Origin: Paludibacteraceae bacterium
Lineage (GTDB): Bacteria > Bacteroidota > Bacteroidia > Bacteroidales > Paludibacteraceae
NCBI GenBank assembly: GCA_017559505.1
Contig: JAFYSF010000025.1
Location: forward strand, 20,637 to 84,636
DNA: 64,000 nt
Direction of reading: 5' to 3'
A program made the position numbers and the translations under genes. Numbering within the stretch: the stretch's first letter is position 1; each line of letters begins with the position of its first letter. Under the pieces are notes generated by a model, which saw only the letters and a list, made by a program, of their open reading frames with translations, had not been told where the DNA came from and did not search any database. Shown here piece by piece: positions 1 to 64,000 of the stretch.

Positions 1-696
1 GCCATTTTTGTAGCAGCAACTACTTTGTCAACCATTTCGTGTTTTGCACTACCTTTAGTTGAGAAAGAAAGCATAGCAATACGTGGTTCTTTGTTGGCAA
101 TAGCACGCATAGTTTCGCCTGTTGCAACCGCGATTTGAGCCAACTCTTCTGCTGTTGGATTTGGCATAACTGCCACGTCAGCAACCATCAACAAGCCATC
201 TTCACCGTATTGAGGAGTTTTTGTAAACAACATCATCGCACCAGACACACAAGTCATACCAGGTTTAGTTTTCACAATTTGCAATGCTGGACGAAGCACA
301 TTACCTGTAGTATTCAATGCACCGGCCAATTCACCATCTGCATCGCCCGATTTAATCATCAAACAAGCAAGATACAACGGATCTTTAGCCAAACGTGTAG
401 CCTCTTCAATAGTCATACCTTTGCTTTTGCGAAGTTCTGCAAGCAAAGTAGCATATTTTTCAAGGTTAGGATTGTTTTCTGGGTCAACAATTGTGGCCTC
501 TTTAATGTAAGTATATCCTTTCTCTTCTGCAATACGATTGATTTCTGCAGGGTTACCAATAAGGATAAGTTTAGCAACTTTGTCACGCAATACTGAGTTT
601 GCAGCCTCAAGCGTACGAGGTTCAGTACCTTCTGGCAAAACAATGCGCTGTGGATTTTGTTGTGCGCGTTCTTTGATTTCTTGAAGAAGTTTCATA
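1..696 (-). CDS. pta: phosphate acetyltransferase, N-terminal ~232 codons (gene runs off window start)
   Basis: Absent from the ORF track because the frame is open at the window edge. Hand translation from the ATG (revcomp of 694-696) gives MKLLQEIKERAQQNPQRIVLPEGTEPRTLEAANSVLRDKVAKLILIGNP...MIKSGDADGELAGALNTTGNVLRPALQIVKT, a typical PTA_PTB N-terminus. Confidence 0.85.
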
Positions 697-750
697 ATAG
701 TGTAAAGTTAGGAGCTAAAAATTAGGTTTTTCCACCCAAATCAACCTCCA

Positions 751-785
751 AATTATTAATTATTAATTGTTAATTCTTAATTCTA
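751..785. repeat. tandem heptamer array AATTNTT x5
   Basis: aattatt aattatt aattgtt aattctt aattcta, read directly; lies upstream of the pta start. Confidence 0.85.
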
Positions 786-795
786 TAACATCTTG

Positions 796-803
796 CAAAG
801 TTA
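796..803 (-). promoter_or_regulatory. candidate Bacteroidota -7 box (TAACTTTG on minus strand) for pta
   Basis: Plus-strand CAAAGTTA matches revcomp of TAnnTTTG, ~100 nt upstream of the pta ATG. Confidence 0.4.
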
Positions 804-829
804 CTAATACTTTTCGATATAACAAAAAA

Positions 830-880
830 AATCACAAAAAAAAGAAGCACCGAATTTTATCTCGGTGCCTCTTTTTTTTA
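830..880 (-). terminator. intrinsic terminator downstream of the 891-3044 gene
   Basis: 10-bp stem gaagcaccga/tcggtgcctc (1 mismatch), flanked by an A-run and a T-run. Confidence 0.7.
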
Positions 881-890
881 TCTACTAAAA

Positions 891-3044
891 TTAGTAACAA
901 ATTTGCTCTGCTAAACTGCGAAGTTCATAATTTGACTCTGTGCGATACAAAGATACTGCACGCATCACATTTTGTGTTTGAGTTTCCAACAAAGGAAGTT
1001 TAACTGCGTCATGAACCATGCGATTAGTTGTATTTGTTATCTTACCATGCACAACAGCAACAATTTCCATATTTTCAAACACACAATCAAAAGTACCTTT
1101 AGAACCACCAATCTTAGCAGGAACTTTATATGTATATGATTTAGAATAGCTACCTCCATCAAGTGTCATAAGTTCTCCAATTTGAGAAGTTAAGAACTTA
1201 CGTGGTGCATTGTTATGAGTATATGTTCCTGTTACCCCACTTTGACTTGCACTCAAACCACTTTGTGTCACTATTACAGTAACATAAACTTCATCTACTA
1301 TAGAATTTCCTTTAACTTCCACTGTCAATGTAGAATCTTCTACATTAAATGTACGATTAAGTTCGATAGTAGAAAGAGCTGGAGTCAAAAGGTTTTTTTC
1401 AAGGATTGCTGATGTAGCATAACCCGGGTGCCAAATAAGCACTGATTGACCTGCGCCATAATCACAAGCCATACGATTAATATTACACATAGGCGCAGCA
1501 TTAACACCAAGATAATCTGCAATATACAAACTTTCATTCAATGTAAATGCATCTGTACCATATGTATGGTGCGCAACCCACACTGCTTTACTTGGATCTT
1601 TCATGCCTGCAATTGCTGCAGCCATCGTTTTTGTTCCATTTGGACAGTTAGGACAACCTTGACCTGTAAACTGCTCTATATATACACTTTGACGTTCAAA
1701 CGCATCCGCAGAAAATACTGTAAAAATAAGATCTTCATCATTATTTGTAGACACAACGTCATCTGCATATTCAGCAACTATTTCAACCGCTACTTCTTTA
1801 AATGCACCCTCAATAGCTGGAGCAGAAAAACCATCAATGTTAACCATATAAGATTGTCCATTCAATAATCTATCTGAAACTGTAACTGTTTTTTCTTCAC
1901 CTCCAAGAGTACATTTAACCACTACATTTTCTGCTGGAGTAATACCTGCATTACGCAACTCACACGATACAACAACAGGATCGCCTACTTTAAGAGTTTG
2001 CGAAATAGCACCTCTTTCAAGAAGCACATCGTGTTGACGTTCTTTAGAATAATCTCCACCAACCATAATCGCTTGAATTGACCACACATATTTACCCAAT
2101 TGATTAGATACAAGGTCCCATCCGCTTTCTACATAAATCATCTCTGTTTTAGATGTTTTGCTTGATTTTTCGCAAGCCATAAAGTCCGTTGTACCTGTTG
2201 CAATATAACCAATATATGTATCTTGTTTGAAATCATACAATTCATCAAACATGATATATTGCCAACCTCCTTTTATATATGTAAATGTTTTTTCAATTTC
2301 TGGTTTTTGATAATCTGTACCAATAAACACTTTACCAGTTTTTACTTCATTTCCAACATAAACACGAATACCTGCAACATAGCAACCCGCATTAATCAAA
2401 TTTTCTACGCTCAACAATGTAGCTCCCCCGAATGTATGTGTTTTACCATCACCATAGCCAAAAACCAACGCATCATCCATACCTGATGATTTACAGTTAC
2501 CTAAAAGTTTCACCATCTCTTTGTCACCATCTTCAAGTTGTTTGCTTTGTTTATAAACAAATTTCACTGTAAATGTAACATCCAACGAATCTCGTCCATT
2601 TGTTACCATATACTCTGTTTCACAAACCGTTCTTACATTGTCATTCAATGCTTTCAAACGGAATGAAACATCACGAGTTTCTTTTGGAGCCACTTCTCCT
2701 AATTCCCAAATTTGTTCCGATGCTGAATTAGACTCAGCCAATAATACATCACCAACTACAACAGATGAAGTAAACTTATTAACATTAAATTTACGAGTTT
2801 CATAAATATCAAAGTTATTTTTCACTTCACCATTAATGATTTCTATTTCAGCCGACATTTCTTTTGATGCATCGTCATAATCATCCATTGTAACTACAAT
2901 AACATCATTAGATTTAACTGTTTTACCATTATACTTGATAGTATAAGACATATCACCGCCTTGTGTAATATGATCATCACAAGCAGCAAATGCTACAACT
3001 AACAACAAAGCAAATAATGCTTTAAACAAATTTTTTAAGTTCAT
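891..3044 (-). CDS. Omp28-related outer-membrane lipoprotein with long N-terminal extension
   Basis: 717-aa ORF with lipoprotein signal MNLKNLFKALFALLLVVAFAAC. The C-terminal half carries a thioredoxin-like FTGQGCPNCPNG motif, as in Omp28-family proteins. The N-terminal ~440 aa are unassigned. Confidence 0.5.
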   Translation of the reverse strand: MNLKNLFKALFALLLVVAFAACDDHITQGGDMSYTIKYNGKTVKSNDVIVVTMDDYDDASKEMSAEIEIINGEVKNNFDIYETRKFNVNKFTSSVVVGDVLLAESNSASEQIWELGEVAPKETRDVSFRLKALNDNVRTVCETEYMVTNGRDSLDVTFTVKFVYKQSKQLEDGDKEMVKLLGNCKSSGMDDALVFGYGDGKTHTFGGATLLSVENLINAGCYVAGIRVYVGNEVKTGKVFIGTDYQKPEIEKTFTYIKGGWQYIMFDELYDFKQDTYIGYIATGTTDFMACEKSSKTSKTEMIYVESGWDLVSNQLGKYVWSIQAIMVGGDYSKERQHDVLLERGAISQTLKVGDPVVVSCELRNAGITPAENVVVKCTLGGEEKTVTVSDRLLNGQSYMVNIDGFSAPAIEGAFKEVAVEIVAEYADDVVSTNNDEDLIFTVFSADAFERQSVYIEQFTGQGCPNCPNGTKTMAAAIAGMKDPSKAVWVAHHTYGTDAFTLNESLYIADYLGVNAAPMCNINRMACDYGAGQSVLIWHPGYATSAILEKNLLTPALSTIELNRTFNVEDSTLTVEVKGNSIVDEVYVTVIVTQSGLSASQSGVTGTYTHNNAPRKFLTSQIGELMTLDGGSYSKSYTYKVPAKIGGSKGTFDCVFENMEIVAVVHGKITNTTNRMVHDAVKLPLLETQTQNVMRAVSLYRTESNYELRSLAEQICY

Positions 3045-3099
3045 AAAACTAATTTTTTTAAGTTATTAGATAAAAGATTGAAAATTAATAATCAGACTG

Positions 3100-3107
3100 C
3101 AAAGGTA
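3100..3107 (-). promoter_or_regulatory. candidate -7 box (TACCTTTG on minus strand)
   Basis: Plus-strand CAAAGGTA, 56 nt upstream of the start at 3044. Confidence 0.45.
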
Positions 3108-3160
3108 ATATATTTTTTTTAATCTTACTACAAAAATAAAAAAAAAATGAATCAAACGGC

Positions 3161-4336
3161 CTATTTTAGCATTATACTTGCCCTATACACTGTATTTTCC
3201 GTCACAGGGCACAATGAAAAATATCCTTTTTTAAATCTTCCACCCTCTATTTCAATCGGATTTTCCTCTGTTTGCATATAATGATCACGCAACAATTCCC
3301 CTGGAGGACAATGATCTATCATAAACATCCCTTTAGCTCCTTTACACACACAACGATCATAAACCACTCTCGCCACCATACCCATAGTCATCCTTAAATT
3401 AAATTCTACCACTGGATTTATCTTATAATTTACATCATCTTGTGTATCCGAATAAACAAACATATCCACTCCCACAAATCCAGCATAATTTTTTGCCACT
3501 TTCTCACGCAAAAAGTCAGTTAATGTTTCACGTATCCAATTCAAATAATCAACAGACACCCACTTCGACAACTCTGCCTCGATATCTTCATTCGACAACA
3601 AATAATTTCCGCGATAAATTCCACTACCCTCAGTAAAAAACAACGAGTACCCTGCAAATGTAACATCTCCACGACCCACCTTAAACTCCATTGCAAAATC
3701 TTGTACCCTATTATAAGCCACCTCTCCCATTACAGAACCCTGCTTATCTATAACACGCTTACACCACCCCGAAAGACTCGGAGTCAACTGTCCTGAAGAC
3801 CAAAAAACACCCTTACCACTACCGCTCCAAGGAGCCTTAAAAACCACCTCTTCATATTTCGCAGCAAAAGCATTAACATCGGCCATCGCAACTAACTCTT
3901 CTGCCGATTTAGGCAACAAATTAGGATTAACTACTCTCTCTCTCAAATAATCCATCGCTTCAATAGTCAACCTACGGTGAGCCAATTGCTTATATTCATC
4001 TATCCTTTCTAATGTAGGCAACAATTTTTCTGCAACTCCATTATTCAAAAAAAACTTACGCACAGCCATATCCCACCCCCAAGGCTCAACCTTAAACTCT
4101 TCTATTTTATCTTTTGAAAACAATGGAATAGTCGCAACATCTAAACCCAACACATTCAAATCGTCCGTAAATTCCTGATCGCTCAACACCTCTGAAGCAA
4201 CCTCTTCCGCAAACCAACATGGTAGCAACGACAAATCCTCAGCAAAAGCAACTGCCGATTCTGGTGCTTGAAAATGAGCATTCCCATTTGCCAAAGCCAA
4301 ATCATGATCTGGATTAAAATAATATAACCTAGACAT
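3161..4336 (-). CDS. conserved hypothetical, ATP-grasp-like
   Basis: 391-aa ORF. VVFKAPWSGSGKGVFW and VGVDMF...INPVVEFNLRMTMG resemble ATP-grasp motifs. The exact family was not recognised. Confidence 0.4.
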   Translation of the reverse strand: MSRLYYFNPDHDLALANGNAHFQAPESAVAFAEDLSLLPCWFAEEVASEVLSDQEFTDDLNVLGLDVATIPLFSKDKIEEFKVEPWGWDMAVRKFFLNNGVAEKLLPTLERIDEYKQLAHRRLTIEAMDYLRERVVNPNLLPKSAEELVAMADVNAFAAKYEEVVFKAPWSGSGKGVFWSSGQLTPSLSGWCKRVIDKQGSVMGEVAYNRVQDFAMEFKVGRGDVTFAGYSLFFTEGSGIYRGNYLLSNEDIEAELSKWVSVDYLNWIRETLTDFLREKVAKNYAGFVGVDMFVYSDTQDDVNYKINPVVEFNLRMTMGMVARVVYDRCVCKGAKGMFMIDHCPPGELLRDHYMQTEENPIEIEGGRFKKGYFSLCPVTENTVYRASIMLK

Positions 4337-4423
4337 TTTTTAAAATTAAAATTTGAAAATCACAATTCGGTAAAGTAAACTCAATCTAAACAATACCGAG
4401 CACAAACAAAACAAAAAACTTGA

Positions 4424-4458
4424 AACTTTCACATTTCAACTTTAAACTTTCAACTTTA
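4424..4458. repeat. tandem heptamer array AACTTTM x5
   Basis: aactttc acatttc aacttta aactttc aacttta. Overlaps the sufE stop and encodes its last residues (LLKLKV). Confidence 0.85.
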
Positions 4459-4870
4459 AAAGTGCATATGCCTTCATCTTTTCAACCATCGACACAAGTC
4501 CATTACTACGTGTTGGCGACAAATGTTCTTTCAAACCTATTTTATCGAGGAATCCAAAATTATATTTTACAACCTCTTCTGCCGTACAACCCGACATCAT
4601 ATTTATCAAGAGCGCAACAATACCCTTTACTATTATCGCATCACTTTCTCCTCTAAAATACAATCTACCATCTTGCTCATCACACACCAACCACACCTGA
4701 CTCTGACAGCCTTTTATCAGTGTATCATCATTCTTTTCTTCTGCCGACAAACCTTCTAATTCTCCTCCCAAATCCACAAGATATTGGTAACGATCCATCC
4801 AATCCTCATAAACCTCAAATTCCTCAAGTAATTCAATCTCTTTTTCTTCTAATGTTTTCATATATTTCAA
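4442..4870 (-). CDS. sufE: SufE-family cysteine desulfuration protein
   Basis: 142 aa with the KGCQSQVW active-Cys loop and the SPTRSNGL motif. Confidence 0.85.
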   Translation of the reverse strand: MKYMKTLEEKEIELLEEFEVYEDWMDRYQYLVDLGGELEGLSAEEKNDDTLIKGCQSQVWLVCDEQDGRLYFRGESDAIIVKGIVALLINMMSGCTAEEVVKYNFGFLDKIGLKEHLSPTRSNGLVSMVEKMKAYALLKLKV

Positions 4871-4899
4871 ATACTATTTTTTATTTCTGATTACAACAA

Positions 4900-6084
4900 T
4901 TATTTTTTAATTCTATCAAATTCATCCCAAAAATTCGGATACGACTTATTTACCACCTCTGGGTTCTCTATTTCAATCTCTCTCATTAACCCTACAATCG
5001 ACATCGACATTGCTATACGATGGTCATTATACGCATTTATATATGGCACTTTTTCGCCTTCACCTCTCTCTCCCAACCAACAAATTTTACCCTTTTCATC
5101 ATATTTCAACGCATATCCACACTTACGCATTTCCGTCATCATCGCCCCTATTCTATCACTCTCCTTCACTCTCAACGTTTTCACACCACTTATCTCAAAT
5201 TCTACTCCCAACAAACATGCCACCACTACTATATACATCACAGCGTCTGGCATATTTTCACAATTCAGCTCTAATTTATTCACCTTGCATCCACTCCACT
5301 CTATTGCAACACCACCTTCTATCTCTTTAGTTTCAACCCCTAATCGTGCAAACACCTCCACCACCGCTCTATCAGGCTGAACGCTATCTAAACTCAATCC
5401 CAAAAATCTAAACTCCCCTCTTTTCAATACCGCCATCATAGCATACCACACCGTTGCCGACGACCAATCTTTCTCTCCACTATATCCTACACCTCTTCTA
5501 TATCTTTCTATCACACTATTTGTCAATCTAATATACGATTTCGAGGCCACATCTCCCTCATATTCTATCTCAATTCCACCCTCCACTCTGTCTGCAATCA
5601 ACATCAATGCCGATGCAAACTGACTACTCAACGACGCATCTAATCTCACTCGTCCGCCCCTCAATGCCTTACCTTTTATTTTCAATGGAGCAAATCCCTC
5701 TTTATCTACATAAGAAATATCTGCCCCCATTGCAAGCAAAACATCAACCAATGGCTTTATTGGTCGCTCACACAATCTTTTCGACCCAGTCAACACAAAT
5801 TCCCCCTCACTCACAGCACAATAAGCTGTCATAAACCGCAAAGCTGTCCCCGAATGATGCAAATCTAAATTCGTAATTGTGCATTGTGCATTGTGCATTG
5901 TGCACTGTTTCAACGCCCTCGACAACACAAATATATCATCATTCTCATCTTCAACCCCCACTTCTATTCCATTCAAAGCATCTAACACCAACTCCCTTGC
6001 CCTCACACTTTTCGACAAAGGCAAACCAATTGAGAACTTACCTTCTCCTGCATTATGAATTGTGAATTGTGAACCGTAGGTCAT
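4900..6084 (-). CDS. aroA: 3-phosphoshikimate 1-carboxyvinyltransferase (EPSP synthase)
   Basis: 394 aa with the motifs LPLSKSV, HSGTALRFMTAY, GSKRLCERPI and KESDR. Confidence 0.9.
   Translation of the reverse strand: MTYGSQFTIHNAGEGKFSIGLPLSKSVRARELVLDALNGIEVGVEDENDDIFVLSRALKQCTMHNAQCTITNLDLHHSGTALRFMTAYCAVSEGEFVLTGSKRLCERPIKPLVDVLLAMGADISYVDKEGFAPLKIKGKALRGGRVRLDASLSSQFASALMLIADRVEGGIEIEYEGDVASKSYIRLTNSVIERYRRGVGYSGEKDWSSATVWYAMMAVLKRGEFRFLGLSLDSVQPDRAVVEVFARLGVETKEIEGGVAIEWSGCKVNKLELNCENMPDAVMYIVVVACLLGVEFEISGVKTLRVKESDRIGAMMTEMRKCGYALKYDEKGKICWLGERGEGEKVPYINAYNDHRIAMSMSIVGLMREIEIENPEVVNKSYPNFWDEFDRIKK
5873..5907. repeat. tandem heptamer array TGCATTG x5 inside aroA
   Basis: gtaattg tgcattg tgcattg tgcattg tgcactg. 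On the coding strand it encodes QCTMHNAQCTITN. Confidence 0.9.
6051..6078. repeat. tandem heptamer array AATTGTG-type x4 at aroA 5' end
   Basis: cattatg aattgtg aattgtg aaccgta. Encodes the aroA N-terminus MTYGSQFTIHNA. Confidence 0.8.
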
Positions 6085-6097
6085 GAGCCTTTAAGCG

Positions 6098-6118
6098 AAT
6101 ATTGTGCATTATGAATTA
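6098..6118. repeat. heptamer array x3 (aatattg tgcatta tgaatta)
   Basis: Lies between the aroA start and the stop of the 6116-7441 gene. Confidence 0.6.
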
Positions 6119-7441
6119 TCTCCTAAATCCTGGCAATGACGCATAATTCAAACCACGCCACACATCATTATTCGAACGAACCGCCGAACTCTTTCCGCCT
6201 ATCAAATAAATATATCCGTTAGGAACAACCACTGCTGAATGACCATATCGTGGCACATACAAATCACCTATTTCTGATTTCGATTTAGGCGCGCCCCAAG
6301 TCAATCCAAAATCTTTAGAAAACACTTGAGCATCTTTCACCACCACACTTTCAGATTCCGAATCTGCAACCTGCGACATACCACCAAACAACATCAATCC
6401 ACCTCCATATTGAGCCAAAGCAGCATATGCTCGTGGCGAAAAACGTTCGATTCCACCGCTCAATTCGCTCCAATATCCTCCTGTTTCACTACTCCACACT
6501 GTCGACAAAAATCTACCATTGGCATCTATACCACCAACAACAAAAACCCTCTCTTTTCCCGAAGGTGCCTTTGCCACCAAAACAGCGGCTCCTTCTACAG
6601 GAAAGTCCGAAGGCAATCTACCCAAATCTACCCAATCTGTACCATCCAAACGTGCCAAACCATGATCTGCTGTAACGCCATACACCTTGCCCTCCATCGA
6701 AAACAATAGATATTCCACCGCTATACCTGTAATAACTTCAGATGTCCATGTTGCCCCATCCGCACTTTTATACAACTCTCCATCATAATACAGACAAACA
6801 AAGTCTTCATATCCAACCAAATAATTCAAATCTATATCCGAAAAATCAATATCCAAACCCGAAACTTCTAATGCCTCCCATTTCTCGCCATCAACACTCT
6901 CATTCACAAGCAAATCATTATCTACTATAGCAAAATAAAGCAATCTATCATTGATCCACAACACCTTTTCTGTCATGGCATAACCTCCAAACACCTCGCT
7001 CTTTATTCCTTGCCAGATGAACGTGTCAGGGTCAACAGTATGAACATTAACCTTCACAAAATAATCCGCCGAAGTCTTCTCATCCGACGCAACTACCGTG
7101 AATTTCACACCATTCGTAAAATCCAAATACACCTCTGTCAAATTATAATAATCAAGCGTATCATTGATATAAACCGACGAAAATCTCGGATTTATAACAA
7201 ACGACAACGAATCAATTCGAGTGCCATAATCAATCGAATCATAATTATAAATCAACATACTATCATCGTCGATAGTAAACACATAATCATCAATCCCCTC
7301 AATACTATCACTATAAAGATAAAACGAAGTGATTTTTGCCTCATCCGAAATCGTCGTAGATGTCGTTCCTCCACTATCCAAGCACGACGTTGCACACAAC
7401 ATCAAAAACATCATTCCTAAAATATAAATACTCTTTCTCAT
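6116..7441 (-). CDS. lipoprotein with Kelch/beta-propeller-like repeats (DUF6242-like)
   Basis: 441 aa with lipobox LMLCATSC. The C-terminal half has Kelch-like motifs (PRYGHSAVV, IYLIGG, VFVVGG). Confidence 0.5.
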   Translation of the reverse strand: MRKSIYILGMMFLMLCATSCLDSGGTTSTTISDEAKITSFYLYSDSIEGIDDYVFTIDDDSMLIYNYDSIDYGTRIDSLSFVINPRFSSVYINDTLDYYNLTEVYLDFTNGVKFTVVASDEKTSADYFVKVNVHTVDPDTFIWQGIKSEVFGGYAMTEKVLWINDRLLYFAIVDNDLLVNESVDGEKWEALEVSGLDIDFSDIDLNYLVGYEDFVCLYYDGELYKSADGATWTSEVITGIAVEYLLFSMEGKVYGVTADHGLARLDGTDWVDLGRLPSDFPVEGAAVLVAKAPSGKERVFVVGGIDANGRFLSTVWSSETGGYWSELSGGIERFSPRAYAALAQYGGGLMLFGGMSQVADSESESVVVKDAQVFSKDFGLTWGAPKSKSEIGDLYVPRYGHSAVVVPNGYIYLIGGKSSAVRSNNDVWRGLNYASLPGFRR

Positions 7442-7474
7442 AAATTCTTTCTATTATATTATTATACCAAACTG

Positions 7475-7482
7475 CAAAGTTA
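7475..7482 (-). promoter_or_regulatory. candidate -7 box (TAACTTTG on minus strand)
   Basis: Plus-strand CAAAGTTA, 34 nt upstream of the start at 7441. Confidence 0.45.
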
Positions 7483-8331
7483 ATTATTATTTTCCGATTT
7501 CACGCTATTTTCACCATATTTTTGAGTGCAAATCATCAAAACCACACCTAAAAGAAACAATGGCACGCTCAACCACTGCCCCATATTCAACACCATATCA
7601 TGCTCAAAACCAACCTGAATCTCCTTCACAAACTCCACACAAAATCTAAACCCAGCTATCACCATCAATTGCAACGACAAATAAAATCCCGGCTTAACAC
7701 TCTCATATTTCAATCGCTTAAACAACCAAACTCCCACTCCAAACAGCATAAAAAAGAACAACGACTCATACAACTGAGCTGGATGACGAGGCAAATCATC
7801 TATTTCAGGGAAAACAAATGCCCACACCACATCCGTCGATGCACCAACAATCTCCGAATTCATCAAATTACCCAATCTTATAAAAGCCCCAGCCAATGCC
7901 GTCGCTATAGCCATCCAATCCATTATCGGCAATATCGCCAACTTCGACCTCCATCTAAACAACATCAATGCCAACATCAACCCCATCACAGCACCATGAC
8001 TTGCCAAACCATGGTATCCACTAAAGTAATAATTCCCCATTTCATCGACACCCACAGGCAAAAACATCTCTATCGGATGCGACAAAAAATAATCTGCTTC
8101 ATAGAATAAACAATGCCCCAATCTCGCACCCAAAAATATTCCAAAAAACGACCAAATTATCAAATTCTCAAACACCCCCTGCTCAATTCCAAACTCCTTA
8201 AATCTACCCCACACATACCATCCCGCCAATACCAAACCCAAAGCAAACAACACCCCGTACCACAACAAAGTGAAGCTCCCAACCGAAAAAATCACCGGAT
8301 TGGGCGACCATACAATCCAAAATAAATTCAT
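7480..8331 (-). CDS. lgt: prolipoprotein diacylglyceryl transferase
   Basis: 283 aa, polytopic, with GARLGHCLFYE and PRHPAQLYES motifs. Confidence 0.9.
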   Translation of the reverse strand: MNLFWIVWSPNPVIFSVGSFTLLWYGVLFALGLVLAGWYVWGRFKEFGIEQGVFENLIIWSFFGIFLGARLGHCLFYEADYFLSHPIEMFLPVGVDEMGNYYFSGYHGLASHGAVMGLMLALMLFRWRSKLAILPIMDWMAIATALAGAFIRLGNLMNSEIVGASTDVVWAFVFPEIDDLPRHPAQLYESLFFFMLFGVGVWLFKRLKYESVKPGFYLSLQLMVIAGFRFCVEFVKEIQVGFEHDMVLNMGQWLSVPLFLLGVVLMICTQKYGENSVKSENNN

Positions 8332-8416
8332 AATATTTTCTTATGGGACTTCTATAAATTACCTTGTAAATAAAATTAAAAAACGGGCAATTTATAGAAG
8401 TTCCCTTGTTACAAAC

Positions 8417-8517
8417 ACCCATTTACAGTGTGTATCAAAATCACAAATCTCTCCTTACCCTCAAGCAACCTTCAAGCAACCTTCACCGAAGAAGACTGAC
8501 ACACACTCTCATTGTGT
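8417..8517 (-). repeat. copy 1 of the GTGTCAGTCTTCTTCGRTGAAGGTTGCTTGAAGGTTGC element family (reverse orientation; full ~105-bp form)
   Basis: The reverse complement aligns along its length with 49840-49948. The core also occurs at 23676-23724 and 40460-40558. Confidence 0.85.
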
Positions 8518-8530
8518 ACTCGCATTAAAA

Positions 8531-8558
8531 ATTCCTCACTCCTCATTCCTCATTCCAA
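8531..8558. repeat. tandem heptamer array ATTCCTC x4
   Basis: attcctc actcctc attcctc attccaa. Overlaps the dusB stop codon and last codons. Confidence 0.85.
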
Positions 8559-9534
8559 CCATTCCCGGCACCGAATCAATTATACCAAACAACTCATCCA
8601 ACGTCTCAGCTCTCAACATCGCAATCCTCGTCGGCTTAAAATGATCTATACCCTTAAACACTGGCGTAACCGCCAAATGTCTTCTACTATGCACAATCCC
8701 CTTCCTCTCATCACCCAACCACTCAATCGATCTCAACACATGCTCTTTTATAATATCAATTTGCCATTGCATCTCATACGGAGTCACATATTCTCCCGTT
8801 TGCAAGTAATGTTTCACCTCCTCAAAAATCCAAGGCCTACCAATCGACCCACGCCCAATCATCACAGCATCAACACCATACTTATCAAAACACTCTCTCG
8901 CCCTCTCTGGAGTTGTAACATCACCATTTCCAATAATCGGAATTCTCATTCTCGGATTATTCTTCACCTCACCAATCAATGTCCAATCAGCCTCACCAGT
9001 ATACATTTGCGCTCTCGTACGCCCATGAATCGCCAACGCCTGAGCTCCACAATCCTGTATAGCCTCTGCCAAATCAACAATAATTTTCGATTGATCATCC
9101 CAACCCAAACGCGTCTTCACCGTAACAGGTATCTTCACTGCCTCAACCACAGCCTTCGTGATAGCCAACAACTTAGGCACATCACGCAACATACCCGAAC
9201 CTGCCCCCTTACCAGCAACCTTCTTCACTGGGCACCCAAAATTCAAGTCCAAAATATCAGGTTTCGCTTCTTCCACAATCTTTGCAGCCTCCACCATCGT
9301 ATCCACATCCTTACCATAAATCTGTATCGCCACAGGTCTCTCCTCATCATGTATAGTCAACTTCTGCTCCGTACGTTTCACATTACGTATCAAAGCATCA
9401 GCACTAACAAACTCTGTATAAACCATATCCGCTCCAAATCGTTTACACAACAATCTGAATGCCGGATCCGTCACATCCTCCATCGGAGCCAAAAACAAAG
9501 GCTCTTTACCAAACTCTACATTACCTATTTTCAT
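8536..9534 (-). CDS. dusB: tRNA-dihydrouridine synthase
   Basis: Start moved to MKIGNVEFGKEPLFLAPMEDVTD (ATG = revcomp 9532-9534). The longer ORF-track N-terminus reads through heptamer repeats. Dus/FMN TIM-barrel motifs are present throughout. Confidence 0.9.
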   Translation of the reverse strand: MKIGNVEFGKEPLFLAPMEDVTDPAFRLLCKRFGADMVYTEFVSADALIRNVKRTEQKLTIHDEERPVAIQIYGKDVDTMVEAAKIVEEAKPDILDLNFGCPVKKVAGKGAGSGMLRDVPKLLAITKAVVEAVKIPVTVKTRLGWDDQSKIIVDLAEAIQDCGAQALAIHGRTRAQMYTGEADWTLIGEVKNNPRMRIPIIGNGDVTTPERARECFDKYGVDAVMIGRGSIGRPWIFEEVKHYLQTGEYVTPYEMQWQIDIIKEHVLRSIEWLGDERKGIVHSRRHLAVTPVFKGIDHFKPTRIAMLRAETLDELFGIIDSVPGMVGMRNEE

Positions 9535-9563
9535 ACCTTTTCCAACTTTTACTTTTAAAGGTA

Positions 9564-9571
9564 CAAAATTA
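9564..9571 (-). promoter_or_regulatory. candidate -7 box (TAATTTTG on minus strand) for dusB
   Basis: Plus-strand CAAAATTA, 30 nt upstream of the start at 9534. Confidence 0.45.
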
Positions 9572-9584
9572 CAAAAAAAATTCG

Positions 9585-9592
9585 TATCTTTG
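9585..9592 (+). promoter_or_regulatory. candidate -7 box TATCTTTG for the sufT-like/lpxH operon
   Basis: Exact TAnnTTTG match, 82 nt upstream of the ATG at 9674. Confidence 0.5.
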
Positions 9593-9599
9593 CACAAAA

Positions 9600-9665
9600 A
9601 AATTGAGAATTGAGAATTAAGAATTAAAAATTCAAGCATTCCTCACTCCTCACTCCTAATTCCTC
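9600..9665. repeat. two abutting heptamer arrays: GAATTRA x5 (9600-9634) and AYTCCTC x4 (9638-9665)
   Basis: aaattga gaattga gaattaa gaattaa aaattca / attcctc actcctc actccta attcctc. Confidence 0.85.
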
Positions 9666-9673
9666 ATTAAACT

Positions 9674-9985
9674 ATGAACGAATTTCTCGAACTTGAAGAA
9701 CGCATTGTTGCAATGCTCAAAACCGTTTTCGACCCAGAAATCCCTGTCAACATCTACGACCTCGGACTCATCTATCGCATTGACGCCAACGATGGCAACG
9801 TCATTCTCGACATGACCCTCACTGCGCCCAACTGCCCTGCTGCCGAATTCATTATGGAAGACGTCAAAATGAAAATCGAATCAGTCGAAGGCGTAAAATC
9901 AGTAACAGTCAATCTCGTATTCGAACCCGAATGGGATCGCTCAATGATGTCCGAAGAAGCCCAACTCGAACTCGGATTATTATGA
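9674..9985 (+). CDS. DUF59/SufT-like Fe-S assembly protein
   Basis: 103 aa with DPEIPVNIYDLGLIY...TLTAPNCP. Confidence 0.8.
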   Translation: MNEFLELEERIVAMLKTVFDPEIPVNIYDLGLIYRIDANDGNVILDMTLTAPNCPAAEFIMEDVKMKIESVEGVKSVTVNLVFEPEWDRSMMSEEAQLELGLL

Positions 9986-10749
9986 AACACTATTTCGTAG
10001 CAGATGCCCATCTTGGCTCACGCCTATTTGATGACAATGACGCAAAAATCGCCCATTTCATCGAATGGCTCAGTATGGCTACTGCCGAAGAATCCGAAAT
10101 ATATCTCCTCGGCGACATTTTCGACTTTTGGTTCGAATTTGCCCACGCCATTCCTCCCGGATTCGACCTCTTACTCAATACTCTCCGCCAAAAAACAGAG
10201 CAAGGCACCCGCATCCATTTCTTCTGTGGCAATCACGACCAATGGACCTATGGCCACCTCCACAACTATTGTGGACTCATCATTCACAAAAAAGGCGATT
10301 TCATCGACATCGAAGGCAAACGCTTCTATCTCGCCCACGGACATGGTCTTGGCGAAAAACGTCGCTCAACTCTCATTCTGAATCGCATATTCGAAAACTC
10401 AATAACCCAATGGCTTTTCCGCCATTTAATGATACCCCACCTTGGCTACGCCTTTGGCTATCGATGGAGTGCGCGCAATCGCAAAAAGCACGATTCCATC
10501 ACAAACACCAACCGCCACCACAACTACTATGAGGCTCACACCTCCGATTCCAATGCCTTCCAAGTAGAATGGGCAAAACAATTCACCACACAACACCCCG
10601 ACACCGACTATATCGTCATGGGCCACCTACACCAAGAAATCAATATGCGATTATCCACAGGTTGCCAACTCCTAATTCTCGATGAATTCTATCAAAACTA
10701 TGGCTACGCCATCTACGATGGCACCTACCTCTGGCCCGAAAACTTCTAA
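9982..10749 (+). CDS. lpxH: UDP-2,3-diacylglucosamine diphosphatase
   Basis: Start at ATG 9982 overlaps the upstream stop (ATGA). Metallophosphoesterase motifs DAHLG, GDIFDFW, GNHD and GHLH are present. Confidence 0.85.
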   Translation: MKHYFVADAHLGSRLFDDNDAKIAHFIEWLSMATAEESEIYLLGDIFDFWFEFAHAIPPGFDLLLNTLRQKTEQGTRIHFFCGNHDQWTYGHLHNYCGLIIHKKGDFIDIEGKRFYLAHGHGLGEKRRSTLILNRIFENSITQWLFRHLMIPHLGYAFGYRWSARNRKKHDSITNTNRHHNYYEAHTSDSNAFQVEWAKQFTTQHPDTDYIVMGHLHQEINMRLSTGCQLLILDEFYQNYGYAIYDGTYLWPENF

Positions 10750-10812
10750 AAACATTTAGCCTAATAAACGAAAAACAAGCTTATTAAAATTTCTTACGGA
10801 TATAAATTAACA

Positions 10813-10843
10813 AATAAGAGGCGCAAATATTGCGCCTCTTATT
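10813..10843 (+). terminator. intrinsic terminator after lpxH
   Basis: Perfect 13-bp stem aataagaggcgca/tgcgcctcttatt with a 5-nt loop. Confidence 0.75.
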
Positions 10844-11155
10844 GCTTTTCAACATACTCACATCGTGCATTATTTTGTAGGTTTTCTTGCTTACACCTTG
10901 CTTGAAGGTATAAATAATATGGTAACATCACTCCCACTTTGTACATACGAGAACACTCTTGGGATGTCACTCTACTTAGGCACACATAAGGAGCAGCTAT
11001 GGCTCACTATCTTGGCTCTATTCTTAAACTTGCTATTCGCAAAATTCAAATTTTACGAAATTCAAGAGAGTAAACCTACATTTCCAACTTAAACCTCCAA
11101 CGCACTTTCAAGATGTTGTATCTTTGCAAAAAATTGAAGGAGGGCAAATAAAAAA

Positions 11156-11187
11156 ACATCCTCCGACCCAAAAGAGTCAAAGGATGT
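11156..11187 (-). terminator. hairpin with T-runs on both strands; probable nqr operon terminator
   Basis: Stem acatcct/aggatgt plus an inner gac/gtc pairing. On the minus strand it is followed by TTTTTTT. Confidence 0.55.
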
Positions 11188-11295
11188 TTTATTATAATAA
11201 ATATGCAATTTATTATTAAGCACCAAAGTTATTCACTAAAGTTCATGACTTTGGTTACACTCGGTAGAGTTTAAATAAATTTAACTCTACTCTCA

Positions 11296-12582
11296 TTAAG
11301 CACCAAAGTTGTCGAACATAAGGTTTTCGCGTGGAACACCAAGTGAATAGAGCATATTTTCAACTGCTTTACTCATTGGGCCAGGACCACACATGTAGTA
11401 TTCGATATCTTCTGGAGCATCGTGGTCTTTGAGGTATGTTTCGTAGATCACGTTGTGTACGAATCCAGGAGTATATTTAACACCTGCAGCATCAGCAGCA
11501 GGGTCTGGACGGTCGAGTGCCAAGTGGAAGTGGAAGTTAGGGAACTCTTTCTCAATAGCCATGAAATCTTCCAAATAGAACACTTCATTCAACGCACGTG
11601 CACCATAGAAGTAGTGCATTTCGCGGTCAGTAGTTTTCAATGTCTTAGTCAAGTGCATGATTTGAGCACGGAGAGGAGCCATACCAGCACCACCACCTAC
11701 CCACATCATCTCAGCTTTTGAGTCGAAGATTGGGTGGAAATCACCGTAAGGACCTGACATGATAACTTTATCACCTGGTTTGAGTGTAAAGATGTAAGAA
11801 GAAGCAATACCAGGCATTACATCCATAAAGCCACCACCTTGTTCTTTTGGTTTGAAAGGAGGAGTAGCAATACGCACTGTAAGCATGATACGGTCGCCCT
11901 CAGCTGGGTAGTTAGCCATAGAGTAAGCACGGATAGTTTCTTCAGTATTTTCGCATTTCAAGCCAAAGAGACCGAAGTTTTTCCAAGCATCGAGATAACC
12001 CTCGCCGATGAGAGATTTGTCGATGTCTTTATCATAATCCATTTTGAATTTAGGGATTTTGATTTGAGCATACGAACCTGGGATGAAGTCCATGTGTTCG
12101 CCTGGAGGCAATGCAACAATAAACTCTTTGATAAACGTAGCAACGTTTTTGTTAGAGATAACTTCGCATTCCCACTCTTTAACGCCAAGAACTGATTCGT
12201 CAACTTTAAGAGCCATATCACCCTTAACTTTTACTTGACAACCAAGACGCCAGTGGTCTTTAACTTGTTTACGTGAGAAGTGAACTGTTTCAGTAGGGAG
12301 AATTTCGCCACCACCTTCAGTCACTTGGCAACGGCATTGACCGCAAGAACCTTTACCACCACAAGCTGATGGAAGGAATACACCTGCATTAGCCATAGCA
12401 TTGAGGAGTGAGCCACCTGCTGCAGCCTCTACCTCTTTTTCGCCATTAAGGGTAATTTTTACATTACCTGATGCTACTAAGTAGCGTTTAGCGATAAGCA
12501 ACACAATTACAAGAAGGATAATCACCAAAAGGAATACTGCCAAACTTGTAAGAGTCGCCACTGTATTGATTTCTAATAACAT
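11296..12582 (-). CDS. nqrF: Na+-translocating NADH:quinone reductase subunit F
   Basis: 428 aa with an N-terminal TM helix, a 2Fe-2S ferredoxin Cys cluster (CGGKGSCGQCRC) and an FAD/NAD-binding domain. Confidence 0.95.
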   Translation of the reverse strand: MLLEINTVATLTSLAVFLLVIILLVIVLLIAKRYLVASGNVKITLNGEKEVEAAAGGSLLNAMANAGVFLPSACGGKGSCGQCRCQVTEGGGEILPTETVHFSRKQVKDHWRLGCQVKVKGDMALKVDESVLGVKEWECEVISNKNVATFIKEFIVALPPGEHMDFIPGSYAQIKIPKFKMDYDKDIDKSLIGEGYLDAWKNFGLFGLKCENTEETIRAYSMANYPAEGDRIMLTVRIATPPFKPKEQGGGFMDVMPGIASSYIFTLKPGDKVIMSGPYGDFHPIFDSKAEMMWVGGGAGMAPLRAQIMHLTKTLKTTDREMHYFYGARALNEVFYLEDFMAIEKEFPNFHFHLALDRPDPAADAAGVKYTPGFVHNVIYETYLKDHDAPEDIEYYMCGPGPMSKAVENMLYSLGVPRENLMFDNFGA

Positions 12583-12594
12583 AATTCTTTAAAA

Positions 12595-12736
12595 AGTTTA
12601 GAGTTTAGAGTTTAGAGTTTAGAGTGAAAATTGTCTATAACTCATAAGTCTTAACTCGAATAGTTAATAGTTAATTGGTTTTATGTAAAGTAAATATATA
12701 GTGAATCTCTATACACTATACTTTACACACTATACA
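12595..12736. repeat. nqrE-nqrF spacer built of heptamer blocks
   Basis: AGTTTAG x4 (12595-12625), TAACTCA-type x3 (12638-12658), AATAGTT x3 (12659-12679), CTATACA-type x4 (12709-12736). Confidence 0.85.
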
Positions 12737-12740
12737 TTAA

Positions 12741-13385
12741 TTAGATTTTCAAGCCTGAGAAGCACATGAATGCCATTGCCATAAGACCTACGATGATGAA
12801 AGTAATACCAAGGCCTTTCAATGGTGCAGGCACATCAGAATACTCCATACGTTCGCGGATAGCAGCAAGACCAACGATAGCCAAAAGCCAACCAATACCA
12901 GAACCGAGAGCATAGAATACTACGTCAACAATACCAGTAAGAGCTTTAGGGTCAGTACCTTCGAGAATTACGCGTTGTTGCATGAACAACGAGCCACCCA
13001 TGATAGCACAGTTTACAGCGATAAGAGGCAAGAAAATACCCAATGACGCATACAAAGAAGGCGAGAATTTTTCGACAATCATCTCAACCAATTGTACGAT
13101 AGCAGCAATTACAGCGATGAAAAGAATCAAGCTGAGATAGCTGAGGTCCAAATCAGCAAAGCCTTCGCCCAACCATGATAAAGCACCTTTTTGGAGGATA
13201 CCAGTATAAAGGTAATAGTTAACAGGAAGGGTGATGAGAAGCACTGCTGTTACAGCAATACCAAGACCAACAGAGGTCTTCACATTTTTCGATACTGCAA
13301 GGTATGAACACATACCAAGGAAGTATGCGAATATCATATTGTCCGAAAAAATCGAACTCATAAATAAACTTAATGCGTGTTCCAT
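12741..13385 (-). CDS. nqrE: Na+-NQR subunit E
   Basis: 214 aa, polytopic; matches the NqrE/RnfA family N-terminus and sits in the expected operon position. Confidence 0.95.
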
Positions 13386-13400
13386 ATTTCAAATATTTTT

Positions 13401-13470
13401 GTCAACGGTCAACGGTCAACAGCTGATAGTCATTAGACTGTTGTCTGTAGACTGTAGACTTTCGACATTT
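13401..13470. repeat. nqrD-nqrE spacer: ten in-phase heptamers
   Basis: gtcaacg gtcaacg gtcaaca gctgata gtcatta gactgtt gtctgta gactgta gactttc gacattt. Paralogous to 16116-16185. Confidence 0.9.
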
Positions 13471-13472
13471 TA

Positions 13473-14093
13473 TTATTTTTCTTGAAGGTCTTTGTTGATT
13501 GAACGGTGAACCCAAATGATACAAGCCACGATGATAAGCGCCATAGCAGGCATCATCATCATACCATTGTTTACATAACCCATTTCGTAGAACGAAGCAG
13601 GAATTACACGGAAACCAAAGAGTGTACCTGAACCGAGCAATTCACGGAAGAACGCTACAACGATTAAAACCCATGCATAACCAAGACCGTTACCGATACC
13701 ATCGAGGAACGAAGGCCAAGGTTTGTTTGCCATAGCAAATGCTTCAAGACGGCCCATAAGAATACAGTTAGTAATAATCAAACCGATATAAACCGAAAGT
13801 TGCACGCTAAGGTCGTACATGAAAGCTTTCAAAACTTCTGACACTACAGTTACGAGAGCAGCAACAACAACCAATTGCACGATGATACGTACACTGTTAG
13901 GAATAGTGTTGCGGATAAGAGATACTACAACGTTAGCCATAGCCACGATGATAGTAACCGAAATACCCATAACGATAGCAGGTTTCAATTGTACTGTTAC
14001 AGCTAAAGCTGAACAAATACCAAGTACTTGGATAGCTACAGGGTTGTTCTTGTTAAGAGGGCCAAGTAGCGCATTTTTCAATTCTTCTTTCAT
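13473..14093 (-). CDS. nqrD: Na+-NQR subunit D
   Basis: 206 aa, polytopic; NqrD/RnfE family and expected operon position. Confidence 0.95.
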   Translation of the reverse strand: MKEELKNALLGPLNKNNPVAIQVLGICSALAVTVQLKPAIVMGISVTIIVAMANVVVSLIRNTIPNSVRIIVQLVVVAALVTVVSEVLKAFMYDLSVQLSVYIGLIITNCILMGRLEAFAMANKPWPSFLDGIGNGLGYAWVLIVVAFFRELLGSGTLFGFRVIPASFYEMGYVNNGMMMMPAMALIIVACIIWVHRSINKDLQEK

Positions 14094-14094
14094 A

Positions 14095-14838
14095 TTAGTT
14101 GCCTCCTTCGATTACAGGTTCAACAATAACACTGTCGGCTACTTCTTCTACTACGATAGCAGCAGGGGCAGTGAGGAAATTTTCGTAATTTACAAGACTT
14201 GAAGAAAGCATAGCTTCAACACCTTTAGAAGTAATAGTACCACCAGAGATAGCGTCAACTTGGTCGCGACCTTCTACTTTAGTACCAGCTTTTTCGATAG
14301 CGATAGAAGCGAATTTGCCATTTTTCAAGAGTTCTTTACCGATGAATGGGTTACGGAATTTTTCAGTAACGATTTCAGCACCAAGACCTGGAGTTTCACC
14401 TGCGTGGTTAAAGAACACACCAAATACAGTATTGCGGTCGTCGTTGAGAGCCATATAACCCCAGATGGCACCCCAAAGACCAGCACCATTCATAGGAAGG
14501 ATATATTTAGTTTCGCCATCAATTTCAGCTACATACATAGGGAATTGTCCCTCTTCAGCTTTGACGTCGAAATCAGCCACAGGGTCGAGAGTTTTCACTA
14601 CGTTACCTTCAGCATCGAGCATGTTATACTCTTTGATAGTTGCTGCATAAGTAGCTGCTGCATCTTCGCCCAATTCGATGCCTGGCAACGAATTAAGGAT
14701 TTGCTTTTTAGTGTCGAGACGCACGTTGTCTTCTTGGAAAGAACGAAGAGACCCCGAAGTAATCGACAATAGCAACGATACGATGGTAATGATTACCACC
14801 ATATATATTAACGTATAACTATTTTTATTTGTATTCAT
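14095..14838 (-). CDS. nqrC: Na+-NQR subunit C
   Basis: 247 aa with an N-terminal TM helix and an FMN-attachment-type motif SGGTITS. Confidence 0.9.
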   Translation of the reverse strand: MNTNKNSYTLIYMVVIITIVSLLLSITSGSLRSFQEDNVRLDTKKQILNSLPGIELGEDAAATYAATIKEYNMLDAEGNVVKTLDPVADFDVKAEEGQFPMYVAEIDGETKYILPMNGAGLWGAIWGYMALNDDRNTVFGVFFNHAGETPGLGAEIVTEKFRNPFIGKELLKNGKFASIAIEKAGTKVEGRDQVDAISGGTITSKGVEAMLSSSLVNYENFLTAPAAIVVEEVADSVIVEPVIEGGN

Positions 14839-14847
14839 AATTAATTC

Positions 14848-14924
14848 AGTTGAAAGTTGAAAGTTGAAAGCTGAAAGTTAGGTCATATAGAATATCTAAC
14901 CTTTAACCTCTAACCTTTAACCAT
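14848..14924. repeat. nqrB-nqrC spacer: eleven in-phase heptamers
   Basis: agttgaa x3, agctgaa, agttagg, tcatata, gaatatc, taacctt, taacctc, taacctt, taaccat. Confidence 0.9.
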
Positions 14925-14927
14925 TAT

Positions 14928-16097
14928 TTATTTTGCACGTTTGAGACGTTTGTTGATATTAGCTTGAACTACGTAGTAGTCGATCAAGTTTGCGAAGATG
15001 TTCATAAGCAAGATAGCAAGCATCATACCTTCTGGATAACCAGGGTTAAGAACGCGAACTACAATTGCTACAACACCAATCAAGAAACCATAGATCCATT
15101 TACCACACTCTGTGCGAGCAGAAGTAACAGGGTCAGTAGCCATAAACACAGCACCAAAAGCAAAACCTCCGAGTACGAGGTGCATATACCAAGGCATATT
15201 AGCAACTGCTGTATCAGGACCAAATTGGTTGAACAAGAATGCAGTGAACGCACCACCTACAAATACAGATAACATAGTTTTCCAGCTTGCAACACGAGTA
15301 ACAAGAAGAATAACAGCACCGATAAGGATAGCCAATGTAGAAACTTCACCTACTGAACCAGGGATGAAACCAAGGAATGCATCCATAAATGAAACTGGAT
15401 CAGTATATTCAGAAGCTACTGCTACTTGACCAAGAGGAGTTGCACCAGAGAAACCGTCGATTTTTTCACCTGCACCATACCAGAATGCGTCGCGTGTACG
15501 TACCCATACTTGGTCGCCCGACATTGCTGTAGGATATGCAAAGAAAAGGAATGCACGTGTAACCAAAGCCACGTTGAATACGTTGTAACCAGTACCACCG
15601 AATACTTCTTTAGCGAAGATAACTGCAAAAGCAGTAGCGATAGCAACCATCCAAAGTGGAGTGTCAACTGGCACAATCATAGGAATAAGGATACCTGATA
15701 CAAGGAAACCTTCTTGAATTTCATGACCTTTGAATTGAGCAACAGTAAATTCGATGCCAAGACCTACGATGTAAGAAACAAGAAGGATAGGCAATACAGC
15801 CAAAAGACCGAAAATGAATTGTTGCCAGAAAGTAGCATCTTGACCAATAGCCAAGAAGTGTTGGTAACCAACGTTCCACATACCAAAAAGGAGAGCAGGA
15901 ACGAGAGCAAGTACCACCATAATCATTGTACGTTTCGAGTCAGTAACGTCGTGGATGTGAACACCATGTTTTGCTGTATCGTTAGGCACAAACAAGAATG
16001 TTTTGAATCCATCGAACACCGAGTGAAACATATGAAGTTTACCACCTTCAGAGAAAGTAGGTTCAACTTTGTCTACGATGTTTTTTAAAAATTTCAT
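14928..16097 (-). CDS. nqrB: Na+-NQR subunit B
   Basis: Start moved to MKFLKNIVDKVEP (ATG = revcomp 16095-16097). The ORF-track extension reads into the heptamer spacer. Confidence 0.9.
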   Translation of the reverse strand: MKFLKNIVDKVEPTFSEGGKLHMFHSVFDGFKTFLFVPNDTAKHGVHIHDVTDSKRTMIMVVLALVPALLFGMWNVGYQHFLAIGQDATFWQQFIFGLLAVLPILLVSYIVGLGIEFTVAQFKGHEIQEGFLVSGILIPMIVPVDTPLWMVAIATAFAVIFAKEVFGGTGYNVFNVALVTRAFLFFAYPTAMSGDQVWVRTRDAFWYGAGEKIDGFSGATPLGQVAVASEYTDPVSFMDAFLGFIPGSVGEVSTLAILIGAVILLVTRVASWKTMLSVFVGGAFTAFLFNQFGPDTAVANMPWYMHLVLGGFAFGAVFMATDPVTSARTECGKWIYGFLIGVVAIVVRVLNPGYPEGMMLAILLMNIFANLIDYYVVQANINKRLKRAK

Positions 16098-16115
16098 ATT
16101 TCTTTTATTGATTAT

Positions 16116-16185
16116 GTCAACAGTCAACGGTCAACGGTCGATAGTCAAATAGACTGTAAACTTTAGACTGTAGACTTTAGACATT
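16116..16185. repeat. nqrA-nqrB spacer: ten in-phase heptamers
   Basis: gtcaaca gtcaacg gtcaacg gtcgata gtcaaat agactgt aaacttt agactgt agacttt agacatt. Confidence 0.9.
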
Positions 16186-17538
16186 TTATTCAAGTTCTTT
16201 TCTCATATAGTTGAGGGCTTCGCGTACGATACGTTGTGTTTCAATTTTTGAAGTACAAACGAATTCGCAGAGGGCAAAATCTTCAGGAGCCACTTCGTAT
16301 GCACCGAGTTGTTCCATTTTCTCAAGGTTACGAGCAATCATAGCTTTAACCAATTGTTCTGGCATAATGTCCATTGGGAATACACGGTCGTATTCACCAC
16401 TTACGATGAATGCACGTTCTCCACCAAGGATACGAGCATCGAAATCGAATTGTTTTTTAGGACAAAGCATGCGTTGCAATTTTGTAAGGAAGAGGCATGA
16501 ATTAGAGAATTTGTTGAAACGTGGCATTGCCCAACCGAGAAGTTCGTCAGCTTCATCACCTTCTGCAATAACAGTTACTACATTTGCAAATGGTGAAAGG
16601 AACGATTTTTCATCAGTTTTCAAACCTGTAAGAACGTTACCGTTGATTACACGAATGTGTTCATCGAGGTTAAGGTTACCTTCTGTGATGTTGTTGACAA
16701 CTGTACCACTGATTGTTTCAACATAAACAGGGTGTTTTACTTTTGGACCAGCAACTGCTACTTTACGAGCAAAGTCGAGTTTACCTGTGTTTACATAACG
16801 GCCAAGCATTGCTACGTCCATAATGTTCATTGTCCAAACTGCTTCTTCTTTGTTCACTGGATTGAGGTGGTTGATTTGCACACCTACGTTACCAGCTGGG
16901 TGAGCACCGATGAATTCGTTGATTTCAACGCCTTTCATGTTACGCAATTCTGCCGATGTTGCAGGAGATACTGAATAGTAAGTTTTAGCAATAGCAGCCA
17001 AAACATTCAAACCTGCTTGTACATTAGCCTCTTCGCCTTTCAATACGAAATTGTAGTCAGCAGCCAAAGGAGCAGAATCAAAAGCAGATACGAAGATTGC
17101 TTTTGGAGCAACTTTAGGGTTAGCAACTACATCGTAAGGACGTTGACGCAACATAGCACCGAAACCAGCAGCCAACATAGCAGCGAGAATAGACTCTTTG
17201 CCTGCTTTAAGATCCATTGTAGGAAGCTCAGCTTGCTCTGTTTTACCGTTTTGTTCGATGAGCACGTAGAGTAGTTTACGGCGTTCGCCGCGTGCTACTT
17301 GCTTGATTGTACCACAAACGGGAGATACAACCTTCACCTCTGGGTGATTTTTGTCAAACAAGATAGGTGTACCGACTTTTACTTCGTCACCTTCTTTGAC
17401 AGCCACCTTAGGTGTCATACCTTCAAAATAATCAGGAACGATACCTACCTCTTGCGAGATAACTTTGCCAGCTACTTTAGCTTCAGCATCGCCTGAAATT
17501 TTGATGTTTAAACCTTTTTTTAATTTGATTGTTGTCAT
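16186..17538 (-). CDS. nqrA: Na+-NQR subunit A
   Basis: 450 aa; first gene of the nqrABCDEF order and full-length NqrA-like. Confidence 0.95.
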   Translation of the reverse strand: MTTIKLKKGLNIKISGDAEAKVAGKVISQEVGIVPDYFEGMTPKVAVKEGDEVKVGTPILFDKNHPEVKVVSPVCGTIKQVARGERRKLLYVLIEQNGKTEQAELPTMDLKAGKESILAAMLAAGFGAMLRQRPYDVVANPKVAPKAIFVSAFDSAPLAADYNFVLKGEEANVQAGLNVLAAIAKTYYSVSPATSAELRNMKGVEINEFIGAHPAGNVGVQINHLNPVNKEEAVWTMNIMDVAMLGRYVNTGKLDFARKVAVAGPKVKHPVYVETISGTVVNNITEGNLNLDEHIRVINGNVLTGLKTDEKSFLSPFANVVTVIAEGDEADELLGWAMPRFNKFSNSCLFLTKLQRMLCPKKQFDFDARILGGERAFIVSGEYDRVFPMDIMPEQLVKAMIARNLEKMEQLGAYEVAPEDFALCEFVCTSKIETQRIVREALNYMRKELE

Positions 17539-17728
17539 ATAACTAAAAGTTAATATAATAATTTGTTATATTTTTGTTATATTTTGGACGTATTTATGGC
17601 TCGAATACACACAACTTACCCACCAATAATCTATACGTTACTGATGTGTAAATAAAGTGATTTTCAGCCTGTTATATTGTATTTATTTAACATTCAATAC
17701 TACTTGTGTAGTATAAATTTCAACTTGG

Positions 17729-17736
17729 CAAATTTA
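17729..17736 (-). promoter_or_regulatory. candidate -7 box (TAAATTTG on minus strand) for the nqr operon
   Basis: Plus-strand CAAATTTA, ~190 nt upstream of the nqrA ATG. Confidence 0.35.
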
Positions 17737-18085
17737 CAACTTTATTTTCTAATAACCAACAGAATAGCAAAAAAATGTAAAAACTTTAGCATAAAACAAC
17801 TTAAGCAAAACAAATCTAAAATTATCTTAAAAGCAAATTCCAATATACAACAATAGACAATATATCACTAAAAACCAATCTTTTAAGTTAATGTCTAAAA
17901 AACAATTAATACTAATTAAATATAATATCAATGAACAATCCAGAATATCTATTAATTTTCAAAAACCATATAAACTTTTTTTATAAATTTGTAGTAATTT
18001 AAAAGTTGCTTTTTGATATCGAATCTATCAAATAAAACAAAATAAAACAATATTACATAGATTTTGTATTATCAACTAAAATGAG

Positions 18086-18093
18086 TATCTTTG
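18086..18093 (+). promoter_or_regulatory. candidate -7 box TATCTTTG for the C10 peptidase gene
   Basis: Exact motif, 105 nt upstream of the ATG at 18198. Confidence 0.5.
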
Positions 18094-18197
18094 CAAATCG
18101 AAAGAAACATAGTAATACAAGAGATAACTACTCATAAACCTAACTATTACCTTAGTTACTAAAAAATCAATAAAAATAATAACTAAATATAATAACT

Positions 18198-20738
18198 ATG
18201 AAAAAAAATCTATTCTCGCTAACAATGATATCGCTATTGCTCATTGTTAGCATCAATCTATCTGCTAAAGAAATAACAGAACAAGAAGCACAAACTGTCG
18301 CTTATCAGTTTCTAAGTAAACAAAAATATAAATCGCAAAAAAAACTTGCACCAAACAAATCATTAACACTGGAATACACTAAATTTCACTCTACAAACAA
18401 CACCCCTCTATACTACATTTTCAGTCAAGCTGAGGAAGGATTTGTTATTGTTGCAGGTAACGACCAAATAGAGCCAATCATAGGCTATTCAGACAATGGC
18501 AAATTCGATATAAATAATCTACCAGATAACTTCAAAGCATACCTCGAATGTTGCAATAAAAAAATAGAATTAGACATCAACAATAACAAAAAAATCGAAC
18601 AAGCAGAAGAAGATGAAAACGAAACAGAAAATACGTTTGCGCCTTATATCGCTCCATTGTTAGGGGATATATGTTTTACACAATCAAGCCCATACAACAA
18701 TCAATGTCCAGAACAAAACGGAGTAAACACCGTAGTTGGATGTGTTGCTATATCAATTGGTCAAATAATGACATACTACAAATACCCAACAGAAGGAACA
18801 GGTTATAATTCTTACACAACATCATCAAACAAAATAAAATTAAGTGTAAACTTCGCAGAAGCTACATATAATTGGGACAACATCCTACCAACCTATAGAA
18901 AAGGATCATACACAGAAGAACAAGCCAATGAAGTAGCAAAATTACTTTTCCATTGCGGAGTAGCAACTAACATGGATTATGGAGTAGGTTTTAGTGGTAG
19001 CAACAACACATACGCAATGATAGCTTTAACAAGCTACTTTGGCTATGACAAAGGGATAAGATTGGAAAATCGTATACTTTACACACAAACCGAATGGGAA
19101 AAACTAATTAAAAAAGAACTAAACGAAAATAGACCTATCGTATATAGCGGCATCAGTGCAACAACAGGAGGACATGCATTCAACTGCGATGGATACGATG
19201 AAAATAATATGTTCCACATAAATTGGGGTTGGGGTGGATATTGCAACGGATACTATAGCCTACGTCTATTGGATGCCGATATAACAAACCCTGAAAACTT
19301 ACATTCAGGCTATGCCCTACGCCAAAATATGATTATCGGTATTCAACCAGCAAAAGAAAACAGCCCAAAAGAACTTCAACATCAAATAGAACTAAAAGAT
19401 GGACTTTTCTATAATGAACAATTAGACGAAATAAGTTTCGAATGTTGTAATTATGGGCTAAAATCATTTAACGGAGAAATTGCATTAGGACTATATGACG
19501 AAAATAATAATTACATAGGTATTTGCGAAGAAACAAAAGAACAAGTAACATTAGGTATTTTACGAACTAAAATATATAAAACTAATGGTTCAAAAATAAT
19601 TTCACACCAAAAAGGCTATCGCATCATGCCAATGTACAAAGAAAACAATAAAGAAGAATGGCAACTTATACCCGGAGGACCAAACACACCAACATCTTTA
19701 ATTGTTGATTACGATGAAAATTCAAATGTAATCTTTAAAAACTTAGAGCAATTTGAAAAATCACAATTACAAGTAATATCATTGAAACCGATAGGTAATG
19801 TCTACCAACAACGCACTGCTCGTTTCACTGCAAAAGTGAAAAACATAAGCTCGTTAGAATATTATGGACCTATCGCAGTTTACATGGCTAATATCAACAA
19901 AGAAAATGAAAAAATCATATCAGAAGATTTTCCTGTAACACTAAAAAGTGGTGAAGAAGCAGAATATGAAATTCATATTGAAAATGTAAACGTATCATTA
20001 GGAGATTACTATTGCTATATCGTTTATGATGCATATGATGGACGTTGGACTACACTATATGGCGACTACTATAATAGTCCAGATATAAACTTCTCCGTCA
20101 TTGCTCCGCCAACAGAAGAGCCTCAATTAACTCTTGCAAAAGGGCTTTCATTCAAAAACACCACTACAAACATTTTTAATAATAAAGAGACTCCAATAAT
20201 AACAACAACTATATCAAATAAAGGAGGATATGCACAAATAAATGTAGCCGCGGTTATATTAGACAAAGACAAAAAACCTCTTTATTCTTTTGCTACAAAA
20301 AAAGTAATGTTAGATAAAGATGAAAGTACAGAACTTTCTTTTGTTTGTGATTTCCTAGAATTGAATAATGGTAAACATTATCTCAACCTACAATACTACG
20401 ACCCATTTGACGGAACTCAAAAATGGAAAATGCTAACGCCAACTACCAGAAATCTATTAGCATTCACAATTTCTGATGACGAACCAAATGCTATTGAAAA
20501 CACAAAAGAAACAGGAATAATCGCTTTCCCTTCACATGCAAAGGATTTTATCAATATAACAGCAGAAGATGAAATAAAAAATGTTACAATATATAGTGTA
20601 ACAGGCATGAAAATAGCATCAATCAAACCAAATTCAAACATAGCAACCATTGATGTTCAATATTTTGAAAATGGAGTCTATCTACTTGTAATAGAAACAA
20701 CAAAAAACAAGCAAACTATAAAAATAAACAAAATATAA
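18198..20738 (+). CDS. C10-family (streptopain/PrtT-like) cysteine peptidase with T9SS C-terminal sorting domain
   Basis: 846 aa with a signal peptide and an inhibitor-like propeptide (EITEQEAQTVAYQFL). Catalytic motifs are VGCVAISIGQIMTYY and GGHAFNCDGY..FHINWGWGG. The C-terminal ~80 aa are beta-rich and CTD-like (NVTIYSVTGMKI...GVYLLVIET). Confidence 0.8.
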   Translation: MKKNLFSLTMISLLLIVSINLSAKEITEQEAQTVAYQFLSKQKYKSQKKLAPNKSLTLEYTKFHSTNNTPLYYIFSQAEEGFVIVAGNDQIEPIIGYSDNGKFDINNLPDNFKAYLECCNKKIELDINNNKKIEQAEEDENETENTFAPYIAPLLGDICFTQSSPYNNQCPEQNGVNTVVGCVAISIGQIMTYYKYPTEGTGYNSYTTSSNKIKLSVNFAEATYNWDNILPTYRKGSYTEEQANEVAKLLFHCGVATNMDYGVGFSGSNNTYAMIALTSYFGYDKGIRLENRILYTQTEWEKLIKKELNENRPIVYSGISATTGGHAFNCDGYDENNMFHINWGWGGYCNGYYSLRLLDADITNPENLHSGYALRQNMIIGIQPAKENSPKELQHQIELKDGLFYNEQLDEISFECCNYGLKSFNGEIALGLYDENNNYIGICEETKEQVTLGILRTKIYKTNGSKIISHQKGYRIMPMYKENNKEEWQLIPGGPNTPTSLIVDYDENSNVIFKNLEQFEKSQLQVISLKPIGNVYQQRTARFTAKVKNISSLEYYGPIAVYMANINKENEKIISEDFPVTLKSGEEAEYEIHIENVNVSLGDYYCYIVYDAYDGRWTTLYGDYYNSPDINFSVIAPPTEEPQLTLAKGLSFKNTTTNIFNNKETPIITTTISNKGGYAQINVAAVILDKDKKPLYSFATKKVMLDKDESTELSFVCDFLELNNGKHYLNLQYYDPFDGTQKWKMLTPTTRNLLAFTISDDEPNAIENTKETGIIAFPSHAKDFINITAEDEIKNVTIYSVTGMKIASIKPNSNIATIDVQYFENGVYLLVIETTKNKQTIKINKI

Positions 20739-20769
20739 AGAGTTTAATATAATCATAATACTTGATACT

Positions 20770-21474
20770 ATGAAAAAAATATTGCTTGCATTATTGCTAA
20801 TGATAATGATTGCATGTTCTACCAAAAACAGTATTATAACTCTCAATTACATATTAATAGACAAGAAACACGAAACGACTCTCACGTTTGATGGAAATCT
20901 AGATTTATCAAATAAGCAAATAAATAAATTGTTACGTGACAGCATCATAACTACTGTATTAGGCCGTGATTTTACAAAATATAGCAACAGCAAAGTTCTC
21001 AAAAAATATGCAAAAGCCTCACTGAAAACATTTGTTGAAACAACAGATTCGACTCTAATAGGTATGTCATTATACACAAAAATAGATGGCGAAATTGTAT
21101 ATGCCAATGAAAATTACATAACTTTCAGACGCATTATGTCAACAAATATTGCACCTGAAAGCCAAGGATTGATGACTACATGTAATTACTATGTATTCGA
21201 TGCGAAAACAGGAAGACATCTACAAGAAAAAGATCTATTCTCACAACAAGCAATGAATTCAATGCGAAAATTACTCGTCAAACAAGCGAAAGAGATGGCT
21301 ACGCAAAATGAGATTGACATTTACTTAGATAGAGTGCGACCTAATGGTAATTTTGCAATTATGAGTTCATCAATTGTATATACATTCAACCCATATGAAA
21401 TTGCACATCCGGAAATTGGATTTATTGATATTATAATAACAGAAAAAGAGAAATATCTACAAATTGAACCATAA
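20770..21474 (+). CDS. lipoprotein, DUF3298/DUF4163-like
   Basis: 234 aa with lipobox MIMIACS. The C-terminal FNPYEIAHPEIGFIDIII resembles the DUF3298 signature. Confidence 0.45.
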   Translation: MKKILLALLLMIMIACSTKNSIITLNYILIDKKHETTLTFDGNLDLSNKQINKLLRDSIITTVLGRDFTKYSNSKVLKKYAKASLKTFVETTDSTLIGMSLYTKIDGEIVYANENYITFRRIMSTNIAPESQGLMTTCNYYVFDAKTGRHLQEKDLFSQQAMNSMRKLLVKQAKEMATQNEIDIYLDRVRPNGNFAIMSSSIVYTFNPYEIAHPEIGFIDIIITEKEKYLQIEP

Positions 21475-21488
21475 AAAAAGAGAAAACT

Positions 21489-23651
21489 ATGAAAACAGAA
21501 AAAGAGAAAAAACCAGAAAAACGTCGTTTTACAAAAGAAGCAATTACAAAAGATGTGTTGAATTTTTTTAACGAAAATTCGACTAAGCCATTCAATTACA
21601 AACAAGTGTCGGCGGCTTTAGGTTTGAAGAAGTCGGTAATGAAAGAGCGTGTAGTTGATGCTATGTTTGACCTTGAATCTGCTGGTAAAATTCAACGTAT
21701 AAGCGCAGGTAAATATAAAGCTAATATGCGCCGACAAACAGTGACGGGTGTACTTGACCGCGAGTCGGTGGCTAAAAAGACCTATCTTATACCCGATGAT
21801 GGAGGAGAACGTGTGTGGATTGCAGAACGTTCGATGGGGTGCGCACTAAATGGCGACAAAGTAGAAGTTGTATTATTTCCTCGTCGTAAAGGTAAGGAGC
21901 AAGAAGGAGAGGTGGTGAATGTACTTGAACGCAAAAAGACTGAATTTGTCGGTATATTGGAAGTTAAGCCTACTTTTGCATTTCTCAATATTGACAAAAA
22001 GTTATTGACACACGACATGTTTATTCCTCTCGAAAAATTGAATGGAGGGAAAGATGGTCAACGATGTGTGGGTCGTATTGTTGAGTGGTCGAGCAAAGAG
22101 AAAAACCCTATTGGTGAAATTGTTGCCGTGCTGGGCGATGTGGGCAACAACGATGCTGAAATGCATGCCATATTAGCTGAATTTGGATTGCCATATTCGT
22201 ACCCACAAGAGGTAGAAGATGCTGCTAACGAGATTTCGGATGTCATTGATGCAGAAGAAATTGCTCGCCGCAAAGATATGCGAGAGGTGCTTACTTTCAC
22301 TATTGACCCTCGCGATGCAAAAGACTTTGATGATGCATTGTCAATCAGAAAATTAGAGAGTGGATTGTGGGAAGTTGGCGTGCATATTGCAGACGTAACT
22401 CACTATGTAACACCAAATTCTATTATTGACAAAGAAGCCTATAAACGTGCAACTTCGGTATATTTGGTGGATAGAACGATACCGATGTTGCCTGAACGAT
22501 TGTGTAATAATATTTGTTCATTAAGACCAAATGAGGATAAATTGGCTTATTCAGTTGTATTTCAATTAGATGAGTTTGCAGAAGTGAAAAGTTATGAGAT
22601 TTGTCGCACTGTGATAAATTCGAATAGACGATTTACATACGAAGAGGCACAAGCAATAATTGAATCTGGCGAAGGCGATTATGCTACTGAATTATTGAAA
22701 TTGAATGAGTTGGCGAAGATATTGAGAGTTAAGAGATTTGCGAAAGGGGCTATTGCGTTTGACCGAGTGGAAGTGAGATTTGAAATTGACGAAAAAGGCA
22801 AGCCACTGAGCGTATATTTCAAAGAAGCAAAAGAGGCTAACAAATTGATTGAAGAATTTATGTTGCTGGCTAATAAGACAGTAGCCTCACACATAGGTAA
22901 ACCGAAAGGCGTGAAAGGAGCGAAAGCGAAGCCTAAGACATTCGTGTATCGCGTGCATGATGTGCCTAATCCTGATAAATTGGAGAATTTCAGTACGTTT
23001 ATCAAACGATTTGGGTATAAATTGAAAACTACGGGTAAGAACCAAGAGGTGTCGTCGGCTATCAATAATTTGCTCGACCAAGTGGTAGGCAAACGTGAAC
23101 AAAATTTGATTGAAACACTTGCAGTTAGATCAATGGCTAAGGCTACTTATACGACCGAAAATATTGGACACTATGGATTGGCGTTTGATTATTATTCGCA
23201 CTTTACGTCGCCTATTCGCCGATACCCAGACATGATGGCTCACAGATTGTTGACTCGATATTTGTTTGAAGAGGGACACTCGGTAAATAAAAATGAGTAT
23301 GAGGAGTATTGCGAACACTCGTCGGATATGGAGCAGTTGGCTGCATCGGCGGAACGCGCTTCGATAAAATATAAACAGGTGGAATATATGAGCGAACGAT
23401 TGGGTCAGGTGTATGATGGTGTGATTTCGGGCGTTACGGATTGGGGTATTTATGTTGAATTGAATGAAAATAAATGTGAGGGTATGATTCCTATTCGATG
23501 CTTGGATGATGATTACTATGAATTTGATGAAAAAAACTATTGCATAGTGGGCCGCCACACTGGCAAAAGATACCAATTGGGCGATGAATTGACTGTGAGA
23601 ATTGCAAAAACTGACCTTGTGAAAAAACAGTTGGATTTTGAGTTGGTGTAA
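21489..23651 (+). CDS. rnr: ribonuclease R
   Basis: 720 aa with an RNB catalytic domain (FTIDPRDAKDFDDAL) and a C-terminal S1 domain. Confidence 0.95.
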   Translation: MKTEKEKKPEKRRFTKEAITKDVLNFFNENSTKPFNYKQVSAALGLKKSVMKERVVDAMFDLESAGKIQRISAGKYKANMRRQTVTGVLDRESVAKKTYLIPDDGGERVWIAERSMGCALNGDKVEVVLFPRRKGKEQEGEVVNVLERKKTEFVGILEVKPTFAFLNIDKKLLTHDMFIPLEKLNGGKDGQRCVGRIVEWSSKEKNPIGEIVAVLGDVGNNDAEMHAILAEFGLPYSYPQEVEDAANEISDVIDAEEIARRKDMREVLTFTIDPRDAKDFDDALSIRKLESGLWEVGVHIADVTHYVTPNSIIDKEAYKRATSVYLVDRTIPMLPERLCNNICSLRPNEDKLAYSVVFQLDEFAEVKSYEICRTVINSNRRFTYEEAQAIIESGEGDYATELLKLNELAKILRVKRFAKGAIAFDRVEVRFEIDEKGKPLSVYFKEAKEANKLIEEFMLLANKTVASHIGKPKGVKGAKAKPKTFVYRVHDVPNPDKLENFSTFIKRFGYKLKTTGKNQEVSSAINNLLDQVVGKREQNLIETLAVRSMAKATYTTENIGHYGLAFDYYSHFTSPIRRYPDMMAHRLLTRYLFEEGHSVNKNEYEEYCEHSSDMEQLAASAERASIKYKQVEYMSERLGQVYDGVISGVTDWGIYVELNENKCEGMIPIRCLDDDYYEFDEKNYCIVGRHTGKRYQLGDELTVRIAKTDLVKKQLDFELV

Positions 23652-23675
23652 AGGGAATCTTAATTTCTTTGTATG

Positions 23676-23724
23676 GTGTCAGTCTTCTTCGATGAAGGTT
23701 GCTTGAAGGTTGCTATTGGGTAAA
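23676..23724 (+). repeat. copy 2 (core only) of the GTGTCAGTCTTCTTCGATGAAGGTTGCTTGAAGGTTGC element
   Basis: gtgtcagtcttcttcgatgaaggttgcttgaaggttgctattgggtaaag. Confidence 0.85.
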
Positions 23725-23759
23725 GAAAAGTATAATAGAGATTTTTTAATTTTTTTGAT

Positions 23760-24221
23760 ATGAAAAATTTTGATATAAAAGAGAGAGCAGAAAAGGCTAA
23801 GGCTTATTTTCAAGATGGATATAACTGCTCGCAATCGGTGTTTATGGCATACGCTGATTTGTTTGATTTGGATGTAGAATTGGCATCGAAATTTGCATCA
23901 AGTTTCGGTGGTGGTATGGGTAGATTGCGCGAGGTGTGTGGCGCATGTACCGGTATGTTTATGGTGGCATCGATGGCTATACCAGCAGATAATAAAGACG
24001 CAGAGGCTAAAAAGGCTAATTACGCACTCGTACAAGCTGTTGCTGAAGATTTTAGACAAGAAAATGGGTCAATTATATGTCGTGAGTTATTAGGTTTGAC
24101 TTGCCAAAAAGAAGAGCCTACACCATCGGCTCGCACACAGGAATATTATAAAAAACGTCCTTGTGGAGAGTTGATTTATTTGGCAGCAGAGATTGTTGGT
24201 AAAAGACTTTTAGAACTATGA
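23760..24221 (+). CDS. C_GCAxxG_C_C family redox-active protein
   Basis: 153 aa with GYNCSQSV and VCGACTG motifs. Confidence 0.8.
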   Translation: MKNFDIKERAEKAKAYFQDGYNCSQSVFMAYADLFDLDVELASKFASSFGGGMGRLREVCGACTGMFMVASMAIPADNKDAEAKKANYALVQAVAEDFRQENGSIICRELLGLTCQKEEPTPSARTQEYYKKRPCGELIYLAAEIVGKRLLEL

Positions 24222-24670
24222 GACTTGTTATACAAAGGGTTACGCATGCCTCGGTGACGATTGAGGGTGTGTTGAAATCGAAAATAGGCAATGGCTTGTT
24301 GATTTTGGTTGGCATTGAAGATGCTGACACGGATACTGACATAAATTGGTTGGCACAGAAAGTGGTGAATTTGAGGATTTTCGACGACGAGAATGGAGTG
24401 ATGAATCGTTCGGTGGTGGATGTAGATGGAGAAATATTGATAGTCAGCCAATTTACGCTACACGCAATGACGGCTAAGGGTAATCGCCCAAGTTATATAC
24501 GCGCATCGAAACCTGATTTTGCAATACCTATGTATGAGAAATTCTGCACAAAAGTGTCGGAATTGTTGGGCAAAGAGGTTGGTACTGGACAATTTGGAGC
24601 AGATATGAAAGTGGAATTGCTCAATGACGGACCCGTTACAATATTGATTGATTCACAAAAAAGAGAATAA
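24218..24670 (+). CDS. dtd: D-aminoacyl-tRNA deacylase
   Basis: 150 aa with MRLVIQRV...SQFTLHA...GNRPSY. Confidence 0.95.
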   Translation: MRLVIQRVTHASVTIEGVLKSKIGNGLLILVGIEDADTDTDINWLAQKVVNLRIFDDENGVMNRSVVDVDGEILIVSQFTLHAMTAKGNRPSYIRASKPDFAIPMYEKFCTKVSELLGKEVGTGQFGADMKVELLNDGPVTILIDSQKRE

Positions 24671-24675
24671 ATATT

Positions 24676-25557
24676 ATGGAAAAATTAAAACAACTTTACA
24701 ACGAGTATGACTTCAACTTTACAGATGATAGTGTGGCTGAAGCAGTAAAAGAAATTCTTGCAAAAAACTTCGACAAATATAATAACGTTGAGGTGTGGAA
24801 ACAATGTTTTAATCAAATAGACCTCACATCACTAAATAGCACTGATACAGAAGATAAAATCGGTGGTATGATGGAGCAAGTAAATGAATTCAAGGAAAAA
24901 TATCCTGAGATGCCTAATGTGGCTGCTGTGTGCGTATATCCAGCATTGGTGCCTGTTGCAAAGGCTACGCTTGAAGCAGAGGGCGTAAATATTGCCGCTG
25001 TATCAGCAGGTTTTCCTTCGTCGCAAACATTTATTGAAGCAAAAATTGCAGAAGTGGCATTGACAGCAGTAGCTGGAGCTAATGAAATAGATGTTGTTAT
25101 TTCAGTAGGCAAATTTTTCAGTGGATTCCACACTGAAGTGTATGAAGAATTGCAAGAAATCAAAGATGCTTGCCACGGCGCACACTTGAAAGTTATACTC
25201 GAAAGCGGACTTCTACGTAACACAAAAGAGATTAAACAAGCTTCGCTATTGGCTATGGCTGCAGGAGCAGACTTCATAAAAACATCGACAGGAAAAACAG
25301 AACGTTCGGCTACATTGGAAGGTGCATACGTTATGTGTCAGGCAATTAAAGAATATCACGAAAAGACAGGCATTAAAGTAGGATTTAAACCTGCAGGAGG
25401 TATATCTACAACTAAAGAAGCTGTGGAATATTATACTATCGTACGCACAGTGCTTGGAGAAGAATGGATTAGCAATGAGTTATTCCGCTTCGGAGCTAGC
25501 CGTTTGGCTAACAATTTATTAACAAGCATTTATGGCACAGAAGTGAAATACTTCTAA
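24676..25557 (+). CDS. deoC: deoxyribose-phosphate aldolase (long form)
   Basis: 293 aa with IDLTSLN, VCVYP and the Schiff-base region FIKTSTGK. Confidence 0.85.
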   Translation: MEKLKQLYNEYDFNFTDDSVAEAVKEILAKNFDKYNNVEVWKQCFNQIDLTSLNSTDTEDKIGGMMEQVNEFKEKYPEMPNVAAVCVYPALVPVAKATLEAEGVNIAAVSAGFPSSQTFIEAKIAEVALTAVAGANEIDVVISVGKFFSGFHTEVYEELQEIKDACHGAHLKVILESGLLRNTKEIKQASLLAMAAGADFIKTSTGKTERSATLEGAYVMCQAIKEYHEKTGIKVGFKPAGGISTTKEAVEYYTIVRTVLGEEWISNELFRFGASRLANNLLTSIYGTEVKYF

Positions 25558-25604
25558 TTAAGCAAGTTATTTTTACTGTTTGCAATTTGTTGCTTACCAC
25601 TTTT

Positions 25605-25979
25605 ATGATAAAATATCTCCCAACCATATTGGTATGTACCTTTGTGTTGATACTTTCGGTTATCAACATAGGGGTATTGCCTAAAACAGACGTGCCAAGT
25701 GCTGATAAAATTGTACATGCGATTATGTATTTTGGCATAACTGGAATGCTAATGCTAAATCAAACATCGTATTTTCGCAATCAGATAACAAAAGTTCAAT
25801 TATATTTTGCCTTTCTGTTTTCTGTGGGTTTTGGCATTTTGATGGAGATAATACAGTATTTTTTGCCTTGGCGATCTGGTTCGATATATGATTTAATTGC
25901 TAATGCGTTTGGAACCATAATCGCTATTATCATTATGCTCATTGTTTCTCACTATTATAATCCTAAATATGAACAATAA
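25605..25979 (+). CDS. VanZ-like membrane protein
   Basis: ATG at 25605 preferred over the TTG at 25587. Four TM segments and DKIVHAIMYFG. Confidence 0.6.
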   Translation: MIKYLPTILVCTFVLILSVINIGVLPKTDVPSADKIVHAIMYFGITGMLMLNQTSYFRNQITKVQLYFAFLFSVGFGILMEIIQYFLPWRSGSIYDLIANAFGTIIAIIIMLIVSHYYNPKYEQ

Positions 25980-27084
25980 TTTATTATACGATATTGCTCT
26001 CACACAATTATTTATGGTTGGACCTCGTACTGCTAGAACATTGACAGAACATCTTGGATCGGCAGAAGCAGTGTTCAAAGAATCGGCAGAGGTATTGCGA
26101 ACCATTGGTGGAGTTGGAGCATATATTTCGGATGATGGATATAGACAAGAGGCATTGCGTAGAGCAACAGAAGAAATAGAATTTATTACAAAGAATAAAA
26201 TTAAAGCTATTCCTTGGGGTTCAGATGACTACCCTACTAAACTTGCTCAATGTGGAGATGCACCACAGATATTATATCAATATGGCAATTGCGATTTGAA
26301 TACTCAAAAATTTGTTGCCATAGTAGGCACTCGTAATGCCACAAAATATGGGCGAGACTTGACAAATGAATTGGTAAGAACTCTTGCAACATCAAACCCA
26401 GACACTGTTATTATCAGCGGATTGGCTTATGGCATAGACATAGCAGCACATAAAGCAGCCCTTGAATATGGACTGCCGACAATAGGAGTTGTTGCTCATG
26501 GACTTGACCGAATTTATCCCCATGTACACCGACAATATGCATCGCAAATGATACAATCGGGAGGAGCTATAATAACAGAATATCTCTCAAAAACCAACCC
26601 CGACCCTCAAAATTTTGTACAACGCAATCGTATAGTGGCAGGAATGAGTGATGTAGTGGTTATTGTTGAATCTGCAATTAAGGGTGGATCACTTATAACT
26701 GCTAATATAGCAAATGATTACAATCGAGATGTGATGGCATTCCCAGGACGCATAGGAGATAAAACATCGGAAGGTTGCAACAAATTGATACGCCAACACA
26801 AAGCTGAAATTATTACTTCAGCAGAAGATTTAATAAATCTAATGGGATGGAATGCCCCTCAAAAAAATGCAGTGCAACAAACACTGTTTAACAACTTAAC
26901 ACCCGAACAACAATCGGTAGTAGATTTGCTAAAAACAGGACCTCAACACATTAATGTAATAAGTACAAACCTTGATTTATCAATACAAAAAACATCGGCT
27001 TTACTTACTGAAATGGTTTTTGATGAACTAATAGACCAACTACCCGGAGATGTTTATACTTTAAAACTGAGAATTGAAAATTGA
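25969..27084 (+). CDS. dprA: DNA-processing protein DprA
   Basis: Start at MNNNLLYDIALTQL (ATG 25969). Rossmann-like core VAIVGTRNATKYG...GLAYGIDIAAH. Confidence 0.9.
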   Translation: MNNNLLYDIALTQLFMVGPRTARTLTEHLGSAEAVFKESAEVLRTIGGVGAYISDDGYRQEALRRATEEIEFITKNKIKAIPWGSDDYPTKLAQCGDAPQILYQYGNCDLNTQKFVAIVGTRNATKYGRDLTNELVRTLATSNPDTVIISGLAYGIDIAAHKAALEYGLPTIGVVAHGLDRIYPHVHRQYASQMIQSGGAIITEYLSKTNPDPQNFVQRNRIVAGMSDVVVIVESAIKGGSLITANIANDYNRDVMAFPGRIGDKTSEGCNKLIRQHKAEIITSAEDLINLMGWNAPQKNAVQQTLFNNLTPEQQSVVDLLKTGPQHINVISTNLDLSIQKTSALLTEMVFDELIDQLPGDVYTLKLRIEN

Positions 27085-27087
27085 AAA
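27067..27087. repeat. heptamer array TTGARAA x3 at dprA 3' end
   Basis: ctgagaa ttgaaaa ttgaaaa. Encodes the dprA C-terminus LRIEN and its stop. Confidence 0.6.
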
Positions 27088-27104
27088 ATCGCATTCAACA
27101 ATAT

Positions 27105-28952
27105 ATGAAACAAAGAATTAAAATATTATCACTAATTGCATTTTGTGTATTTACCATTCTTGGTTGCGCTAGTAGAGGCAGTGGACCTCAAGGAGGGCCT
27201 AAAGATACTACACCGCCAAAATTATTAAAATGCACACCAGAAAATGGAGCTACAAATGTATCAACAAATAAAATACAACTAACATTCGACGAAATTGTAC
27301 TCGTACAAAGTACATTTGAAAAAGTTATTATTTCACCACCTCAAACCAATATTCCTATTATCAAAACTTCTGGGCATAAAGTAAATGTAAATTTGCAAGA
27401 TTCCCTCAAGTCAAATACTACATATACAATTGATTTTACAAACTCTATTATCGATAATAATGAGCGCAATGAACTCGATGGATTCACATTTAGTTTCGCA
27501 ACAGGTGATTTTATTGATACATTGAAGCTGTCTGGCACGATTATTGATTCCGAAACATTAAACCCAATACCTAATCTTATCGTCGGTATTCATAGTAATC
27601 TCAACGATACAGCCTTCACATCTATACCTTTTGAACGTATTACAAAAACAAATAATGAAGGTAAGTTTACCATAAACAATATAAGAGAAGGTCAATACCA
27701 TGTTTTTGCTCTTTCTGATATTGGTAGCAATTATTATTTTGATATTCCTACGGAGCAAATTGCTTTTGATGATAGCATTTACACACCTATCTGCACAACA
27801 GAAACTATCTACGATACAATATCTCATTATGCTATCATTGATTCAATAAACAATATAATTGACTCTACACAACTCATTATTGACTCGGTAATAACAAAAT
27901 ACAATCATACATACACCCCTGATGATGTAATATTATTTGCTTTTACTGAAAAAAATAATCGCCAATATTTATCAAAATCAACACGCACAGAACGACATAA
28001 ACTAACATTAGAATTTGGCAATCCATGTGACTCTTTGCCAATTCTTAAGCCACTAAATTTTGCCGATAGTATCTTCACATATATGCTACAAGAATCAGCC
28101 AATAGAGACACTTTAACTTATTGGCTTACAAATACTATTGTATGGCAACAAGACACATTACAGATAGAAACAACTTATCAAAAACGCGATGACTCAACTT
28201 ATTGGCAAACAGATACAATCACATTTTTGTATCGCGCTCCAAAAACCAATAAAAAGAAAAATAATGAAATTGAGCAAGAAATTAAATATCATCCAATAAA
28301 CTCAAATAAATCAACATCATTTGATATATATGTCCCATTTATTCTAACTTTTGATGTACCTACAACAATTACACCAAACGATACGACATGGTATAGATTA
28401 CAAGAAAAAGTTGATACAAATTGGATTGATTTGGATGCCAAATTGATTAAAGGTGATAGCATCGGATTAAAATATCAAATAGAATATAGTTGGAAAGCTG
28501 CAACTGACTATCAGCTAATTGTAGATTCAGCACTATTCACCTCTTTTGTTGGTTTAGCAACCCAAGAAGAGATATTTAGTTTTAAAACAAAATCGCTTGA
28601 AGAATACGCTGTTTTAATATTTGAGTTAACAAACTATACAGGGAAAGAGGTTATTCAAATATTAAACAAAGATGATAAAGTTGTAAAGCAACAAATTGCC
28701 ACAGAAGAAAAAGTGAAATTTGAATATATGAAACCTGACACCTACTATGCACGATTATTTATTGATGAGAATGGTAATGGCAAATGGGATACAGGTAATT
28801 ATAAAGAAAAACGTCAGGCAGAAAAAATATATTATTATCCATACGATATAGAACTTCGCGCTTTTTGGGATGTTGAAGAAGTTTGGAATGTTTATGAATT
28901 GCCTATTCTCGAACAAAAACCAAAAGAATTGAAAAAAGCAGGGAATAAGTAA
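27105..28952 (+). CDS. lipoprotein with SbsA-type Ig-like domain
   Basis: ATG 27105 (MKQRIKILSL..ILGCAS). PPKLLKCTPENGATNVSTNKIQLTFDE matches the Ig-like Big_5-type N-terminus. Confidence 0.55.
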   Translation: MKQRIKILSLIAFCVFTILGCASRGSGPQGGPKDTTPPKLLKCTPENGATNVSTNKIQLTFDEIVLVQSTFEKVIISPPQTNIPIIKTSGHKVNVNLQDSLKSNTTYTIDFTNSIIDNNERNELDGFTFSFATGDFIDTLKLSGTIIDSETLNPIPNLIVGIHSNLNDTAFTSIPFERITKTNNEGKFTINNIREGQYHVFALSDIGSNYYFDIPTEQIAFDDSIYTPICTTETIYDTISHYAIIDSINNIIDSTQLIIDSVITKYNHTYTPDDVILFAFTEKNNRQYLSKSTRTERHKLTLEFGNPCDSLPILKPLNFADSIFTYMLQESANRDTLTYWLTNTIVWQQDTLQIETTYQKRDDSTYWQTDTITFLYRAPKTNKKKNNEIEQEIKYHPINSNKSTSFDIYVPFILTFDVPTTITPNDTTWYRLQEKVDTNWIDLDAKLIKGDSIGLKYQIEYSWKAATDYQLIVDSALFTSFVGLATQEEIFSFKTKSLEEYAVLIFELTNYTGKEVIQILNKDDKVVKQQIATEEKVKFEYMKPDTYYARLFIDENGNGKWDTGNYKEKRQAEKIYYYPYDIELRAFWDVEEVWNVYELPILEQKPKELKKAGNK

Positions 28953-28980
28953 TAAAAAAGTAAAATTAAAAAAGAGAAAA

Positions 28981-29008
28981 CACTAATAACTAATCATTAA
29001 TAACTAAC
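28981..29008. repeat. tandem heptamer array AACTAAT-type x4
   Basis: cactaat aactaat cattaat aactaac, immediately upstream of the ATG at 29013. Confidence 0.8.
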
Positions 29009-29012
29009 TTTT

Positions 29013-30164
29013 ATGGCACGTATATTAGTAGTAGATGATGAACGTTTTATACGTAACACCATCAAAGATATTCTTGAACATGAAAAATATATAGTGGATA
29101 TAGCAGAAGATGCAACTCAAGCTTTTGAAAAGGCAAAAACTAAACACTACGATTTAATTCTTACTGATATAGTAATGCCAGGTATTAGTGGTATTGTTCT
29201 TCTTGAAAAACTTAAAGAAGATGGGTTTGAATCGCCAATCATGATTATGTCGGCTCATGGTAATATAGAAATAGCCGTTGAATGTATCAAAAAAGGAGCA
29301 TTCGATTTTCTTGAAAAACCATTAGATTTAAATCGTTTACTTGTATCGACCCGTAATGCCCTTGATAAAAACAAATTGGTGAAAGAGACCAAAACTCTTA
29401 AAAAGAAAATACAACGTAACTATGAAATGATTGGAGAGTCGCCTTGTGTCAAAAAATTACGCCATTTAATTGAGTTGATTTCTCAGACAGATACTAGAGT
29501 ATTGATTACTGGCGATAATGGCACTGGTAAAGAAGTTGTTGCTAGACAAATATATCAAAATTCACCACGTGCAGATAAACCATTCATAGAGGTTAACTGT
29601 GCTGCCATTCCATCAGAACTAATTGAAAGTGAGCTTTTCGGTCATGAGAAAGGTGCTTTTACTTCTGCAGTAAAACAGCGTATAGGCAAATTCGAACAAG
29701 CAGATGGTGGCACGATATTTCTTGACGAAATTGGCGATATGAGTCTTTCAGCACAGGCAAAGGTATTACGTTGCCTACAAGAGAATGTGATTTCGCCAGT
29801 TGGTAGTGATAAATTGATAAAAATCAATGTACGCGTAATAGCAGCTACTAATAAAAATTTAGAACAAGAAATTGAAAATGGTAATTTCCGTGAAGACCTT
29901 TTCCATCGCTTAAACGTTGTTCCTATCCATATTGACCCACTTTCAAAACGAATAGAAGATATTCCTTTGCTTGTGGAATATTTCACGCAAATTATCTGTG
30001 AAGCACAAGGTAGATCTATCAAAACTTTTTCGAAAGAGGCTATTGAAAAACTCCAGCAATTGCGATGGCGAGGCAATATTCGCGAGTTGCGCAACATTGT
30101 GGAACGGCTTATTATTCTTTGTGATAATACAATTACAGCTCAAGATGTTGAAGAATATGCATAA
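29013..30164 (+). CDS. sigma-54-dependent response regulator (receiver + AAA+), no C-terminal HTH
   Basis: 383 aa. The receiver has D in TDIVMPG. Walker A is GDNGTGKE, with the GAFTSA loop and FLDEIGDM. The protein ends ~25 aa after the AAA+ sensor II region. Confidence 0.85.
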   Translation: MARILVVDDERFIRNTIKDILEHEKYIVDIAEDATQAFEKAKTKHYDLILTDIVMPGISGIVLLEKLKEDGFESPIMIMSAHGNIEIAVECIKKGAFDFLEKPLDLNRLLVSTRNALDKNKLVKETKTLKKKIQRNYEMIGESPCVKKLRHLIELISQTDTRVLITGDNGTGKEVVARQIYQNSPRADKPFIEVNCAAIPSELIESELFGHEKGAFTSAVKQRIGKFEQADGGTIFLDEIGDMSLSAQAKVLRCLQENVISPVGSDKLIKINVRVIAATNKNLEQEIENGNFREDLFHRLNVVPIHIDPLSKRIEDIPLLVEYFTQIICEAQGRSIKTFSKEAIEKLQQLRWRGNIRELRNIVERLIILCDNTITAQDVEEYA

Positions 30165-30170
30165 CAAAAA

Positions 30171-30201
30171 AGATGTTGATTGACAATCAACATCTTTTTT
30201 T
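30171..30201. terminator. bidirectional terminator between convergent genes
   Basis: Perfect 11-bp stem agatgttgatt/aatcaacatct with a 3-nt loop, flanked by an A-run and a T-run. Overlaps the recQ-family stop. Confidence 0.75.
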
Positions 30202-31896
30202 ATTTGCTATACAAACATCACATCGGCCACATGGTTGAGCATCGGATTGTCCGAAATAACGTGCGAGTTGCACTGAGCGACATGTATTTTTAGTTGAATA
30301 ATCATATATAGAAACAAGCCGTGCGTACATTCGGTCTATTCTATTCTCATATGCCACAGGAGGTATATAGAGAGTTTCGGCATCGAGACGATCGGTGTTA
30401 TAAATGAGTAGGGGTGTACGTTTAAATGGCACATAAGTAACTACTCCAACACGGTGAAGCCAAATAAGATAGGCATATACTACCTCGCGCGTGGTATGCG
30501 CTAAAATGGCTATTTTATCTTCGTTTATATGTTTTGCATCAGTAAATATCCCAGTGTAAGTACGTAATATGGTCTCAAGTATTTCGTCTTTTTCGGGATG
30601 CTCCATACGCCATTCATAGAGTTTCGATGGATGCATAACAACTTTCAGTTTACTTGGACTCTCCATTTCTTCAGTTAAGGTGATATAGCCTGCCCATTGC
30701 AAGATGTTGAGCGCCCCCATCGTTTGAGAATAGGAGAGGCGACAAACATGACAAAATTCCTCCAACTTGAATGGATAAACAGAACCATTGCCTGAACCTT
30801 CTCCAATAATATAGTAATTGGCAAGATGCTGGTATATAGAGCGGACGTACTCTTTAGGAGGGAATACTTTTTCGTGACGACGCACTAATTGTTCAACCGA
30901 ACTTGGAGTTGTGAGCAATACAGCATACGACTTCTGCCCATCGCGACCGGCACGCCCAGCCTCTTGATAATATTGCTCGAGAGCATCGGGTATGTCGTAG
31001 TGAATTACTAATCGCACATCCGACTTGTCAATACCCATGCCGAAAGCATTTGTAGCACATAGTATTCGTGTATCACCTGACATCCAACTATTTTGACGTT
31101 CTTTACGCACATTTGCCTCTAAACCTGCATGATAATAATCTGCAGATAGGTCCATTGATTGTAGCATTTTGGCTACCTTCTCGGCTCCATCGCGAGTGCG
31201 AGTATAGACAATAGTGGAACCATTTACGGCATTGAGTATTTTGAATAGTTGCGCATCTTTATTATCTGACATGCGCACAACATAGTGTAGATTTTGACGT
31301 TCGACACTCGCCTGAAACATATTGCTTGGCACACGGAAAGCGAGTTTGTCTTTTATGTCAGTAACAACATCGGGAGTGGCAGATGCAGTCAGCGCCATAA
31401 TCGGCACATCGGGATACATCGTGCGTAATTCGGCAATTTTCAGGTAAGAAGGGCGGAAATCGTAGCCCCATTCTGATATACAGTGAGCTTCATCGACAGC
31501 AATGAAACTGAGTTGTAGGAATTGTAACCGTTTGAGAAAGAGATCTGACTGTAGGCGTTCGGGAGCGACATAGAGCATTTTGAATGCGCCATATTGGGCT
31601 TGTTCGAGTATGCTGAACACCTTGTCGCGATTCATTCCAGCATGAATCACTTCGGCGCGGATGCCTCGCTTTCGTAGATTTTGAATTTGGTCAGTCATCA
31701 AAGCAATTAAAGGCGAAATAATGAGAGCCATACCTTCCATTGCAAGAGCAGGCACTTGATAGGTGATGGATTTACCTCCCCCCGTTGGTAATATGGCAAG
31801 GGTGTCATGTCCCGAGCCAATGCTTTCGATAATATCTAATTGCAATGGTCGGAATTCGTCGTAGCCCCAGTTTTCCTTTAATATTTTTTTATACAT
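30187..31896 (-). CDS. RecQ-family ATP-dependent DNA helicase
   Basis: 569 aa with GYDEFRPLQ, PTGGGKS, DEAHCISEWGYDFRPSY and a C-terminal CGRCDVC. Confidence 0.85.
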   Translation of the reverse strand: MYKKILKENWGYDEFRPLQLDIIESIGSGHDTLAILPTGGGKSITYQVPALAMEGMALIISPLIALMTDQIQNLRKRGIRAEVIHAGMNRDKVFSILEQAQYGAFKMLYVAPERLQSDLFLKRLQFLQLSFIAVDEAHCISEWGYDFRPSYLKIAELRTMYPDVPIMALTASATPDVVTDIKDKLAFRVPSNMFQASVERQNLHYVVRMSDNKDAQLFKILNAVNGSTIVYTRTRDGAEKVAKMLQSMDLSADYYHAGLEANVRKERQNSWMSGDTRILCATNAFGMGIDKSDVRLVIHYDIPDALEQYYQEAGRAGRDGQKSYAVLLTTPSSVEQLVRRHEKVFPPKEYVRSIYQHLANYYIIGEGSGNGSVYPFKLEEFCHVCRLSYSQTMGALNILQWAGYITLTEEMESPSKLKVVMHPSKLYEWRMEHPEKDEILETILRTYTGIFTDAKHINEDKIAILAHTTREVVYAYLIWLHRVGVVTYVPFKRTPLLIYNTDRLDAETLYIPPVAYENRIDRMYARLVSIYDYSTKNTCRSVQLARYFGQSDAQPCGRCDVCIANKKRC

Positions 31897-31918
31897 GCGT
31901 TTTTGGATTTTGTAGATG

Positions 31919-31926
31919 CAAAGGTA
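31919..31926 (-). promoter_or_regulatory. candidate -7 box (TACCTTTG on minus strand) for the recQ-family gene
   Basis: Plus-strand CAAAGGTA, 23 nt upstream of the start at 31896. Confidence 0.45.
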
Positions 31927-31966
31927 GTAATTTTTTTTTGATTTTGAAATATATGTGCAGATTAGA

Positions 31967-32032
31967 TTATAGTATGTTTATAGTATATTTATCCTATATT
32001 TATAGTATATTTATGGTATATTTATAGTATAT
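31967..32032. repeat. 6 x 11-bp tandem array (TTATAGTATAT family), module copy A
   Basis: ttatagtatgt ttatagtatat ttatcctatat ttatagtatat ttatggtatat ttatagtatat. Paralogous to 62150-62215. Confidence 0.9.
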
Positions 32033-32123
32033 TGAAGGTATGAAGAGGATAGGGTGAGGGGAGGGGGGATTGTGTGTGTATTTATGGGGTGGTGGGGGTG
32101 GAGGGTGTAATGTGTTGGGTGTG
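32033..32123. repeat. G/T-rich low-complexity tail with G-runs, roughly 7-nt phased
   Basis: tgaaggt atgaaga ggatagg gtgaggg gaggggg ... ggggtggtgggggtggaggg. Confidence 0.6.
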
Positions 32124-32241
32124 ATTATTGTTTTGGGTTTAATTTATTGATTTTTAGGTTGATTTTTGTTGGATTTGAGGCGATGGTGTATTTTATTGTA
32201 AAATTGCATGAAAAATTGATAAAAAAAAGATAATTTTTTAT

Positions 32242-32249
32242 TAACTTTG
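32242..32249 (+). promoter_or_regulatory. candidate -7 box TAACTTTG
   Basis: 28 nt upstream of the ATG at 32277. Confidence 0.5.
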
Positions 32250-32276
32250 TAGTCGGAAAATTTTAACGTTTAATTT

Positions 32277-34097
32277 ATGGATTTTGGTTTAATTGATTTA
32301 TTGACCCTCATTGGTTCTATCGGACTTTTCTTGTACGGTATGAAGTTGATGAGTGAGGGTTTGCAGAAGGCTGCGGGTGACCGTTTGCGTAACATTTTGG
32401 CTTGGATGACAAACAATCGTTTGGTCGGAGCTTTGACCGGTATTCTTGTTACTGCGCTCATACAGAGTTCGTCGGCAACTACTGTGATGATTGTTAGTTT
32501 CGTTAATGCCGGATTGTTGTCTTTGGGACAATCTATGGCTGTGATTATGGGTGCTAACGTTGGTACTACTGCTACGGCATGGATTCTTTATTTAGGTGGT
32601 TTCAAAGTAAATCTTGCGGCAGCAGCTATTCCTATTGTTGCTTTCACGTTGCCTATGATGTTTTCGCAAAAGAATTCATGGAAAAGCTGGGGTGAAGTTT
32701 TATTGGGTTTTGCCTTCTTGTTTATGGGCTTGGACTTGTTGAACCACTCGGTGCCTGATTTGCGCTCGAATCCTGAACTTTTTGCTGCTATACAAAATTA
32801 TGCTGATATGGGGTGGATTTCTGTGGTGTTGTTTGCCTTTATCGGTATGATTATTACGATTGTGGTACAATCATCGAGCGTGACTTTTGCTATTACTCTT
32901 GTAATTTGTAGCAAGGGTTGGATTTCGTTTGAGATGGCAGCGGCATTGGTGCTTGGTAGCAATATTGGTACTTGTATTACGCCTATCATTGCATCGGCTT
33001 CGGGTAATATTTGGGCTAAGCGTTCGGCTATGGGACACTTGTTGTTCAATGTTTTAGGCTCTGTTTGGGTGTTGGCTCTATATTATCCGTTTATGAAATT
33101 GGTGATTTGGTTGTCGACTCTCGGTCAAGGCGATCCAACGGCGTTGCTCTCTTTTGTGAATAACACAGACCCTACTATTATCAATGCATTGAACGAAGGA
33201 ACGCTTGATTTGGCTGACCCAGTAAATCAACAACTTGCTACTACATTTACGGCTAATCAGGCATACGTGTCGTTTGGATTGTCGATATTCCATACGCTCT
33301 TTAATGCAATCAATATCTGCGTTATGATTTGGCTTACAGGCTTGTATGTGAAAATAGTAACGAAACTTATTCCAAGCAAACCTACTGAAGAAGAGGGTGA
33401 ATCGCACCTTAAATTTATCACAGCGGGTATGCTCTCTACATCGGAGCTTTCTATACTACAAGCGCGTAAAGAAATCCAACTCTATGGCGAACGTACACAA
33501 CGTATGTTTGGCCTTGTGCGTGATTTGTTCCACGAAACAGATGACAAGGAATTTACAAGCAAATACTCTCGTATTCAGAAGTATGAGAATATTTCTGACC
33601 GCATGGAGATGGAGATTGCTGAGTATTTGACAAAGGTTTCGGCAGGTCGTCTTTCGGATGAAAGTAAACACCAAGTGCAGATGAAGCTTCGTGTTATCTC
33701 TGAAATTGAGAGTGTTGCCGATTCATGTTACAATCTTGCTCGTACGTTGCAACGTCGTTTCCAACAACCTGAAAAATTCCCAGAAGATATTAATGGCAAT
33801 ATCGAATTGATGTTTAACCTCATCGAAAGCGGTTTGCAAAATATGTGTAATGTGCTCTGCGAGGAACATATAGATCAATCGTACGTAAATTCGGCGCAAA
33901 ATATTGAAAACGAAATCAATAACTATCGCAATCAACTTAAACTACAAAATGTTATTGCTGTGAATGAGGGCTATTATAATTACCCTGTGGCAACTACATA
34001 TATGGACACAATCGTTGAATGCGAGAAAATGGGCGATTATATCGTGAATGTGGTTGAGGCTGTAGCTGACTCAAAACTACATCCAACAGCTGAATGA
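32277..34097 (+). CDS. Na/Pi cotransporter family protein with PhoU-like C-terminal domain
   Basis: 606 aa with LFLYGMKLMSEGLQKAAG, QSSSATTVM and GANVGTT repeats. Confidence 0.85.
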   Translation: MDFGLIDLLTLIGSIGLFLYGMKLMSEGLQKAAGDRLRNILAWMTNNRLVGALTGILVTALIQSSSATTVMIVSFVNAGLLSLGQSMAVIMGANVGTTATAWILYLGGFKVNLAAAAIPIVAFTLPMMFSQKNSWKSWGEVLLGFAFLFMGLDLLNHSVPDLRSNPELFAAIQNYADMGWISVVLFAFIGMIITIVVQSSSVTFAITLVICSKGWISFEMAAALVLGSNIGTCITPIIASASGNIWAKRSAMGHLLFNVLGSVWVLALYYPFMKLVIWLSTLGQGDPTALLSFVNNTDPTIINALNEGTLDLADPVNQQLATTFTANQAYVSFGLSIFHTLFNAINICVMIWLTGLYVKIVTKLIPSKPTEEEGESHLKFITAGMLSTSELSILQARKEIQLYGERTQRMFGLVRDLFHETDDKEFTSKYSRIQKYENISDRMEMEIAEYLTKVSAGRLSDESKHQVQMKLRVISEIESVADSCYNLARTLQRRFQQPEKFPEDINGNIELMFNLIESGLQNMCNVLCEEHIDQSYVNSAQNIENEINNYRNQLKLQNVIAVNEGYYNYPVATTYMDTIVECEKMGDYIVNVVEAVADSKLHPTAE

Positions 34098-34205
34098 ATA
34101 ACCTGAGTTCGATATAATTTTGCTCTCACGGAACCAAAGGGCTTTGAACGTAGCGATAAAATGCGCGGAATACTTATATCGAACTGACGTTAAATACCAA
34201 AAACT

Positions 34206-34739
34206 ATGACACTTACAGAACAACAATTCGACAAATCAGCGGCAGAATGCCGTTCGATATACGAAAAAAAATTGAAAGACTACGGGGCTGCATGGCGAAT
34301 CATGCGCCCTGCAAGTCTTACAGACCAAATATTTATTAAGGCTAATCGTATTCGCTCGTTGGAAATCAAAGGCACGTCGATGGTGAATGAGGGAATTCGT
34401 CCTGAATTGATTGGGATTATCAATTACTGCATTATCGCATTGATACAGTTGGAGTTGGGTTATGCAGAGACTGATGACCTCCCTGTTGAGCGTGCGCTTG
34501 AGATGTATGATAGATATATGCTTGAGGCTAAGAATTTGATGATTGCTAAAAATCATGATTATGATGAGGCTTGGCGTCAGATGCGTACACAATCATATAC
34601 TGACCTTATTCTCATGAAGATACATCGCACCAAACAAATCGAAGACAATAATGGAAAAACCCTTATTTCAGAAGGTGTGGATGCTAACTATTTCGACATG
34701 CTCAATTATGCTGTATTCTATATGATTCAGCAAGTTTAA
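34206..34739 (+). CDS. DUF1599 domain protein
   Basis: 177 aa, a duplicated helical module (KDYGAAWR...; HDYDEAWRQMR). The usual Bacteroidota neighbour of the next gene and tpiA. Confidence 0.65.
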   Translation: MTLTEQQFDKSAAECRSIYEKKLKDYGAAWRIMRPASLTDQIFIKANRIRSLEIKGTSMVNEGIRPELIGIINYCIIALIQLELGYAETDDLPVERALEMYDRYMLEAKNLMIAKNHDYDEAWRQMRTQSYTDLILMKIHRTKQIEDNNGKTLISEGVDANYFDMLNYAVFYMIQQV

Positions 34740-34741
34740 TC

Positions 34742-34769
34742 CATAATTCATAATTACAATGCATAATTG
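34742..34769. repeat. heptamer array CATAATT/ATAATTG x4
   Basis: cataatt cataatt acaatgc ataattg. Overlaps the start codon at 34759 (MHNC...). Confidence 0.75.
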
Positions 34770-35862
34770 CCTCGCATTTCGCATTTTATACTTGATATCG
34801 CGACTTGTGGTCGGTTTGACATTTCTTTTTTCGGGATTCGTTAAAGCAATTGACCCACTTGGCACGACTTATAAGATTCAAGACTATCTTGAAGTGATGG
34901 GCTTGGCTTGGTTCAACGAATTGGCTTTGGTTGCTTCGTTCGCCCTTATTACAGCTGAATTTTTGGCTGGAGCATTGCTTATTACAAACATCAATTCCAA
35001 ATTAGGACTTTGGCTTTCAACGCTATTGATGGTGGCAATGACGCCACTCACATTGTGGATTGCAATTGAAAATCCTGTTACCGATTGTGGTTGCTTTGGC
35101 GATGCAATAATCCTTTCGAATTGGGCTACATTTTGGAAGAATATTATACTTGACCTGTTGATTCTTGCAATATGGTTATTGCAACGTCGAGTGTATCGTC
35201 CTTGGCTAACCCCATTCCCTTCTTGGACAATGACCATTACCTTTTCACTCATCACGATAGGTATAGGCATACATTCGCTTAACAATCTGCCATTTATAGA
35301 TTTCAGACCTTATAAAATAGGCAACGATATTCTTGAAGGCATGGAATTGCCAGAAGGTGCGCAACGCGACCAATATCGCACAACGTTTGTTTATAGTCGA
35401 GATGGTGTAAAACAAGAATTCGAATTGCAAAATGCACCATACAACGACTCCACTTGGACTTTCGTTGAACAACGCACTGAATTGATAGCCAAAGGCGAAG
35501 AGCCTCCAATCCACGATTTCTCTATAGTTACGCCAGAAGGCGATGATTTGACTTACGATATTCTTTATAGCGAAGGGCGCACCTACTTGTGTGTAATGTA
35601 CGATTTGCATAAGTCAAAGGTGAAACATCTCGATAATATACGTAAAGTCTATGAACAATCACAGGCCGAAGATGCTGAATTTTTGGTACTTACCTCATCG
35701 TCTGATATGATTGATTCGTTCAAACAAGAGCATAACTTGCCTTATCAATTTGCTCTCACCGACCCAATACAATTGAAAACTATGGTGCGCGCCAATCCGG
35801 GAATCGTAATTCTTGAAGGGGCTAAGGTTATCGATAAATTCAATGCTAATAAAGAAAAATAA
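34759..35862 (+). CDS. DoxX-like membrane protein with C-terminal thioredoxin-like domain (BT_3928-type)
   Basis: 367 aa. The N-terminal half has ~5 TM helices and a DCGCFGD motif. The soluble C-terminal half is unassigned in detail. Confidence 0.55.
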   Translation: MHNCLAFRILYLISRLVVGLTFLFSGFVKAIDPLGTTYKIQDYLEVMGLAWFNELALVASFALITAEFLAGALLITNINSKLGLWLSTLLMVAMTPLTLWIAIENPVTDCGCFGDAIILSNWATFWKNIILDLLILAIWLLQRRVYRPWLTPFPSWTMTITFSLITIGIGIHSLNNLPFIDFRPYKIGNDILEGMELPEGAQRDQYRTTFVYSRDGVKQEFELQNAPYNDSTWTFVEQRTELIAKGEEPPIHDFSIVTPEGDDLTYDILYSEGRTYLCVMYDLHKSKVKHLDNIRKVYEQSQAEDAEFLVLTSSSDMIDSFKQEHNLPYQFALTDPIQLKTMVRANPGIVILEGAKVIDKFNANKEK

Positions 35863-35904
35863 ACACCTCTTTTCTAAAATTAATATAACTAAATATCTGA
35901 AAAT

Positions 35905-36654
35905 ATGAGAAAAAACATTGTAGCAGGCAACTGGAAAATGAATAAAAACCTGCAAGAAGGCGTAGCTTTGGCTGCTGAATTGAAAGAAAAAGTATCTAAT
36001 CCAAATTGTGATGTGATAATAGGCACTCCATTTATTCACCTTGCAACTGTGGCTGAATTGCTCAAAGATTCACCAATCGCTGTTGCTGCTGAAAACTGTG
36101 CCGACCACACATCTGGCGCATACACAGGCGAAGTTTCTGCCGAAATGGTAGCTTCGACAGGCGCAACTTACTGCATTATTGGTCACTCAGAACGTCGTAC
36201 ATACTATGGCGAAACATACGAAATCCTTCGCGAAAAAGTGCAATTGGCATTGGCTAACAACCTTCGCCCAATCTTCTGCATCGGCGAAGTGAAAGAAGAA
36301 CGTGAAGCAAACCGCCAAAACGAAGTTGTTAAAGCACAACTCGAAGGTTCGGTATTCAACCTTTCGGCTGAAGAATTTGGCAAACTCGTTATTGCTTACG
36401 AGCCAGTTTGGGCTATCGGCACAGGTCTTACTGCTACACCAGAACAAGCACAAGAAATCCACGCTTATATCCGTAGCCTTATCGCTGAAAAATATGGCAA
36501 CGAAGTGGCTGATAACACATCAATCCTCTATGGCGGTAGCTGCAATGCTAAAAATGCAGTAGGTCTATTCGCCAACCCAGATATTGATGGTGGTCTTATC
36601 GGTGGTGCATCACTCAAAGCTGACGATTTCTGCGCTATTATTAGTGCATTTTGA
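35905..36654 (+). CDS. tpiA: triosephosphate isomerase
   Basis: 249 aa with AGNWKMN, IGHSERR and [11 protein letters not shown]. Confidence 0.95.
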
Positions 36655-36671
36655 TTCGTAAATTTAATTAT

Positions 36672-36710
36672 AAACTCTCCATTAGGTATATGCCGAATGG
36701 AGAGTTTTTT
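36672..36710 (+). terminator. tpiA terminator; first copy of the CTCCATT...GAATGGAG hairpin
   Basis: 12-bp stem aaactctccatt/aatggagagttt with a 12-nt loop and a T-run. Confidence 0.75.
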
Positions 36711-36753
36711 GTTTTTTAACTTAATTTTATTTGCATAATTGGAATAAAAGCAT

Positions 36754-36761
36754 TATTTTTG
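36754..36761 (+). promoter_or_regulatory. candidate -7 box TATTTTTG
   Basis: 25 nt upstream of the ATG at 36786. Confidence 0.45.
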
Positions 36762-36785
36762 CAGTGCATATTAAAAATTAACAGT

Positions 36786-37016
36786 ATGACATCAAAAGAA
36801 AAAGAGTATCGGAAATTACATTTTGCTATTATGGTGATTGAAGCGAGCGCAAGAAAGCAAAATATTGAAAGCCGTGAGATGTATCGTCGTCTAAAACAAC
36901 AAGATTTAATACGTCTTCGTCTGTCTCGCCATTATGAAACATTACACACTCAAAGTCTTGATTGGGTGGTTGATGATACAATAGAAACTCTTCATAACTG
37001 GGAATCAGAAAATTAA
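36786..37016 (+). CDS. DUF3791 domain protein
   Basis: 76 aa from MTSKEKEYRKLHFAIMVIE. Small and helical, in the typical position upstream of DUF3990. Confidence 0.65.
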   Translation: MTSKEKEYRKLHFAIMVIEASARKQNIESREMYRRLKQQDLIRLRLSRHYETLHTQSLDWVVDDTIETLHNWESEN

Positions 37017-37023
37017 TAGTTAT

Positions 37024-37527
37024 ATGATTACACTCTATCATGGTTCAAATATTGAAGTTGTTGCTCCTTTTGCAAGGGTAGGACGTAAGAATTTAGATTT
37101 TGGTCAAGGTTTTTACTTGACTAAAATAAAACGTCAAGCAGAGGATTGGGCGACAGTTATCGCTAGTCGCAAAGGTCGTAATAGTGTCGGTGTTATCTCA
37201 GAGTTTAGTTTTGAAAAAGAGCAAGCGGTTAAAGATGGATTTCGGTTTAAAATATTTAATGTGTATGATATCGAGTGGTTAGATTTTGTTGTTAATTGTC
37301 GAAAAGGAAAAGATTTTGCATCAAAGTATGATGTTATTGAAGGAGGTGTTGCAAATGACAATGTTATTGATACTGTTGAAGATTATGAAAAAGGGATTAT
37401 TACAGCAGAGCAAGCATTAGGTCAATTGCAATATAAGAAGGTGAACCATCAAATTTGTATTCTTAATCAGAAAGTTATAGATGCATATTTGACTTTTGTT
37501 AAATCATATATTGTGGAGGAGAAGTGA
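37024..37527 (+). CDS. DUF3990 domain protein
   Basis: 167 aa with LYHGS...DFGQGFYLT...DVIEGGVANDNV, the characteristic DUF3990 motif pattern. Confidence 0.75.
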   Translation: MITLYHGSNIEVVAPFARVGRKNLDFGQGFYLTKIKRQAEDWATVIASRKGRNSVGVISEFSFEKEQAVKDGFRFKIFNVYDIEWLDFVVNCRKGKDFASKYDVIEGGVANDNVIDTVEDYEKGIITAEQALGQLQYKKVNHQICILNQKVIDAYLTFVKSYIVEEK

Positions 37528-37528
37528 T

Positions 37529-37729
37529 ATGCGTGATTCTGTATTATGGCGCAAACAAAGTTTTATTGTTATTTTGCTCGCAAAAAGGCTTAGTATAGAC
37601 GTTGATAGAGCTTTGGATTTGTATTATTCAACAGAAACAGCTCGTCAATTATCCGATGCAAAAACAAAGTTATATTTAATGAGTGACCAATATATAGTAG
37701 ATAATATTATTTCTGAACTAAATAAATAA
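37529..37729 (+). CDS. DUF3791 domain protein (second copy)
   Basis: ATG 37529, 1 nt after the DUF3990 stop. 66 aa, MRDSVLWRKQSFIVILLAKRL. Confidence 0.6.
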   Translation: MRDSVLWRKQSFIVILLAKRLSIDVDRALDLYYSTETARQLSDAKTKLYLMSDQYIVDNIISELNK

Positions 37730-37740
37730 GAATAATTAAA

Positions 37741-37780
37741 AAAATCTTCATTCGCATTATTGGTGAATGGAGATTTTTTT
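37741..37780 (+). terminator. terminator hairpin, cassette copy 2
   Basis: Stem atcttcattc/gaatggagat (one U-G pair) followed by TTTTTTT. About 90% identical to 39218-39263. Confidence 0.7.
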
Positions 37781-37781
37781 A

Positions 37782-37789
37782 TATCTTTG
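37782..37789 (+). promoter_or_regulatory. candidate -7 box TATCTTTG, fused to the preceding terminator
   Basis: Exact motif, 84 nt upstream of the ATG at 37873. Confidence 0.5.
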
Positions 37790-37790
37790 C

Positions 37791-37873
37791 ATCGAAAATG
37801 TGATTTTTTACACATAAAAACATCTAAAAATGTGATTTTTTCAAACAAAAGACAACTAAAAATGTGATTTTTA
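37791..37873 (+). repeat. 2.6 tandem copies of a 32-bp unit, each containing AAAATGTGATTTTT
   Basis: ATGTGA occurs at 37798, 37830 and 37862 (32-nt spacing). The third unit runs into the CDS start. Confidence 0.85.
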
Positions 37874-39210
37874 TGCTTAAACGTAAGATTGACAACTTTT
37901 TGGCAGAATGGAAGCAAAAAAAGGATAAAAAACCTCTTATAGTAAAAGGAGCTCGTCAAATAGGCAAAACTGCGTCTATTGAACATTTTGCTAAAAATAA
38001 TTATGTCCATATTGTAGAAATAAACTTTGCATTACAACCAAAGTTCAAGCGTATTTTTGATGATGGTTTTGAAGTTGATATAATACTTAAGAATATTTCG
38101 AGAATAGATCCATCTTTAGTTTTTTCTCCCGGCGAAACATTATTATTTTTTGATGAGTTACAAGATTGTCCAAATTGCGCTACAAGTTTGAAGTCGTTTA
38201 AATTGGATGGTCGTTATGATGTCATATGTTCTGGCTCGTTGATGGGACTTTATTATCAACAAATAGAATCTAATAGTGTAGGTTATAAAGAAGATTATGA
38301 AATGTATTCTCTTGATTTCGAGGAATTTTTGTGGGCTAGTGGTTATGGAGATGATTTTATTGATGAACTATATGATAGTATGATTAATCTACAACCTCTA
38401 TCATCAATTACATTTGATGTTTTGAGTTCGATTTTTCGTGATTATATGATTATTGGAGGTATGCCTGAGGTGGTTAATCGTTATGCTGAAACTAAACAAT
38501 TTTCAGGAACACTTCAATTACAGCAACAACTTTTACGAGATTATGAAGAGGATATAACAAAGTATGCATCTGGATTTGATAAAGCAAAAGTATTAGCAGT
38601 TTATCGTCATATATCTACATTTCTTGCACAAGAGAATAAAAAATTTCAGGTAACCAAGATTGCACGTGGAGCTCGTAATCGCGAATATATGGGAGCGGTA
38701 GAGTGGTTGTCTAATGCAGGGATTGTAAATGTTTGCTATTGCATAGCTACATTAGAATTACCTCTGAAAGGTAATTACGACCCAAAACAATATAAACTTT
38801 ATTATGGTGATACTGGATTGTTGATTGCTTCGCTTGACGATGAAGCACAAGATGATTTACGTTCGAATAATAACTTTGGAACATATAAGGGCGCAATTTA
38901 TGAAAATATAGTCGCTGATATGTTGGTCAAGCAGGGTTATGATTTGTATTATTATAACAACAATTCTCCAAGTTTAGAAATGGATTTTTTTGTGAGAGAT
39001 ACTAATTCGCTTATACCTATTGAAGTTAAAGCAAATAATAATGCAACAGTTTCACTTAATCGCTTAATTGATAGTGATGCAAATAAATATTCTGACATTC
39101 GCTATGGCATAAAACTTTGTAATAACAATATAGGTTTTAATGGTAAATTTTATACTTTTCCTTACTCTTTGACCTTTTTGCTTAAGCGTTTTCTTAAAAA
39201 CAAAAAATAA
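37873..39210 (+). CDS. AAA_14 ATPase with C-terminal DUF4143 (PD-(D/E)xK-like) domain
   Basis: 445 aa from MLKRKIDNF. Walker A is GARQIGKT and Walker B is LLFFDELQ. The C-terminal EMDFFV...IPIEVKA is a nuclease-like D..E.K motif. Confidence 0.8.
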   Translation: MLKRKIDNFLAEWKQKKDKKPLIVKGARQIGKTASIEHFAKNNYVHIVEINFALQPKFKRIFDDGFEVDIILKNISRIDPSLVFSPGETLLFFDELQDCPNCATSLKSFKLDGRYDVICSGSLMGLYYQQIESNSVGYKEDYEMYSLDFEEFLWASGYGDDFIDELYDSMINLQPLSSITFDVLSSIFRDYMIIGGMPEVVNRYAETKQFSGTLQLQQQLLRDYEEDITKYASGFDKAKVLAVYRHISTFLAQENKKFQVTKIARGARNREYMGAVEWLSNAGIVNVCYCIATLELPLKGNYDPKQYKLYYGDTGLLIASLDDEAQDDLRSNNNFGTYKGAIYENIVADMLVKQGYDLYYYNNNSPSLEMDFFVRDTNSLIPIEVKANNNATVSLNRLIDSDANKYSDIRYGIKLCNNNIGFNGKFYTFPYSLTFLLKRFLKNKK

Positions 39211-39217
39211 ATAATTC

Positions 39218-39263
39218 AAAAAAATCTCCATTCGCATTATTATTGCCGAATGGAGATTTTTTT
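39218..39263 (+). terminator. terminator hairpin, cassette copy 3
   Basis: Perfect 14-bp stem aaaatctccattcg/cgaatggagatttt with a 12-nt loop. Confidence 0.75.
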
Positions 39264-39264
39264 A

Positions 39265-39272
39265 TACCTTTG
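39265..39272 (+). promoter_or_regulatory. candidate -7 box TACCTTTG, fused to the preceding terminator
   Basis: 37 nt upstream of the ATG at 39309. Confidence 0.5.
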
Positions 39273-39308
39273 CGTTCAGAAATACTAATTTTTAAATCTA
39301 ATTTAGTT

Positions 39309-40382
39309 ATGAAAATCATTAATGTTGATGCACCTAAGCATCTTTTAAAAAAAATTGAACACAACAGAATTTATGATTTTATTCTTGATGTAGTTCGACC
39401 ATTAGAGTGTTGTTATTACGAACATTTTTCTCGTCATAGCTACCCATTATCTCATTATCATCACTATCACTCATGTCATTTTAATGCTTATGAAAGCATA
39501 GCAATTCTGTTACATACAATGCCGATTTTTCTTCGTGATTCAGCATCTCGAAGCCGTGATGATAATGCTATTATTGACCCATTGGGTGCATATTTTTCTA
39601 ACCGAAAAAGTGATAGTGCGTACATTGAGTTGTATTTGTCTAACATTGATGATGAGGCTAAAAATGATGAACATTTTAAATGGTTATTCACAAAAGTTTT
39701 AATACACGAGTTGGCTCATGCTACTATGGATGTTTGGGATGAAAAAGTGTCTTATCATACTGAATTTGGTAGATGGCGTGAAGAATCAATGGCAAATGCT
39801 ATAGCCCTTAGAATAATAAAAGAATATGCTGACCAAGATTTCTATGATTATGCTAAAATATTTATGCAATCACAACCTGCAGAATATGCACTCGGTGTAT
39901 TGATGGTAGATTTAGAATATTGGGATTTTAGTGATGTTGTACGTTCTAAATATCATGGGGTTAATCTTGATTTACAAAAAGAATGGCTTAATTATGTAAA
40001 AGGATCTCCAAATTTGGATGGATTAAAAACATGGAATGATTTATTATCTAGAGCTGATGTATATTATTTCCAATGTAAATATTATACTTCAGAAGAAGAT
40101 CTTGTATATGATATTGTAAACGAGGTTCTTTCTGATTATGAAGCTAACAATGGAGAAAATATGGATTATGCGAAATTTAGTTCTTTATTCCCTTGTATCG
40201 AAATGAGTGAAGACGAAATGTCGTATGAACCAGCTAACAAAGTAGAAGGTAATGATAGTTATGAAACCAAAATAGAACTAAAAGACGGTGATTATTATTT
40301 ATATGACTGTTGGACTAACAAAGAACTTCATGAGTTTATAAAAAATGTAAAAGTAGATTTAAAAGAGTTTACTAATTGGTAG
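39309..40382 (+). CDS. hypothetical protein with HExxH zinc-metallopeptidase motif
   Basis: 357 aa from MKIINVDAPK (the ORF-track start lies inside the terminator). VLIHELAHATMD is followed by EESMANA ~24 aa downstream (gluzincin-like spacing). The N-terminus has a Cys/His-rich patch CCYYEHFSRHSYPLSHYHHYHSCH. Confidence 0.5.
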   Translation: MKIINVDAPKHLLKKIEHNRIYDFILDVVRPLECCYYEHFSRHSYPLSHYHHYHSCHFNAYESIAILLHTMPIFLRDSASRSRDDNAIIDPLGAYFSNRKSDSAYIELYLSNIDDEAKNDEHFKWLFTKVLIHELAHATMDVWDEKVSYHTEFGRWREESMANAIALRIIKEYADQDFYDYAKIFMQSQPAEYALGVLMVDLEYWDFSDVVRSKYHGVNLDLQKEWLNYVKGSPNLDGLKTWNDLLSRADVYYFQCKYYTSEEDLVYDIVNEVLSDYEANNGENMDYAKFSSLFPCIEMSEDEMSYEPANKVEGNDSYETKIELKDGDYYLYDCWTNKELHEFIKNVKVDLKEFTNW

Positions 40383-40459
40383 TTTCTGCTCAATGTGGAT
40401 AATAAAACATACAAAGTTGCAATGTAATTTTAACCCTATATAAATACCATCGTTGCTAT

Positions 40460-40558
40460 GTGTCAGTCTTCTTCGATGAAGGTTGCTTGAAGGTTGCTTA
40501 CAGATAAGGAAAGGTTTTATCTTATCCATCAGCAAAGTACAAGCAACCTTTAAGCAAG
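40460..40558 (+). repeat. copy 3 of the GTGTCAGTCTTC... element core, extended into a long hairpin
   Basis: The core is followed by a 15-bp stem (40485-40499 with 40541-55, one G-U pair) that encloses an inner gataag/cttatc hairpin. Confidence 0.8.
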
Positions 40559-40917
40559 AAAACAGCCATCTTTACACCCTACATTTACAAAGTCTGCAAA
40601 ACAAATAAAATCCACTTGACCAAGTTTATTTTCCTAAAAAATAGACAATTTTTCTACTTTTTTCCTAAATAAATAGACGAACTTTGCAATTGCAAAGTTG
40701 CAAAGTTAATCTAAAGTTCTGATTATTAAAGCTAAAGCCTCTTTGCATTGTAATCAATCCTAATAAATATTTAGCATGTAACTCAAAGAATACCACCGTG
40801 TTGTCTTAATTTTATAAACTTTGTAAACTTTGCAACTCCTTATAAGCAAAAAATCTTATGTTAATATCTTGTTAATATTTTTAATAAAAAACAGCGTGGA
40901 ACATTCGAAAAAAAATG

Positions 40918-40925
40918 CTACTTTT
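40918..40925 (+). promoter_or_regulatory. candidate -7 box TACTTTTG
   Basis: 47 nt upstream of the ATG at 40972. Confidence 0.45.
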
Positions 40926-40971
40926 GTATTTTATTTGCATGGGGTTCTATGTAAATACTAAATGAGTAATT

Positions 40972-42003
40972 ATGAGAGTGTTGATAACTTGTTTTTCGTC
41001 TATTAGCAATGTTGCTGCAATTGTTCCACAGCTTTATGGACTTGTGAATGACTATCCTCAGCACGAATTTGTTGTGCTAAGCCGTAGTTTTTTGAAGCCA
41101 TTGTTCGACAAATTGCCACGTGTGACTTTTGTCGGTGCTGACATTCGTGGCGAGCATAAAACAATCGTTGGGGTATATCAGTTATTCAAACAATTAAAGG
41201 CTATGAGGCCAGATGTTGTATTAGACATGCAACGCTCGTGGCGCACGAAGTTGATAACTCGCCTTTTTACATTGTTAGGTACTAAAACTTTACAAATTGG
41301 ATTTGCTCGAAGCGAACAAAAACATTTGATTAAACAAGGAGCAAACAAGTATCACCCAATTCCTACAATATTCGACCGCCAAGCACGTTTATATGCTAAA
41401 ATAGGGCTGAAAGTAAACGATGATTTCCATAAACTCTATGACCCAAACATGGAGCAAGTGGCAAAAATCAAAGAATTGTATGGGGAGAAACTTGGACATT
41501 GGATTGGCATTGCTCCATTCTCGATTGCAAGAGGTAAAACATTGCCACTCCGCAAGATGAAGAATGTTATTGCTCATTTTGACAAGCAACCAAATACAAA
41601 AATTTTCTTGTTCGGCGCAGGAGAAATGGAGAACGAGTTGCTCTCTGATTGGCAATCGCTCTACAACAATGTTTATGCGGTGCATACAAATTTGAAACTT
41701 GACGATGAATTGATATTGATGAATTTTTTGGATGTTATGTTGTGTATGGACTCGGCTAATATGCACTTAGCGTCGTTGATGGCTGTACCTGTGGTGAGTG
41801 TTTGGGGCGCAACGCATCCTTATTCGGGATTTCTTGGATGGAAACAGTCTGTGGATAATTGCGTAGGAGTAGATTTTTCGTGCCGACCTTGTACGGCTCA
41901 TTCCGACAAGAAATGTAAATATGGCGACTATCGTTGCCTCGAAAGTCTCCATTCAAGCAAAATAATAGAAATAATTAATCAATGCATAATGCACAATGCA
42001 TAA
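40972..42003 (+). CDS. glycosyltransferase family 9 (heptosyltransferase-like)
   Basis: 343 aa with a two-Rossmann GT-B layout. Its size and motifs resemble LPS heptosyltransferase-type proteins. The C-terminus (QCIMHNA) is encoded by a heptamer array. Confidence 0.6.
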   Translation: MRVLITCFSSISNVAAIVPQLYGLVNDYPQHEFVVLSRSFLKPLFDKLPRVTFVGADIRGEHKTIVGVYQLFKQLKAMRPDVVLDMQRSWRTKLITRLFTLLGTKTLQIGFARSEQKHLIKQGANKYHPIPTIFDRQARLYAKIGLKVNDDFHKLYDPNMEQVAKIKELYGEKLGHWIGIAPFSIARGKTLPLRKMKNVIAHFDKQPNTKIFLFGAGEMENELLSDWQSLYNNVYAVHTNLKLDDELILMNFLDVMLCMDSANMHLASLMAVPVVSVWGATHPYSGFLGWKQSVDNCVGVDFSCRPCTAHSDKKCKYGDYRCLESLHSSKIIEIINQCIMHNA

Positions 42004-42015
42004 TGCACAATTGCC
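41981..42015. repeat. tandem heptamer array AATGCAY x5
   Basis: aatgcat aatgcac aatgcat aatgcac aattgcc. Confidence 0.9.
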
Positions 42016-42054
42016 ATTCGGTATTTGTTTAATTAATAATAAAAAGATAATTAA

Positions 42055-42089
42055 GATTATGCATTGTGCATTTAGCATTGTGCATTGAA
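42055..42089. repeat. tandem heptamer array CATTGTG-type x5, inverted relative to 41981-42015
   Basis: gattatg cattgtg catttag cattgtg cattgaa. Confidence 0.9.
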
Positions 42090-42098
42090 ATAAGAATT

Positions 42099-42860
42099 AT
42101 GGGAAAAATTATAGCAATAGCAAATCAAAAAGGTGGTGTAGGTAAGACAACCACAAGTATAAATCTTTCGGCATCGTTGGCTCGTGAAGGCAAAACTGTG
42201 TTGCTCATTGATGCTGACCCTCAGGCAAATGCTTCATCGGGTTTGGGTGTTGACGTGAAAGATTTGAAAACAACGGTTTACGAGTGTATGATTGGCGAAG
42301 TGAAAGTGGCTGATGCCACTTTTGACACTGAAATCGAGGGGCTAAAAATTGTACCTTCGCATATCGACCTTGTAGGTGCTGAAATAGAGATGCTTAATCT
42401 CGACAATCGTGAGAAATGTATGCGTAATATGTTGGTGACAGAAAAAAGCAAATATGATTATATCATTATTGACTGCTCGCCATCGTTGGGGCTTATTACA
42501 GTAAATGCCCTTACAGCTGCCGATTCGGTTATCATACCTGTGCAATGCGAATATTTTGCACTTGAGGGTATTGGTAAGTTGTTGAATACCATTAAAATTA
42601 TCAAAAGCGGACTCAATCCTGCACTTAACATAGAAGGCTTCTTGCTCACTATGTTCGATGCTCGTCTTCGCTATGCTAATCAAGTAGCTGAAGAGGTGCG
42701 TAAACACTTCGGCGATATGGTATTCAAAACCTCTATTCAACGTAATGTGAAATTGTCAGAAGCAACATCGTATGGTCAGCCTGCGATTGTGTATGACCCT
42801 GATTCGCGTGGCGCACAAAATCACATTGAACTTGCTAAAGAATTGATTAACAAGAATTAA
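42099..42860 (+). CDS. parA: chromosome partitioning ATPase ParA/Soj
   Basis: Start at MGKIIAIANQKGGVGKTTT (ATG 42099), which contains the deviant Walker A motif. Confidence 0.9.
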   Translation: MGKIIAIANQKGGVGKTTTSINLSASLAREGKTVLLIDADPQANASSGLGVDVKDLKTTVYECMIGEVKVADATFDTEIEGLKIVPSHIDLVGAEIEMLNLDNREKCMRNMLVTEKSKYDYIIIDCSPSLGLITVNALTAADSVIIPVQCEYFALEGIGKLLNTIKIIKSGLNPALNIEGFLLTMFDARLRYANQVAEEVRKHFGDMVFKTSIQRNVKLSEATSYGQPAIVYDPDSRGAQNHIELAKELINKN

Positions 42861-42985
42861 ATATTTCCTACAAATAACACAAATATTCACAAATTTATAA
42901 TTTATTTGTGGGGATAAAGGATGGTAAATAAAATATTAAGAGCGAGCAGTATATCTATCGCTACTCGCAACTAAATGTCTATTAT

Positions 42986-43858
42986 ATGAAAAAACAAGTT
43001 TTAGGTCGTGGACTCAGTGCTTTGATTGAAACAGAGCCAGTGGCAGCAGTGGGTTCTACTATATTTAATGAAATAGAAATCAGCAAAATATATCCAAATC
43101 CTAATCAGCCTCGTACTGATTTTGATGACGACGCTTTAGAGGAATTAGCTACATCGATTCGAGCAAATGGCATCATTAGCCCTATTACTTTACGTAAAAT
43201 TTCTGATGACAACTACCAAATTATAGCTGGTGAACGTCGTTATCGTGCATCTAAAATGGTGGGATTAGATAAAATTCCAGCTTATATTCGTGATGTTGAT
43301 GATGGTCAAGTCATGGAAATGGCTCTTATCGAAAACATCCAACGCGAAGACTTAAATGCAATAGAAATTGCGTTGAGCTACAACAGTCTTGTGGCTACAC
43401 TCAATCTCACACAAGAAGCATTGGCAGAGCGTGTTGGCAAAAAACGTGCAACTATTACCAACTATCTTCGTCTTCTCAAACTCCCTGCAGAAATTCAAAT
43501 GGGATTGAAAAACAAAAAGATAGATATGGGTCATGCGCGTGCGCTTGTCAGTGTCGAAAATCCTGAGGTATTGCTAAATATCTATGCTCAAGTGCTTGCC
43601 GAAGGTGCATCTGTGCGTCGCACCGAAGAGTTAGTACGTTTGGCATCAACTAACGAAATTGTAGAAAAACCCCTCAAAAAAGAAAAACAACACACTTTCA
43701 TCCCAGAAGAATATGAAGCACTTTGCAAAGAATTAAACGATAAATTCAATGCTAAAGTAAAACTTTCGTACAACGAAAAAGGCAAAGGCAAAGTAACAAT
43801 TCCTTTCGATTCTGACGACGATTTGATGCGCCTAATGTCATTGTTCGACAAAATATAA
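42986..43858 (+). CDS. parB: chromosome partitioning protein ParB/Spo0J
   Basis: 290 aa with PNPNQPRTDFD, the IIAGERRYRA arginine patch and an HTH region. Confidence 0.9.
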   Translation: MKKQVLGRGLSALIETEPVAAVGSTIFNEIEISKIYPNPNQPRTDFDDDALEELATSIRANGIISPITLRKISDDNYQIIAGERRYRASKMVGLDKIPAYIRDVDDGQVMEMALIENIQREDLNAIEIALSYNSLVATLNLTQEALAERVGKKRATITNYLRLLKLPAEIQMGLKNKKIDMGHARALVSVENPEVLLNIYAQVLAEGASVRRTEELVRLASTNEIVEKPLKKEKQHTFIPEEYEALCKELNDKFNAKVKLSYNEKGKGKVTIPFDSDDDLMRLMSLFDKI

Positions 43859-43866
43859 GACTTAAA

Positions 43867-44598
43867 ATGCTGAATTGTTGCAAATTGTATATATTACTAT
43901 TTTTTGTGTTTGTAGCAGGTTTGCTACAAGCACAGTCCGACAATTCACAACTATTATCCGACACGACACTGTTTTCTACTCAATCAACATTAATCTCTAA
44001 CTCTCAATTCTCAACCCTAAATTCACAGTTAGAGATACAAAATGTAGAATCACTACAAAAAGATTCTCTTCGTTTAGCTAAACAAATGCGTCGAGAGCAA
44101 CGAGCATTAGCTCAAGCTAATTTCAAACCCGACCCAAACAAGAGCCTTTGGTTAGGACTAACTTTTCCTGGTGCTGGTCAAATTTATAATCGTAAATATT
44201 GGAAACTACCGATAATATATGGTGGTGCAATGGGCGTAGCATATGCGGTTTCCTATTATGGTGGGCATTACAACGACTATATGAAAGGATATCGCGATTA
44301 TTTAGATTCTGACCCTAATACAAATTATCATCTTCAATTAATACCTCAAGGCTATCCCGAGTCAAGTGCTGGAAATTATGTAAAAAATCGTGTAAACTCA
44401 TATCGACGTTATCGAGATATATTCATTGTAGTTGGCGTAGCAGTATATGCCTTATCTGTGATAGATGCCTATGTCGATGCCCAATTAGCTGATTTTGACA
44501 TTAGTACAGACTTATCTATGAAAGTACGCCCTAAATTAGATGTAGAACAACATACAGGCACTCCAACAGCTGCTTGTCAAATGCAAATTTATTTTTAA
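43867..44598 (+). CDS. DUF5683 domain protein
   Basis: 243 aa with LGLTFPGAGQIYNRKYWKLPIIYGG. The usual Bacteroidota neighbour downstream of parB. Confidence 0.7.
   Translation: MLNCCKLYILLFFVFVAGLLQAQSDNSQLLSDTTLFSTQSTLISNSQFSTLNSQLEIQNVESLQKDSLRLAKQMRREQRALAQANFKPDPNKSLWLGLTFPGAGQIYNRKYWKLPIIYGGAMGVAYAVSYYGGHYNDYMKGYRDYLDSDPNTNYHLQLIPQGYPESSAGNYVKNRVNSYRRYRDIFIVVGVAVYALSVIDAYVDAQLADFDISTDLSMKVRPKLDVEQHTGTPTAACQMQIYF
43993..44027. repeat. tandem heptamer array AYTCTCA-type x5 inside the DUF5683 gene
   Basis: atctcta actctca attctca accctaa attcaca. Encodes ISNSQFSTLNSQ. Confidence 0.85.
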
Positions 44599-44613
44599 CT
44601 AACACAAATTTTT

Positions 44614-45888
44614 ATGATGAAAAAAATCTTATATATAATACTCTCTTCCCTCTTGTCTATCAATGCTATAGCACAAGATTCTCTCTTCATTGAATCGGAT
44701 TCTATTCTCGCTATTTCAGATTCAACTCTCCTCTATCAAATAGACACAACTATTGATTTTCAATTAAATGCACAATATATTACCCCTCTGCCATTAGATA
44801 CTATACTTCACGACTATTTCATCGAAAAAGCCTTTCAAATAAATTGCGAACGCACTGATAGTGGAGCTGTATATTATTCCGACTCAGTGTATATAGCACG
44901 TCTACAATCACTACCTCATGTCATAGAAATGACTTATAATAAAATAGTTAAGTCATGTATCGAACGATATGCTCGTTGCCCTAAAGATGTAGGCTACATG
45001 CTCGGCATAGGCAATACCTATTACTTCCCATTGTTTGAAGAGGCTTTAGAGCGTCATAATCTACCCCTCGAACTCAAATATCTTCCTGTCATCGAGAGTG
45101 CCCTCAATGCAAAAGCAAAATCACCCGTAGGAGCTATGGGCTTGTGGCAATTCATGGTTGGTACAGGCAAAATCTATGGTCTTGAAGTGAATAGCATGGT
45201 CGACGAACGTCGCGACCCTCGTAAAGCTTCCGATGCAGCAGCTCGTTTTCTCGCTGATTTATACAAACTTTATGGCGACTGGCATCTTGTTATTGCAGCA
45301 TATAATTGTGGCCCAGGCAATGTTGCTAAAGCAATTCGCATATCTAATGGCAAACGCAATTTCTGGGAAATTTACCCATATCTCCCTCGCGAAACACGTA
45401 GCTATGTACCACTATTCATCGCAGCCAACTACATCATGAACTTCTACGAACATCATAATATGTGCCCAGCCACACCACTTTTCAATTATGCGACAGACAC
45501 AGTGATGATTTCAGATCGTGTTCACCTTCAGCAAATTGCCGAAAAAGTAAACATTCCATTAGACGAACTAAAATTCCTCAATCCTCAATATCGCTACGAC
45601 ATCATTCCTGGCAACATTAAGCCATACCCCCTTGTCGTACCTTTCGAACATATCAACTCGTATGCCCTCAATCGCGATAGCATTTTAGCACACAAACCTG
45701 AATTAGCTAAACGTGAAATAAAATTCGAACCATCTGAAGGTGAGGTCGTTTACTATAAAGTAAAAAGTGGAGATACTCTCGGTGGCATTGCAAAAAAATA
45801 TAAAGTTTCAGTCAAAAATCTCCAAAAATGGAATAAACTTAGCTCCACAACAATACATATAGGACAAAAACTTCGAATTTATAAGTAA
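44614..45888 (+). CDS. lytic transglycosylase (SLT domain) with C-terminal LysM
   Basis: 424 aa with the SLT motif IESALNAKAKSPVGAMGLWQF and the LysM segment YKVKSGDTLGGIAKKY. Confidence 0.8.
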   Translation: MMKKILYIILSSLLSINAIAQDSLFIESDSILAISDSTLLYQIDTTIDFQLNAQYITPLPLDTILHDYFIEKAFQINCERTDSGAVYYSDSVYIARLQSLPHVIEMTYNKIVKSCIERYARCPKDVGYMLGIGNTYYFPLFEEALERHNLPLELKYLPVIESALNAKAKSPVGAMGLWQFMVGTGKIYGLEVNSMVDERRDPRKASDAAARFLADLYKLYGDWHLVIAAYNCGPGNVAKAIRISNGKRNFWEIYPYLPRETRSYVPLFIAANYIMNFYEHHNMCPATPLFNYATDTVMISDRVHLQQIAEKVNIPLDELKFLNPQYRYDIIPGNIKPYPLVVPFEHINSYALNRDSILAHKPELAKREIKFEPSEGEVVYYKVKSGDTLGGIAKKYKVSVKNLQKWNKLSSTTIHIGQKLRIYK

Positions 45889-45959
45889 ATATTTATTAGA
45901 TGGTATAATATTTGTTAATTATAAGTTAGATTAAGAAAACTTTTTGAAGTTATAATCGT

Positions 45960-46316
45960 ATGAATGAAAAAAAATATTATTCTATAAAAGAAGTATCTGA
46001 AATGCTCAATTTGCCTCAATCCACTTTACGATTTTGGGAAAAAGAAATAGATATTCTTGAACCAAACAAATCAAAAGGAGGCACACGTCGCTATATACAA
46101 AAAGATATAGACCTTTTACAGCAAATTAAGTTCTTAGTAGAAGAACAACATCTAACCCTTGCAGGTGTCAATGAGCGTTTATCCAATCACCGCGAAGTAG
46201 ATGAAAAACGCATAAAAGTAATAGAAACTCTAAAGACAGTACGCAAAGAACTAATGGCAATACGCCTCGAACTAAACGAACATGAAGCCCTCGCTTCCGA
46301 AACTATAGTTGACTAA
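45960..46316 (+). CDS. MerR-family transcriptional regulator
   Basis: 118 aa with an N-terminal HTH (YYSIKEVSEMLNLPQSTLRFWEKE) and a C-terminal coiled coil. Confidence 0.75.
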   Translation: MNEKKYYSIKEVSEMLNLPQSTLRFWEKEIDILEPNKSKGGTRRYIQKDIDLLQQIKFLVEEQHLTLAGVNERLSNHREVDEKRIKVIETLKTVRKELMAIRLELNEHEALASETIVD

Positions 46317-46383
46317 CTTTTACCTTACTTCTCCATACCTTCTTCATAGGATAACCCTACCTTCAAAACAAATTCAACGCTAT

Positions 46384-47463
46384 ATGAAAAAAGCATTATT
46401 CTTATTTTTCTCGCTCGCCATATTAGTAGGTTGTACCCCAAAAACCGAGCAAACTTCATCTTCTAAACCTCGTAAACCAAAAAATATCATCTATATGATT
46501 GGTGATGGTATGGGTCTAAACCAAGTATATGCAGCCATGACAGCCAATGGAGGAACACTCAATATCGAACGTTGCACATACACTGGCCTATCAAAAACCT
46601 ACTCTGCCAATTCCTATATAACTGATTCAGCCGCAGGAGGCACAGCCCTTGCCACAGGCTCTAAAACCAACAATGGCATGATTGGTATGAACGCCGATTC
46701 CGCAGCAGTAAAATCAATATTAGAATTAGCCGAAGAAAAAGGTATGGCTACAGGTCTCATTGCAACAGTTCGCATTACACATGCCACACCTGCATCATTC
46801 TATGCTCACCAAATCAATCGTGGGATGTACGAAGAAATTGCTACCGAAATGCTTACCTCTGGCGTAGATTTCTTTATTGGAGGAGGGCGCAACAATTTCG
46901 AAAATCGCAAAGATTCACTCAACTATTCCGACTCTCTCCGCAATGCTAATTACAACATAGTCTATTCAATTGACTCAGTCGAAGCTCCAGTTTTATTACC
47001 TTTTGGAGCCCTTTGTGCCGATGTAGATATGCCACAAGCACACGAACGTGGAGATTTTCTTCCACAAGCAGTAGATTTAGCTATAAAATCATTAGATGCG
47101 CGCGGCGATGGCTTCTTCCTTATGGTAGAAGGCTCACAAATCGATTATCAAGGTCATGGCAATAATACAGAAGGCGTTATCAATGAAACATTAGACTTTG
47201 ATAGTGCCATCAAAGTAGCTCTCGACTTTGCTGAACGCAACGGCGAAACCCTTGTAGTAATCACTGCCGACCACGAAACTGGCGGTATGACCATCATGAA
47301 TGGCTCATATTCCGACAAAACAATAGAAGCCCAATTCAACACAGGAGGTCACACAAGCACAATGGTCCCAATCTACTCTTTTGGACCTCAAGCCGACAAA
47401 TTTACTGGTATTATGGAAAATACAAAAATACCACTCCTAATAAAAGAAGCTTTAGAACAATAA
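46384..47463 (+). CDS. alkaline phosphatase (lipoprotein)
   Basis: ATG 46384 (MKKALFLFFSLAILVGC). Motifs are DGMG, TDSAAGGTA (Ser nucleophile), DHETGG and GGHT. Confidence 0.85.
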   Translation: MKKALFLFFSLAILVGCTPKTEQTSSSKPRKPKNIIYMIGDGMGLNQVYAAMTANGGTLNIERCTYTGLSKTYSANSYITDSAAGGTALATGSKTNNGMIGMNADSAAVKSILELAEEKGMATGLIATVRITHATPASFYAHQINRGMYEEIATEMLTSGVDFFIGGGRNNFENRKDSLNYSDSLRNANYNIVYSIDSVEAPVLLPFGALCADVDMPQAHERGDFLPQAVDLAIKSLDARGDGFFLMVEGSQIDYQGHGNNTEGVINETLDFDSAIKVALDFAERNGETLVVITADHETGGMTIMNGSYSDKTIEAQFNTGGHTSTMVPIYSFGPQADKFTGIMENTKIPLLIKEALEQ

Positions 47464-47465
47464 AC

Positions 47466-47498
47466 AAAAGAGGTGCAATATAATTTGCACCTCTTTTT
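47466..47498. terminator. bidirectional terminator between convergent genes
   Basis: 9-bp stem gaggtgcaa/ttgcacctc flanked by an A-run and a T-run. Confidence 0.7.
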
Positions 47499-47520
47499 AT
47501 TTTAATACCCATTATAAAGC

Positions 47521-48393
47521 TCATACGTTAGCTCTATTGAAGTCTTTTCTTATTTGCTCACGAAGGTTCTCAAGAGAAGAAAAACGTTGCTCATGGCGCA
47601 AAAAACGCAAAAAACGCAACTCTAACTCCTCACCATATAACTCTACACCTTCATATCCTATAATATGAACTTCTATAGTGCGCTTATCGCCAGAAACAGT
47701 AGGTCGTGTACCTATATTCAATACACCCCTATATTCTTTACCTCTCACAACAACTTCTACAACATAAACTCCATCAGATGGTATCAATTTAAACGAATCA
47801 ACCTGCAAGTTTGCTGTAGGAAATCCTATTTGACGACCTATTTTTTGACCTTCTACTACCCTACCTTTAACAAAATATTTATAACCTAAAAACTTATTAG
47901 CCAAAGGTATATCCCATAATTCTAACGCACGACGCACTTTTGAACTACTCACCATCACTTCACTCTCACTAAAACCATCGCAGCGTTTAATCTCTAAACC
48001 TAATTGCTTGCCATACGCAATATACTCGTCGAAAGATGTACTTCTATCGCTGCCAAATCGATGGTCATACCCCATCAACAACACTTTAACTCCATAATTC
48101 TCAACAAGTAATTGCATAAATTCACGCGATGTAAGTTTTGATAACTTATCATCAAATTGCAACATAACTACCTCATCAACACCTTTTTGTTTAAGTAAAT
48201 CAACTTTCTCGTCTGATAGAGTCAACTGCTTCAATGCACAATTAGGGTCGAAAAACAATCGTGGATGATTGGCAAATGTAACAACTACAGATTGCATACC
48301 TCTTTGTTGTGCTTCTGTTTTTAATTGCTCCAACAAATAGTTATGCCCTAAGTGTACACCATCGAAAAATCCAATAGTAGCTACTTTACTCAT
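47521..48393 (-). CDS. ribF: bifunctional riboflavin kinase / FMN adenylyltransferase
   Basis: 290 aa with GFFDGVHLGH and GFPTANL. Confidence 0.9.
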   Translation of the reverse strand: MSKVATIGFFDGVHLGHNYLLEQLKTEAQQRGMQSVVVTFANHPRLFFDPNCALKQLTLSDEKVDLLKQKGVDEVVMLQFDDKLSKLTSREFMQLLVENYGVKVLLMGYDHRFGSDRSTSFDEYIAYGKQLGLEIKRCDGFSESEVMVSSSKVRRALELWDIPLANKFLGYKYFVKGRVVEGQKIGRQIGFPTANLQVDSFKLIPSDGVYVVEVVVRGKEYRGVLNIGTRPTVSGDKRTIEVHIIGYEGVELYGEELELRFLRFLRHEQRFSSLENLREQIRKDFNRANV

Positions 48394-49805
48394 TATTTTT
48401 TAGCATCAATACGTTTTGTAATTATCTCATAAAGAATGAGTCCAATAGCAGCAGCAACACCAATGGCAGCAAAATAATACCAAATGTAATGTGCATTGGC
48501 AGATGCTTCAAGCCAAGCCTCACGAGTTTCAAACAATTTTGGGTCTGGACAATATTTTTGCAACAATACGCCTGACAAACCAAAACCTATGATAGATGAG
48601 AAGAATGAATCTAACTGACTAAAACCAAGATACATACCCTCTTCACCTTTAGGTGCTTGAAGAGAGAAATACTCTAAATAGCGCGGAGTGATGAAACACT
48701 CACACAAACCTTGTAACATAATACCTACGACCAACATAAGTGTGATAGGGTGCATTCCAATAATAGGCTCACTACCAAGAAGATTGCCTGTTGACATAAC
48801 CAATGCCGCTACTGGTACTAAAATCATACCTACAACCATAGAGGTTAGGGCAGTGTAGCGCGACATCCATTTAGTAATTAAATTAACCATCAAGACTACA
48901 ACCAATGGGTTGACGTTGGCAATCCAACCAGGTTTAGCTGCCTCGCCTGCCATACGGATAACATATTTAGGCATAGTAGCATACAACTGTTGCTGACACA
49001 TCCAGAAACCAGAGGCAATAAAAATAAAAATCAATAAACGTTTGTTAGTCAAACCTTTCCACAAACCTTGCCATACTTCACGCATTGTTTTATTCTCACC
49101 TTCGGTATTCACCGAATGATACATAAATATAATTAACAACAAAGCAATGAGACACAATGCTGTAGAGAAGAAATTGACATAGATATAAGCACGCTCGCCA
49201 ATCCAAGAACGTAGTGGGTCTATAACTGTTTTACCACTGAAAGCACCAATATTGACTAAAGTGTAGAAAATAGAGTAGCCTCGAGCGCGTGTTTCAGTAG
49301 TTGTTTCACGTGCAACAGAAGCACGAATAAGACTACGAATGAAACTACCACCTACGACCATAATCAACATAATTGGTATAACTAACCATTTGAGTGGACT
49401 TTCGTGCAATCCAAAATATTGGTTTTCGGTAATAACATTTGCTACGAGTGCTTTTGCACCTTCAGGTGCATCGGCATAATGAACTAATCCAAGACCTTCG
49501 AGCATAAATGGCAATACACCCAACAAGAGATAGCCAATAGGCATCATAGTGAAGGCAATAATCATAGCTTTGCGATAACCAATTTTGTCGGCATAGGCAC
49601 CTGTGAAAATTGGTAGCAAATACATCAACGCAGAAAATCCACCAGAAATGAACCCTGCCTCAATATCGCTAAATCCAAGAATATTCGACAAATAAAAAGT
49701 AATGGCTATAAAAAGCGCATAATAAGCCGTACGCTCGAGCATCTCGGCAACATTGGCTGTCCAGAAAGCAGCTGAAAATTTTAATTTTTGAGTTTGTTGT
49801 TCCAT
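48393..49805 (-). CDS. POT/PTR2-family peptide MFS transporter
   Basis: Start moved to MEQQTQKLKF (ATG = revcomp 49803-49805). EMLERTAYY is an ExxER-type motif. The ORF-track N-terminal 50 aa read through the repeat element. Confidence 0.8.
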   Translation of the reverse strand: MEQQTQKLKFSAAFWTANVAEMLERTAYYALFIAITFYLSNILGFSDIEAGFISGGFSALMYLLPIFTGAYADKIGYRKAMIIAFTMMPIGYLLLGVLPFMLEGLGLVHYADAPEGAKALVANVITENQYFGLHESPLKWLVIPIMLIMVVGGSFIRSLIRASVARETTTETRARGYSIFYTLVNIGAFSGKTVIDPLRSWIGERAYIYVNFFSTALCLIALLLIIFMYHSVNTEGENKTMREVWQGLWKGLTNKRLLIFIFIASGFWMCQQQLYATMPKYVIRMAGEAAKPGWIANVNPLVVVLMVNLITKWMSRYTALTSMVVGMILVPVAALVMSTGNLLGSEPIIGMHPITLMLVVGIMLQGLCECFITPRYLEYFSLQAPKGEEGMYLGFSQLDSFFSSIIGFGLSGVLLQKYCPDPKLFETREAWLEASANAHYIWYYFAAIGVAAAIGLILYEIITKRIDAKK

Positions 49806-49839
49806 ATAATAGATTTTTTTATTTTTATCAAGAATAAAT

Positions 49840-49948
49840 ACACACAGTGAGTGGGTGTCAGTCTTCTTCGGTGAAGTTTGCTTGAAGGTTGCTTGAGAGG
49901 GTAGGAAGATATTTGGATTTTGAATATACACTGTGAATGGGTAGTCAG
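49840..49948 (+). repeat. copy 4 (full ~105-bp form) of the GTGTCAGTCTTC... element, with ~20-bp terminal direct repeats
   Basis: DR-L is acacagtgagtgggtgtcag (49842-61) and DR-R is acactgtgaatgggtagtcag (49928-48). The core is gtcttcttcggtgaagtttgcttgaaggttgcttgagagggtagg. Confidence 0.85.
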
Positions 49949-50030
49949 AAAACAATTTTTTTTAGAAAAACTATTAAATCTACACTAAAAATCAAGCACA
50001 GATACTAAGCATTAGAAAAATATTCGATTC

Positions 50031-51848
50031 TCAAGGCTCTATTTTTGGATGAAAATGAGTGTAAACTACTGATGCTCTTGATTTTCCTATAACTTCGGAA
50101 ATTTCGATTTCAGAAGCCAAAGAGATTCGTTTTACCGATTTAAAGTGCTTTAAGAGCAAATTTTTTGTTTTTTCGCCCACACCAACAATTTTATCGAGCT
50201 CGGACTGTGTTTGACTCTTACTACGCTTGTCGCGATGAAATGTAATAGCAAATCGGTGCACCTCGTCTTGCACAGAGGCAAGAAATTTGAATAACACGTC
50301 GGTTGGTTTCAATCCAACTGAACGCGGTGGAAAACCAACCAATACTTCAGACGTATGGTGTTTATCATTTTTAGCTAAACCTGCAATTGCAATATTTAGA
50401 CCTAACTCGTCTTCAACAACTCGACGTACTACCTCCATCTGACCTTTACCCCCATCGGTCAAAATCAGATCGGGTAGGGTAGTGCCTTCTTCAATCATAC
50501 GACTATAACGACGATGCACAACCTCTGCCATTGAGGCATAGTCATCAGGACCTTCTACCGTTTTTATAATATATTTTCGATAATCTTTTTTCGATGGTTT
50601 CGCCATTTTATAAACAACACATGCTGCTACGGCATCGCTACCAGAAATATTAGAATTATCGAAACACTCGATATGTTGAGGTAATTTTTCGAGATATAAT
50701 CGTTCTTGTATTTCTTTTAACAAGCGTACTTGACGTTGCTCTGGATTCAACTTCTCACTTTGCTTATATTTATCTACACGATATTGCTTAACATTCTGAA
50801 TACTAAGATCTAAGAGTTTTTTCTTATCTCCCTTTTGAGGTATAATGAAATTAACCTTATCTAACTCAATATCAGGCATAAAAGGTACAATAACCTCACG
50901 AGAAATACTCTTAAAACGCTCGCGTAACTCGACAATAGCTAATGATAATATTTCTTCTTTAGGTTCATCAAGTGTTTTTTTATATTCAATTGTGAATCCT
51001 TGAACTACTGAGCCACCAGCTATACGCAATATATTGATATAAGCTGAACTTTCATCTTCGTCGTAACCAAAAACATCTATGTCATTATCACTCGTAGTAG
51101 TGATAACAGTTTTTAATTGATATTTTACGATTAAATCATACTTTTCTTTAATTTTTTGAGCCTCTTCAAATTTATATTCAGCAGCTAATTGTTGCATCTG
51201 CTGCATAAGATAATCAGTAATAATATGAGAGCGTCCTTTGGCTATTTCACGAATTTCATCAATAAATTTTCTATATTCTTCCTGCGATTGACGACCAACA
51301 CATGGAGCCAAACAATTTTTTATATGATATTGTAAACATACATCATACTTGTGAGATGCGATACCTTGTTCTGATAATGGATGCTTACAAGTGCGGATAG
51401 GGTAAAGCTCTCGTATCAATTCGAGTAATAAATCGAGAGTCCAACTACTTGGATATGGTCCGAAATAATCGGCACCACGCACTACATTGCGAGTTTTAAA
51501 AACTCGAGGAAATGGTTCTTTTGTAATACACAACCAAGGATATGTTTTACCATCTTTAAGTAAAATATTATATCGTGGTTGATATTTTTTTATAAGATTA
51601 TTTTCTAAAAGTAGAGCATCAGCTTCGGTATTTACACATATGTATTTTATATCAGCAATATTACTTACTAATATATTAGTTTTAGCTGAATCATGTTGTT
51701 TATTAAAATACGATGAAACCCGACGTTTTAGATTTTTTGCTTTACCTACATAGATAATTTTACCTTCTGAATTAAAGTATTGATATACTCCAGGCGTAGA
51801 AGGCATCACAGAAATAATCTGTTTTAAATTATCTTTTATAGTAGTCAT
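50031..51848 (-). CDS. uvrC: excinuclease ABC subunit C
   Basis: 605 aa with a GIY-YIG N-terminus (GVYQYFNSEGKIIYVGKAKNLKRR), a UVR domain and a C-terminal HhH. Confidence 0.95.
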   Translation of the reverse strand: MTTIKDNLKQIISVMPSTPGVYQYFNSEGKIIYVGKAKNLKRRVSSYFNKQHDSAKTNILVSNIADIKYICVNTEADALLLENNLIKKYQPRYNILLKDGKTYPWLCITKEPFPRVFKTRNVVRGADYFGPYPSSWTLDLLLELIRELYPIRTCKHPLSEQGIASHKYDVCLQYHIKNCLAPCVGRQSQEEYRKFIDEIREIAKGRSHIITDYLMQQMQQLAAEYKFEEAQKIKEKYDLIVKYQLKTVITTTSDNDIDVFGYDEDESSAYINILRIAGGSVVQGFTIEYKKTLDEPKEEILSLAIVELRERFKSISREVIVPFMPDIELDKVNFIIPQKGDKKKLLDLSIQNVKQYRVDKYKQSEKLNPEQRQVRLLKEIQERLYLEKLPQHIECFDNSNISGSDAVAACVVYKMAKPSKKDYRKYIIKTVEGPDDYASMAEVVHRRYSRMIEEGTTLPDLILTDGGKGQMEVVRRVVEDELGLNIAIAGLAKNDKHHTSEVLVGFPPRSVGLKPTDVLFKFLASVQDEVHRFAITFHRDKRSKSQTQSELDKIVGVGEKTKNLLLKHFKSVKRISLASEIEISEVIGKSRASVVYTHFHPKIEP

Positions 51849-51891
51849 ATAAAAGGTAGAAACGCAAAAAAGTGCGTCTCATTTTTTATCA

Positions 51892-52416
51892 TTAAAAATG
51901 TATTAAAGATTCAACCTCTATTTCAGAATCGAAAACTTTACGACCCTCAAGAAAATCTAATTCAACAAGGAAGTTAACATAGATTTTTTTTATACCAAAT
52001 TTTTTAACCAAATCACAAGCTGCTTTCATAGTTCCACCTGTTGCAAGAAGATCATCATGAATAAGAACTACATCGTTTTCATCGAGAGAATCAGCATGAA
52101 TTTGTATAATATCTTCACCATATTCCTTACCATAAGAAATTTCTATAACATCGGCAGGAAGTTTACCTTTTTTACGAATAGGCACAAATCCAACTCCAAG
52201 TTTATTACCAAGCACAGGAGCCATAATAAATCCACGTGATTCAATACCTACAACTTTAGTAATACCTTTATCCTTATAAAGACGATATAATTCATCTTCA
52301 AAAAATTTCATACAATCAGGATTTTTAAAAGCTGTTGTTAAATCCTTAAACACGATTCCCGAAATAGGAAAATCTATTATATCACGAATATTAGCTTTTA
52401 CTTCTTCAATTGTCAT
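51892..52416 (-). CDS. apt: adenine phosphoribosyltransferase
   Basis: 174 aa with the PRPP-binding motif VVLIHDDLLATGGT. Confidence 0.9.
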   Translation of the reverse strand: MTIEEVKANIRDIIDFPISGIVFKDLTTAFKNPDCMKFFEDELYRLYKDKGITKVVGIESRGFIMAPVLGNKLGVGFVPIRKKGKLPADVIEISYGKEYGEDIIQIHADSLDENDVVLIHDDLLATGGTMKAACDLVKKFGIKKIYVNFLVELDFLEGRKVFDSEIEVESLIHF

Positions 52417-52475
52417 AATATATTATTTTTTTATAAATAGTTTTTCGTTACACTCAAGATTTTTGCAACTACAAA

Positions 52476-52491
52476 AGTTCCACGTGGAACA
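52476..52491. promoter_or_regulatory. candidate parS centromere site AGTTCCACGTGGAACA
   Basis: Perfect 14-bp palindrome GTTCCACGTGGAAC, 14/16 to TGTTNCACGTGAAACA. Intergenic between mnmG and apt, ~9 kb from parAB. Confidence 0.6.
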
Positions 52492-52500
52492 TAAATATTT

Positions 52501-54378
52501 TTATCTACCTAACATAACAAGTAATACATTTATATCATTTGGAGATATACCCGGAATACGACTTGCTTGTCCTATAGTTTGTGGTTTTATTTTATTTAAC
52601 TTTTGACGTGCTTCAGTTGATAAAGATTGAATAATAGAGTAGTCGAATTTATCAGAAATATTAATATAATCTAAACGCTGAAGTTTATCAGCAACCATAC
52701 GTTCACGATCAATATAACCAGAATATTTAATAAGAATTTCGGCTGCTTCAAGAATTTCTTCACGACGCGATTCTTCTATAAAATCAGTTTGACGACGAAG
52801 CTCTGGTATTATATCTAAAAGATTATTTATGGTTAATTGTGGACGTAACAAGAAATCGAAAAGTCGCATAGTTTGACGTGCTGGAGTAGAACCAACAGAA
52901 ACAAGAAAATCATTTATCATATCTTGTCGTACCGAATAGTTGCGAGTGAATTCTATAAAATTAGATATAGCTTCACGTTTTGAAATCATTAAATCGTATC
53001 TATCTTTTTTAGCTAATCCAAGTTTATATGCTTTTTCAGTTAATCGCATATCAGCATCATCTTGACGAAGAAGAATACGATATTCTGCACGCGATGTAAA
53101 CATACGATATGGTTCGTCAACACCTTTAGTTACTAAATCATCTATCAATACACCTATATATGCTTCATCACGACGAAGAATAAATGGTTCGCCACCATGA
53201 CAATTTATATGTGCATTTACACCTGCAATTAAACCTTGACCAGCTGCTTCTTCATAACCAGTTGTACCATTAACTTGTCCAGCAAAGAAAAGATTTTTTA
53301 CAAGTTTTGTTTCAAGTGTATGATAAAGTTGAGTAGGATCGAAGAAATCGTATTCAATAGCATAACCTGGACGATAAGCTTTCATATTCTCAAGACCTGG
53401 TACAGTACGCAAAGCAGCAAATTGCACGTCCATAGGAAGAGATGATGAAAAACCATTGATATAATACTCTTGTGTATTATATCCCTCAGGTTCTATAAAT
53501 AATTGATGTTGATCTTTATCAGCAAAAGTTACAATTTTAGTTTCAATACTTGGACAATAACGTGGACCTATACTTTGTATTTGACCATTATATAGAGGTG
53601 AATCTTTTAATCCACTACGAAGTATATCATGAGTTTCAGTAGAAGTATATGTTATCCAACAAGGTTGCTGTGGAAGAGGACGTGGTTTGAAGTCAAGAAA
53701 AGAAAATTTATGAAAGTCGTTTTCTCCATCTTGACGTTGCAACTTATTGAAATCTATTGAATTACCATTAATACGAACAGGAGTACCTGTCTTCATACGA
53801 TCAGTTGTAAACCCTAAAGATTTTAATTGCTCAGTAACACCAAAAGATGAAGGTTCAGATATTCGACCTCCAACAATTTGAGTACGCCCAATATGCATCA
53901 AACCATTAAGGAAAGTACCTGCAGTAAGAACAACACTATTAGCTTGAAAATCAACACCTAACGTTGTTTTTACACCTTTTACTACATTATTTTCTATTAT
54001 TAATTCAGTAACAGTATCTTGCCAAATATCAAGATTAGGAGTAGTATCCAATATCTCACGCCATTTCATAATAAAATGCATACGATCAGATTGACTACGT
54101 GGACTCCACATAGCTGGACCTTTACTTCTATTCAACATACGGAATTGAATAGCAGTCATATCAGTAACAATACCCATATAACCACCAAGTGCATCAATTT
54201 CACGAACAATTTGACCTTTGGCAATTCCACCAACAGCAGGATTACAGCTCATTTGAGCTATCTTATTCATATCCATGGTAATAAGTAAAGTCTTACTACC
54301 CATATTTGCTGAAGCACAAGCTGCTTCGCAGCCTGCGTGTCCTGCTCCTATAACAATAACATCATATTGAAAATTCAT
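52501..54378 (-). CDS. mnmG: tRNA uridine 5-carboxymethylaminomethyl modification enzyme MnmG (GidA)
   Basis: Start at MNFQYDVIVIGAGHAGCEA (ATG = revcomp 54376-54378). Confidence 0.95.
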   Translation of the reverse strand: MNFQYDVIVIGAGHAGCEAACASANMGSKTLLITMDMNKIAQMSCNPAVGGIAKGQIVREIDALGGYMGIVTDMTAIQFRMLNRSKGPAMWSPRSQSDRMHFIMKWREILDTTPNLDIWQDTVTELIIENNVVKGVKTTLGVDFQANSVVLTAGTFLNGLMHIGRTQIVGGRISEPSSFGVTEQLKSLGFTTDRMKTGTPVRINGNSIDFNKLQRQDGENDFHKFSFLDFKPRPLPQQPCWITYTSTETHDILRSGLKDSPLYNGQIQSIGPRYCPSIETKIVTFADKDQHQLFIEPEGYNTQEYYINGFSSSLPMDVQFAALRTVPGLENMKAYRPGYAIEYDFFDPTQLYHTLETKLVKNLFFAGQVNGTTGYEEAAGQGLIAGVNAHINCHGGEPFILRRDEAYIGVLIDDLVTKGVDEPYRMFTSRAEYRILLRQDDADMRLTEKAYKLGLAKKDRYDLMISKREAISNFIEFTRNYSVRQDMINDFLVSVGSTPARQTMRLFDFLLRPQLTINNLLDIIPELRRQTDFIEESRREEILEAAEILIKYSGYIDRERMVADKLQRLDYINISDKFDYSIIQSLSTEARQKLNKIKPQTIGQASRIPGISPNDINVLLVMLGR

Positions 54379-54398
54379 AATACAAAGGTACAAAAAAA

Positions 54399-54433
54399 AG
54401 TTGAAATGTAAAATTTGAAAATTGAAAGTTTTT
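54399..54433. repeat. heptamer array ARTTGAA-type x5
   Basis: agttgaa atgtaaa atttgaa aattgaa agttttt. Confidence 0.65.
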
Positions 54434-54753
54434 TACTTTTATTTTATTAACAATAGTTATTAACAAATATGTGAATTAGTTGTGGAAAAATAATAACAAA
54501 TATTTTGAAAATGGTATTGTAATTGTAAAAAATAAAAATATATGAAAAAAGTTTTTTAATAACAATGCACAACAGTTATAAATTTATTATCTATTTTTTC
54601 AACATAAAACTAACATAGCTAAATTATTAAAAAACAATAATATAAATATAATTACTAACATTTTCCACACCATATAATTATTATCATTTTTTATTTTATT
54701 AAAAAGAAAAAATTAAATCTAAATAATAGTTTGAGAGGAAATGTGTAATTCTA

Positions 54754-55743
54754 CTATTCGTTACAATTTCTACATATATCAAATGATTTACGATTACTTA
54801 AAAGAGTATTACGAAAATCATATGCTTTTTCACTTTTCCATATTTTTTCAATTTTATTTTCTTTTATGTTTCCATAAATATATTTTTCTTGTTTATCAAA
54901 ACAACAAGGTAAAATATTTCCGTCAGCTGAAACTACTATTCCATACCAGGCACGAAAACATGCTTTTGAAAAATCTTTTTTAATTTTCCATTCATTATTT
55001 ATTTTATGATATCTACTATATTTATTTATGGTAGGTATAATTTCTGAATTTTTATTTGGAGAATGAATTTGTGCTGATTTAATCGAAATTTTATCAGCAC
55101 CCCATATTGGTGCTAATTGTTTAAATTCATCTATTTGATGTTCGTTAAATTTAAAAACTATAAATTGAGCTTCTATGCAAGGTGTTTTACTATTAAGTTC
55201 TGTTTTTGCTTCTTTCAAAAATTTTATAGTTTCAATAGCTTTTGATAATAATCCACCTTTACGATATTTTTCATATATTTCTTGAGTAGTTCCATCTATT
55301 GATATAATTATTCTATCAAGACCTGATTTTACAATTTCAATGGCAATATTTTTATTTATAATTTGGGCATTTGTAGATGTAATTGTATAAATATTATATT
55401 GTTTAGCATAAAATATGTAATTTGTAAAATTTTTATTTAAAAAAGGTTCACCTTGAAAATAAAATATTGCATCAAGCATTGTAGTACCTATTTCATTTAT
55501 AATTTTACAATATTCATCATAGTTAAGAAAATTATTTTTACGATTAGTTAAATTATTACCGACGTCACATTGTGGACAATTAAGATTACAGCGTGAAGAT
55601 AATTCAAAAGAAGCAAAAGATGGTTTACCATATACATATACTTTTTTAGTTATACGCGATAATAAGAATGCTATTATGTTATTAAAAAAGTTATAAAATT
55701 TATAAATGTTAATTTTACAAAAATATTTCATAAAAAAACACAT
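54754..55743 (-). CDS. radical SAM protein with SPASM-like C-terminal Cys cluster
   Basis: 329 aa with the CNLNCPQC (CxxxCxxC) motif. The C-terminus has CFRAW...PCCFD...CRNC. The N-terminus is hydrophobic. The gene is very AT-rich. Confidence 0.8.
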   Translation of the reverse strand: MCFFMKYFCKINIYKFYNFFNNIIAFLLSRITKKVYVYGKPSFASFELSSRCNLNCPQCDVGNNLTNRKNNFLNYDEYCKIINEIGTTMLDAIFYFQGEPFLNKNFTNYIFYAKQYNIYTITSTNAQIINKNIAIEIVKSGLDRIIISIDGTTQEIYEKYRKGGLLSKAIETIKFLKEAKTELNSKTPCIEAQFIVFKFNEHQIDEFKQLAPIWGADKISIKSAQIHSPNKNSEIIPTINKYSRYHKINNEWKIKKDFSKACFRAWYGIVVSADGNILPCCFDKQEKYIYGNIKENKIEKIWKSEKAYDFRNTLLSNRKSFDICRNCNE

Positions 55744-55815
55744 TAAAAATATTATGTTAAATATTTAAATATCAATAGTTTAATAAAAAATAAAGATATT
55801 ATATAATTTTTGTTG

Positions 55816-55823
55816 CAAATTTA
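55816..55823 (-). promoter_or_regulatory. candidate -7 box (TAAATTTG on minus strand) for the radical SAM gene
   Basis: Plus-strand CAAATTTA, 73 nt upstream of the start at 55743. Confidence 0.4.
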
Positions 55824-55848
55824 GTAATAATATTTTAATTTTTATTTG

Positions 55849-55856
55849 TATATTTG
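55849..55856 (+). promoter_or_regulatory. candidate -7 box TATATTTG
   Basis: 82 nt upstream of the ATG at 55938. Confidence 0.45.
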
Positions 55857-55937
55857 CAAGGAATTATAAGTTTGGATATCTATGTACTTAAATATCTTAA
55901 AATCAGATAATAATCAATTATTTAATATTATTTAATT

Positions 55938-57614
55938 ATGAAAAAGCAATCATTAATTTTGACTTTAGCACTCGTTGTGCTTACTTTCTTTGGTTGTAAA
56001 CCTCCAAAAGAATTTATTGACAGTATTAAAGCTACTCCAAATCCAGCGGAGTATAAAGGTGGTAAAATTGAAGTAGTATTTGAAGGTAATTTTCCTAATA
56101 AATACTTTGGTAAAAAAATGACAATGCAAGTTGTTCCTGTATTAACAACTGCTGATGGTAAAGTTTATAAAGCTGAACCTGCAAATTATCAAGGTGAAAA
56201 AATTAAAGACAATAACGATGTAATTAAATACAAAGTTGGTGGTAAATATACACAAACTGCTGTATGGGATTATGTAGAAGGTATGGAAACAGGTGTTATC
56301 ACTCTTGAAGCTTCAGGTAAATATGGTAAAAAAGAGTATACACTTGATCCAATTAAAGTTATTGAAGGTGTTAATATTACACCTCTTTTGGTAACTGTAA
56401 AAGCTGGTACTGAGGATTTGAAACCTGCAATTGCAGCTGATAAATTCCAACGTATTATCGAAGAAACTACAGATGCTCAAATTAAATTCTTGGTTAACCA
56501 ATCAAATATTCGTGGTTCTGAAAAGAAAACAGAAGCTATTGTTAATTTGACAAAAGCTATTAAAGAAGCTAAAAAAGCTGAAAATAAAGAATTAAAATCA
56601 ATTGAAATTAGTTCATATGCTTCTCCAGAAGGTGAACTTGATTGGAATGAGAAACTTTCTAACCGTCGTGGTGAAGCTTCTTCAAAATATATCAACCGTG
56701 AGTTGAAAAAATTGAAAGCTTCTGTAAATATTGATTCTAAATTTACAGCTGAAGACTGGGATGGTTTCCAAAAATTAGTTGAAGCTTCTTCTATTGAAGA
56801 TAAAGCAGTTATTCTTCGTGTTCTTTCTATGTACACTGATCCACAACAACGTGAACAAGAAATTAAAAATATTGCTGTAGCTTATAAAGCAATTTCTGAA
56901 GAAATTCTTCCAGAACTTCGTCGTTCAAAAATGACTTTGACAGTTAATGTAATTGGTAAATCAGATGAAGAAATCAGTGCTCTTGTAAAAGAAAATCCAG
57001 CACAACTTAATGTAGAAGAACTTCTTTATGCTGCTACATTGGTAGCTGATAATGCAGCTAAAGCTGAAATTTATACTAAAGCAACTGAAATTTATGCTAA
57101 TGATTATCGTTCATTCAATAACCTTGGTATGGTTCTTTATGCACAAGGTAAATCTGAAGAAGCAGCTCGTTGCTTTGCTAAAGCATTAGAAATGGCTCCT
57201 AACTGTCCTAGCGTAAACTATAATAATGGTCTTATAGCTCTTTCTAAAAATGATGTAGCTAAAGCTGAAGAATTCTTCGGTAAAGCAGGTGGTGTAGGTA
57301 AAGATCTTGATTATGCAAATGGTGCAATTGCTATTTTGAAAGGTAACTATAAAAAAGCTGCTGAATTGTTTGGTGCTGCTGCAACTAACAATGCTGCTCT
57401 TGCAAATATCCTTAACAAAAATAATGGTGCTGCTCGTAAAGCATTGGAAAATGTTGCTACTCCAAATGCTATTACTGCTTATTTGAAAGCTATTGTTGCT
57501 GCTCGTACTAACAATGCAGCTGAATATGAAGCAAATATTGCTGAAGCTTCTAAATGTGCAAAACTTGCTGAACGTGCTAAAACAGATGTTGAATTTGTAA
57601 ATGTACGTAAATAA
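55938..57614 (+). CDS. lipoprotein with OmpA-like segment and C-terminal TPR repeats
   Basis: 558 aa with lipobox LTFFGC. SYASPEGELDWNEKLSNRRG is OmpA-like, followed by TPR-like repeats (NNLGMVLYAQGKSEEAARCFAKALEMAPN). Confidence 0.5.
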   Translation: MKKQSLILTLALVVLTFFGCKPPKEFIDSIKATPNPAEYKGGKIEVVFEGNFPNKYFGKKMTMQVVPVLTTADGKVYKAEPANYQGEKIKDNNDVIKYKVGGKYTQTAVWDYVEGMETGVITLEASGKYGKKEYTLDPIKVIEGVNITPLLVTVKAGTEDLKPAIAADKFQRIIEETTDAQIKFLVNQSNIRGSEKKTEAIVNLTKAIKEAKKAENKELKSIEISSYASPEGELDWNEKLSNRRGEASSKYINRELKKLKASVNIDSKFTAEDWDGFQKLVEASSIEDKAVILRVLSMYTDPQQREQEIKNIAVAYKAISEEILPELRRSKMTLTVNVIGKSDEEISALVKENPAQLNVEELLYAATLVADNAAKAEIYTKATEIYANDYRSFNNLGMVLYAQGKSEEAARCFAKALEMAPNCPSVNYNNGLIALSKNDVAKAEEFFGKAGGVGKDLDYANGAIAILKGNYKKAAELFGAAATNNAALANILNKNNGAARKALENVATPNAITAYLKAIVAARTNNAAEYEANIAEASKCAKLAERAKTDVEFVNVRK

Positions 57615-57631
57615 TAAAAAATAAATTAAAT

Positions 57632-57667
57632 AAAAAAGGTTGACTTTTTTAAGTCAACCTTTTTTTA
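57632..57667. terminator. bidirectional terminator between convergent genes
   Basis: 9-bp stem ggttgactt/aagtcaacc with a 4-nt loop, flanked by an A-run and a T-run. Confidence 0.75.
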
Positions 57668-58660
57668 TTTCCAATGTGGATTATTTTTTTTGTAAAATAA
57701 TATTGATATTATTATTGTTAATATGTATAGAGGATAGAATAATGACATTAAAGGGAAGAATATTGGATAGTATTTTAATATTTTATGTTGTTTATATTTA
57801 AATAGATAAGGCAACATTATTATATTTTCAATAATGAAAATTATTAAAAATATAGGAAGTATAAAATGAGGAATGAGAAATATGAATATTAGTAATAAAA
57901 TATTGATGATTGCAACTGAAAAAGCAACTAATATTGTTGTAAAATCTTTATAATTTATTGATTTAGATGCCCAACGAGTGCGTTGGATGATGAATTTTTT
58001 AAATGAATTTGTGCCTTTAGTTTTAATTATATAGTTGCTATCATATAGATAATTTATTTTTGCCTTGCTTTTTTTGAGTGCATGTAACATAAACATATCA
58101 TCACCTGAAGCAATATTTTTGTTTATTTTGTCTATATACTGGATATATATATTGCGCTTTATAATTAAATTAGCACCATTACACATAATAGGATTATTGA
58201 GTAGGGCTGTGTAAGCAGTAATTGCTTGAAGAGAAGAAAATTCTATTTTTTCTATTATATTAAAAATACCTTTTTCATCAATAATATCTACAGCGCCAAG
58301 TAGCATATCACTATTATTTTTATTGAGATATTGTAGTGCTAATTCACAATGATTATTATTTAAGCAACAATCGGCATCGGTAAATATTAGATATTTAGAT
58401 GTTGCTATTTTAGCTGCTTCTATTAGTGCTGATTTTTTACCTTTACCACTATTTTTAATTACCTTTATTTTATTATATTTTTTTGAATAATTTATTAAAA
58501 AATTGTAGGTTTCATCGGTAGAATTGTCATCAACAAATATAACTTCATCTGGCTTGAATGTTTGGTTTTTTATAGATTCAAGCAAGTTAGTAAGATTGCT
58601 TATTTCATTGCGACAAGCAATTATAATTGAAAGTTGAGAATTGAGAGTTGAAAATTGCAT
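57665..58660 (-). CDS. glycosyltransferase family 2 with C-terminal TM helices
   Basis: 331 aa with IIIACRNE...VIFVDDNSTDET and TDADC. The N-terminal MQFSTLNSQLS is encoded by a heptamer array. Confidence 0.75.
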   Translation of the reverse strand: MQFSTLNSQLSIIIACRNEISNLTNLLESIKNQTFKPDEVIFVDDNSTDETYNFLINYSKKYNKIKVIKNSGKGKKSALIEAAKIATSKYLIFTDADCCLNNNHCELALQYLNKNNSDMLLGAVDIIDEKGIFNIIEKIEFSSLQAITAYTALLNNPIMCNGANLIIKRNIYIQYIDKINKNIASGDDMFMLHALKKSKAKINYLYDSNYIIKTKGTNSFKKFIIQRTRWASKSINYKDFTTILVAFSVAIINILLLIFIFLIPHFILPIFLIIFIIENIIMLPYLFKYKQHKILKYYPIFFPLMSLFYPLYILTIIISILFYKKNNPHWK

Positions 58661-58661
58661 G
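58627..58661. repeat. tandem heptamer array TTGARAR x5 at the GT2 5' end
   Basis: ttgaaag ttgagaa ttgagag ttgaaaa ttgcatg. Confidence 0.85.
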
Positions 58662-58694
58662 ATATATGTTCTTATAGAAGCTATAAATGAAAAG

Positions 58695-58702
58695 CAAAGA
58701 TA
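58695..58702 (-). promoter_or_regulatory. candidate -7 box (TATCTTTG on minus strand) for the GT2 gene
   Basis: Plus-strand CAAAGATA, 35 nt upstream of the start at 58660. Confidence 0.45.
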
Positions 58703-58745
58703 ATATATTTTTTTTATATGAGATTGTTATATGCTAATTTTTTAG

Positions 58746-58753
58746 TAAATTTG
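58746..58753 (+). promoter_or_regulatory. candidate -7 box TAAATTTG for recG (would give a near-leaderless mRNA)
   Basis: Only 8 nt upstream of the ATG at 58761. Confidence 0.3.
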
Positions 58754-58760
58754 CACTGTT

Positions 58761-60857
58761 ATGTTAACTCTTGATACTCCTATAGAATATCTATTGGGTG
58801 TTGGTCCTAAACGGGCTGATACTTTGATAGTTGAACTTGGCATTCGTTGTGTCGAGGATTTGGTTACGCATTATCCTTATAAATACATAGATAGAAGTAA
58901 ATTTTATACTGTTAGAGAGTGTACAGAAGATTTGGCATACGTGCAATTGAAGGGTAGAATATTGCAATTTGAGATGAAAGGAGAAGGTCGTGCGAGGAGG
59001 TTGACAGCTACTTTTGCCGATGGAACGGGGTTTATAGAGTTAGTTTGGTTTAAGGGTTGGAAATATGTGGAGGAGAAATTGCGTGTAAATGTTGATTATA
59101 TTATTTTTGGTAAGCCATCAAAATTTGGTGAGAGATTGAATATTGCTCATCCAGAAATAGAGGAATATAGTGAAAAGAATTTAGAAAAAAACAGTGGTCT
59201 TCAAGGGCATTATAATACATCTGAGAAGATGAAAACACGATTTCTTAATTCGGCTGGGATACGTAAATTGATGTACACTGTTTTTAGTGATAGAGAATTT
59301 TATATACCTGAGAATTTACCCGATGAAATCGTTAAAAATTTTGGTTTAATGTCGCGTAGTGATGCTATGCGTCAGGCACATTTTCCACAGAATTTTGATT
59401 TGTTGCGCCGTGCTCAAGCTCGATTGAAATTTGAAGAGTTGTTTTATATTCAACTTTCTATTATGCGACAGAGTAAGTTGCGTGAAATGAAGTATCAAGG
59501 GTTTGTATTTGATAAAGTAGGGGAGTATTTTAATCGATTTTATCGAGAATGTTTGCCATTTGAATTGACTGATGCACAAAAACGAGTGATACGTGAGATA
59601 CGCACTGATATGAATACAGGTAGGCAGATGAATCGTTTGTTGCAGGGTGATGTGGGTAGTGGAAAGACTATGGTGGCGTTGATGACTTCGTTGATAGCAT
59701 TAGATAATGGTTATCAGGCATGTATAATGGCTCCAACAGAGATTTTGGCAACGCAACATTATCAGAGTATATCAGAACAGGTGAAGTCGTTGGGTGTTAG
59801 TGTGAGATTGTTGACGGGTAGTACGCGTAAGAAAGAGCGTGAAGAGATTGATGAGGGGTTGCGAGATGGTACGTTGCAGATAGTGATTGGCACACATGCA
59901 TTGATTGAAGATAGTGTGCAATTTAAGAATCTTGGTTATGTAGTTATAGATGAGCAACATAGATTTGGAGTAGCGCAGAGGGCTAAGTTGTGGACAAAGA
60001 ATATACGTCCGCCTCATGTGTTGGTTATGACTGCTACGCCTATACCGCGTACGTTGGCAATGACTATATATGGCGATTTGGAGGTTAGTGTTATAGACCA
60101 ATTGCCTCCAGGAAGAAAACCTATTGCTACGTATCATTATTTTGATAATAAGCGCGCTGCATTGAATGGATTTTTGGCGCGTGAGATAGAAAAGGGGCGT
60201 CAAGTGTATGTTGTGTATCCTTTAATTCAAGAGAGTGAGAAGTTGGATTTGAAGGATTTGGAGCAGGGGTATCAGGCGATGGTGGAGACTTTTCCTAAAT
60301 ACAATATAGTGATGGTGCATGGGAAGATGAAACCTGCGTATAAAGATGCTGCTATGCAAAGGTTTGCATCGGGTGAGGCGCAAATAATGGTGGCTACTAC
60401 GGTGATTGAGGTGGGGGTGAATGTGCCTAATGCGAGTGTTATGGTGATAGAGAGTGCTGAGAGGTTTGGACTTAGTCAGTTGCATCAGTTGCGCGGGCGA
60501 GTTGGTCGTGGTGCAGATCAGAGTTATTGCATCTTGATGTCGAAATATGAATTGGCTAATGATACGCGTAAGCGATTGCAAATAATGTGCGATTCCACCG
60601 ATGGTTTTGTGATTGCTGAAGCAGATTTGAATCTTCGTGGGCCGGGTGATATTGATGGTTTGCAACAGAGTGGTTTGCCGTTTGATTTGAAAATAGCTAA
60701 TTTGGCTACTGATGGGCGTTTGTTGCAGACGGCTCGTTCGGTGGTTAAGGAGTTGTTGGAGCGTGATCCGGAATTGAATTTACCGGAACATAGTGTGTTG
60801 TTGAGGCAGTTGAGTAGATTGCAGAAAGGAAATATTAATTGGGGATCTATTTCTTAA
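58761..60857 (+). CDS. recG: ATP-dependent DNA helicase RecG
   Basis: 698 aa with a wedge domain, GDVGSGKT, DEQHRFGV and QLHQLRGRVGRG. Confidence 0.95.
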   Translation: MLTLDTPIEYLLGVGPKRADTLIVELGIRCVEDLVTHYPYKYIDRSKFYTVRECTEDLAYVQLKGRILQFEMKGEGRARRLTATFADGTGFIELVWFKGWKYVEEKLRVNVDYIIFGKPSKFGERLNIAHPEIEEYSEKNLEKNSGLQGHYNTSEKMKTRFLNSAGIRKLMYTVFSDREFYIPENLPDEIVKNFGLMSRSDAMRQAHFPQNFDLLRRAQARLKFEELFYIQLSIMRQSKLREMKYQGFVFDKVGEYFNRFYRECLPFELTDAQKRVIREIRTDMNTGRQMNRLLQGDVGSGKTMVALMTSLIALDNGYQACIMAPTEILATQHYQSISEQVKSLGVSVRLLTGSTRKKEREEIDEGLRDGTLQIVIGTHALIEDSVQFKNLGYVVIDEQHRFGVAQRAKLWTKNIRPPHVLVMTATPIPRTLAMTIYGDLEVSVIDQLPPGRKPIATYHYFDNKRAALNGFLAREIEKGRQVYVVYPLIQESEKLDLKDLEQGYQAMVETFPKYNIVMVHGKMKPAYKDAAMQRFASGEAQIMVATTVIEVGVNVPNASVMVIESAERFGLSQLHQLRGRVGRGADQSYCILMSKYELANDTRKRLQIMCDSTDGFVIAEADLNLRGPGDIDGLQQSGLPFDLKIANLATDGRLLQTARSVVKELLERDPELNLPEHSVLLRQLSRLQKGNINWGSIS

Positions 60858-60874
60858 TTGTATAAAAATGGTAT

Positions 60875-60908
60875 AAAAAAAAGAGGCTTATGAGCCTCTT
60901 TTTTTTAT
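60875..60908. terminator. bidirectional terminator between convergent genes
   Basis: Stem gaggct/agcctc with a 4-nt loop, flanked by A8 and T8 runs. Confidence 0.7.
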
Positions 60909-62035
60909 TTGTTATATCCGAAGATGTCTACTTCGATGATGTAGTTGGCTACGCCTTCGCCGTGAAGGTCGTTGACTTTAGAGTTGAAACGGTCGAGGTC
61001 GAAGTCGATAGTGAGGTTGCCGTCTTTAGGGAGATTGTGGATTTCGAGCCAATCTACTTTGAGAGGTAGGCCTGGTCCCCAGTTGGCACGGTCGTATTTG
61101 TAGGTGCCGGCTTGTTTGTAGGTGCTATCGTTTTCGTAGAAGATGTAGCCTTCATAGGTTTGTTTGCCATTGAGGATTACGCGGTAGAAGTTTTCGTCGA
61201 ATTCTGCTGCGTTGTTTGCGCGTTTGCCTTTGCCTGTTGTGCCACGGTCAGGGAATACGCCACGGTCGGCACCGTGTCCGCTGATGCTGACTTTCATGAG
61301 AAGTGATTTAACTTCTTGAGGTAGTTGTACGTTACGAATGCCTAAGCGTTCGATGTCTTCGATGTCGTTGCTACCGAGTGAGTCGGGAGATACGCCATAC
61401 GCCCATGAGCGATAGCCAATGTTGCTTGATGCGCGTGAGTCGTAGATTTTTTTGTAGAATATTGTTTCTTTGTCTTTTTTGCCTTCGTAGAAGTCGAATG
61501 TGAGTGTGACGGTGTGTGCTTTTTTGTCAGTTGCATCCCAGCCACCGTAGTAGATGTGGAATTCTACTTCGCCATTGAGCATTGGGAGGTATTCGGTGAT
61601 GTCCATGTAGTAGAGTTTTTCCCAATTGATGTCGAAATAGCCACCGTAAGGGGTGAATGCGCGTACGAGTTCGTAGAATTCGCCTGTGTGTGGGTTTTTG
61701 AGCATAATCATTGTGGTCATATCCCAATCAGCAGGTCCTTCGTTCCAACCTCCCATGCGATATGTGAGGATAGCGCGGTTGTATTGGTCGGTGGTTTCAG
61801 GGAATTTGACAGTGATTACAGAGTCTTCGTCGAGTCCCCAGCCGTAGAAATGGAGGCGTACGGCATCGGTTTTGACAGAGAAATCAGCTTCGGTGCCAGC
61901 CATGGGGTGTTCGTTGTACCATGCTGGGCGAGTGCTTTCGCGTGTGTAACATTTGTCGTTAGGAATTTCGGGATTGCATCCTACGAAAATAGCAGTTAGA
62001 ATTGCTAATGTGAATAGTTGTCTGAGTGTTTTCAT
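60905..62035 (-). CDS. lipoprotein, possibly peptide-N-glycosidase F-related
   Basis: 376 aa with lipobox IFVGC. ISGHGAD...NNAAEF...ILNGKQ resembles the PNGase F C-terminal domain pattern. This rests on recollection only and is not verified. Confidence 0.35.
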   Translation of the reverse strand: MKTLRQLFTLAILTAIFVGCNPEIPNDKCYTRESTRPAWYNEHPMAGTEADFSVKTDAVRLHFYGWGLDEDSVITVKFPETTDQYNRAILTYRMGGWNEGPADWDMTTMIMLKNPHTGEFYELVRAFTPYGGYFDINWEKLYYMDITEYLPMLNGEVEFHIYYGGWDATDKKAHTVTLTFDFYEGKKDKETIFYKKIYDSRASSNIGYRSWAYGVSPDSLGSNDIEDIERLGIRNVQLPQEVKSLLMKVSISGHGADRGVFPDRGTTGKGKRANNAAEFDENFYRVILNGKQTYEGYIFYENDSTYKQAGTYKYDRANWGPGLPLKVDWLEIHNLPKDGNLTIDFDLDRFNSKVNDLHGEGVANYIIEVDIFGYNK

Positions 62036-62087
62036 AGATTTTATTTGTTTAATTGTGTGTTAATTATTCGTTCAATTGTTTGGAATG

Positions 62088-62095
62088 CAAAGATA
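62088..62095 (-). promoter_or_regulatory. candidate -7 box (TATCTTTG on minus strand)
   Basis: Plus-strand CAAAGATA, 53 nt upstream of the start at 62035. Confidence 0.45.
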
Positions 62096-62149
62096 ATAAA
62101 AATTTGTAATATAGGGGCGAGTGTGTGTGTTTATTTTTTGCAGATAAGG

Positions 62150-62215
62150 TTATAGTATATTTATAGTATGTTTATAGTATATTTATCCTATATTTATGGT
62201 ATATTTATAGTATAT
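62150..62215. repeat. 6 x 11-bp tandem array (TTATAGTATAT family), module copy B
   Basis: ttatagtatat ttatagtatgt ttatagtatat ttatcctatat ttatggtatat ttatagtatat. Confidence 0.9.
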
Positions 62216-62299
62216 TGAAGGTAAGGAGAGGTTAGGGAGCAGGGAGTAGGAAATAAGGAGTAGGGAGCAGGGAGTTGAAGTGAGAGTTGAGGGATTTGT
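62216..62299. repeat. purine/G-rich tail made of 12 in-phase heptamers
   Basis: tgaaggt aaggaga ggttagg gagcagg gagtagg aaataag gagtagg gagcagg gagttga agtgaga gttgagg gatttgt. Confidence 0.8.
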
Positions 62300-62363
62300 A
62301 ATGGAAATGGATTTTATAAATTTGTTTTTTTGTTGTTTTATTGTAAGAGTTGTAATTTTTTAG

Positions 62364-62371
62364 TAACTTTG
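62364..62371 (+). promoter_or_regulatory. candidate -7 box TAACTTTG for metG
   Basis: 40 nt upstream of the ATG at 62411. Confidence 0.5.
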
Positions 62372-62410
62372 CAGTTTGATAGAAAAATAATCAGAAAACA
62401 AATAAAAAGA

Positions 62411-64000
62411 TATGAAAGATTTTAAACGTACGTTGGTTACTACGGCATTGCCGTATGCAAATGGTCCGGTGCATATTGGTCACTTGGCAGGTGTGTATGT
62501 CCCAGCAGATATTTATGTTAGATATTTGCGATTGAAGGGTGAAGAGGTGTTGTTTATTGGTGGTTCGGATGAGCACGGGGTGCCTATCACAATCAAGGCT
62601 AAGAAAGAGGGTGTTACGCCTCAAGATATTGTTGACCGTTATCATGGTATTATTAAAAAATCGTTTGAGGAGTTGGGTATTTCGTTTGATATTTATTCTC
62701 GTACTACTTCGAAGATTCACTATGAGACTGCGGCTGAATATTTCAAGAATTTGTATGAGAAAGGTGAGTTTGTGGAGAAAACTTCGGAACAATATTATGA
62801 TGAAGAGGCTGGTCAATTCTTGGCAGACCGCTATATTACAGGTACTTGCCCTCATTGTAAGAATCCTAATGCATACGGTGACCAATGTGAGGCTTGCGGT
62901 ACGAGCTTGAGTCCGCTTGATTTGATTGATCCAAAATCGGCTATTTCGGGTTCGAAACCTGTGTTGCGTGAAACAAAACACTGGTATTTGCCATTGGATA
63001 AACATGAAGAGTGGCTTCGTCAGTGGATTTTGGAAGACCACAAGGAGTGGAAGACTAATGTGTATGGTCAATGTAAGTCGTGGATTGACATGGGCTTGCA
63101 ACCACGTGCGGTGAGTCGTGACTTGGATTGGGGTGTGCCAGTGCCAGTGGAGGGAGCTGATGGTAAGGTGTTGTATGTGTGGTGTGATGCGCCAATTGGT
63201 TATATATCAAATACTAAGGAGTTGTTGCCAAACGATTGGGAAAAATGGTGGAAAGATCAATCTACTCGTATGCTTCACTTTATTGGTAAAGATAATATTG
63301 TGTTCCACTGCATTGTGTTCCCAGCGATGTTGAAAGCTGATGGTTCTTATATTTTGCCAGACAATGTGCCTGCAAATGAGTTCCTTAACCTTGAAGGTGA
63401 CAAGATTTCTACTTCACGTAACTGGGCTGTTTGGTTGCACGAATATTTGGTGGAATTCCCAGGTAAACAGGATGTGTTGCGCTATGTGTTGACAGCTAAT
63501 GCGCCTGAGACTAAGGATAATGACTTCACATGGAAAGATTTCCAAACAAGAAATAATAGCGAGTTGGTGGCTATCTTTGGTAACTTTATCAATCGCGCTT
63601 TGGTGTTGACTCACAAATATTTTGACGGTGTGGTGCCTGCTTTGGGCGAATTGACTGACTATGACCGCGAAACATTGAAAGAGTTTGCTGATGTTAAAGC
63701 TGATGTAGAGTCGTACCTTGATAACTTCCGTTTCCGCGATGCACAGAAAGAGGCTATGAACTTGGCACGTATTGGTAATAAATATCTTGCTGATACAGAG
63801 CCTTGGAAGTTGGCTAAAACAGATATGGAGCGTACGGCTACTATCTTGCATATTGGATTGCAAATTGCGGCTAACTTGGCTATTGCATTCGAGCCATTCT
63901 TGCCATTCTCGGCTAAAAAATTGCGTGATATGTTGGGTATGGAGTCGTTTGCATGGAACGATCTTGGTAGCATCGAACTCTTGAAAGAGGGTGCAAAACT
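62411..64000 (+). CDS. metG: methionine--tRNA ligase, N-terminal 530 codons (runs off window end)
   Basis: Absent from the ORF track (no stop in window). Hand translation gives [60 protein letters not shown], including the HIGH motif. Confidence 0.95.

What the first reader, a model, noticed from the sequence alone, without database searches (positions are those of the whole stretch)
36672..40382. AT-rich three-module island after tpiA, with modules separated by near-identical terminator+promoter cassettes
Three units follow tpiA: DUF3791-DUF3990-DUF3791, the AAA_14/DUF4143 ATPase, and the HExxH protein.

- Each unit is preceded by the same ~55-bp cassette. It consists of a hairpin CTCCATTCG-loop-CGAATGGAG, then T7, then a TAnnTTTG box.
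- The copies at 37735-37793 and 39217-39277 are ~90% identical, including the loop. The copy at 36672-36710 is more diverged.
- Independent terminators do not normally share loop sequence, so this suggests cassette-wise acquisition or duplication.
- One hand-counted 60-nt line (38401-38460) has 28% GC, against ~45% for a backbone line (33001-33060).
- The gene content (a predicted ART-like protein with small partners, an ATPase-nuclease, and a metallopeptidase-like protein) resembles a defence or conflict island. No known defence system was recognised.
Basis: partly seen in the sequence, partly recalled or inferred. Interest (0 to 1): 0.65.

Follow-up and report, generated by a model that had tools for sequence, protein, structure and literature searches.

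The report
Modular gene hotspot, shared terminator junctions
Just after the housekeeping gene tpiA, an uncultured gut Bacteroidales bacterium has a slot whose content differs between related lineages; here it holds three separately transcribed accessory modules (two are catalogued but untested phage-defence candidates), and every module boundary is a copy of one terminator-plus-promoter hairpin, which is where relatives gain or lose modules.

Summary
Three related hairpins lie at 36671-36710, 37738-37780 and 39218-39263. Island GC is 31% against about 40% in the flanks.

The hairpins are RNA-level intrinsic terminators on the gene strand. In 14 variants the plus strand always folds better, with 16 G.U pairs against 1, and the stem covaries. 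In copies B and C the T-tract runs straight into a Bacteroides TAnnTTTG -7 box, and the loop carries ATTG where a -33 box is expected.

Genes 1-3 match PADLOC candidate PDC-M13, whose core is an ART-fold protein closest to the ParT toxin. The ATPase matches PDC-S01. Both are untested candidates. The HExxH protein belongs to an unnamed zincin-like family.

In five related lineages the tpiA-GT9 interval holds different module sets, and most junctions between shared and unshared DNA fall in a hairpin cassette. Island DNA is more conserved than the backbone (91-97% against 78-87%), and module and backbone similarities disagree, so modules have been exchanged. The PDC-M13 module is bracketed by direct terminator repeats at three loci.

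Best reading: a lineage-variable accessory hotspot whose shared terminator/promoter junctions act as portable homology for module gain and loss. An integron-like site-specific mechanism is not excluded, but it is unlikely.

The parts
36671..36710 (+). Hairpin A: intrinsic terminator of tpiA (T1 subtype, loop GGTATATGC), followed by T6-G-T6.
   Evidence: RNA fold of -19.7 kcal/mol, z = -5.9. Covariance-model hit of 58 bits. The same subtype follows tpiA in L145, L149 and L158.
36754..36761 (+). TATTTTTG, the Bacteroides-type -7 promoter box for module 1, lying 25 nt upstream of the ATG.
   Evidence: Motif scan. The same TATTTTTGCAG lies upstream of the M13 module at another locus, L170.
36786..37016 (+). 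Module 1, gene 1: 76-aa DUF3791 protein (PADLOC PDC-M13A).
   Evidence: Pfam DUF3791 at E = 1.2e-13. PDLC04434 at E = 4.2e-14.
37024..37527 (+). Module 1, gene 2: 167-aa DUF3990 protein with an ADP-ribosyltransferase fold, the predicted toxin or effector (PDC-M13B).
   Evidence: Pfam DUF3990 at E = 3e-46. PDLC04438 at E = 5.6e-51. AF2 model with pLDDT 88.5; the best PDB match is the ParT ADP-ribosylating toxin 6D0I (prob 0.99, TM 0.53-0.55), followed by Arr and cholera toxin A. Y5, H6, G7, G29 and Y31 are invariant; S8 and F30 are conserved in at least 90%.
37529..37729 (+). Module 1, gene 3: 66-aa protein (PDC-M13C). Its start lies 1 nt after the stop of gene 2.
   Evidence: PDLC04442 at E = 4.7e-9. 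No Pfam hit. The three-gene order is conserved at four different loci.
37738..37789 (+). Cassette B: the terminator hairpin of module 1 (T2 subtype, two G.U pairs) plus T7, running into the -7 box TATCTTTG (37782-37789). The loop ATTG lies 19 nt upstream of the box.
   Evidence: RNA fold of -21.2 kcal/mol on the + strand against -13.1 on the - strand. Terminator scan hit. Motif scan.
37795..37872 (+). 5' leader of the ATPase gene, with three copies of AAAATGTGATTTTT spaced 32 nt apart. The third copy abuts the ATG.
   Evidence: Exact 14-mers at 37795, 37827 and 37859 (family D6). The pattern is conserved in L144 and L149, and in a 78%-identical homologue at an unrelated locus, L154.
37873..39210 (+). 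Module 2: 445-aa AAA_14/DUF4143 ATPase with a C-terminal YraN/UPF0102-like nuclease-type motif (PADLOC PDC-S01).
   Evidence: Pfam AAA_14 at E = 7e-24, DUF4143 at E = 7e-32 and UPF0102 at E = 2.9e-4. PDLC04786 at E = 4.1e-152 over the full length. YraN at E = 5e-4. A 78% homologue is embedded in a type I RM/AbiJ/RT/AbiEii island.
39218..39272 (+). Cassette C: the terminator hairpin of module 2 (T2 subtype, perfect 17-nt arms including the A/T runs) plus T7, running into the -7 box TACCTTTG (39265-39272).
   Evidence: Inverted repeat I12 at 100% complementarity. RNA fold of -22.8 kcal/mol, z = -7.8. Motif scan.
39309..40382 (+). Module 3: 357-aa HExxH (zincin-like) protein from an unnamed family.
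   Evidence: HELAH at 133-137, with H133, E134, H137 and E158/E159 invariant in 40 homologues. Weak Zincin_1 hit at E = 0.006. AF2 model with pLDDT 88.6; the only fold match is the minimal zincin 3E11 (prob 0.80). The start at 39309 agrees with the homologue consensus MKI.N.DAP.
40389..40427 (+). Relic of the 3' end of an LRR_5/Flg_new_2 surface-protein gene with a T9SS-type tail. It marks the right edge of the variable segment.
   Evidence: 97% identical to the last 39 nt of the 1086-aa gene of L149/L152. L145 keeps a longer relic.
40428..40971 (.). Non-coding spacer before GT9. About 410 nt of it (40435-40847) is absent from L145 and present in L143, L144 and L149.
   Evidence: blastn segments. 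No Rfam match. The inverted repeat at 40461-40568 folds in the window but not in L149.

Best explanation
The region is an accessory-gene hotspot, variable between related lineages, lying between tpiA and the GT9-parAB genes of an uncultured gut Bacteroidales (Paludibacteraceae-like) lineage. It holds three independently transcribed modules.

**The modules.**
1. A three-gene ART-toxin-like module, PADLOC candidate PDC-M13.
2. An AAA_14/DUF4143 ATPase with a nuclease-type C-terminus, PADLOC candidate PDC-S01. Its leader carries three evenly spaced repeats.
3. An orphan zincin-like protein.

**The junctions.** Each of tpiA, module 1 and module 2 ends in a member of one family of Rho-independent terminator hairpins. 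In copies B and C the terminator is fused to the next module's promoter:
- the loop supplies an ATTG where a -33 box is expected;
- the 3' arm and T-tract form the spacer;
- a TAnnTTTG -7 box follows directly.

Each junction therefore both insulates a module and drives the next one.

**How the hotspot changes.** The junctions resemble each other. They share 18-20 nt of near-identical 3' arm plus T-run, and up to about 55 nt between B and C. They therefore act as portable homology. Modules are inserted, deleted or swapped by recombination within the junctions, and whole islands move between related lineages by recombination in the flanks.

**Shown.** The homology of the hairpins, their RNA-level structure, the positions of the promoter motifs, the variable occupancy, the breakpoints, and the discordant similarity of modules and backbone.

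**Inferred.** That termination and promoter activity really occur, that the recombination is homology-driven, and that PDC-M13 and PDC-S01 act in defence.
For: **Repeat specificity.** The 17-mer occurs only at these three sites: 5 arm hits against 0.54 expected.

**RNA-level terminator.**
- Folds of -19.7, -21.2 and -22.8 kcal/mol, z = -6 to -9.
- In all 14 distinct family members the gene strand folds better than the opposite strand, with 16 G.U pairs against 1.
- 95% of cells are paired and 5 pairs change on both sides; 0 of 500 shuffles reach the observed score; slid controls give 42-63% paired.

**Promoter.**
- TAnnTTTG lies at 37782, 39265 and 36754.
- The same T-run+TAYCTTTGCA string occurs before unrelated genes in other Bacteroidales.

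**Hotspot.** The same flanks carry different content.
- L145: HExxH only.
- L149/L150: ATPase, a 204-aa gene and an LRR protein.
- L158-161: M13, then an Lcl_C gene.
- L143: ATPase, a non-coding unit and HExxH.
- L144: the same as the window.

**Breakpoints.**
- Homology to L145 ends at 36712 and resumes at 39246.
- Homology to L149 ends at 36712, resumes at 37731 and ends at 39273.

**Exchange.**
- The island is 91-97% identical to L143/L144, while adjacent backbone is 78-87%.
- L145 has the closest backbone (GT9 90% aa) but the most divergent HExxH (76%).

**Hairpins and modules.**
- T2-type hairpins accompany the M13 module at two other loci, L164 and L170.
- Direct repeats bracket M13 in the window (37 of 48), in L170 (60 of 65) and in L180 (125 of 153).

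**Module identities.**
Against: - No experiment or transcript data support termination or promoter activity.
- The whole genome is not available, so a genome-wide census of the hairpin is missing.
- The shared homology is short. It is 18-55 nt at about 77-92% identity, which is marginal for RecA-type recombination.
- The first insertion at each locus is not explained by homology.
- At a fourth locus (L178-187) M13 is bracketed by direct repeats of an unrelated terminator family. This looks like duplication of the target and fits simple homology less well.
- Within each lineage the arrangement appears fixed. All 5 contigs carrying the identical TpiA have the same neighbours. Turnover is therefore rare, and the junction repeats could be passive scars.
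- The -33 assignment rests on ATTG rather than the consensus TTTG.
Confidence: 0.6

Rival explanations
1. The modules are trans-mobilised gene cassettes. The hairpin is an attachment site for a recombinase encoded elsewhere. This would resemble integron attC sites, Xer-dependent pdif modules or cis-mobilisable elements. Arrays such as A-M13-B-ATPase-C arise when cassettes integrate one after another into the same site.
For: - Each module is bounded by same-orientation copies that share a near-identical core, CCGAATGGAGA(T/G)TTTTTT.
- An unoccupied-looking site with a single hairpin exists in L145.
- M13 is bracketed by direct repeats at three loci, including a 43-nt identical pair in L170.
- A 1124-bp circular unitig consists of exactly M13 plus one hairpin.
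- T2 hairpins accompany M13 to other loci.
Against: - The structure is maintained through G.U pairs on the sense strand only. That points to selection on RNA rather than on a DNA site.
- Loop length varies from 5 to 11 nt.
- No attC R'/R'' consensus is present (by inspection).
- No recombinase was seen in the parts of the window that were annotated.
- The circular unitig is what a k = 31 graph yields from a single integrated copy flanked by 43-nt identical repeats, so it is uninformative.
- At the fourth locus the repeats are about 120-150 nt, 73-82% identical and of an unrelated sequence. That is unlike a conserved att core.
- The 78% ATPase homologue at another locus lacks the hairpin.
- The arrangement is fixed within each lineage.
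Confidence: 0.12
2. The repeats are passive. Related terminators were inherited with each module, or copied by local duplication or gene conversion. They play no part in module turnover, which happens by ordinary illegitimate recombination or by exchange through the conserved flanking genes.
For: - Module boundaries necessarily lie at terminators and promoters, so breakpoints there are partly expected.
- One indel, the roughly 315-nt non-coding unit present in L143 and absent from the window, is bounded only by T-run+TAT(A/G)CCT microhomology and not by the hairpin.
- The right edge of the variable region (40383-40389) has no hairpin.
- Whole-island similarity exceeds backbone similarity, which fits exchange through the flanks.
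Against: - Three independent left or internal junctions fall within the same 40-55 nt element.
- The hairpin stem is shared by tpiA, M13 and the ATPase. These three units have separate histories: M13 occurs alone, the ATPase occurs alone, and tpiA occurs with neither.
- Direct repeats bracketing M13 recur at three loci.
Confidence: 0.2
3. The hairpin is a dispersed repeat of this genome (REP/BIME-like or MITE-like), or simply its generic terminator. Its presence three times here is then incidental.
For: - The architecture of A-run, stem, loop, stem and T-run is the common terminator design of this genome. Other examples lie at 844, 30172 and 57638.
- Hairpin A terminates a housekeeping gene.
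Against: - The other terminators have unrelated stems.
- There is no further copy in the 64-kb window.
- No member was found in about 1.5 Mb from 80 other Bacteroidales species and other loci of relatives.
- An exact-stem scan of JGI metagenomes gave only unrelated sequences, none with flanking A/T runs and many high-GC.
- Viral contigs gave none.
Confidence: 0.05

Closest known systems
Minimal mobile elements of Neisseria (alternative gene cassettes between conserved flanking genes, exchanged by homologous recombination; PMC1797815, PMC3787668).
   Same: The flanks are conserved (tpiA on the left, GT9-parAB on the right) and related lineages hold alternative contents. There is no integrase or transposase in the element. 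Module and backbone similarities are discordant, which indicates exchange.
   Different: Here the slot holds several modules in series. They are separated by a repeated internal terminator/promoter junction that itself coincides with the breakpoints. Natural transformation is not known for this organism.
Integron gene cassettes with attC sites, and Xer-dependent pdif modules of Acinetobacter plasmids (own knowledge).
   Same: Short imperfect palindromes in one orientation separate unrelated gene units. A single-copy site exists where no module is inserted.
   Different: There is no IntI nearby and no attC R'/R'' motifs. Each module has its own promoter. Loop length varies. The structure is conserved through G.U pairs on the transcribed strand, as expected for an RNA terminator.
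PADLOC phage-defence candidates PDC-M13 and PDC-S01 (Payne et al., bioRxiv 10.1101/2024.01.29.577857).
   Same: All three M13 genes hit the A/B/C models in order. The ATPase hits PDC-S01 over its full length. A 78% homologue of the ATPase is embedded in a type I RM system, which is the context used to define these candidates.
   Different: Here neither module is embedded in a known defence system. Both sit after a housekeeping gene. The candidates themselves have not been tested.
ParST and RES-Xre ADP-ribosyltransferase toxin-antitoxin modules (PDB 6D0I/6D0H).
   Same: The DUF3990 model has an ART fold closest to ParT (prob 0.99, TM about 0.54). It is encoded with small, tightly coupled partner genes. 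Pfam places DUF3990 in the ART clan (PMC7955679).
   Different: Sequence identity is only 8%. There are two small partners rather than one. The partners are DUF3791-type proteins, not ParS/Xre. No target or toxicity is known.
Bacteroides sigma-AB promoters (-33 TTTG / -7 TAnnTTTG; Bayley et al. 2000, own knowledge) and bidirectional intrinsic terminators.
   Same: A -7 box of canonical sequence precedes each module. The hairpins are stable and carry flanking A and T runs.
   Different: In cassettes B and C the terminator and promoter overlap physically. The loop and 3' arm lie inside the promoter spacer, and the same composite is repeated.

Membership tests
PADLOC PDC-M13 (three-gene candidate system) | Hits to the A, B and C protein models in adjacent genes on the same strand. 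| tested here: met
   Gene 1 hits PDLC04434 at E = 4e-14, gene 2 hits PDLC04438 at E = 6e-51 and gene 3 hits PDLC04442 at E = 5e-9. The genes are contiguous and co-oriented.
PADLOC PDC-M13 (three-gene candidate system) | Protection against phage. | not testable with these tools
   The candidates are listed as untested.
PADLOC PDC-S01 (single-gene candidate) | Full-length hit to a PDC-S01 model, with AAA_14 + DUF4143 architecture. | tested here: met
   PDLC04786 at E = 4.1e-152, residues 1-440 of 445. Pfam AAA_14 + DUF4143.
PADLOC PDC-S01 (single-gene candidate) | Embedding in, or association with, known defence systems. | tested here: inconclusive
   Not embedded in the window. A 78% homologue lies between AbiEii and HsdR in a type I RM/AbiJ/RT island.
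Rho-independent (intrinsic) terminator | A stable stem-loop immediately followed by a U-tract on the transcribed strand. | tested here: met
   Folds of -19.7 to -22.8 kcal/mol with T6-T7 tails. Strand asymmetry and covariation.
Rho-independent (intrinsic) terminator | Transcripts end at the U-tract. | not testable with these tools
   No transcript data are available.
Bacteroides sigma-AB promoter | A -7 TAnnTTTG box a short distance upstream of the gene. | tested here: met
   Boxes at 36754 (25 nt before the ATG), 37782 (84 nt before) and 39265 (37 nt before).
Bacteroides sigma-AB promoter | A -33 TTTG box 19-21 nt upstream of the -7 box. | tested here: inconclusive
   Only ATTG is present in the loops of B and C, 19 nt upstream. 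T1-type hairpins have no clear match.
Integron cassette array | attC sites with R''/R' core motifs (RYYYAAC ... GTTRRRY). | tested here: not met
   Inspection of the aligned hairpins shows neither motif.
Integron cassette array | An adjacent intI integrase and attI, with promoterless cassettes. | tested here: not met
   No integrase appears among the genes annotated around the island or among the other window ORFs scanned. Every module has its own -7 box.
Dispersed extragenic repeat (REP/BIME, MITE) | Many copies scattered through the genome at unrelated sites. | tested here: inconclusive
   Within 64 kb the only copies are in the island. None was found in 1.5 Mb of relatives' loci. The rest of this genome is not available.
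Minimal mobile element / recombination hotspot | The same conserved flanking genes with alternative inserts in related genomes. | tested here: met
   Five occupancy states lie between tpiA and GT9-parAB.
IS200/IS605-type hairpin-ended transposon | A Y1 HUH transposase (TnpA) inside the unit. | tested here: not met
   No transposase domain in any of the five proteins. No His-hydrophobic-His motif is visible in the 167-aa protein (by inspection).
ART-fold toxin-antitoxin (ParST/RES-Xre/DarTG-like) | The toxin has an ADP-ribosyltransferase fold with conserved NAD-site residues. | tested here: met
   Foldseek match to ParT at prob 0.99 and TM 0.53-0.55, followed by Arr and cholera toxin A. Y5, H6, G7, G29 and Y31 are invariant; S8 and F30 are conserved in at least 90%.
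ART-fold toxin-antitoxin (ParST/RES-Xre/DarTG-like) | Toxicity that is neutralised by the neighbouring small protein. | not testable with these tools
   Requires expression experiments.

The most novel reading that the evidence does not exclude
Small defence-candidate modules of gut Bacteroidales (PDC-M13, and here also PDC-S01) would be recombinase-less mobile cassettes. They would integrate at intrinsic-terminator hairpins, duplicating the terminator, and build serial arrays by accretion. They would be mobilised in trans, as a Bacteroidales counterpart of integron cassettes or pdif modules. Recurrent bracketing of M13 by direct terminator repeats at three loci, with two unrelated repeat families, is the observation that keeps this reading open.
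Probability: 0.12. Interest if true: 0.8.

Novelty: new variant of a known kind. Interest (0 to 1): 0.42.

Why it matters
- **A natural insulating junction.** If the junctions do work as described, they are a compact part that both terminates one unit and starts the next. Such a part would let unrelated accessory genes be stacked after a housekeeping gene without transcriptional interference. It would also supply the homology that makes the stack easy to rearrange.
- **Two untested candidates in a simple setting.** PDC-M13 and PDC-S01 appear here with clean boundaries and natural presence/absence comparisons. That makes it straightforward to clone and test them.
- **A mechanistic lead for PDC-M13.** Its core protein has an ART fold close to the ParT toxin.
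- **Limits.** The gene content is not new, and hotspots of this general kind are well known.

Tried and rejected
- **Exact-stem scan of JGI metagenomes.** It gave 61 hits, none related. None has the flanking A/T runs, and many come from high-GC contigs.
- **Viral contigs.** No match to the cassette.
- **Plasmid and phage collections.** No meaningful match to the island DNA.
- **Rfam.** No family matched the island, its spacers or the relatives' junctions.
- **PHROGs and NCBIfam.** Nothing useful beyond weak YraN-like hits for the ATPase C-terminus.
- **HExxH protein.**
  - The PDB sequence search gave nothing.
  - Fold searches against PDB and BFVD gave only a weak minimal-zincin match.
  - Distant family members have no Pfam domains.
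- **The 1124-bp circular contig L174.** I considered it as evidence for an excised M13 circle. I rejected it because a k = 31 assembly graph gives the same cycle from one integrated copy flanked by 43-nt identical repeats.
- **Inverted repeat at 40461-40568.** I considered it as a structured RNA, but the fold is not kept in L149, where z = 0.0.
- **Relatives' genomes in GTDB.** They were too distant to help (best TpiA 86%). They lack both the hairpin and the downstream synteny. The informative relatives came from metagenome contigs found through the island proteins.
- **Gene 3 as a DUF3791 paralogue of gene 1.** No detectable similarity.

Full report
**1. What is in the sequence**

tpiA ends at 36654. 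GT9 starts at 40972. Five co-oriented genes lie between them.

| Coordinates | Product | Evidence |
|---|---|---|
| 36786-37016 | DUF3791 protein | Pfam E = 1e-13 |
| 37024-37527 | DUF3990 protein | Pfam E = 3e-46 |
| 37529-37729 | 66-aa protein | no Pfam hit |
| 37873-39210 | AAA_14 + DUF4143 ATPase | |
| 39309-40382 | HExxH protein | weak Zincin_1 hit only |

Three related hairpins close tpiA, the first operon and the ATPase gene. They lie at 36671-36710, 37738-37780 and 39218-39263.
- The arm motif CGAATGGAGATTTTTTT, with up to 3 mismatches, occurs nowhere else in the 64 kb. There are 5 arm hits against 0.54 expected.
- B and C share 68 of 83 aligned positions, including the loop. A is more distant.
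- The island has 30.9% GC and a GC3 of about 20-23%. The flanks have about 40% GC and a GC3 of 30-40%.

**2. What the cassette is**

Each hairpin folds stably as RNA on the gene strand, at -19.7, -21.2 and -22.8 kcal/mol with z = -6 to -9.

I collected 14 distinct members of the family from the window and from relatives.
- In every one the gene strand folds better than the opposite strand.
- Base changes are absorbed as G.U pairs on the gene strand only, 16 against 1.
- On the alignment 95% of cells pair and five pairs change on both sides.
- No shuffle reaches the observed score, and sliding the partners drops pairing to 42-63%.

This is the signature of selection on an RNA hairpin. With the T6-T7 tail, it indicates an intrinsic terminator.

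The other half of the cassette, T-run + TAYCTTTGCA, is the ordinary promoter of this clade. The same string precedes unrelated genes in other Bacteroidales.
- TAnnTTTG boxes lie at 37782 and 39265, directly after the T-tracts. Another lies at 36754 for the first module.
- The loop of B and C carries ATTG 19 nt upstream of the box. That is the position expected for a -33 element (established Bacteroides promoter consensus, own knowledge).

Other terminators in the window have the same A-run/stem/T-run design but unrelated stems.

**3. The organism and the usable relatives**

The window matches an ENA gut-metagenome contig exactly. The best GTDB representatives are uncultured Bacteroidales/Paludibacteraceae MAGs with only 86% TpiA identity. 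They share the upstream synteny DUF1599-MauE-TpiA, but not the downstream region or the hairpin.

Closer relatives were reached through the island proteins and their contigs.

**4. The interval is a hotspot, and the junctions are the breakpoints**

Between the same flanks I found the following states.

| Locus | Content between tpiA and GT9 |
|---|---|
| L145/L146 | one hairpin, HExxH |
| L149/L150 | hairpin, ATPase (92%), hairpin, 204-aa gene, 1086-aa LRR_5/Flg_new_2 protein |
| L158-161 | hairpin, M13 (89%), hairpin, non-coding unit, Lcl_C gene |
| L143 | ATPase (97%), hairpin, non-coding unit, HExxH (86%) |
| L144 | as the window |

A distant relative, L029, has tpiA next to GT9-parA with nothing between them.

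The blastn segments place the junctions as follows.
- Homology to L145 stops at 36712 and resumes at 39246.
- Homology to L149 stops at 36712, resumes at 37731 and stops again at 39273.
- All of these positions lie inside a cassette.
- The right edge of the variable region is at 40383-40389. There the window keeps the last 39 nt of the LRR/T9SS-type gene of L149 at 97% identity. The HExxH gene has therefore itself replaced a surface-protein gene.

Similarities between modules and backbone are discordant.
- The island is 91-97% identical to L143/L144, while adjacent backbone is 78-87%.
- L145 has the closest backbone (GT9 90%) but the most divergent HExxH (76%).

Modules or whole islands have therefore been exchanged between lineages. 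Within a lineage the arrangement looks fixed: all five contigs with the identical TpiA have the same neighbours.

**5. The hairpin family beyond this locus**

A covariance model of the hairpin found no further member. The search covered about 1.5 Mb: the window, 80 species' tpiA loci and the other loci of relatives.

Two subtypes exist.
- T1 (loop GGTRTATGC) always follows tpiA.
- T2 (loop CATTATTG / GCGATTG) follows M13 or the ATPase at this locus.
- T2 also accompanies the M13 module at two other chromosomal sites. In L164 it lies directly upstream. In L170 it lies on both sides, with 43 nt identical.

The 78% ATPase homologue in a type I RM/AbiJ/RT/AbiEii island has no such hairpin.

At a fourth M13 locus (L178-187) the module is again bracketed by direct repeats, 88 of 121 and 125 of 153 nt. 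These repeats belong to an unrelated terminator family. Bracketing of M13 by repeats that contain a terminator is thus recurrent and not fully explained.

**6. The modules**

*M13.*
- Genes 1-3 hit PADLOC PDC-M13 A/B/C.
- The DUF3990 model (pLDDT 88.5) matches the ParT ADP-ribosylating toxin best (prob 0.99, TM about 0.54). The next matches are Arr and cholera toxin A.
- Pfam places DUF3990 in the ART clan.
- The tight gene coupling suggests a toxin with small neutralising partners. This is an inference.

*ATPase.*
- It hits PDC-S01 at E = 4e-152.
- It has a Walker A motif and a C-terminal YraN/UPF0102-like motif.
- Its leader carries three AAAATGTGATTTTT repeats 32 nt apart. They are conserved even in the 78% homologue at another locus. 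I take them to be an operator, which is also an inference.

*Status of the candidates.* PDC systems are untested candidates defined by being embedded in RM/BREX/DISARM systems.

*HExxH protein.*
- HELAH and E158/E159 are invariant.
- The model is confident (pLDDT 88.6) but matches only a minimal zincin weakly.
- The family is small, with 391 representatives at E <= 1e-3, and has no Pfam model.

**7. Explanation and rivals**

- **Best reading (0.6).** This is a lineage-variable hotspot whose modules are insulated and driven by homologous terminator/promoter junctions. Those junctions serve as portable homology for gain, loss and swapping of modules.
- **Passive scars (0.2).** The junction repeats play no part in turnover.
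- **Trans-mobilised cassettes with the hairpin as an att-like site (0.12).** Direct repeats around M13 favour this. The RNA-strand asymmetry, the variable loops, the absence of a recombinase and the fixed arrangements within lineages count against it.
- **Generic dispersed repeat (0.05).**

The circular contig L174 does not discriminate between these readings.

**8. Novelty**

The gene content is catalogued, though untested. Hotspots and minimal mobile elements are known (PMC1797815, PMC3787668). What is unusual is the repeated, fused terminator/promoter junction that coincides with the breakpoints, together with the recurrent repeat-bracketing of M13. I rate this a new variant of a known kind, of moderate interest.

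Noticed in passing
window 37795-37872: Three exact copies of AAAATGTGATTTTT lie 32 nt apart in the ATPase leader, and the third abuts the ATG. The same three-fold pattern precedes a 78%-identical ATPase at an unrelated locus (L154), although the spacers differ. It is likely an operator or another regulatory element specific to this ATPase family.
   Followed up: partly
L143:1258-1575, L149:7892-8205, L159:1498-1812, L160:1501-1815 (not in the window): A roughly 315-nt non-coding unit occupies the same hotspot in relatives. It starts at the T2 cassette promoter and ends in its own terminator. RNAalifold predicts a long-range helix with four fully compensatory pair swaps between two sequence groups. 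It has no Rfam match. It is a candidate new structured RNA.
   Followed up: partly
L178-L187 (about 3570-3720 and 4714-4860): At a fourth locus the M13 module is bracketed by direct repeats of 120-150 nt. They comprise an unrelated terminator hairpin (GGGCTTCCTC..GAGGGAGCCC) plus downstream intergenic DNA as far as TTTGCACAT. The gene upstream is a highly variable Flg_new_2 surface protein.
   Followed up: partly
window 40389-40427; L145:1776-1823; L176 about 6850-7000 and 8135-8330: The HExxH gene is followed by a relic of an LRR_5 surface-protein gene with a T9SS-type tail. A 54% homologue in another lineage, L176, is flanked on both sides by LRR_5 repeat-coding fragments. The gene may habitually insert into, or replace, BspA-like genes.
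   Followed up: partly
L174 (Logan SRR34078320, 1154 bp): This contig is circular, with a 30-nt end overlap. It consists of M13 plus one hairpin and the leader. It could be an excised circle or a tandem copy, but it is equally what a k = 31 graph produces from 43-nt flanking repeats.
   Followed up: yes
L154-L157: The 78% ATPase homologue lies between AbiEii and HsdR in an island of HsdM, AbiJ_NTD4, HsdS, a reverse transcriptase, AbiEii, the ATPase and HsdR (the last with a Peptidase_S24 C-terminus).
   Followed up: no
window 40435-40847: About 410 nt of non-coding DNA before GT9 is absent from L145 and present in L143, L144 and L149. It contains several AACTTTGCAA-like repeats and a 48-nt imperfect inverted repeat at 40461-40568. 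The repeat folds in the window (z = -3 to -5.5), but the fold is not kept in L149.
   Followed up: partly
window 54754-57614: A radical SAM/SPASM gene (- strand) and a TPR protein (+ strand) lie in the most AT-rich part of the window, at 21-26% GC between 54 and 56 kb. This may be a peptide-maturation locus.
   Followed up: no
window 18198-20738: A Peptidase_C10 (streptopain-like) protein with an Inhibitor_I69 prodomain and a T9SS sorting tail lies in a second low-GC stretch, 17-21 kb at about 31-33% GC. A similar C10 protease lies near the HExxH homologue in L176.
   Followed up: no

Follow-up and report, generated by a model that had tools for sequence, protein, structure and literature searches.

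A mobile DUF3791-DUF3990-DUF3791 cassette of the PDC-M13 type encodes a protein with a predicted ADP-ribosyltransferase fold

Introduction

A 64,000-nucleotide stretch of a Paludibacteraceae genome (GenBank assembly GCA_017559505.1), referred to below as the window, carries three small adjacent genes, here called A, B and C. Their arrangement raises the question of whether they encode a toxin together with the proteins that restrain it. An earlier note on this DNA had read the central protein, DUF3990, as a possible ADP-ribosyltransferase (ART)-like toxin and the two DUF3791 proteins beside it as its small partners. Here we combine family assignment, structure prediction, conservation analysis and a survey of related loci to ask what kind of system the trio represents, what gene B is likely to do, and which roles are open to A and C.

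Organization of the operon and family assignment

The trio is located between tpiA (35905-36654) on one side and an AAA_14/DUF4143 ATPase gene on the other. Genes A, B and C are co-directional, and the open reading frame coordinates agree with the tight packing described in the earlier note, with a gap of 7 nt between A and B and of 1 nt between B and C. Two hairpin terminators, one 3' of tpiA and one 3' of C, bracket the operon. The -7 promoter consensus of Bacteroidota/Bacteroides is TAnnTTTG, and a match to it, TATTTTTG, may act as the promoter box of gene A. The features are as follows.

36672..36710, + strand: hairpin terminator 3' of tpiA (inverted repeat I10), copy 1 of 3 of the hairpin family that bounds the inserted cassettes
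36754..36761, + strand: candidate -7 promoter box TATTTTTG, a TAnnTTTG match read off the sequence, 25 nt 5' of the gene A start
36786..37016, + strand: gene A, 76-aa DUF3791 protein of the PDC-M13A type (Pfam, PADLOC, AlphaFold2 model)
37024..37527, + strand: gene B, 167-aa DUF3990 protein with a predicted ADP-ribosyltransferase fold (Pfam, PADLOC, AlphaFold2, Foldseek, conservation)
37529..37729, + strand: gene C, 66-aa divergent DUF3791-like protein of the PDC-M13C type (PADLOC, Pfam matches of orthologues, hhalign)
37737..37781, + strand: hairpin terminator 3' of gene C (terminator scan: 19-pair stem followed by a T-run; repeats D2, D3 and I12), copy 2 of the hairpin family

Gene A matches Pfam DUF3791 (PF12668) with an E-value of 1.2e-13, and its 51.3 bits exceed the cut-off of 25. 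Gene B matches DUF3990 (PF13151) with an E-value of 3e-46; here the score is 157.3 bits, where 32.2 would suffice, and residues 2-155 of 167 cover profile positions 1-149 of 152. The gene C protein itself matches nothing in Pfam, even with the E-value limit relaxed to 10, and a BLASTP comparison of A with C was equally negative. Judged by its sequence relatives, gene C is probably a divergent DUF3791 paralogue of gene A, because 23 of 33 gene C orthologues match Pfam DUF3791 (E<0.1, best 2.2e-7) and because hhalign of the A and C profiles, each built from 73 proteins, gave a probability of 76% and an E-value of 2e-5 over 52 in-register columns. The homologues of gene C number 346, and NCBI names some of them "DUF3791 domain-containing protein". 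The earlier description of two small helical DUF3791 proteins flanking DUF3990 is thus upheld, for A by Pfam and for C, as a probable divergent member, by its orthologues and profile.

The AlphaFold2 model of gene A (pLDDT 95) is all-helical, with five helices. In a fold search of this model against the PDB, nothing fell below E 4.3, and on this best value we dropped a link between the DUF3791 fold and the ParS, MbcA or Xre antitoxins. In Pfam, A and C have no HTH, RHH or AbrB domain and no Xre or DUF2384 match. By this measure neither is the DNA-binding antitoxin of a type II toxin-antitoxin system, and with no such domain in either protein there is no sign of the autoregulation typical of type II systems. 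That the DUF3791 fold resembles no known antitoxin and shows no DNA-binding domain was counted against the toxin/neutraliser reading set out below. The most conserved patch is LHTQS (residues 53-57) in A and LMSD (50-53) in C; the two patches align in the profile comparison and represent a candidate contact surface.

Searches of PADLOC-DB identified the trio as PDC-M13: three adjacent co-directional genes, each matching its own component model, with A assigned to PDC-M13A (4.2e-14), B to PDC-M13B (5.6e-51) and C to PDC-M13C (4.7e-9). Gene B is in addition recognized by the PDC-M10A and PDC-M42A models, the A components of two related two-gene PADLOC candidates, and the adjoining ATPase corresponds to PDC-S01 (4e-152). 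NCBIfam holds no model for A, B or C, PHROGs gave a single weak match, for gene B, and the A, B and C sequences and the B profile produced only chance-level matches against PDB sequences. PDC denotes phage defence candidates, nominated from the presence of their homologues inside operons of BREX, DISARM or type I restriction-modification (R-M) systems, which was the sole ground for PDC-M13 (Payne et al., bioRxiv 10.1101/2024.01.29.577857). The models were put into PADLOC for later study, and PDC-M13 is absent from the main text of that work (bioRxiv 10.1101/2024.01.29.577857). In 6,530 rumen genomes, 3,324 PDC-M13 were counted (PMC13356809). A single assay of PDC-S01, in E. coli B, did not place it with the protecting systems.

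The trio of the window is a plain member of PDC-M13, with the same small three-gene layout and no substantive difference. It is therefore an instance of an already catalogued candidate system and not a new kind of system. The earlier note had also stated that the function of the trio had not been shown experimentally, and this accords with our search, since our literature search turned up no experiment on a PDC-M13 member; queries on PF13151 and PF12668 returned nothing, with DUF3791 mentioned in a single paper on an unrelated subject.

Gene B is predicted to adopt an ADP-ribosyltransferase fold

The AlphaFold2 model of gene B, computed from an input alignment of 41 orthologues, has a pLDDT of 94.5 and a pTM of 0.88. 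Foldseek comparison of this model with the PDB returned, in order, RES (9r35_A, 6gw6), ParT (6d0i, 6d0h), MbcT (6fkg) and Arr, followed by PARP1, tankyrases and pertussis-like toxins. The RES match is the toxin of the P. putida Xre-RES pair, and MbcT belongs to MbcTA of M. tuberculosis. All of the top matches have the ART fold, with probabilities of up to 0.99, TM-scores of about 0.5 and marginal E-values (1.6e-3 to about 1). In a viral fold library, a DUF3990-like protein (1.3e-11) was followed by ART-PolyVal domains (1.3e-4). The first ~50 residues of gene B, which contain the H and Y motifs, also match Pfam ART-PolyVal weakly (E 1.8e-3, below threshold).

These results, drawn from a confident model, predict that gene B has an ADP-ribosyltransferase fold. 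Pfam places DUF3990 in its ART clan (PMC7955679). The earlier note had tentatively grouped DUF3990 with ADP-ribosyl-fold families and had pointed to an AlphaFold model and a Foldseek search as the check; the grouping was correct, because of the Pfam clan membership and because the top PDB matches, RES, ParT, MbcT, Arr and PARP among them, are exclusively ART folds. The marginal best Foldseek E-value, together with the lack of a sequence-level relative in the PDB, was counted against the toxin/neutraliser reading.

Conservation points to a probable H-Y-D set of catalytic residues

Gene B contains YHGS (5-8), GFYLT (29-33) and IEGGV (105-109), in the order from which the earlier note had proposed an H-Y-E triad. 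H6, in LYHGS, lies in strand 2-8 and Y31, in GxGFYLT, lies in strand 30-33; they are 91% and 96% conserved, respectively, in 100 representatives clustered at 50% identity. The His on strand 1 and the Tyr on strand 2 that define the ART H-Y-E clade are thus present in gene B, but the conserved catalytic Glu on strand 5 is not. E106 is a Glu in 33 of 41 close orthologues (I, D, T or A in the remainder) and in 42 of the 100 family representatives, 31 of which have Ile. D103, three residues before E106 and at the start of strand 104-107, is instead 98% conserved.

The catalytic acid of H-Y-E enzymes is found at the start of this strand, and an H-Y-D triad has been reported for Arr. Because D103 is far more conserved than E106 and sits at the strand start, a predicted H6-Y31-D103 triad (H-Y-D, as in Arr) appears likelier than H-Y-E. 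The His and Tyr of the earlier proposal therefore stand, whereas E106 as the catalytic Glu was dropped on conservation.

Further residues are 90-100% conserved in the same representatives. Besides H6, Y31 and D103 these are G7, D25-F26-G27, F30, T33, Q38, W85, R93, G107, A110, D112 and Q143. GGVAND (107-112) forms a second near-invariant block of the family, and this block, like D25, Q38, W85, R93 and Q143, sits outside the classical triad. The HGS and G-x-G-F-Y signatures of gene B resemble those of PARPs.

Co-occurrence, fusion and decay of the three genes

We examined 80 genome loci with a gene B relative, from Bacteroidales, Fibrobacter, Kiritimatiellia, Clostridia, one Spirochaetia genome and one Akkermansia-labelled metagenome-assembled genome. 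The upstream open reading frame matches the A profile in 73 of 76 cases and the downstream one matches the C profile in 73-74 of 77. All three genes stay together in ~97% of 76 related loci, both partners accompany about 74 of the 76 intact B genes, and a permissive re-search recovers most loci that at first appeared partner-less. Co-occurrence of the three genes is far above chance. In the relatives, the genes often overlap by 4 nt.

The order and separation of the genes vary. A B-C-A order is found at one surveyed locus (L080) and on a Moraxella osloensis plasmid, where the trio separates hsdM from hsdS in a type I R-M system. In B. fragilis NCTC 9343, plasmid pBF9343 encodes a C~A fusion of 149 aa upstream of B and beside a zeta-toxin gene. 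B~C fusions with unchanged gene order also occur, with C profile scores down to 3.5e-26. Permutation combined with fusion is the classical signature of a single complex, and these arrangements are evidence that B, C and A would act in one complex. For a labile antitoxin, being joined to its toxin as in B~C would be unusual; an autoinhibitory or sensing domain explains the fusions equally well or better, and this was counted against the toxin/neutraliser reading.

Only two of the 76 intact B genes are short of partners, one lacking A (L055) and one lacking both A and C (L056). Nineteen key residues of B are identical in 68 of the 76 full-length orthologues, and the remaining changes are conservative save in these two, which carry the only non-conservative GGVAND changes of the set (V109A, A110V and D112H in L055; V109A and A110L in L056). 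In addition, 5 of the 80 loci contain B pseudogenes; in two of the loci a nonsense mutation strikes B with A and C intact, at codon 5 (L033) and codon 28 (L043). Damaged B genes in the absence of partners, and nonsense mutations in B beside intact A and C, are what would be expected if free B were harmful. The decay patterns are consistent with, though no proof of, an enzyme that does harm unless its partners are present. L055 and L056 come from related genomes and therefore represent at most two events; that this correlation rests on two related genomes was counted against the toxin/neutraliser reading.

A tripartite toxin/neutraliser module as the probable role of the trio

We consider it probable that the trio is a tripartite toxin/neutraliser module serving abortive infection and/or addiction. 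In such a module, A-B-C would constitute one self-contained, horizontally mobile operon of the PDC-M13 type, and gene B would encode a stand-alone member of the ADP-ribosyltransferase superfamily that uses NAD+. By analogy with its structural relatives and with the DUF3990 domains of Rhs proteins, the free product of gene B may be toxic to the cell, its likely activity being either to ADP-ribosylate an essential target or to destroy NAD+. A and C would cooperate, probably by binding B as a C-A pair, and would keep it inactive until it is set free by a trigger, for example infection by a phage or the loss of the plasmid or of the cassette itself. Released B could then produce an abortive-infection or addiction outcome.

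DUF3990 occupies the C-terminal toxin position of type VI secretion Rhs proteins, including Serratia Rhs5 and Enterobacter RhsA (PMC4524185, PMC10763514). In contrast to these, the domain spans essentially the whole of gene B, with no Rhs, PAAR or delivery part. Since gene B has no delivery part, its product is expected to act inside the producing cell.

The fusions also bear on the main alternative, a different assignment of roles, which we regard as possible but unlikely, in which A and C would be sensor, adaptor or activating subunits and not antidotes, and B would remain inactive until a phage product binds the DUF3791 pair. C in particular could then be an autoinhibitory or sensing domain, like those of fused toxin-antitoxin defence proteins, an equally unlikely variant. 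The natural B~C fusions with their unchanged gene order are in keeping with this, as are the constant retention of both paralogues, the existence of C~A fusions, and partners that have neither an HTH nor similarity to known antitoxins. A precedent comes from an author correction on CmdT, the ART toxin of CmdTAC (PMC11445053), in which CmdT alone is reported as not highly toxic and CmdT with CmdA as severely affecting cells; simple toxin/antidote logic is therefore not universal for ART modules. However, the sole partner-less B genes carry damaged conserved motifs, and nonsense mutations strike B where A and C are intact, which speaks against such an assignment.

The cassette is accessory and mobile

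The genes next to the trio are essentially unrelated between genomes, with 121 neighbouring proteins falling into 99 clusters, and on this basis a conserved fourth gene or fixed neighbourhood was dropped. The commonest neighbour is PDC-S01 (6-7 of 121), as in the window. Most neighbours are housekeeping genes and not defence genes, an observation counted against the toxin/neutraliser reading. Relatives of B are present on 85 plasmid records (28 conjugative) and on 4 phage records, and the complete trio is found on 5 IMG/VR viral contigs. The sequencing runs in which the locus is present are exclusively DNA gut metagenomes.

An empty site was identified on a metagenome contig (L082) whose tpiA is 96-97% identical to that of the window. 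There, DUF1599, MauE and tpiA are followed, after 208 nt, by GT9 and ParA, with a single hairpin terminator between tpiA and GT9. At the same point the window carries an insert of ~4.2 kb, comprising the trio, PDC-S01 and a 357-379-aa HExxH protein. One hairpin family, with arms AAAAAATCTCCATTC and GAATGGAGATTTTTT, occurs 3' of tpiA, 3' of the trio and 3' of PDC-S01, and at these three sites only in the 64 kb window (6 half-sites observed against 0.2 expected). The copies 3' of the trio and of PDC-S01 lie within an 80-nt direct repeat. Direct repeats of 40-230 nt flank the trio in 14 of 53 loci, compared with 1 of 53 in a shifted control, and their sequences differ from genome to genome. No recombinase is encoded inside the cassette. 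Given the unrelated neighbours, the empty site and the copies on plasmids, phages and viral contigs, the cassette is accessory and mobile.

A broader reading, which we consider unlikely, joins this mobility to a system of a new class: a recombinase-less mobile cassette that uses terminator hairpins, carrying a tripartite abortive-infection system in which an ART is held by a sensor heterodimer. For mobility, the trio, like PDC-S01, may insert at or beside hairpins downstream of housekeeping genes; insertion may leave long direct repeats of the target, of about 40-230 nt; and arrays of defence cassettes separated by hairpins may accumulate in this way, as between tpiA and GT9. For the system itself, an H-Y-D ART may be restrained by a heterodimer of paralogous helical proteins that also serves as the phage sensor.

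The mobility data also bear on whether the trio has any role in phage defence. A cassette that serves plasmid or mobile-element addiction, or a plain selfish toxin-antitoxin, would account for the plasmid records, conjugative ones included, for the zeta-toxin toxin-antitoxin gene that adjoins the pBF9343 relative, and for the predominance of housekeeping genes among chromosomal neighbours; the flanking direct repeats and the empty site likewise indicate that the cassette itself moves. We nevertheless judge a role restricted to addiction to be distinctly unlikely. Embedding of the trio between hsdM and hsdS, the criterion by which PADLOC nominated the family, and the over-representation of PDC-S01 as a neighbour argue for a defence role, and defence and addiction can coexist, as the toxin/neutraliser module allows.

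Relation to known systems

The closest structural matches to gene B, the toxins of RES-Xre (6gw6/9r35), ParST (6d0h/6d0i) and MbcTA (6fkg), are alike at the level of fold only. They are small, stand-alone ART-fold proteins encoded beside a small neutraliser, and act on NAD+ or ADP-ribosylate an essential enzyme. Unlike them, gene B has no RES match in Pfam and shows PARP-like H..Y signatures and not R-E-S. Two partners accompany B where those toxins have one; A gave no fold match to a solved antitoxin, and A and C are without HTH, Xre or DUF2384.

CmdTAC (PD-T4-9; PMC11618068), an abortive-infection system, also comprises three genes, an ART effector and two small accessory proteins. In the trio, however, A and C are probably paralogous, whereas CmdTAC has an antitoxin and a SecB-like chaperone, and the gene order differs. 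Among the PADLOC matches listed for gene B (PDC-M13, PDC-M10 and PDC-M42) there is none to CmdT, and Pfam gave no SecB-like match.

The ART-PolyVal domains of phage and conjugative polyvalent proteins and the PARP domains are related to gene B through weak Pfam and fold matches and through the HGS and G-x-G-F-Y likeness. Gene B differs from both in being a stand-alone protein of 167 aa, in having its own GGVAND block, and in carrying Asp where the predicted catalytic strand would otherwise have Glu.

PDC-M13 ranks with the most abundant defence candidates of rumen and gut Bacteroidales, and the window holds an ordinary copy of this catalogued cassette; the family is still a worthwhile experimental target. 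Several handles are available, including the probable H6-Y31-D103 set, with E106 predicted to be dispensable, the GGVAND block that decays upon partner loss, and a tractable relative on pBF9343 in B. fragilis NCTC 9343. Should B prove to be an active ADP-ribosyltransferase, finding its target would open a new branch of ART toxin and defence systems, and the DUF3791 pair would represent a novel type of neutraliser or sensor.

Gene B has its highest local identity among the fold matches with Arr (24% over 67 columns). This match, the probable H-Y-D triad, as reported for Arr, and the acidity of B could suggest a non-toxic modifier, either an Arr-like ART of small molecules or an ADP-ribose or RNA 2'-phosphate enzyme with A and C as accessories, but we find this highly improbable, as the Arr match is limited to the N-terminal third (TM 0.21) and the obligate pairing with two small genes, the Rhs context, the R-M embedding and the decay of partner-less copies point to a conflict module.

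The protein is mildly acidic (median pI 5.5), which was counted against the toxin/neutraliser reading. A nucleic-acid target was also considered on the basis of protein charge and found no support; since gene B is acidic, such a target is not favoured. The nearest fold relatives act on NAD+ (RES, MbcT), on protein (ParT) or on a small molecule (Arr).

The insertion between tpiA and the GT9 gene

Comparison with L082, a metagenome contig whose tpiA is 96-97% identical to that of the window, revealed the inserted DNA. In L082 (7747-7960), the GT9 gene directly follows tpiA, and the two are separated by a single hairpin terminator. The window carries about 4.2 kb of additional sequence at this point, made up of three units, the last of which is the gene for an HExxH protein. 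The features are as follows.

36655-40860: insertion of about 4.2 kb comprising the DUF3791-DUF3990-DUF3791 trio, PDC-S01 and the HExxH protein
37864-39210, probable ATG at 37873: PDC-S01, an ATPase with AAA_14 and DUF4143 domains (PADLOC PDC-S01 match, E 4e-152)
39243-40382, gene start probably near 39309: HExxH protein of 357-379 aa, with the HExxH motif LIHELAHAT
36672-36710, 37737-37781 and 39218-39263: three copies of a hairpin family with arms AAAAAATCTCCATTC and GAATGGAGATTTTTT, bounding the inserted units

In other genomes, PDC-S01 is the gene most often found beside the trio, accounting for 6-7 of 121 neighboring proteins. Upstream of its gene in the window, AAAATGTGATTTTT occurs in three copies at 32-nt spacing (37795-37872). 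In Pfam, NCBIfam, PADLOC and PHROGs, no family matched the HExxH protein, which gave only a faint hit to Zincin_1 and may be the product of a further conflict gene.

Upstream of the MauE/DoxX gene and tpiA lies a DUF1599 gene ("nucleotide modification associated domain 1") with two copies of the domain (34206-34739). Because the order DUF1599-MauE-tpiA is kept in most related contigs, this gene belongs to the core genome and not to the insertion.

Repeats at the borders of the trio

The hairpin arms account for six half-sites in the 64-kb window, against 0.2 expected, and are absent from the rest of the window. An 80-nt direct repeat (37710-37790 and 39190-39273) lies on either side of PDC-S01. 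The nearest orthologous trio, at L001, has the same type of hairpin on both flanks.

Of 53 genome loci, 14 (L002, L007, L034, L035, L001, L012, L014, L062, L045, L071 and others) have direct repeats of 40-230 nt on both sides of the trio; a shifted control yielded one such locus in 53. Their sequence varies from genome to genome, and a terminator hairpin is often included. Together with the absence of a recombinase from the cassette, these repeats suggest either insertion that duplicates a long stretch of the target or site-specific recombination provided in trans.

Variant forms of the cassette

The only intact DUF3990 genes lacking one or both DUF3791 partners are found at L055 (5986-6498) and L056 (5995-6492), in two related genomes that differ in where the gene lies with respect to those for the M48 peptidase and LPG synthase. 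In both, the otherwise invariant GGVAND motif carries non-conservative substitutions.

Fused and permuted forms occur on plasmids. The conjugative plasmid pBF9343 of B. fragilis NCTC 9343, a standard strain in the laboratory (L174, 2055-2980), carries a two-gene form, in which a 149-aa protein fuses C-type and A-type DUF3791 domains and its gene overlaps the DUF3990 gene; directly downstream come a small ORF and a gene of the zeta-toxin family. On a Moraxella osloensis plasmid (L175, 3457-6605), the order is DUF3990, C-type, A-type, with successive 4-nt overlaps, and this B-C-A trio is embedded in a type I restriction-modification operon, with hsdM/hsdS on either side.

Follow-up and report, generated by a model that had tools for sequence, protein, structure and literature searches.

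In enterobacteria, BIME-1 (RIP) elements have an IHF-binding linker with a REP on either side. In Streptococcus pneumoniae, BOX elements have a modular head, variable repeat units and a tail, boxA-(boxB)n-boxC, and lie between genes in either orientation, in about 100 copies or more; their units are about 45 nt long, the elements are predicted to fold strongly, and we know of no transposase associated with them. BIMEs are defined by REPs in alternating orientation (PMC2817692). BrickBuilt, a minisatellite-MITE of Porphyromonas gingivalis (order Bacteroidales, as here), is present in 19 copies of up to 991 nt, in which a 23-nt unit is repeated as many as 22.8 times; it has small terminal inverted repeats and experimentally shown promoter activity (PMC4596501). 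STAR elements of staphylococci are direct repeats scattered between genes, in which a short motif is conserved and the spacers vary (PMC3532100). At the RNA level, FopS and GibS are multicopy Bacteroides sRNAs encoded at many paralogous loci; their 5′ part is conserved and unstructured, and their 3′ part varies (PMC11697453).

The repeat analysed here lies in a 64,000-nt stretch of DNA (hereafter the window), in which the original prediction had placed four copies of a core sequence. A 38-nt degenerate core pattern matched exactly four times (8465-8502 on the minus strand and 23676-23713, 40460-40497 and 49855-49892 on the plus strand), with 0 matches expected by chance (100 shuffles), and sequence inspection located all four core stretches where they had been predicted. 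The total of four was nevertheless too low, as nhmmer found six core copies in the window, adding copy 3b and a degenerate copy. The length of about 105 bp given for copies 1 and 4 was close to their real spans, and the imperfect 20-bp direct repeats at their ends were indeed present, but these proved to be copies of a palindromic motif, termed H, that is dispersed throughout the genome. Likewise, the core contained three 11-nt units instead of the 2.3 copies originally counted. As predicted, the four original copies lie between co-directional genes, which are functionally unrelated (dusB and lgt for copy 1, rnr and a C_GCAxxG gene for copy 2, a hypothetical gene and GT9 for copy 3a, and uvrC and MFS for copy 4), and their orientation is not fixed: copies 1, 2 and 3a are sense to their neighbours and copy 4 is antisense to both of its own, with its H-left end 33 nt from the MFS start codon. 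The predicted ORF read-through as FKQ[PT]SPKKTDT was also confirmed, and it occurs because this string corresponds to the reverse complement of the core.

Table 1. Elements of the repeat family, their parts and adjoining motifs in the window
Feature	Position	Strand	Evidence or remark
Copy 1, full H-core-H, 105 bp	8415-8519	-	nhmmer E=5e-15; aligned with 28 other full copies
Copy 1, H-left	8499-8519	-	
Copy 1, head, three units and tail	8453-8502	-	
Copy 1, H-right	8415-8435	-	
Purine-rich heptamer run (GGAATGA/GGAGTGA)	8531-8556	-	optional add-on abutting copy 1
Decayed H-like motif	10851-10874		3 mismatches; precedes the degenerate sixth copy
Degenerate sixth copy, TTG-TAGGTTTTCTTGCTTACACCTTGCTTGAAGGTA	10875-10911	+	nhmmer E=1.6e-4
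Copy 2, naked core without H	23676-23724	+	
Copy 3a, naked core	40460-40508	+	pattern and nhmmer
Copy 3b, CTGTT subtype, ATG-GCTGTTTTCTTGCTTAAAGGTTGCTTGTACTTTGCT	40521-40569	-	nhmmer E=8e-9; tail-to-tail with copy 3a
Promoter-like box CAGACTTTGTAAAT ("P-core" arrangement)	40583-40596	-	13 nt upstream of the copy 3b ATG
Partial element, GAAGG-TAGGGTTATCCTATGAAG brick only	46323-46366	-	alignment
Copy 4, full H-core-H, 107 bp	49838-49944	+	pattern, nhmmer and alignment
Copy 4, H-left	49838-49858	+	
Copy 4, core and tail	49855-49905	+	
Copy 4, H-right	49924-49944	+	

The genome-wide count proposed with the original prediction was carried out with nhmmer in a 2.34-Mb Paludibacteraceae MAG that is 96% complete (G000), yielding 127 core matches, of which 112 cover nearly the full length. 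Some 118 matches lay outside crude ORF calls and nine were scored as inside an ORF. Among 24 other genomes of the genus that were searched, 10 carried the core, which corresponds to about ten sister species in one subclade of the genus; in this cross-genome search the counts were 47 for G000, 15 each for G018 and G013, and 0 for G017. The core was absent from 16 genomes of other families of the order, a reversed-pattern control gave 0 matches, and viral contigs gave no core match. The 63 metagenome contigs that bear the core belong to other species, their best alignments showing 67-96% identity (weighted mean 78%). Within the family, the most similar pair of full copies was 90.3% identical and the median was 66%, giving no sign of recent bursts.

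Each copy is laid out as a head, DTG-N-C-W-G-T-Y-TTCTT, followed by three 11-nt units and a tail, GAGGGTARGG. A unit consists of TTGCTTG (often TTCGGTG in the first unit) plus four dimorphic bases (AAGG, CACC, CAGG, AGGG or CAGT), and conservation of the 7-mer amounts to 75-100%, including at positions that the search pattern left free. The family also uses alternative bricks such as GGTATGGTTATCCTATGA and TATAGTATATT; arrays of the latter at 31967-32123 and 62150-62299 of the window share the junction GAGTGTGTGT-ATTTTTTGCAG-RTAAGGTTAT. When head type, first unit and spacers are cross-tabulated, they prove to be mixed, as expected of combinatorial bricks, and further H-bounded cores share the same units and tail. 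Purine-rich runs like that beside copy 1 (of the form GGGAGYA) adjoin the C50 and C43 copies. At one fixed position, 114 of the 127 copies have ATG, GTG or TTG, and CTG occurs there once, compared with about 10% expected from the flanks. The GTG at this position is the 3′ arm of H (GTGTGT, then C), and ATG and TTG are single substitutions of GTG.

H itself, ATACACA-MTGWGAG-TGTGTAT, is represented by 107 non-redundant motifs in G000, 36 of which have no core nearby and are nearly all scored intergenic; conversely, 53 cores, about half of the copies, are naked. Neighbouring H motifs have the same orientation in 38 of 45 pairs, and their distances are quantised, with clusters at 73-75, 83-86, 93-94 and 104 nt, while full elements are exactly 103 bp long in 13 of 29 cases across two internal layouts. 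Among 151 genomes of the Paludibacteraceae, H was restricted to four of the genus (55 matches in G000, 68 in G013, 17 in G007 and 7 in G017 in this search), plus one single match elsewhere, the only one across the 32 other genera of the family.

Orthologous spacers were filled in some species and empty in others, so the anticipated presence/absence polymorphism exists. The copy 4 site is filled in G018, G006, G013, G020 and G016 and empty in G003, G007, G012, G017 and G023, and between G000 and G018 its core differs by about 40% with flanks that are 90% identical. Another site (C65_115946) is filled in G000 and G018 only and empty in G006, G007, G016, G017 and G020, and five more (C21_16467, C43_5132, C71_5812, C20_35818 and C44_53928) are empty in G003, G007 or G016, where the spacers measure 10-60 nt. 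The gains occurred at different depths of the tree. No target-site duplication (TSD) was found at five filled/empty junctions (C20_35818, C21_16467, C43_5132, C71_5812 and C65_115946, the last in an A-run and uninformative), and the insert at C20_35818, at least, brings extra unique sequence.

Filled sites also differ in their contents between species. At C42_59324, a head brick in G000 is replaced by GAAGGTATGGTTATCCTATGAT in G018, with an 11-nt length difference within an otherwise homologous element, and at C29_44316 and C65_115946 different core types stand beside the same H in these two genomes. The former is the copy 2 spacer, where G018 has a different, H-bounded element and G013 an empty site; the spacer orthologous to that of the partial element contains a head-type core in G023. 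At C25_1498, a 156-157-bp spacer is kept in five species with three different cores. H and the 7-mers are retained at orthologous sites even though the neighbouring spacer sequence has diverged beyond alignment.

Judged by these sequence comparisons, the family is probably a lineage-restricted, non-coding, intergenic mosaic repeat of interchangeable bricks in a subclade of uncultured gut Paludibacteraceae. Our best reading, to which we assign a probability of about 0.55, is that of an old repeat of the BIME/BOX/BrickBuilt kind, co-transcribed in gene spacers and evolving by brick exchange and not by active transposition. Copies would have entered very short spacers at different times during the radiation of the subclade, through an insertion process that leaves no TSD, and would since have been inherited vertically. 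Non-allelic recombination or slippage between copies, anchored by the shared 7-mers, the GAAGG/GAGGG junctions and the H motifs, may keep copies recognisable and re-assort their bricks, so that upkeep would not depend on an active transposase. Gene conversion would then be the homogenising force and the element essentially neutral, probably just riding in polycistronic transcripts in most spacers, with selection only against harmful orientations. Several observations sit uneasily with this reading. Purifying selection for a function, and not gene conversion, could be what preserves H and the 7-mers at orthologous sites; the tight element length and the clustered H-H distances hint at physical constraint; 29 copies carry a conserved promoter-like box; and an enzyme for the first insertion was not found. 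In addition, 83 copies in co-directional spacers of G000 comprise 56 antisense and 27 sense copies (binomial p about 0.002; 45:20 with p=0.0026 in an earlier subset), and the element is therefore not fully neutral. Orientation relative to the replication strand was not significantly biased (49/82, p=0.10).

Among DNA-level alternatives, an architectural element of the BIME-1/RIP type seems rather unlikely. A DNA-binding protein specific to the lineage, or a nucleoid protein together with an H-binder, would connect two H sites separated by whole helical turns, and the three TTGCTTG repeats, spaced at 11 bp on one helix face, would form a bend or wrap site, thereby organising local DNA topology between genes. 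The periodic 7+4 pattern with its conserved 7-mer is consistent with such a device, but the spacers are dimorphic bricks that do not vary freely, so the pattern may reflect only the shared ancestry of brick types. H can be read as two inverted half-sites, ACACA-N7-TGTGT, around an asymmetric centre that is conserved; covariation of its stem pairs was no greater than in shuffles and 30 of 104 copies have an uncompensated A.G mismatch, which would suit a protein site better than a hairpin under selection. The H-H clusters correspond to about 7, 8, 9 and 10 times 10.5, with the 84 and 93 spacings recurring in G013, G007 and G017; however, a 9-10-nt offset between two series has a roughly 30% chance of looking phased, and the length classes, including the 103 bp conserved over two different layouts, can be by-products of gain or loss of 11-nt bricks within those layouts. 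One and the same spacer holds some phased repeat in every species, even where the repeat family differs, as an architectural role would suggest. Against it, the analysis yielded no candidate protein, H is absent from about half of the copies, and a device acting at the DNA level should ignore the direction of transcription, yet orientation is biased. We consider it quite unlikely that the family is instead an active non-autonomous transposon, a MITE or a hairpin-ended element of the PATE/REP type mobilised in trans by a transposase lost from the assembly. IS200/IS605-derived elements have sub-terminal hairpins in the same orientation and insert without TSD, which resembles the H pairs and junctions described here; filled/empty sites and the lineage-specific expansion seen in the core and H counts per genome also speak for mobility, and Y1 transposases are present in 11 of 26 genomes of the genus. 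Their presence does not track the element, however: Y1_Tnp (PF01797) is missing from G000, G018, G006, G012 and G020 despite many copies, and the Y1 genes examined in relatives have no H nearby, that of G013 being flanked by unrelated CTGCAGGTAATTTTTGC hairpins. A RAYT/IS200 link was rejected on these grounds. MAGs often lose multicopy IS elements, and the missing transposase in G000 is therefore weak evidence. Further points against mobility are that no copy pair exceeds 90.3% identity, that G000 shares each of the six G018 sites tested, with flanks that have diverged by about 10%, and that insert ends are not fixed, as the naked copies and the extra sequence at C20_35818 illustrate. As for a MITE, the element ends are one palindrome in mostly direct orientation, and no longer H-bounded element was seen, with Y1 as the partner screened. 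The mobile-element option of the original prediction thus retains its copy number and filled/empty sites and loses its expected hallmarks: TSDs, near-identical copies and an autonomous partner. H could, in a second reading, be a recombination site for the exchange of core "cassettes", which would explain why different cores stand beside identical H motifs in sister species.

An RNA-level function is unlikely in our estimation; by analogy with FopS/GibS, P-cores would be multicopy sRNA genes with an unstructured G/U-rich 5′ part, and mRNA-embedded copies would be cis-acting processing or stability sites, or complementary sRNA targets. P-cores are 29 G000 copies with the box AACTTTGCAAAT, a putative promoter, 12-14 nt upstream of the head, an arrangement that recurs in six other species (G003, G007, G012, G013, G016 and G020), and the heads of the element-poor genomes G003 (3 matches) and G007 (its sole match) are of the same promoter-associated CTGTT type. 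It is for this subset alone that the sRNA option of the original prediction is kept. Eight P-cores are antisense, seven are convergent and only eight have a gene ahead, and this scarcity of downstream genes fits stand-alone transcripts. The Bacteroidetes -7 consensus is TAnnTTTG, from which the box departs by having A or G at the T, and the -33 TTTG is missing at the proper spacing; moreover, its half-site AACTTTGCAA also occurs as a dispersed repeat in its own right, and P-cores may therefore represent no more than one further combination of bricks. Terminator-like hairpins follow only nine of the 29. The canonical TAnnTTTG box does not occur inside the core and was found in 36-48% of element-bearing spacers compared with 38% of element-free ones, and we rejected the element as a supplier of this box. 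The proposed covariance check gave no support for a conserved RNA fold: the RNAalifold consensus of full type-I elements reached -5.4 kcal/mol with a covariation term of +0.14. In single-sequence folding, copy 1 and the copy 3 pair beat shuffles and copies 2 and 4 did not; the strong fold at copy 3 (a long hairpin of -34 to -40 kcal/mol, z = -3.0 and -5.3) arises because 3a and 3b form an inverted pair. Rfam returned no match for the whole window at the gathering threshold and, in a permissive search of 40300-41000, six loci of relatives, and copies and P-cores, only chance matches (E up to 5), FopS and GibS not being among them. The lack of structure in the core would, on the other hand, be expected of a single-stranded seed, Bacteroides is documented to have multicopy sRNA families (PMC11697453), and the antisense copies in co-directional spacers lie near start codons (median about 50 nt from the next one for the head motifs examined). 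In its most ambitious form, which we deem very unlikely, this reading becomes a repeat-propagated RNA regulon, with about 29 P-cores as unstructured G/U-rich sRNA genes and more than 50 antisense spacer copies, with heads some tens of nucleotides upstream of start codons, as complementary target sites; if it were true, a single repeat, by spreading, would have linked dozens of unrelated genes to one trans-acting RNA. The CTGTT/TAAGGAGCAG type predominates among P-cores, however, whereas embedded copies have the CAGTC/CGGTGAAGG type, and contiguous complementarity is therefore only about 8 nt. A micro-gene family encoding a 13-15-residue peptide, M[STA]VF[FL][GL][EA]GCL[KH][VL]A, is scarcely credible. 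The fixed start-like triplet would suit it, as would its ATG or GTG in 19 of 19 copies examined in other species, and 42 copies have an open frame of exactly 13 codons and a further 22 one of 15 codons. Nevertheless, the protein-level changes are radical (EG to AP, KV to HL) and track 4-nt brick differences, all three reading frames of the same 7-mer are used, the most frequent P-core variant reaches a stop after four codons (ATG GCT GTT TTC TAA), and the copy 4 orthologues in G018 and G013 have early stops. The start-like GTG belongs to the H arm, and 56 of the 83 copies in co-directional spacers are antisense to transcription. With substitutions tied to brick type and many copies and orthologues truncated at four codons, we rejected a small-protein gene.

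If the family is only a mosaic repeat, as our preferred reading holds, it provides a well-resolved example from the Bacteroidales, an order in which such elements have barely been described, and it displays 11-nt bricks re-assorted at fixed loci between sister species. It also carries a warning for annotation: ORF callers run through the element and lengthen its neighbours, the MFS gene being called from 49955 and not from 49805. The repeat complicates MAG assembly and binning and could be used to tell strains or species of this gut lineage apart. Should a bound protein or sRNA genes prove real, the family would offer a handle on chromosome organisation or post-transcriptional control in an uncultured group.

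Compared with the systems introduced above, FopS/GibS is a possible analogue for the 29 promoter-associated copies only, which differ from it in having no Rfam match, no canonical promoter and no consistent terminator. STAR elements resemble the family in sitting at positions that are conserved between the genomes of related species and in having no known function; they are GC-rich, have another motif and spacing, and lack a flanking palindrome (PMC3532100). The likeness to BOX, from an unrelated phylum, is one of architecture alone (modular head, units and tail, in either orientation), as the units here are 11 nt long and no stable conserved RNA fold was detected. Unlike BIMEs, the family has H pairs that are mostly direct and not alternating, and half of its cores lack any palindrome; unlike REPs, H has an AT-rich stem and a conserved 7-nt centre without a GTAG head, and there is no RAYT in G000, the Y1 genes of relatives being associated with other hairpins. 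BIME/REP systems nevertheless share with it abundant extragenic palindromes that combine with a limited set of linkers into mosaics of about 100 bp, an intergenic and probably co-transcribed location, the absence of TSDs and confinement to one lineage. Compared by description, BrickBuilt differs from the three 11-nt units, roughly 127 copies and tightly kept length of about 103 bp found here, and has terminal inverted repeats where this family has a palindrome at one or both ends. Both are always intergenic and consist of a leader, tandem direct repeats and a tail, with partial versions that lack leader or tail, and both combine conserved and non-conserved positions inside each repeat unit.

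The repeat was searched for in G000, the Paludibacteraceae genome under study (2.34 Mb, 72 contigs, 38.4% GC), with three methods of increasing sensitivity. A fuzzy search with a 38-mer returned 48 copies, a degenerate pattern 94, and an nhmmer profile (E<1e-3) 127, 112 of which were nearly full length; the family that the original prediction had described from four stretches of the window therefore has many further copies genome-wide. The window covers C29:20637-84636 of this genome. Within the window, the degenerate 38-nt core matched exactly those four stretches, against an expectation of zero (100 shuffles), and the profile built from genomic copies added two more, so that the four copies stood but not their total. 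The four lie beside housekeeping genes that have no relation to one another (dusB/lgt, RNase R/C_GCAxxG protein, hypothetical/GT9, and uvrC/MFS transporter). ORF callers read through the element, as predicted, for example in the MFS gene, whose start was extended from ATG to TTG. The ATG start (MEQQTQK...) was conserved across six species, and a shorter N-terminus (MQTQK...) was seen in one clade of relatives. The initial observation is thus confirmed and enlarged.

Coordinates of the repeat family and associated features
Feature	Sequence	Position	Strand	Remark
Copy 1	window	8415-8519		105 bp
Purine-rich heptamer runs	window	8531-8556		
Degenerate copy	window	10875-10911		profile search
TATAGTATATT array	window	31967-32123		
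Second core beside copy 3	window	40521-40569	minus	tail-to-tail with copy 3; profile search
CCTAAAAAAGTAGAC / TAGACATATACCTAAAAA motif	window	40625-40675	minus	
AACTTTGCAATTGCAAAGTT palindrome	window	40680-40699		exact copy
MFS/POT transporter, longest ORF	window	48393-49955	minus	begins at TTG (49955) within the repeat
MFS/POT transporter, conserved ATG	window	49805		
Copy 4	window	49838-49944		107 bp
TATAGTATATT array	window	62150-62299		
Purine-rich heptamer runs	G000 C50	10850-10950		
Purine-rich heptamer runs	G000 C43	17530-17580		
Counterpart of 16S-adjacent core	G000 C5	622-700		contig end
Counterpart of 16S-adjacent core	G000 C53	12697		contig end
16S-adjacent core	G012 C4	L010 1-92, 739-790		
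Hairpins flanking Y1 gene	G013 C35	L029 1313-1364, 1993-2044		CTGCAGGTAATTTTTGC...GCAAAAATCACCCGCAG

Exact-pattern matches in the species collection came only from 'Paludibacteraceae bacterium RGIG7225' of water-buffalo caecum. When up to three mismatches were allowed, the core turned up in 10 of 24 additional genomes of the genus; the 16 genomes examined from other families of the order had no match, nor did the reversed pattern used as a control, and viral contigs yielded none. The core-positive genomes were those whose genes flanking window site 4 (the copy 4 locus) were at least 82% identical to the G000 genes, indicating that they form a subclade. The core was also present in 63 metagenome contigs, nearly all from one assembly, whose best alignments to G000 (67-96% identity, weighted mean 78%) indicate that they derive from other species.

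Position-by-position base counts over 94 copies revealed a modular core. Its left edge was a sharp TG (each base in 92/94 copies) after A, G, or T; then came a head (N-C-W-G-T-Y-TTCTT), a first unit (TTCGGTG or TTGCTTG), two TTGCTTG 7-mers at 11-nt spacing, and a tail that decays (GAGGGTARGG). Between 7-mers, the four bases took a few discrete states (AAGG, CACC, CAGG, CAGT, and AGGG), which were mixed in many combinations with two head types (CAGTC and CTGTT) and the two first-unit types. The predicted terminal direct repeats do exist, but as a palindromic motif, H (ATACACA-[MTGWGAG]-TGTGTAT), with 107 non-redundant G000 copies in both orientations, some right-hand copies being ATACACACTCTCATTGTGTAT. 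H flanked the core on both sides in 29 copies. Of these, 13 spanned exactly 103 bp, both H motifs included, despite two internal layouts, one with H fused directly to the head and one with a complete H and a linker of 7-10 nt. Of the H motifs, 36 had no head-type core nearby; most were arranged in some 15 pairs, usually at distances of 93-94 or 104 nt, enclosing other cores with TTGCTTG units and bricks that include GGTATGGTTATCCTATGA and GTATAGTATATT. These H-enclosed cores have junction sequence in common with the TATAGTATATT arrays, so that head-type cores, other cores, and arrays constitute one brick-built superfamily. H-H distances clustered at 73-75, 83-86, 93-94, and 104 nt, and the 84 and 93 classes recurred in G013, G007, and G017 of the same genus. 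Among the 127 cores, 45 were H-associated, 29 carried a promoter-like box, and 53 were naked, with neither. Purine-rich heptamer runs (GGAATGA, GGGAGYA) adjoined some copies.

To compare orthologous sites, the two flanks of each of 22 G000 sites were joined and used as queries against ten genomes, and the spacers were then fetched. Both filled and empty sites were found, bearing out the presence/absence polymorphism that the original prediction had looked to. All six G018 element sites with sequence were also filled in G000 (flanks 83-91% identical), and window site 4 was filled in G000, G018, G006, G013, G020, and G016. Conversely, spacers were empty, with 10-60 nt, in at least one species at C65_115946, C21_16467, C43_5132, C71_5812, C20_35818, C44_53928, C42_59324, C11_9210, C18_2955, C30_62023, and, in G013, C29_44316 (window copy 2); C65_115946 was filled in G000 and G018 only. 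The gain of copies, or their precise loss, thus took place on separate occasions. No target-site duplication was visible at the insert junctions, and at least the C20_35818 insert held ~15-30 nt of unique sequence beyond recognizable bricks.

Filled sites also differed in their bricks. C42_59324 had a head brick in G000 versus GAAGGTATGGTTATCCTATGAT in G018, with an 11-nt length difference and the remainder homologous, and C29_44316 and C65_115946 had the same H with different core types in these two genomes. C25_1498 kept a 156-157-bp spacer in five species with three different cores. At window site 4, the G000 and G018 cores differed by ~40% within 90% identical flanks, and the G018 variant (TCTAAGGAGCAGT) was present at other G000 loci. 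Between full elements, identity reached at most 90.3% (median 66%), and there have been no recent bursts of copies. Where the element was absent, a CTATAG-based tandem repeat of 9-11-nt period occupied the orthologues of window 49806-50030 (G003, G007, G012, G017, and G023; L019, L025, L026, L020, and L021) and C25_1498 in two further species (G020 and G007; L056 and L057), so that a phased repeat of one kind or another occupies the same spacer in almost all species. At C4_9211 (L058, L060), the G003 element was almost identical to that of G018, whereas at window site 4 this genome falls in the 'empty' clade and its gene N-terminus is different, a pattern that suggests inter-species recombination in these regions.

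Old common sites, filled and empty sites, absence of target-site duplication, brick replacement, and lack of recent bursts together indicate an old family that does not resemble an element in active transposition and that has stayed recognizable through inter-copy exchange or selection on the common 7-mers and H. We favor, at a probability of roughly 0.55, a mosaic repeat built of bricks, confined to this lineage and maintained by inter-copy exchange. An active transposon is improbable: the transposase domain Y1_Tnp (Pfam) was not found in G000 (96% complete) or four other element-rich genomes, its presence in 11 of 26 genus genomes was uncorrelated with the element, and no H or core lay within ~1.5 kb of four fetched Y1 genes, where the contig allowed. 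The Y1 (IS200/RAYT-type) gene of G013 lies between two CTGCAGGTAATTTTTGC hairpins unrelated to H and marks a distinct system in the genus, either REP/RAYT-like or IS200. An architectural, protein-binding role is somewhat less improbable, though still unlikely. That the element encodes a micro-peptide is very hard to credit. In 114 of 127 copies the first triplet of the head is ATG, GTG, or TTG, giving an open frame of 13 or 15 codons, but residue changes are radical and track brick type, a single 7-mer is used in three reading frames, the promoter-linked variant seen most often ends after four codons, orthologues have early stops, and the GTG coincides with the 3' arm of H.

An RNA role is doubtful, falling between the transposon and architectural readings. 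It draws on AACTTTGCAAAT, located 12-14 nt 5' of the head in 29 copies, with the same layout in six other species and, for most of the 29, no downstream gene ahead. This box, however, lacks the T of TAnnTTTG and a -33 partner, its half-site is a dispersed repeat in its own right (the palindrome AACTTTGCAATTGCAAAGTT), and a terminator-like hairpin follows only 9 of the 29. Rfam gave no match to any family, and the covariation proposed as a check did not support a conserved fold (RNAalifold consensus of 13 type-I elements, -5.4 kcal/mol; covariation term +0.14); covariation in the H stem was not above shuffles, and in 30 of 104 copies an A.G mismatch went uncompensated. Single-copy folds were unremarkable, except for inverted core pairs. 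AACTTTGCAATTGCAAAGTT, a perfect 20-bp palindrome with 16 exact G000 copies (~28 with at most two mismatches), often lies 40-90 nt upstream of box-bearing cores and could represent either a pair of -7-like boxes placed back to back or the operator of a regulator. CCTAAAAAAGTAGAC / TAGACATATACCTAAAAA, part of a ~280-bp composite repeat, recurs upstream of the box at many such cores. One box-bearing core in G012 lies ~650 nt upstream of a 16S rRNA gene, in divergent orientation; its G000 counterparts probably adjoin collapsed rRNA operons.

By crude ORF-based calls, ~118 of the 127 copies were outside ORFs and 9 inside one. Between co-directional genes lay 83 copies, 56 antisense and 27 sense (binomial p ~0.002; 45:20 in an earlier subset, p=0.0026), with 16 in convergent and 12 in divergent spacers; bias to the G-rich (leading) strand was not significant (49/82, p=0.10). 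Since 36-48% of element-bearing and 38% of element-free co-directional spacers had a canonical TAnnTTTG box on the transcribed strand, and the core never contained one, most copies are probably transcribed passively within longer mRNAs.

The family differs from MITEs in having neither target-site duplication nor IS partner, and FopS/GibS (PMC11697453), with no Rfam match here, is a functional analogue only, and only for the promoter-linked subset. Its H pairs are mostly direct, whereas those of BIMEs alternate, and no RAYT accompanies them; its units are 11 nt x 3, against 23 nt x n in BrickBuilt. The family is not a member of BIME/REP, BOX, or BrickBuilt (PMC4596501; Bacteroidales), but resembles all three in architecture and genomic behavior.
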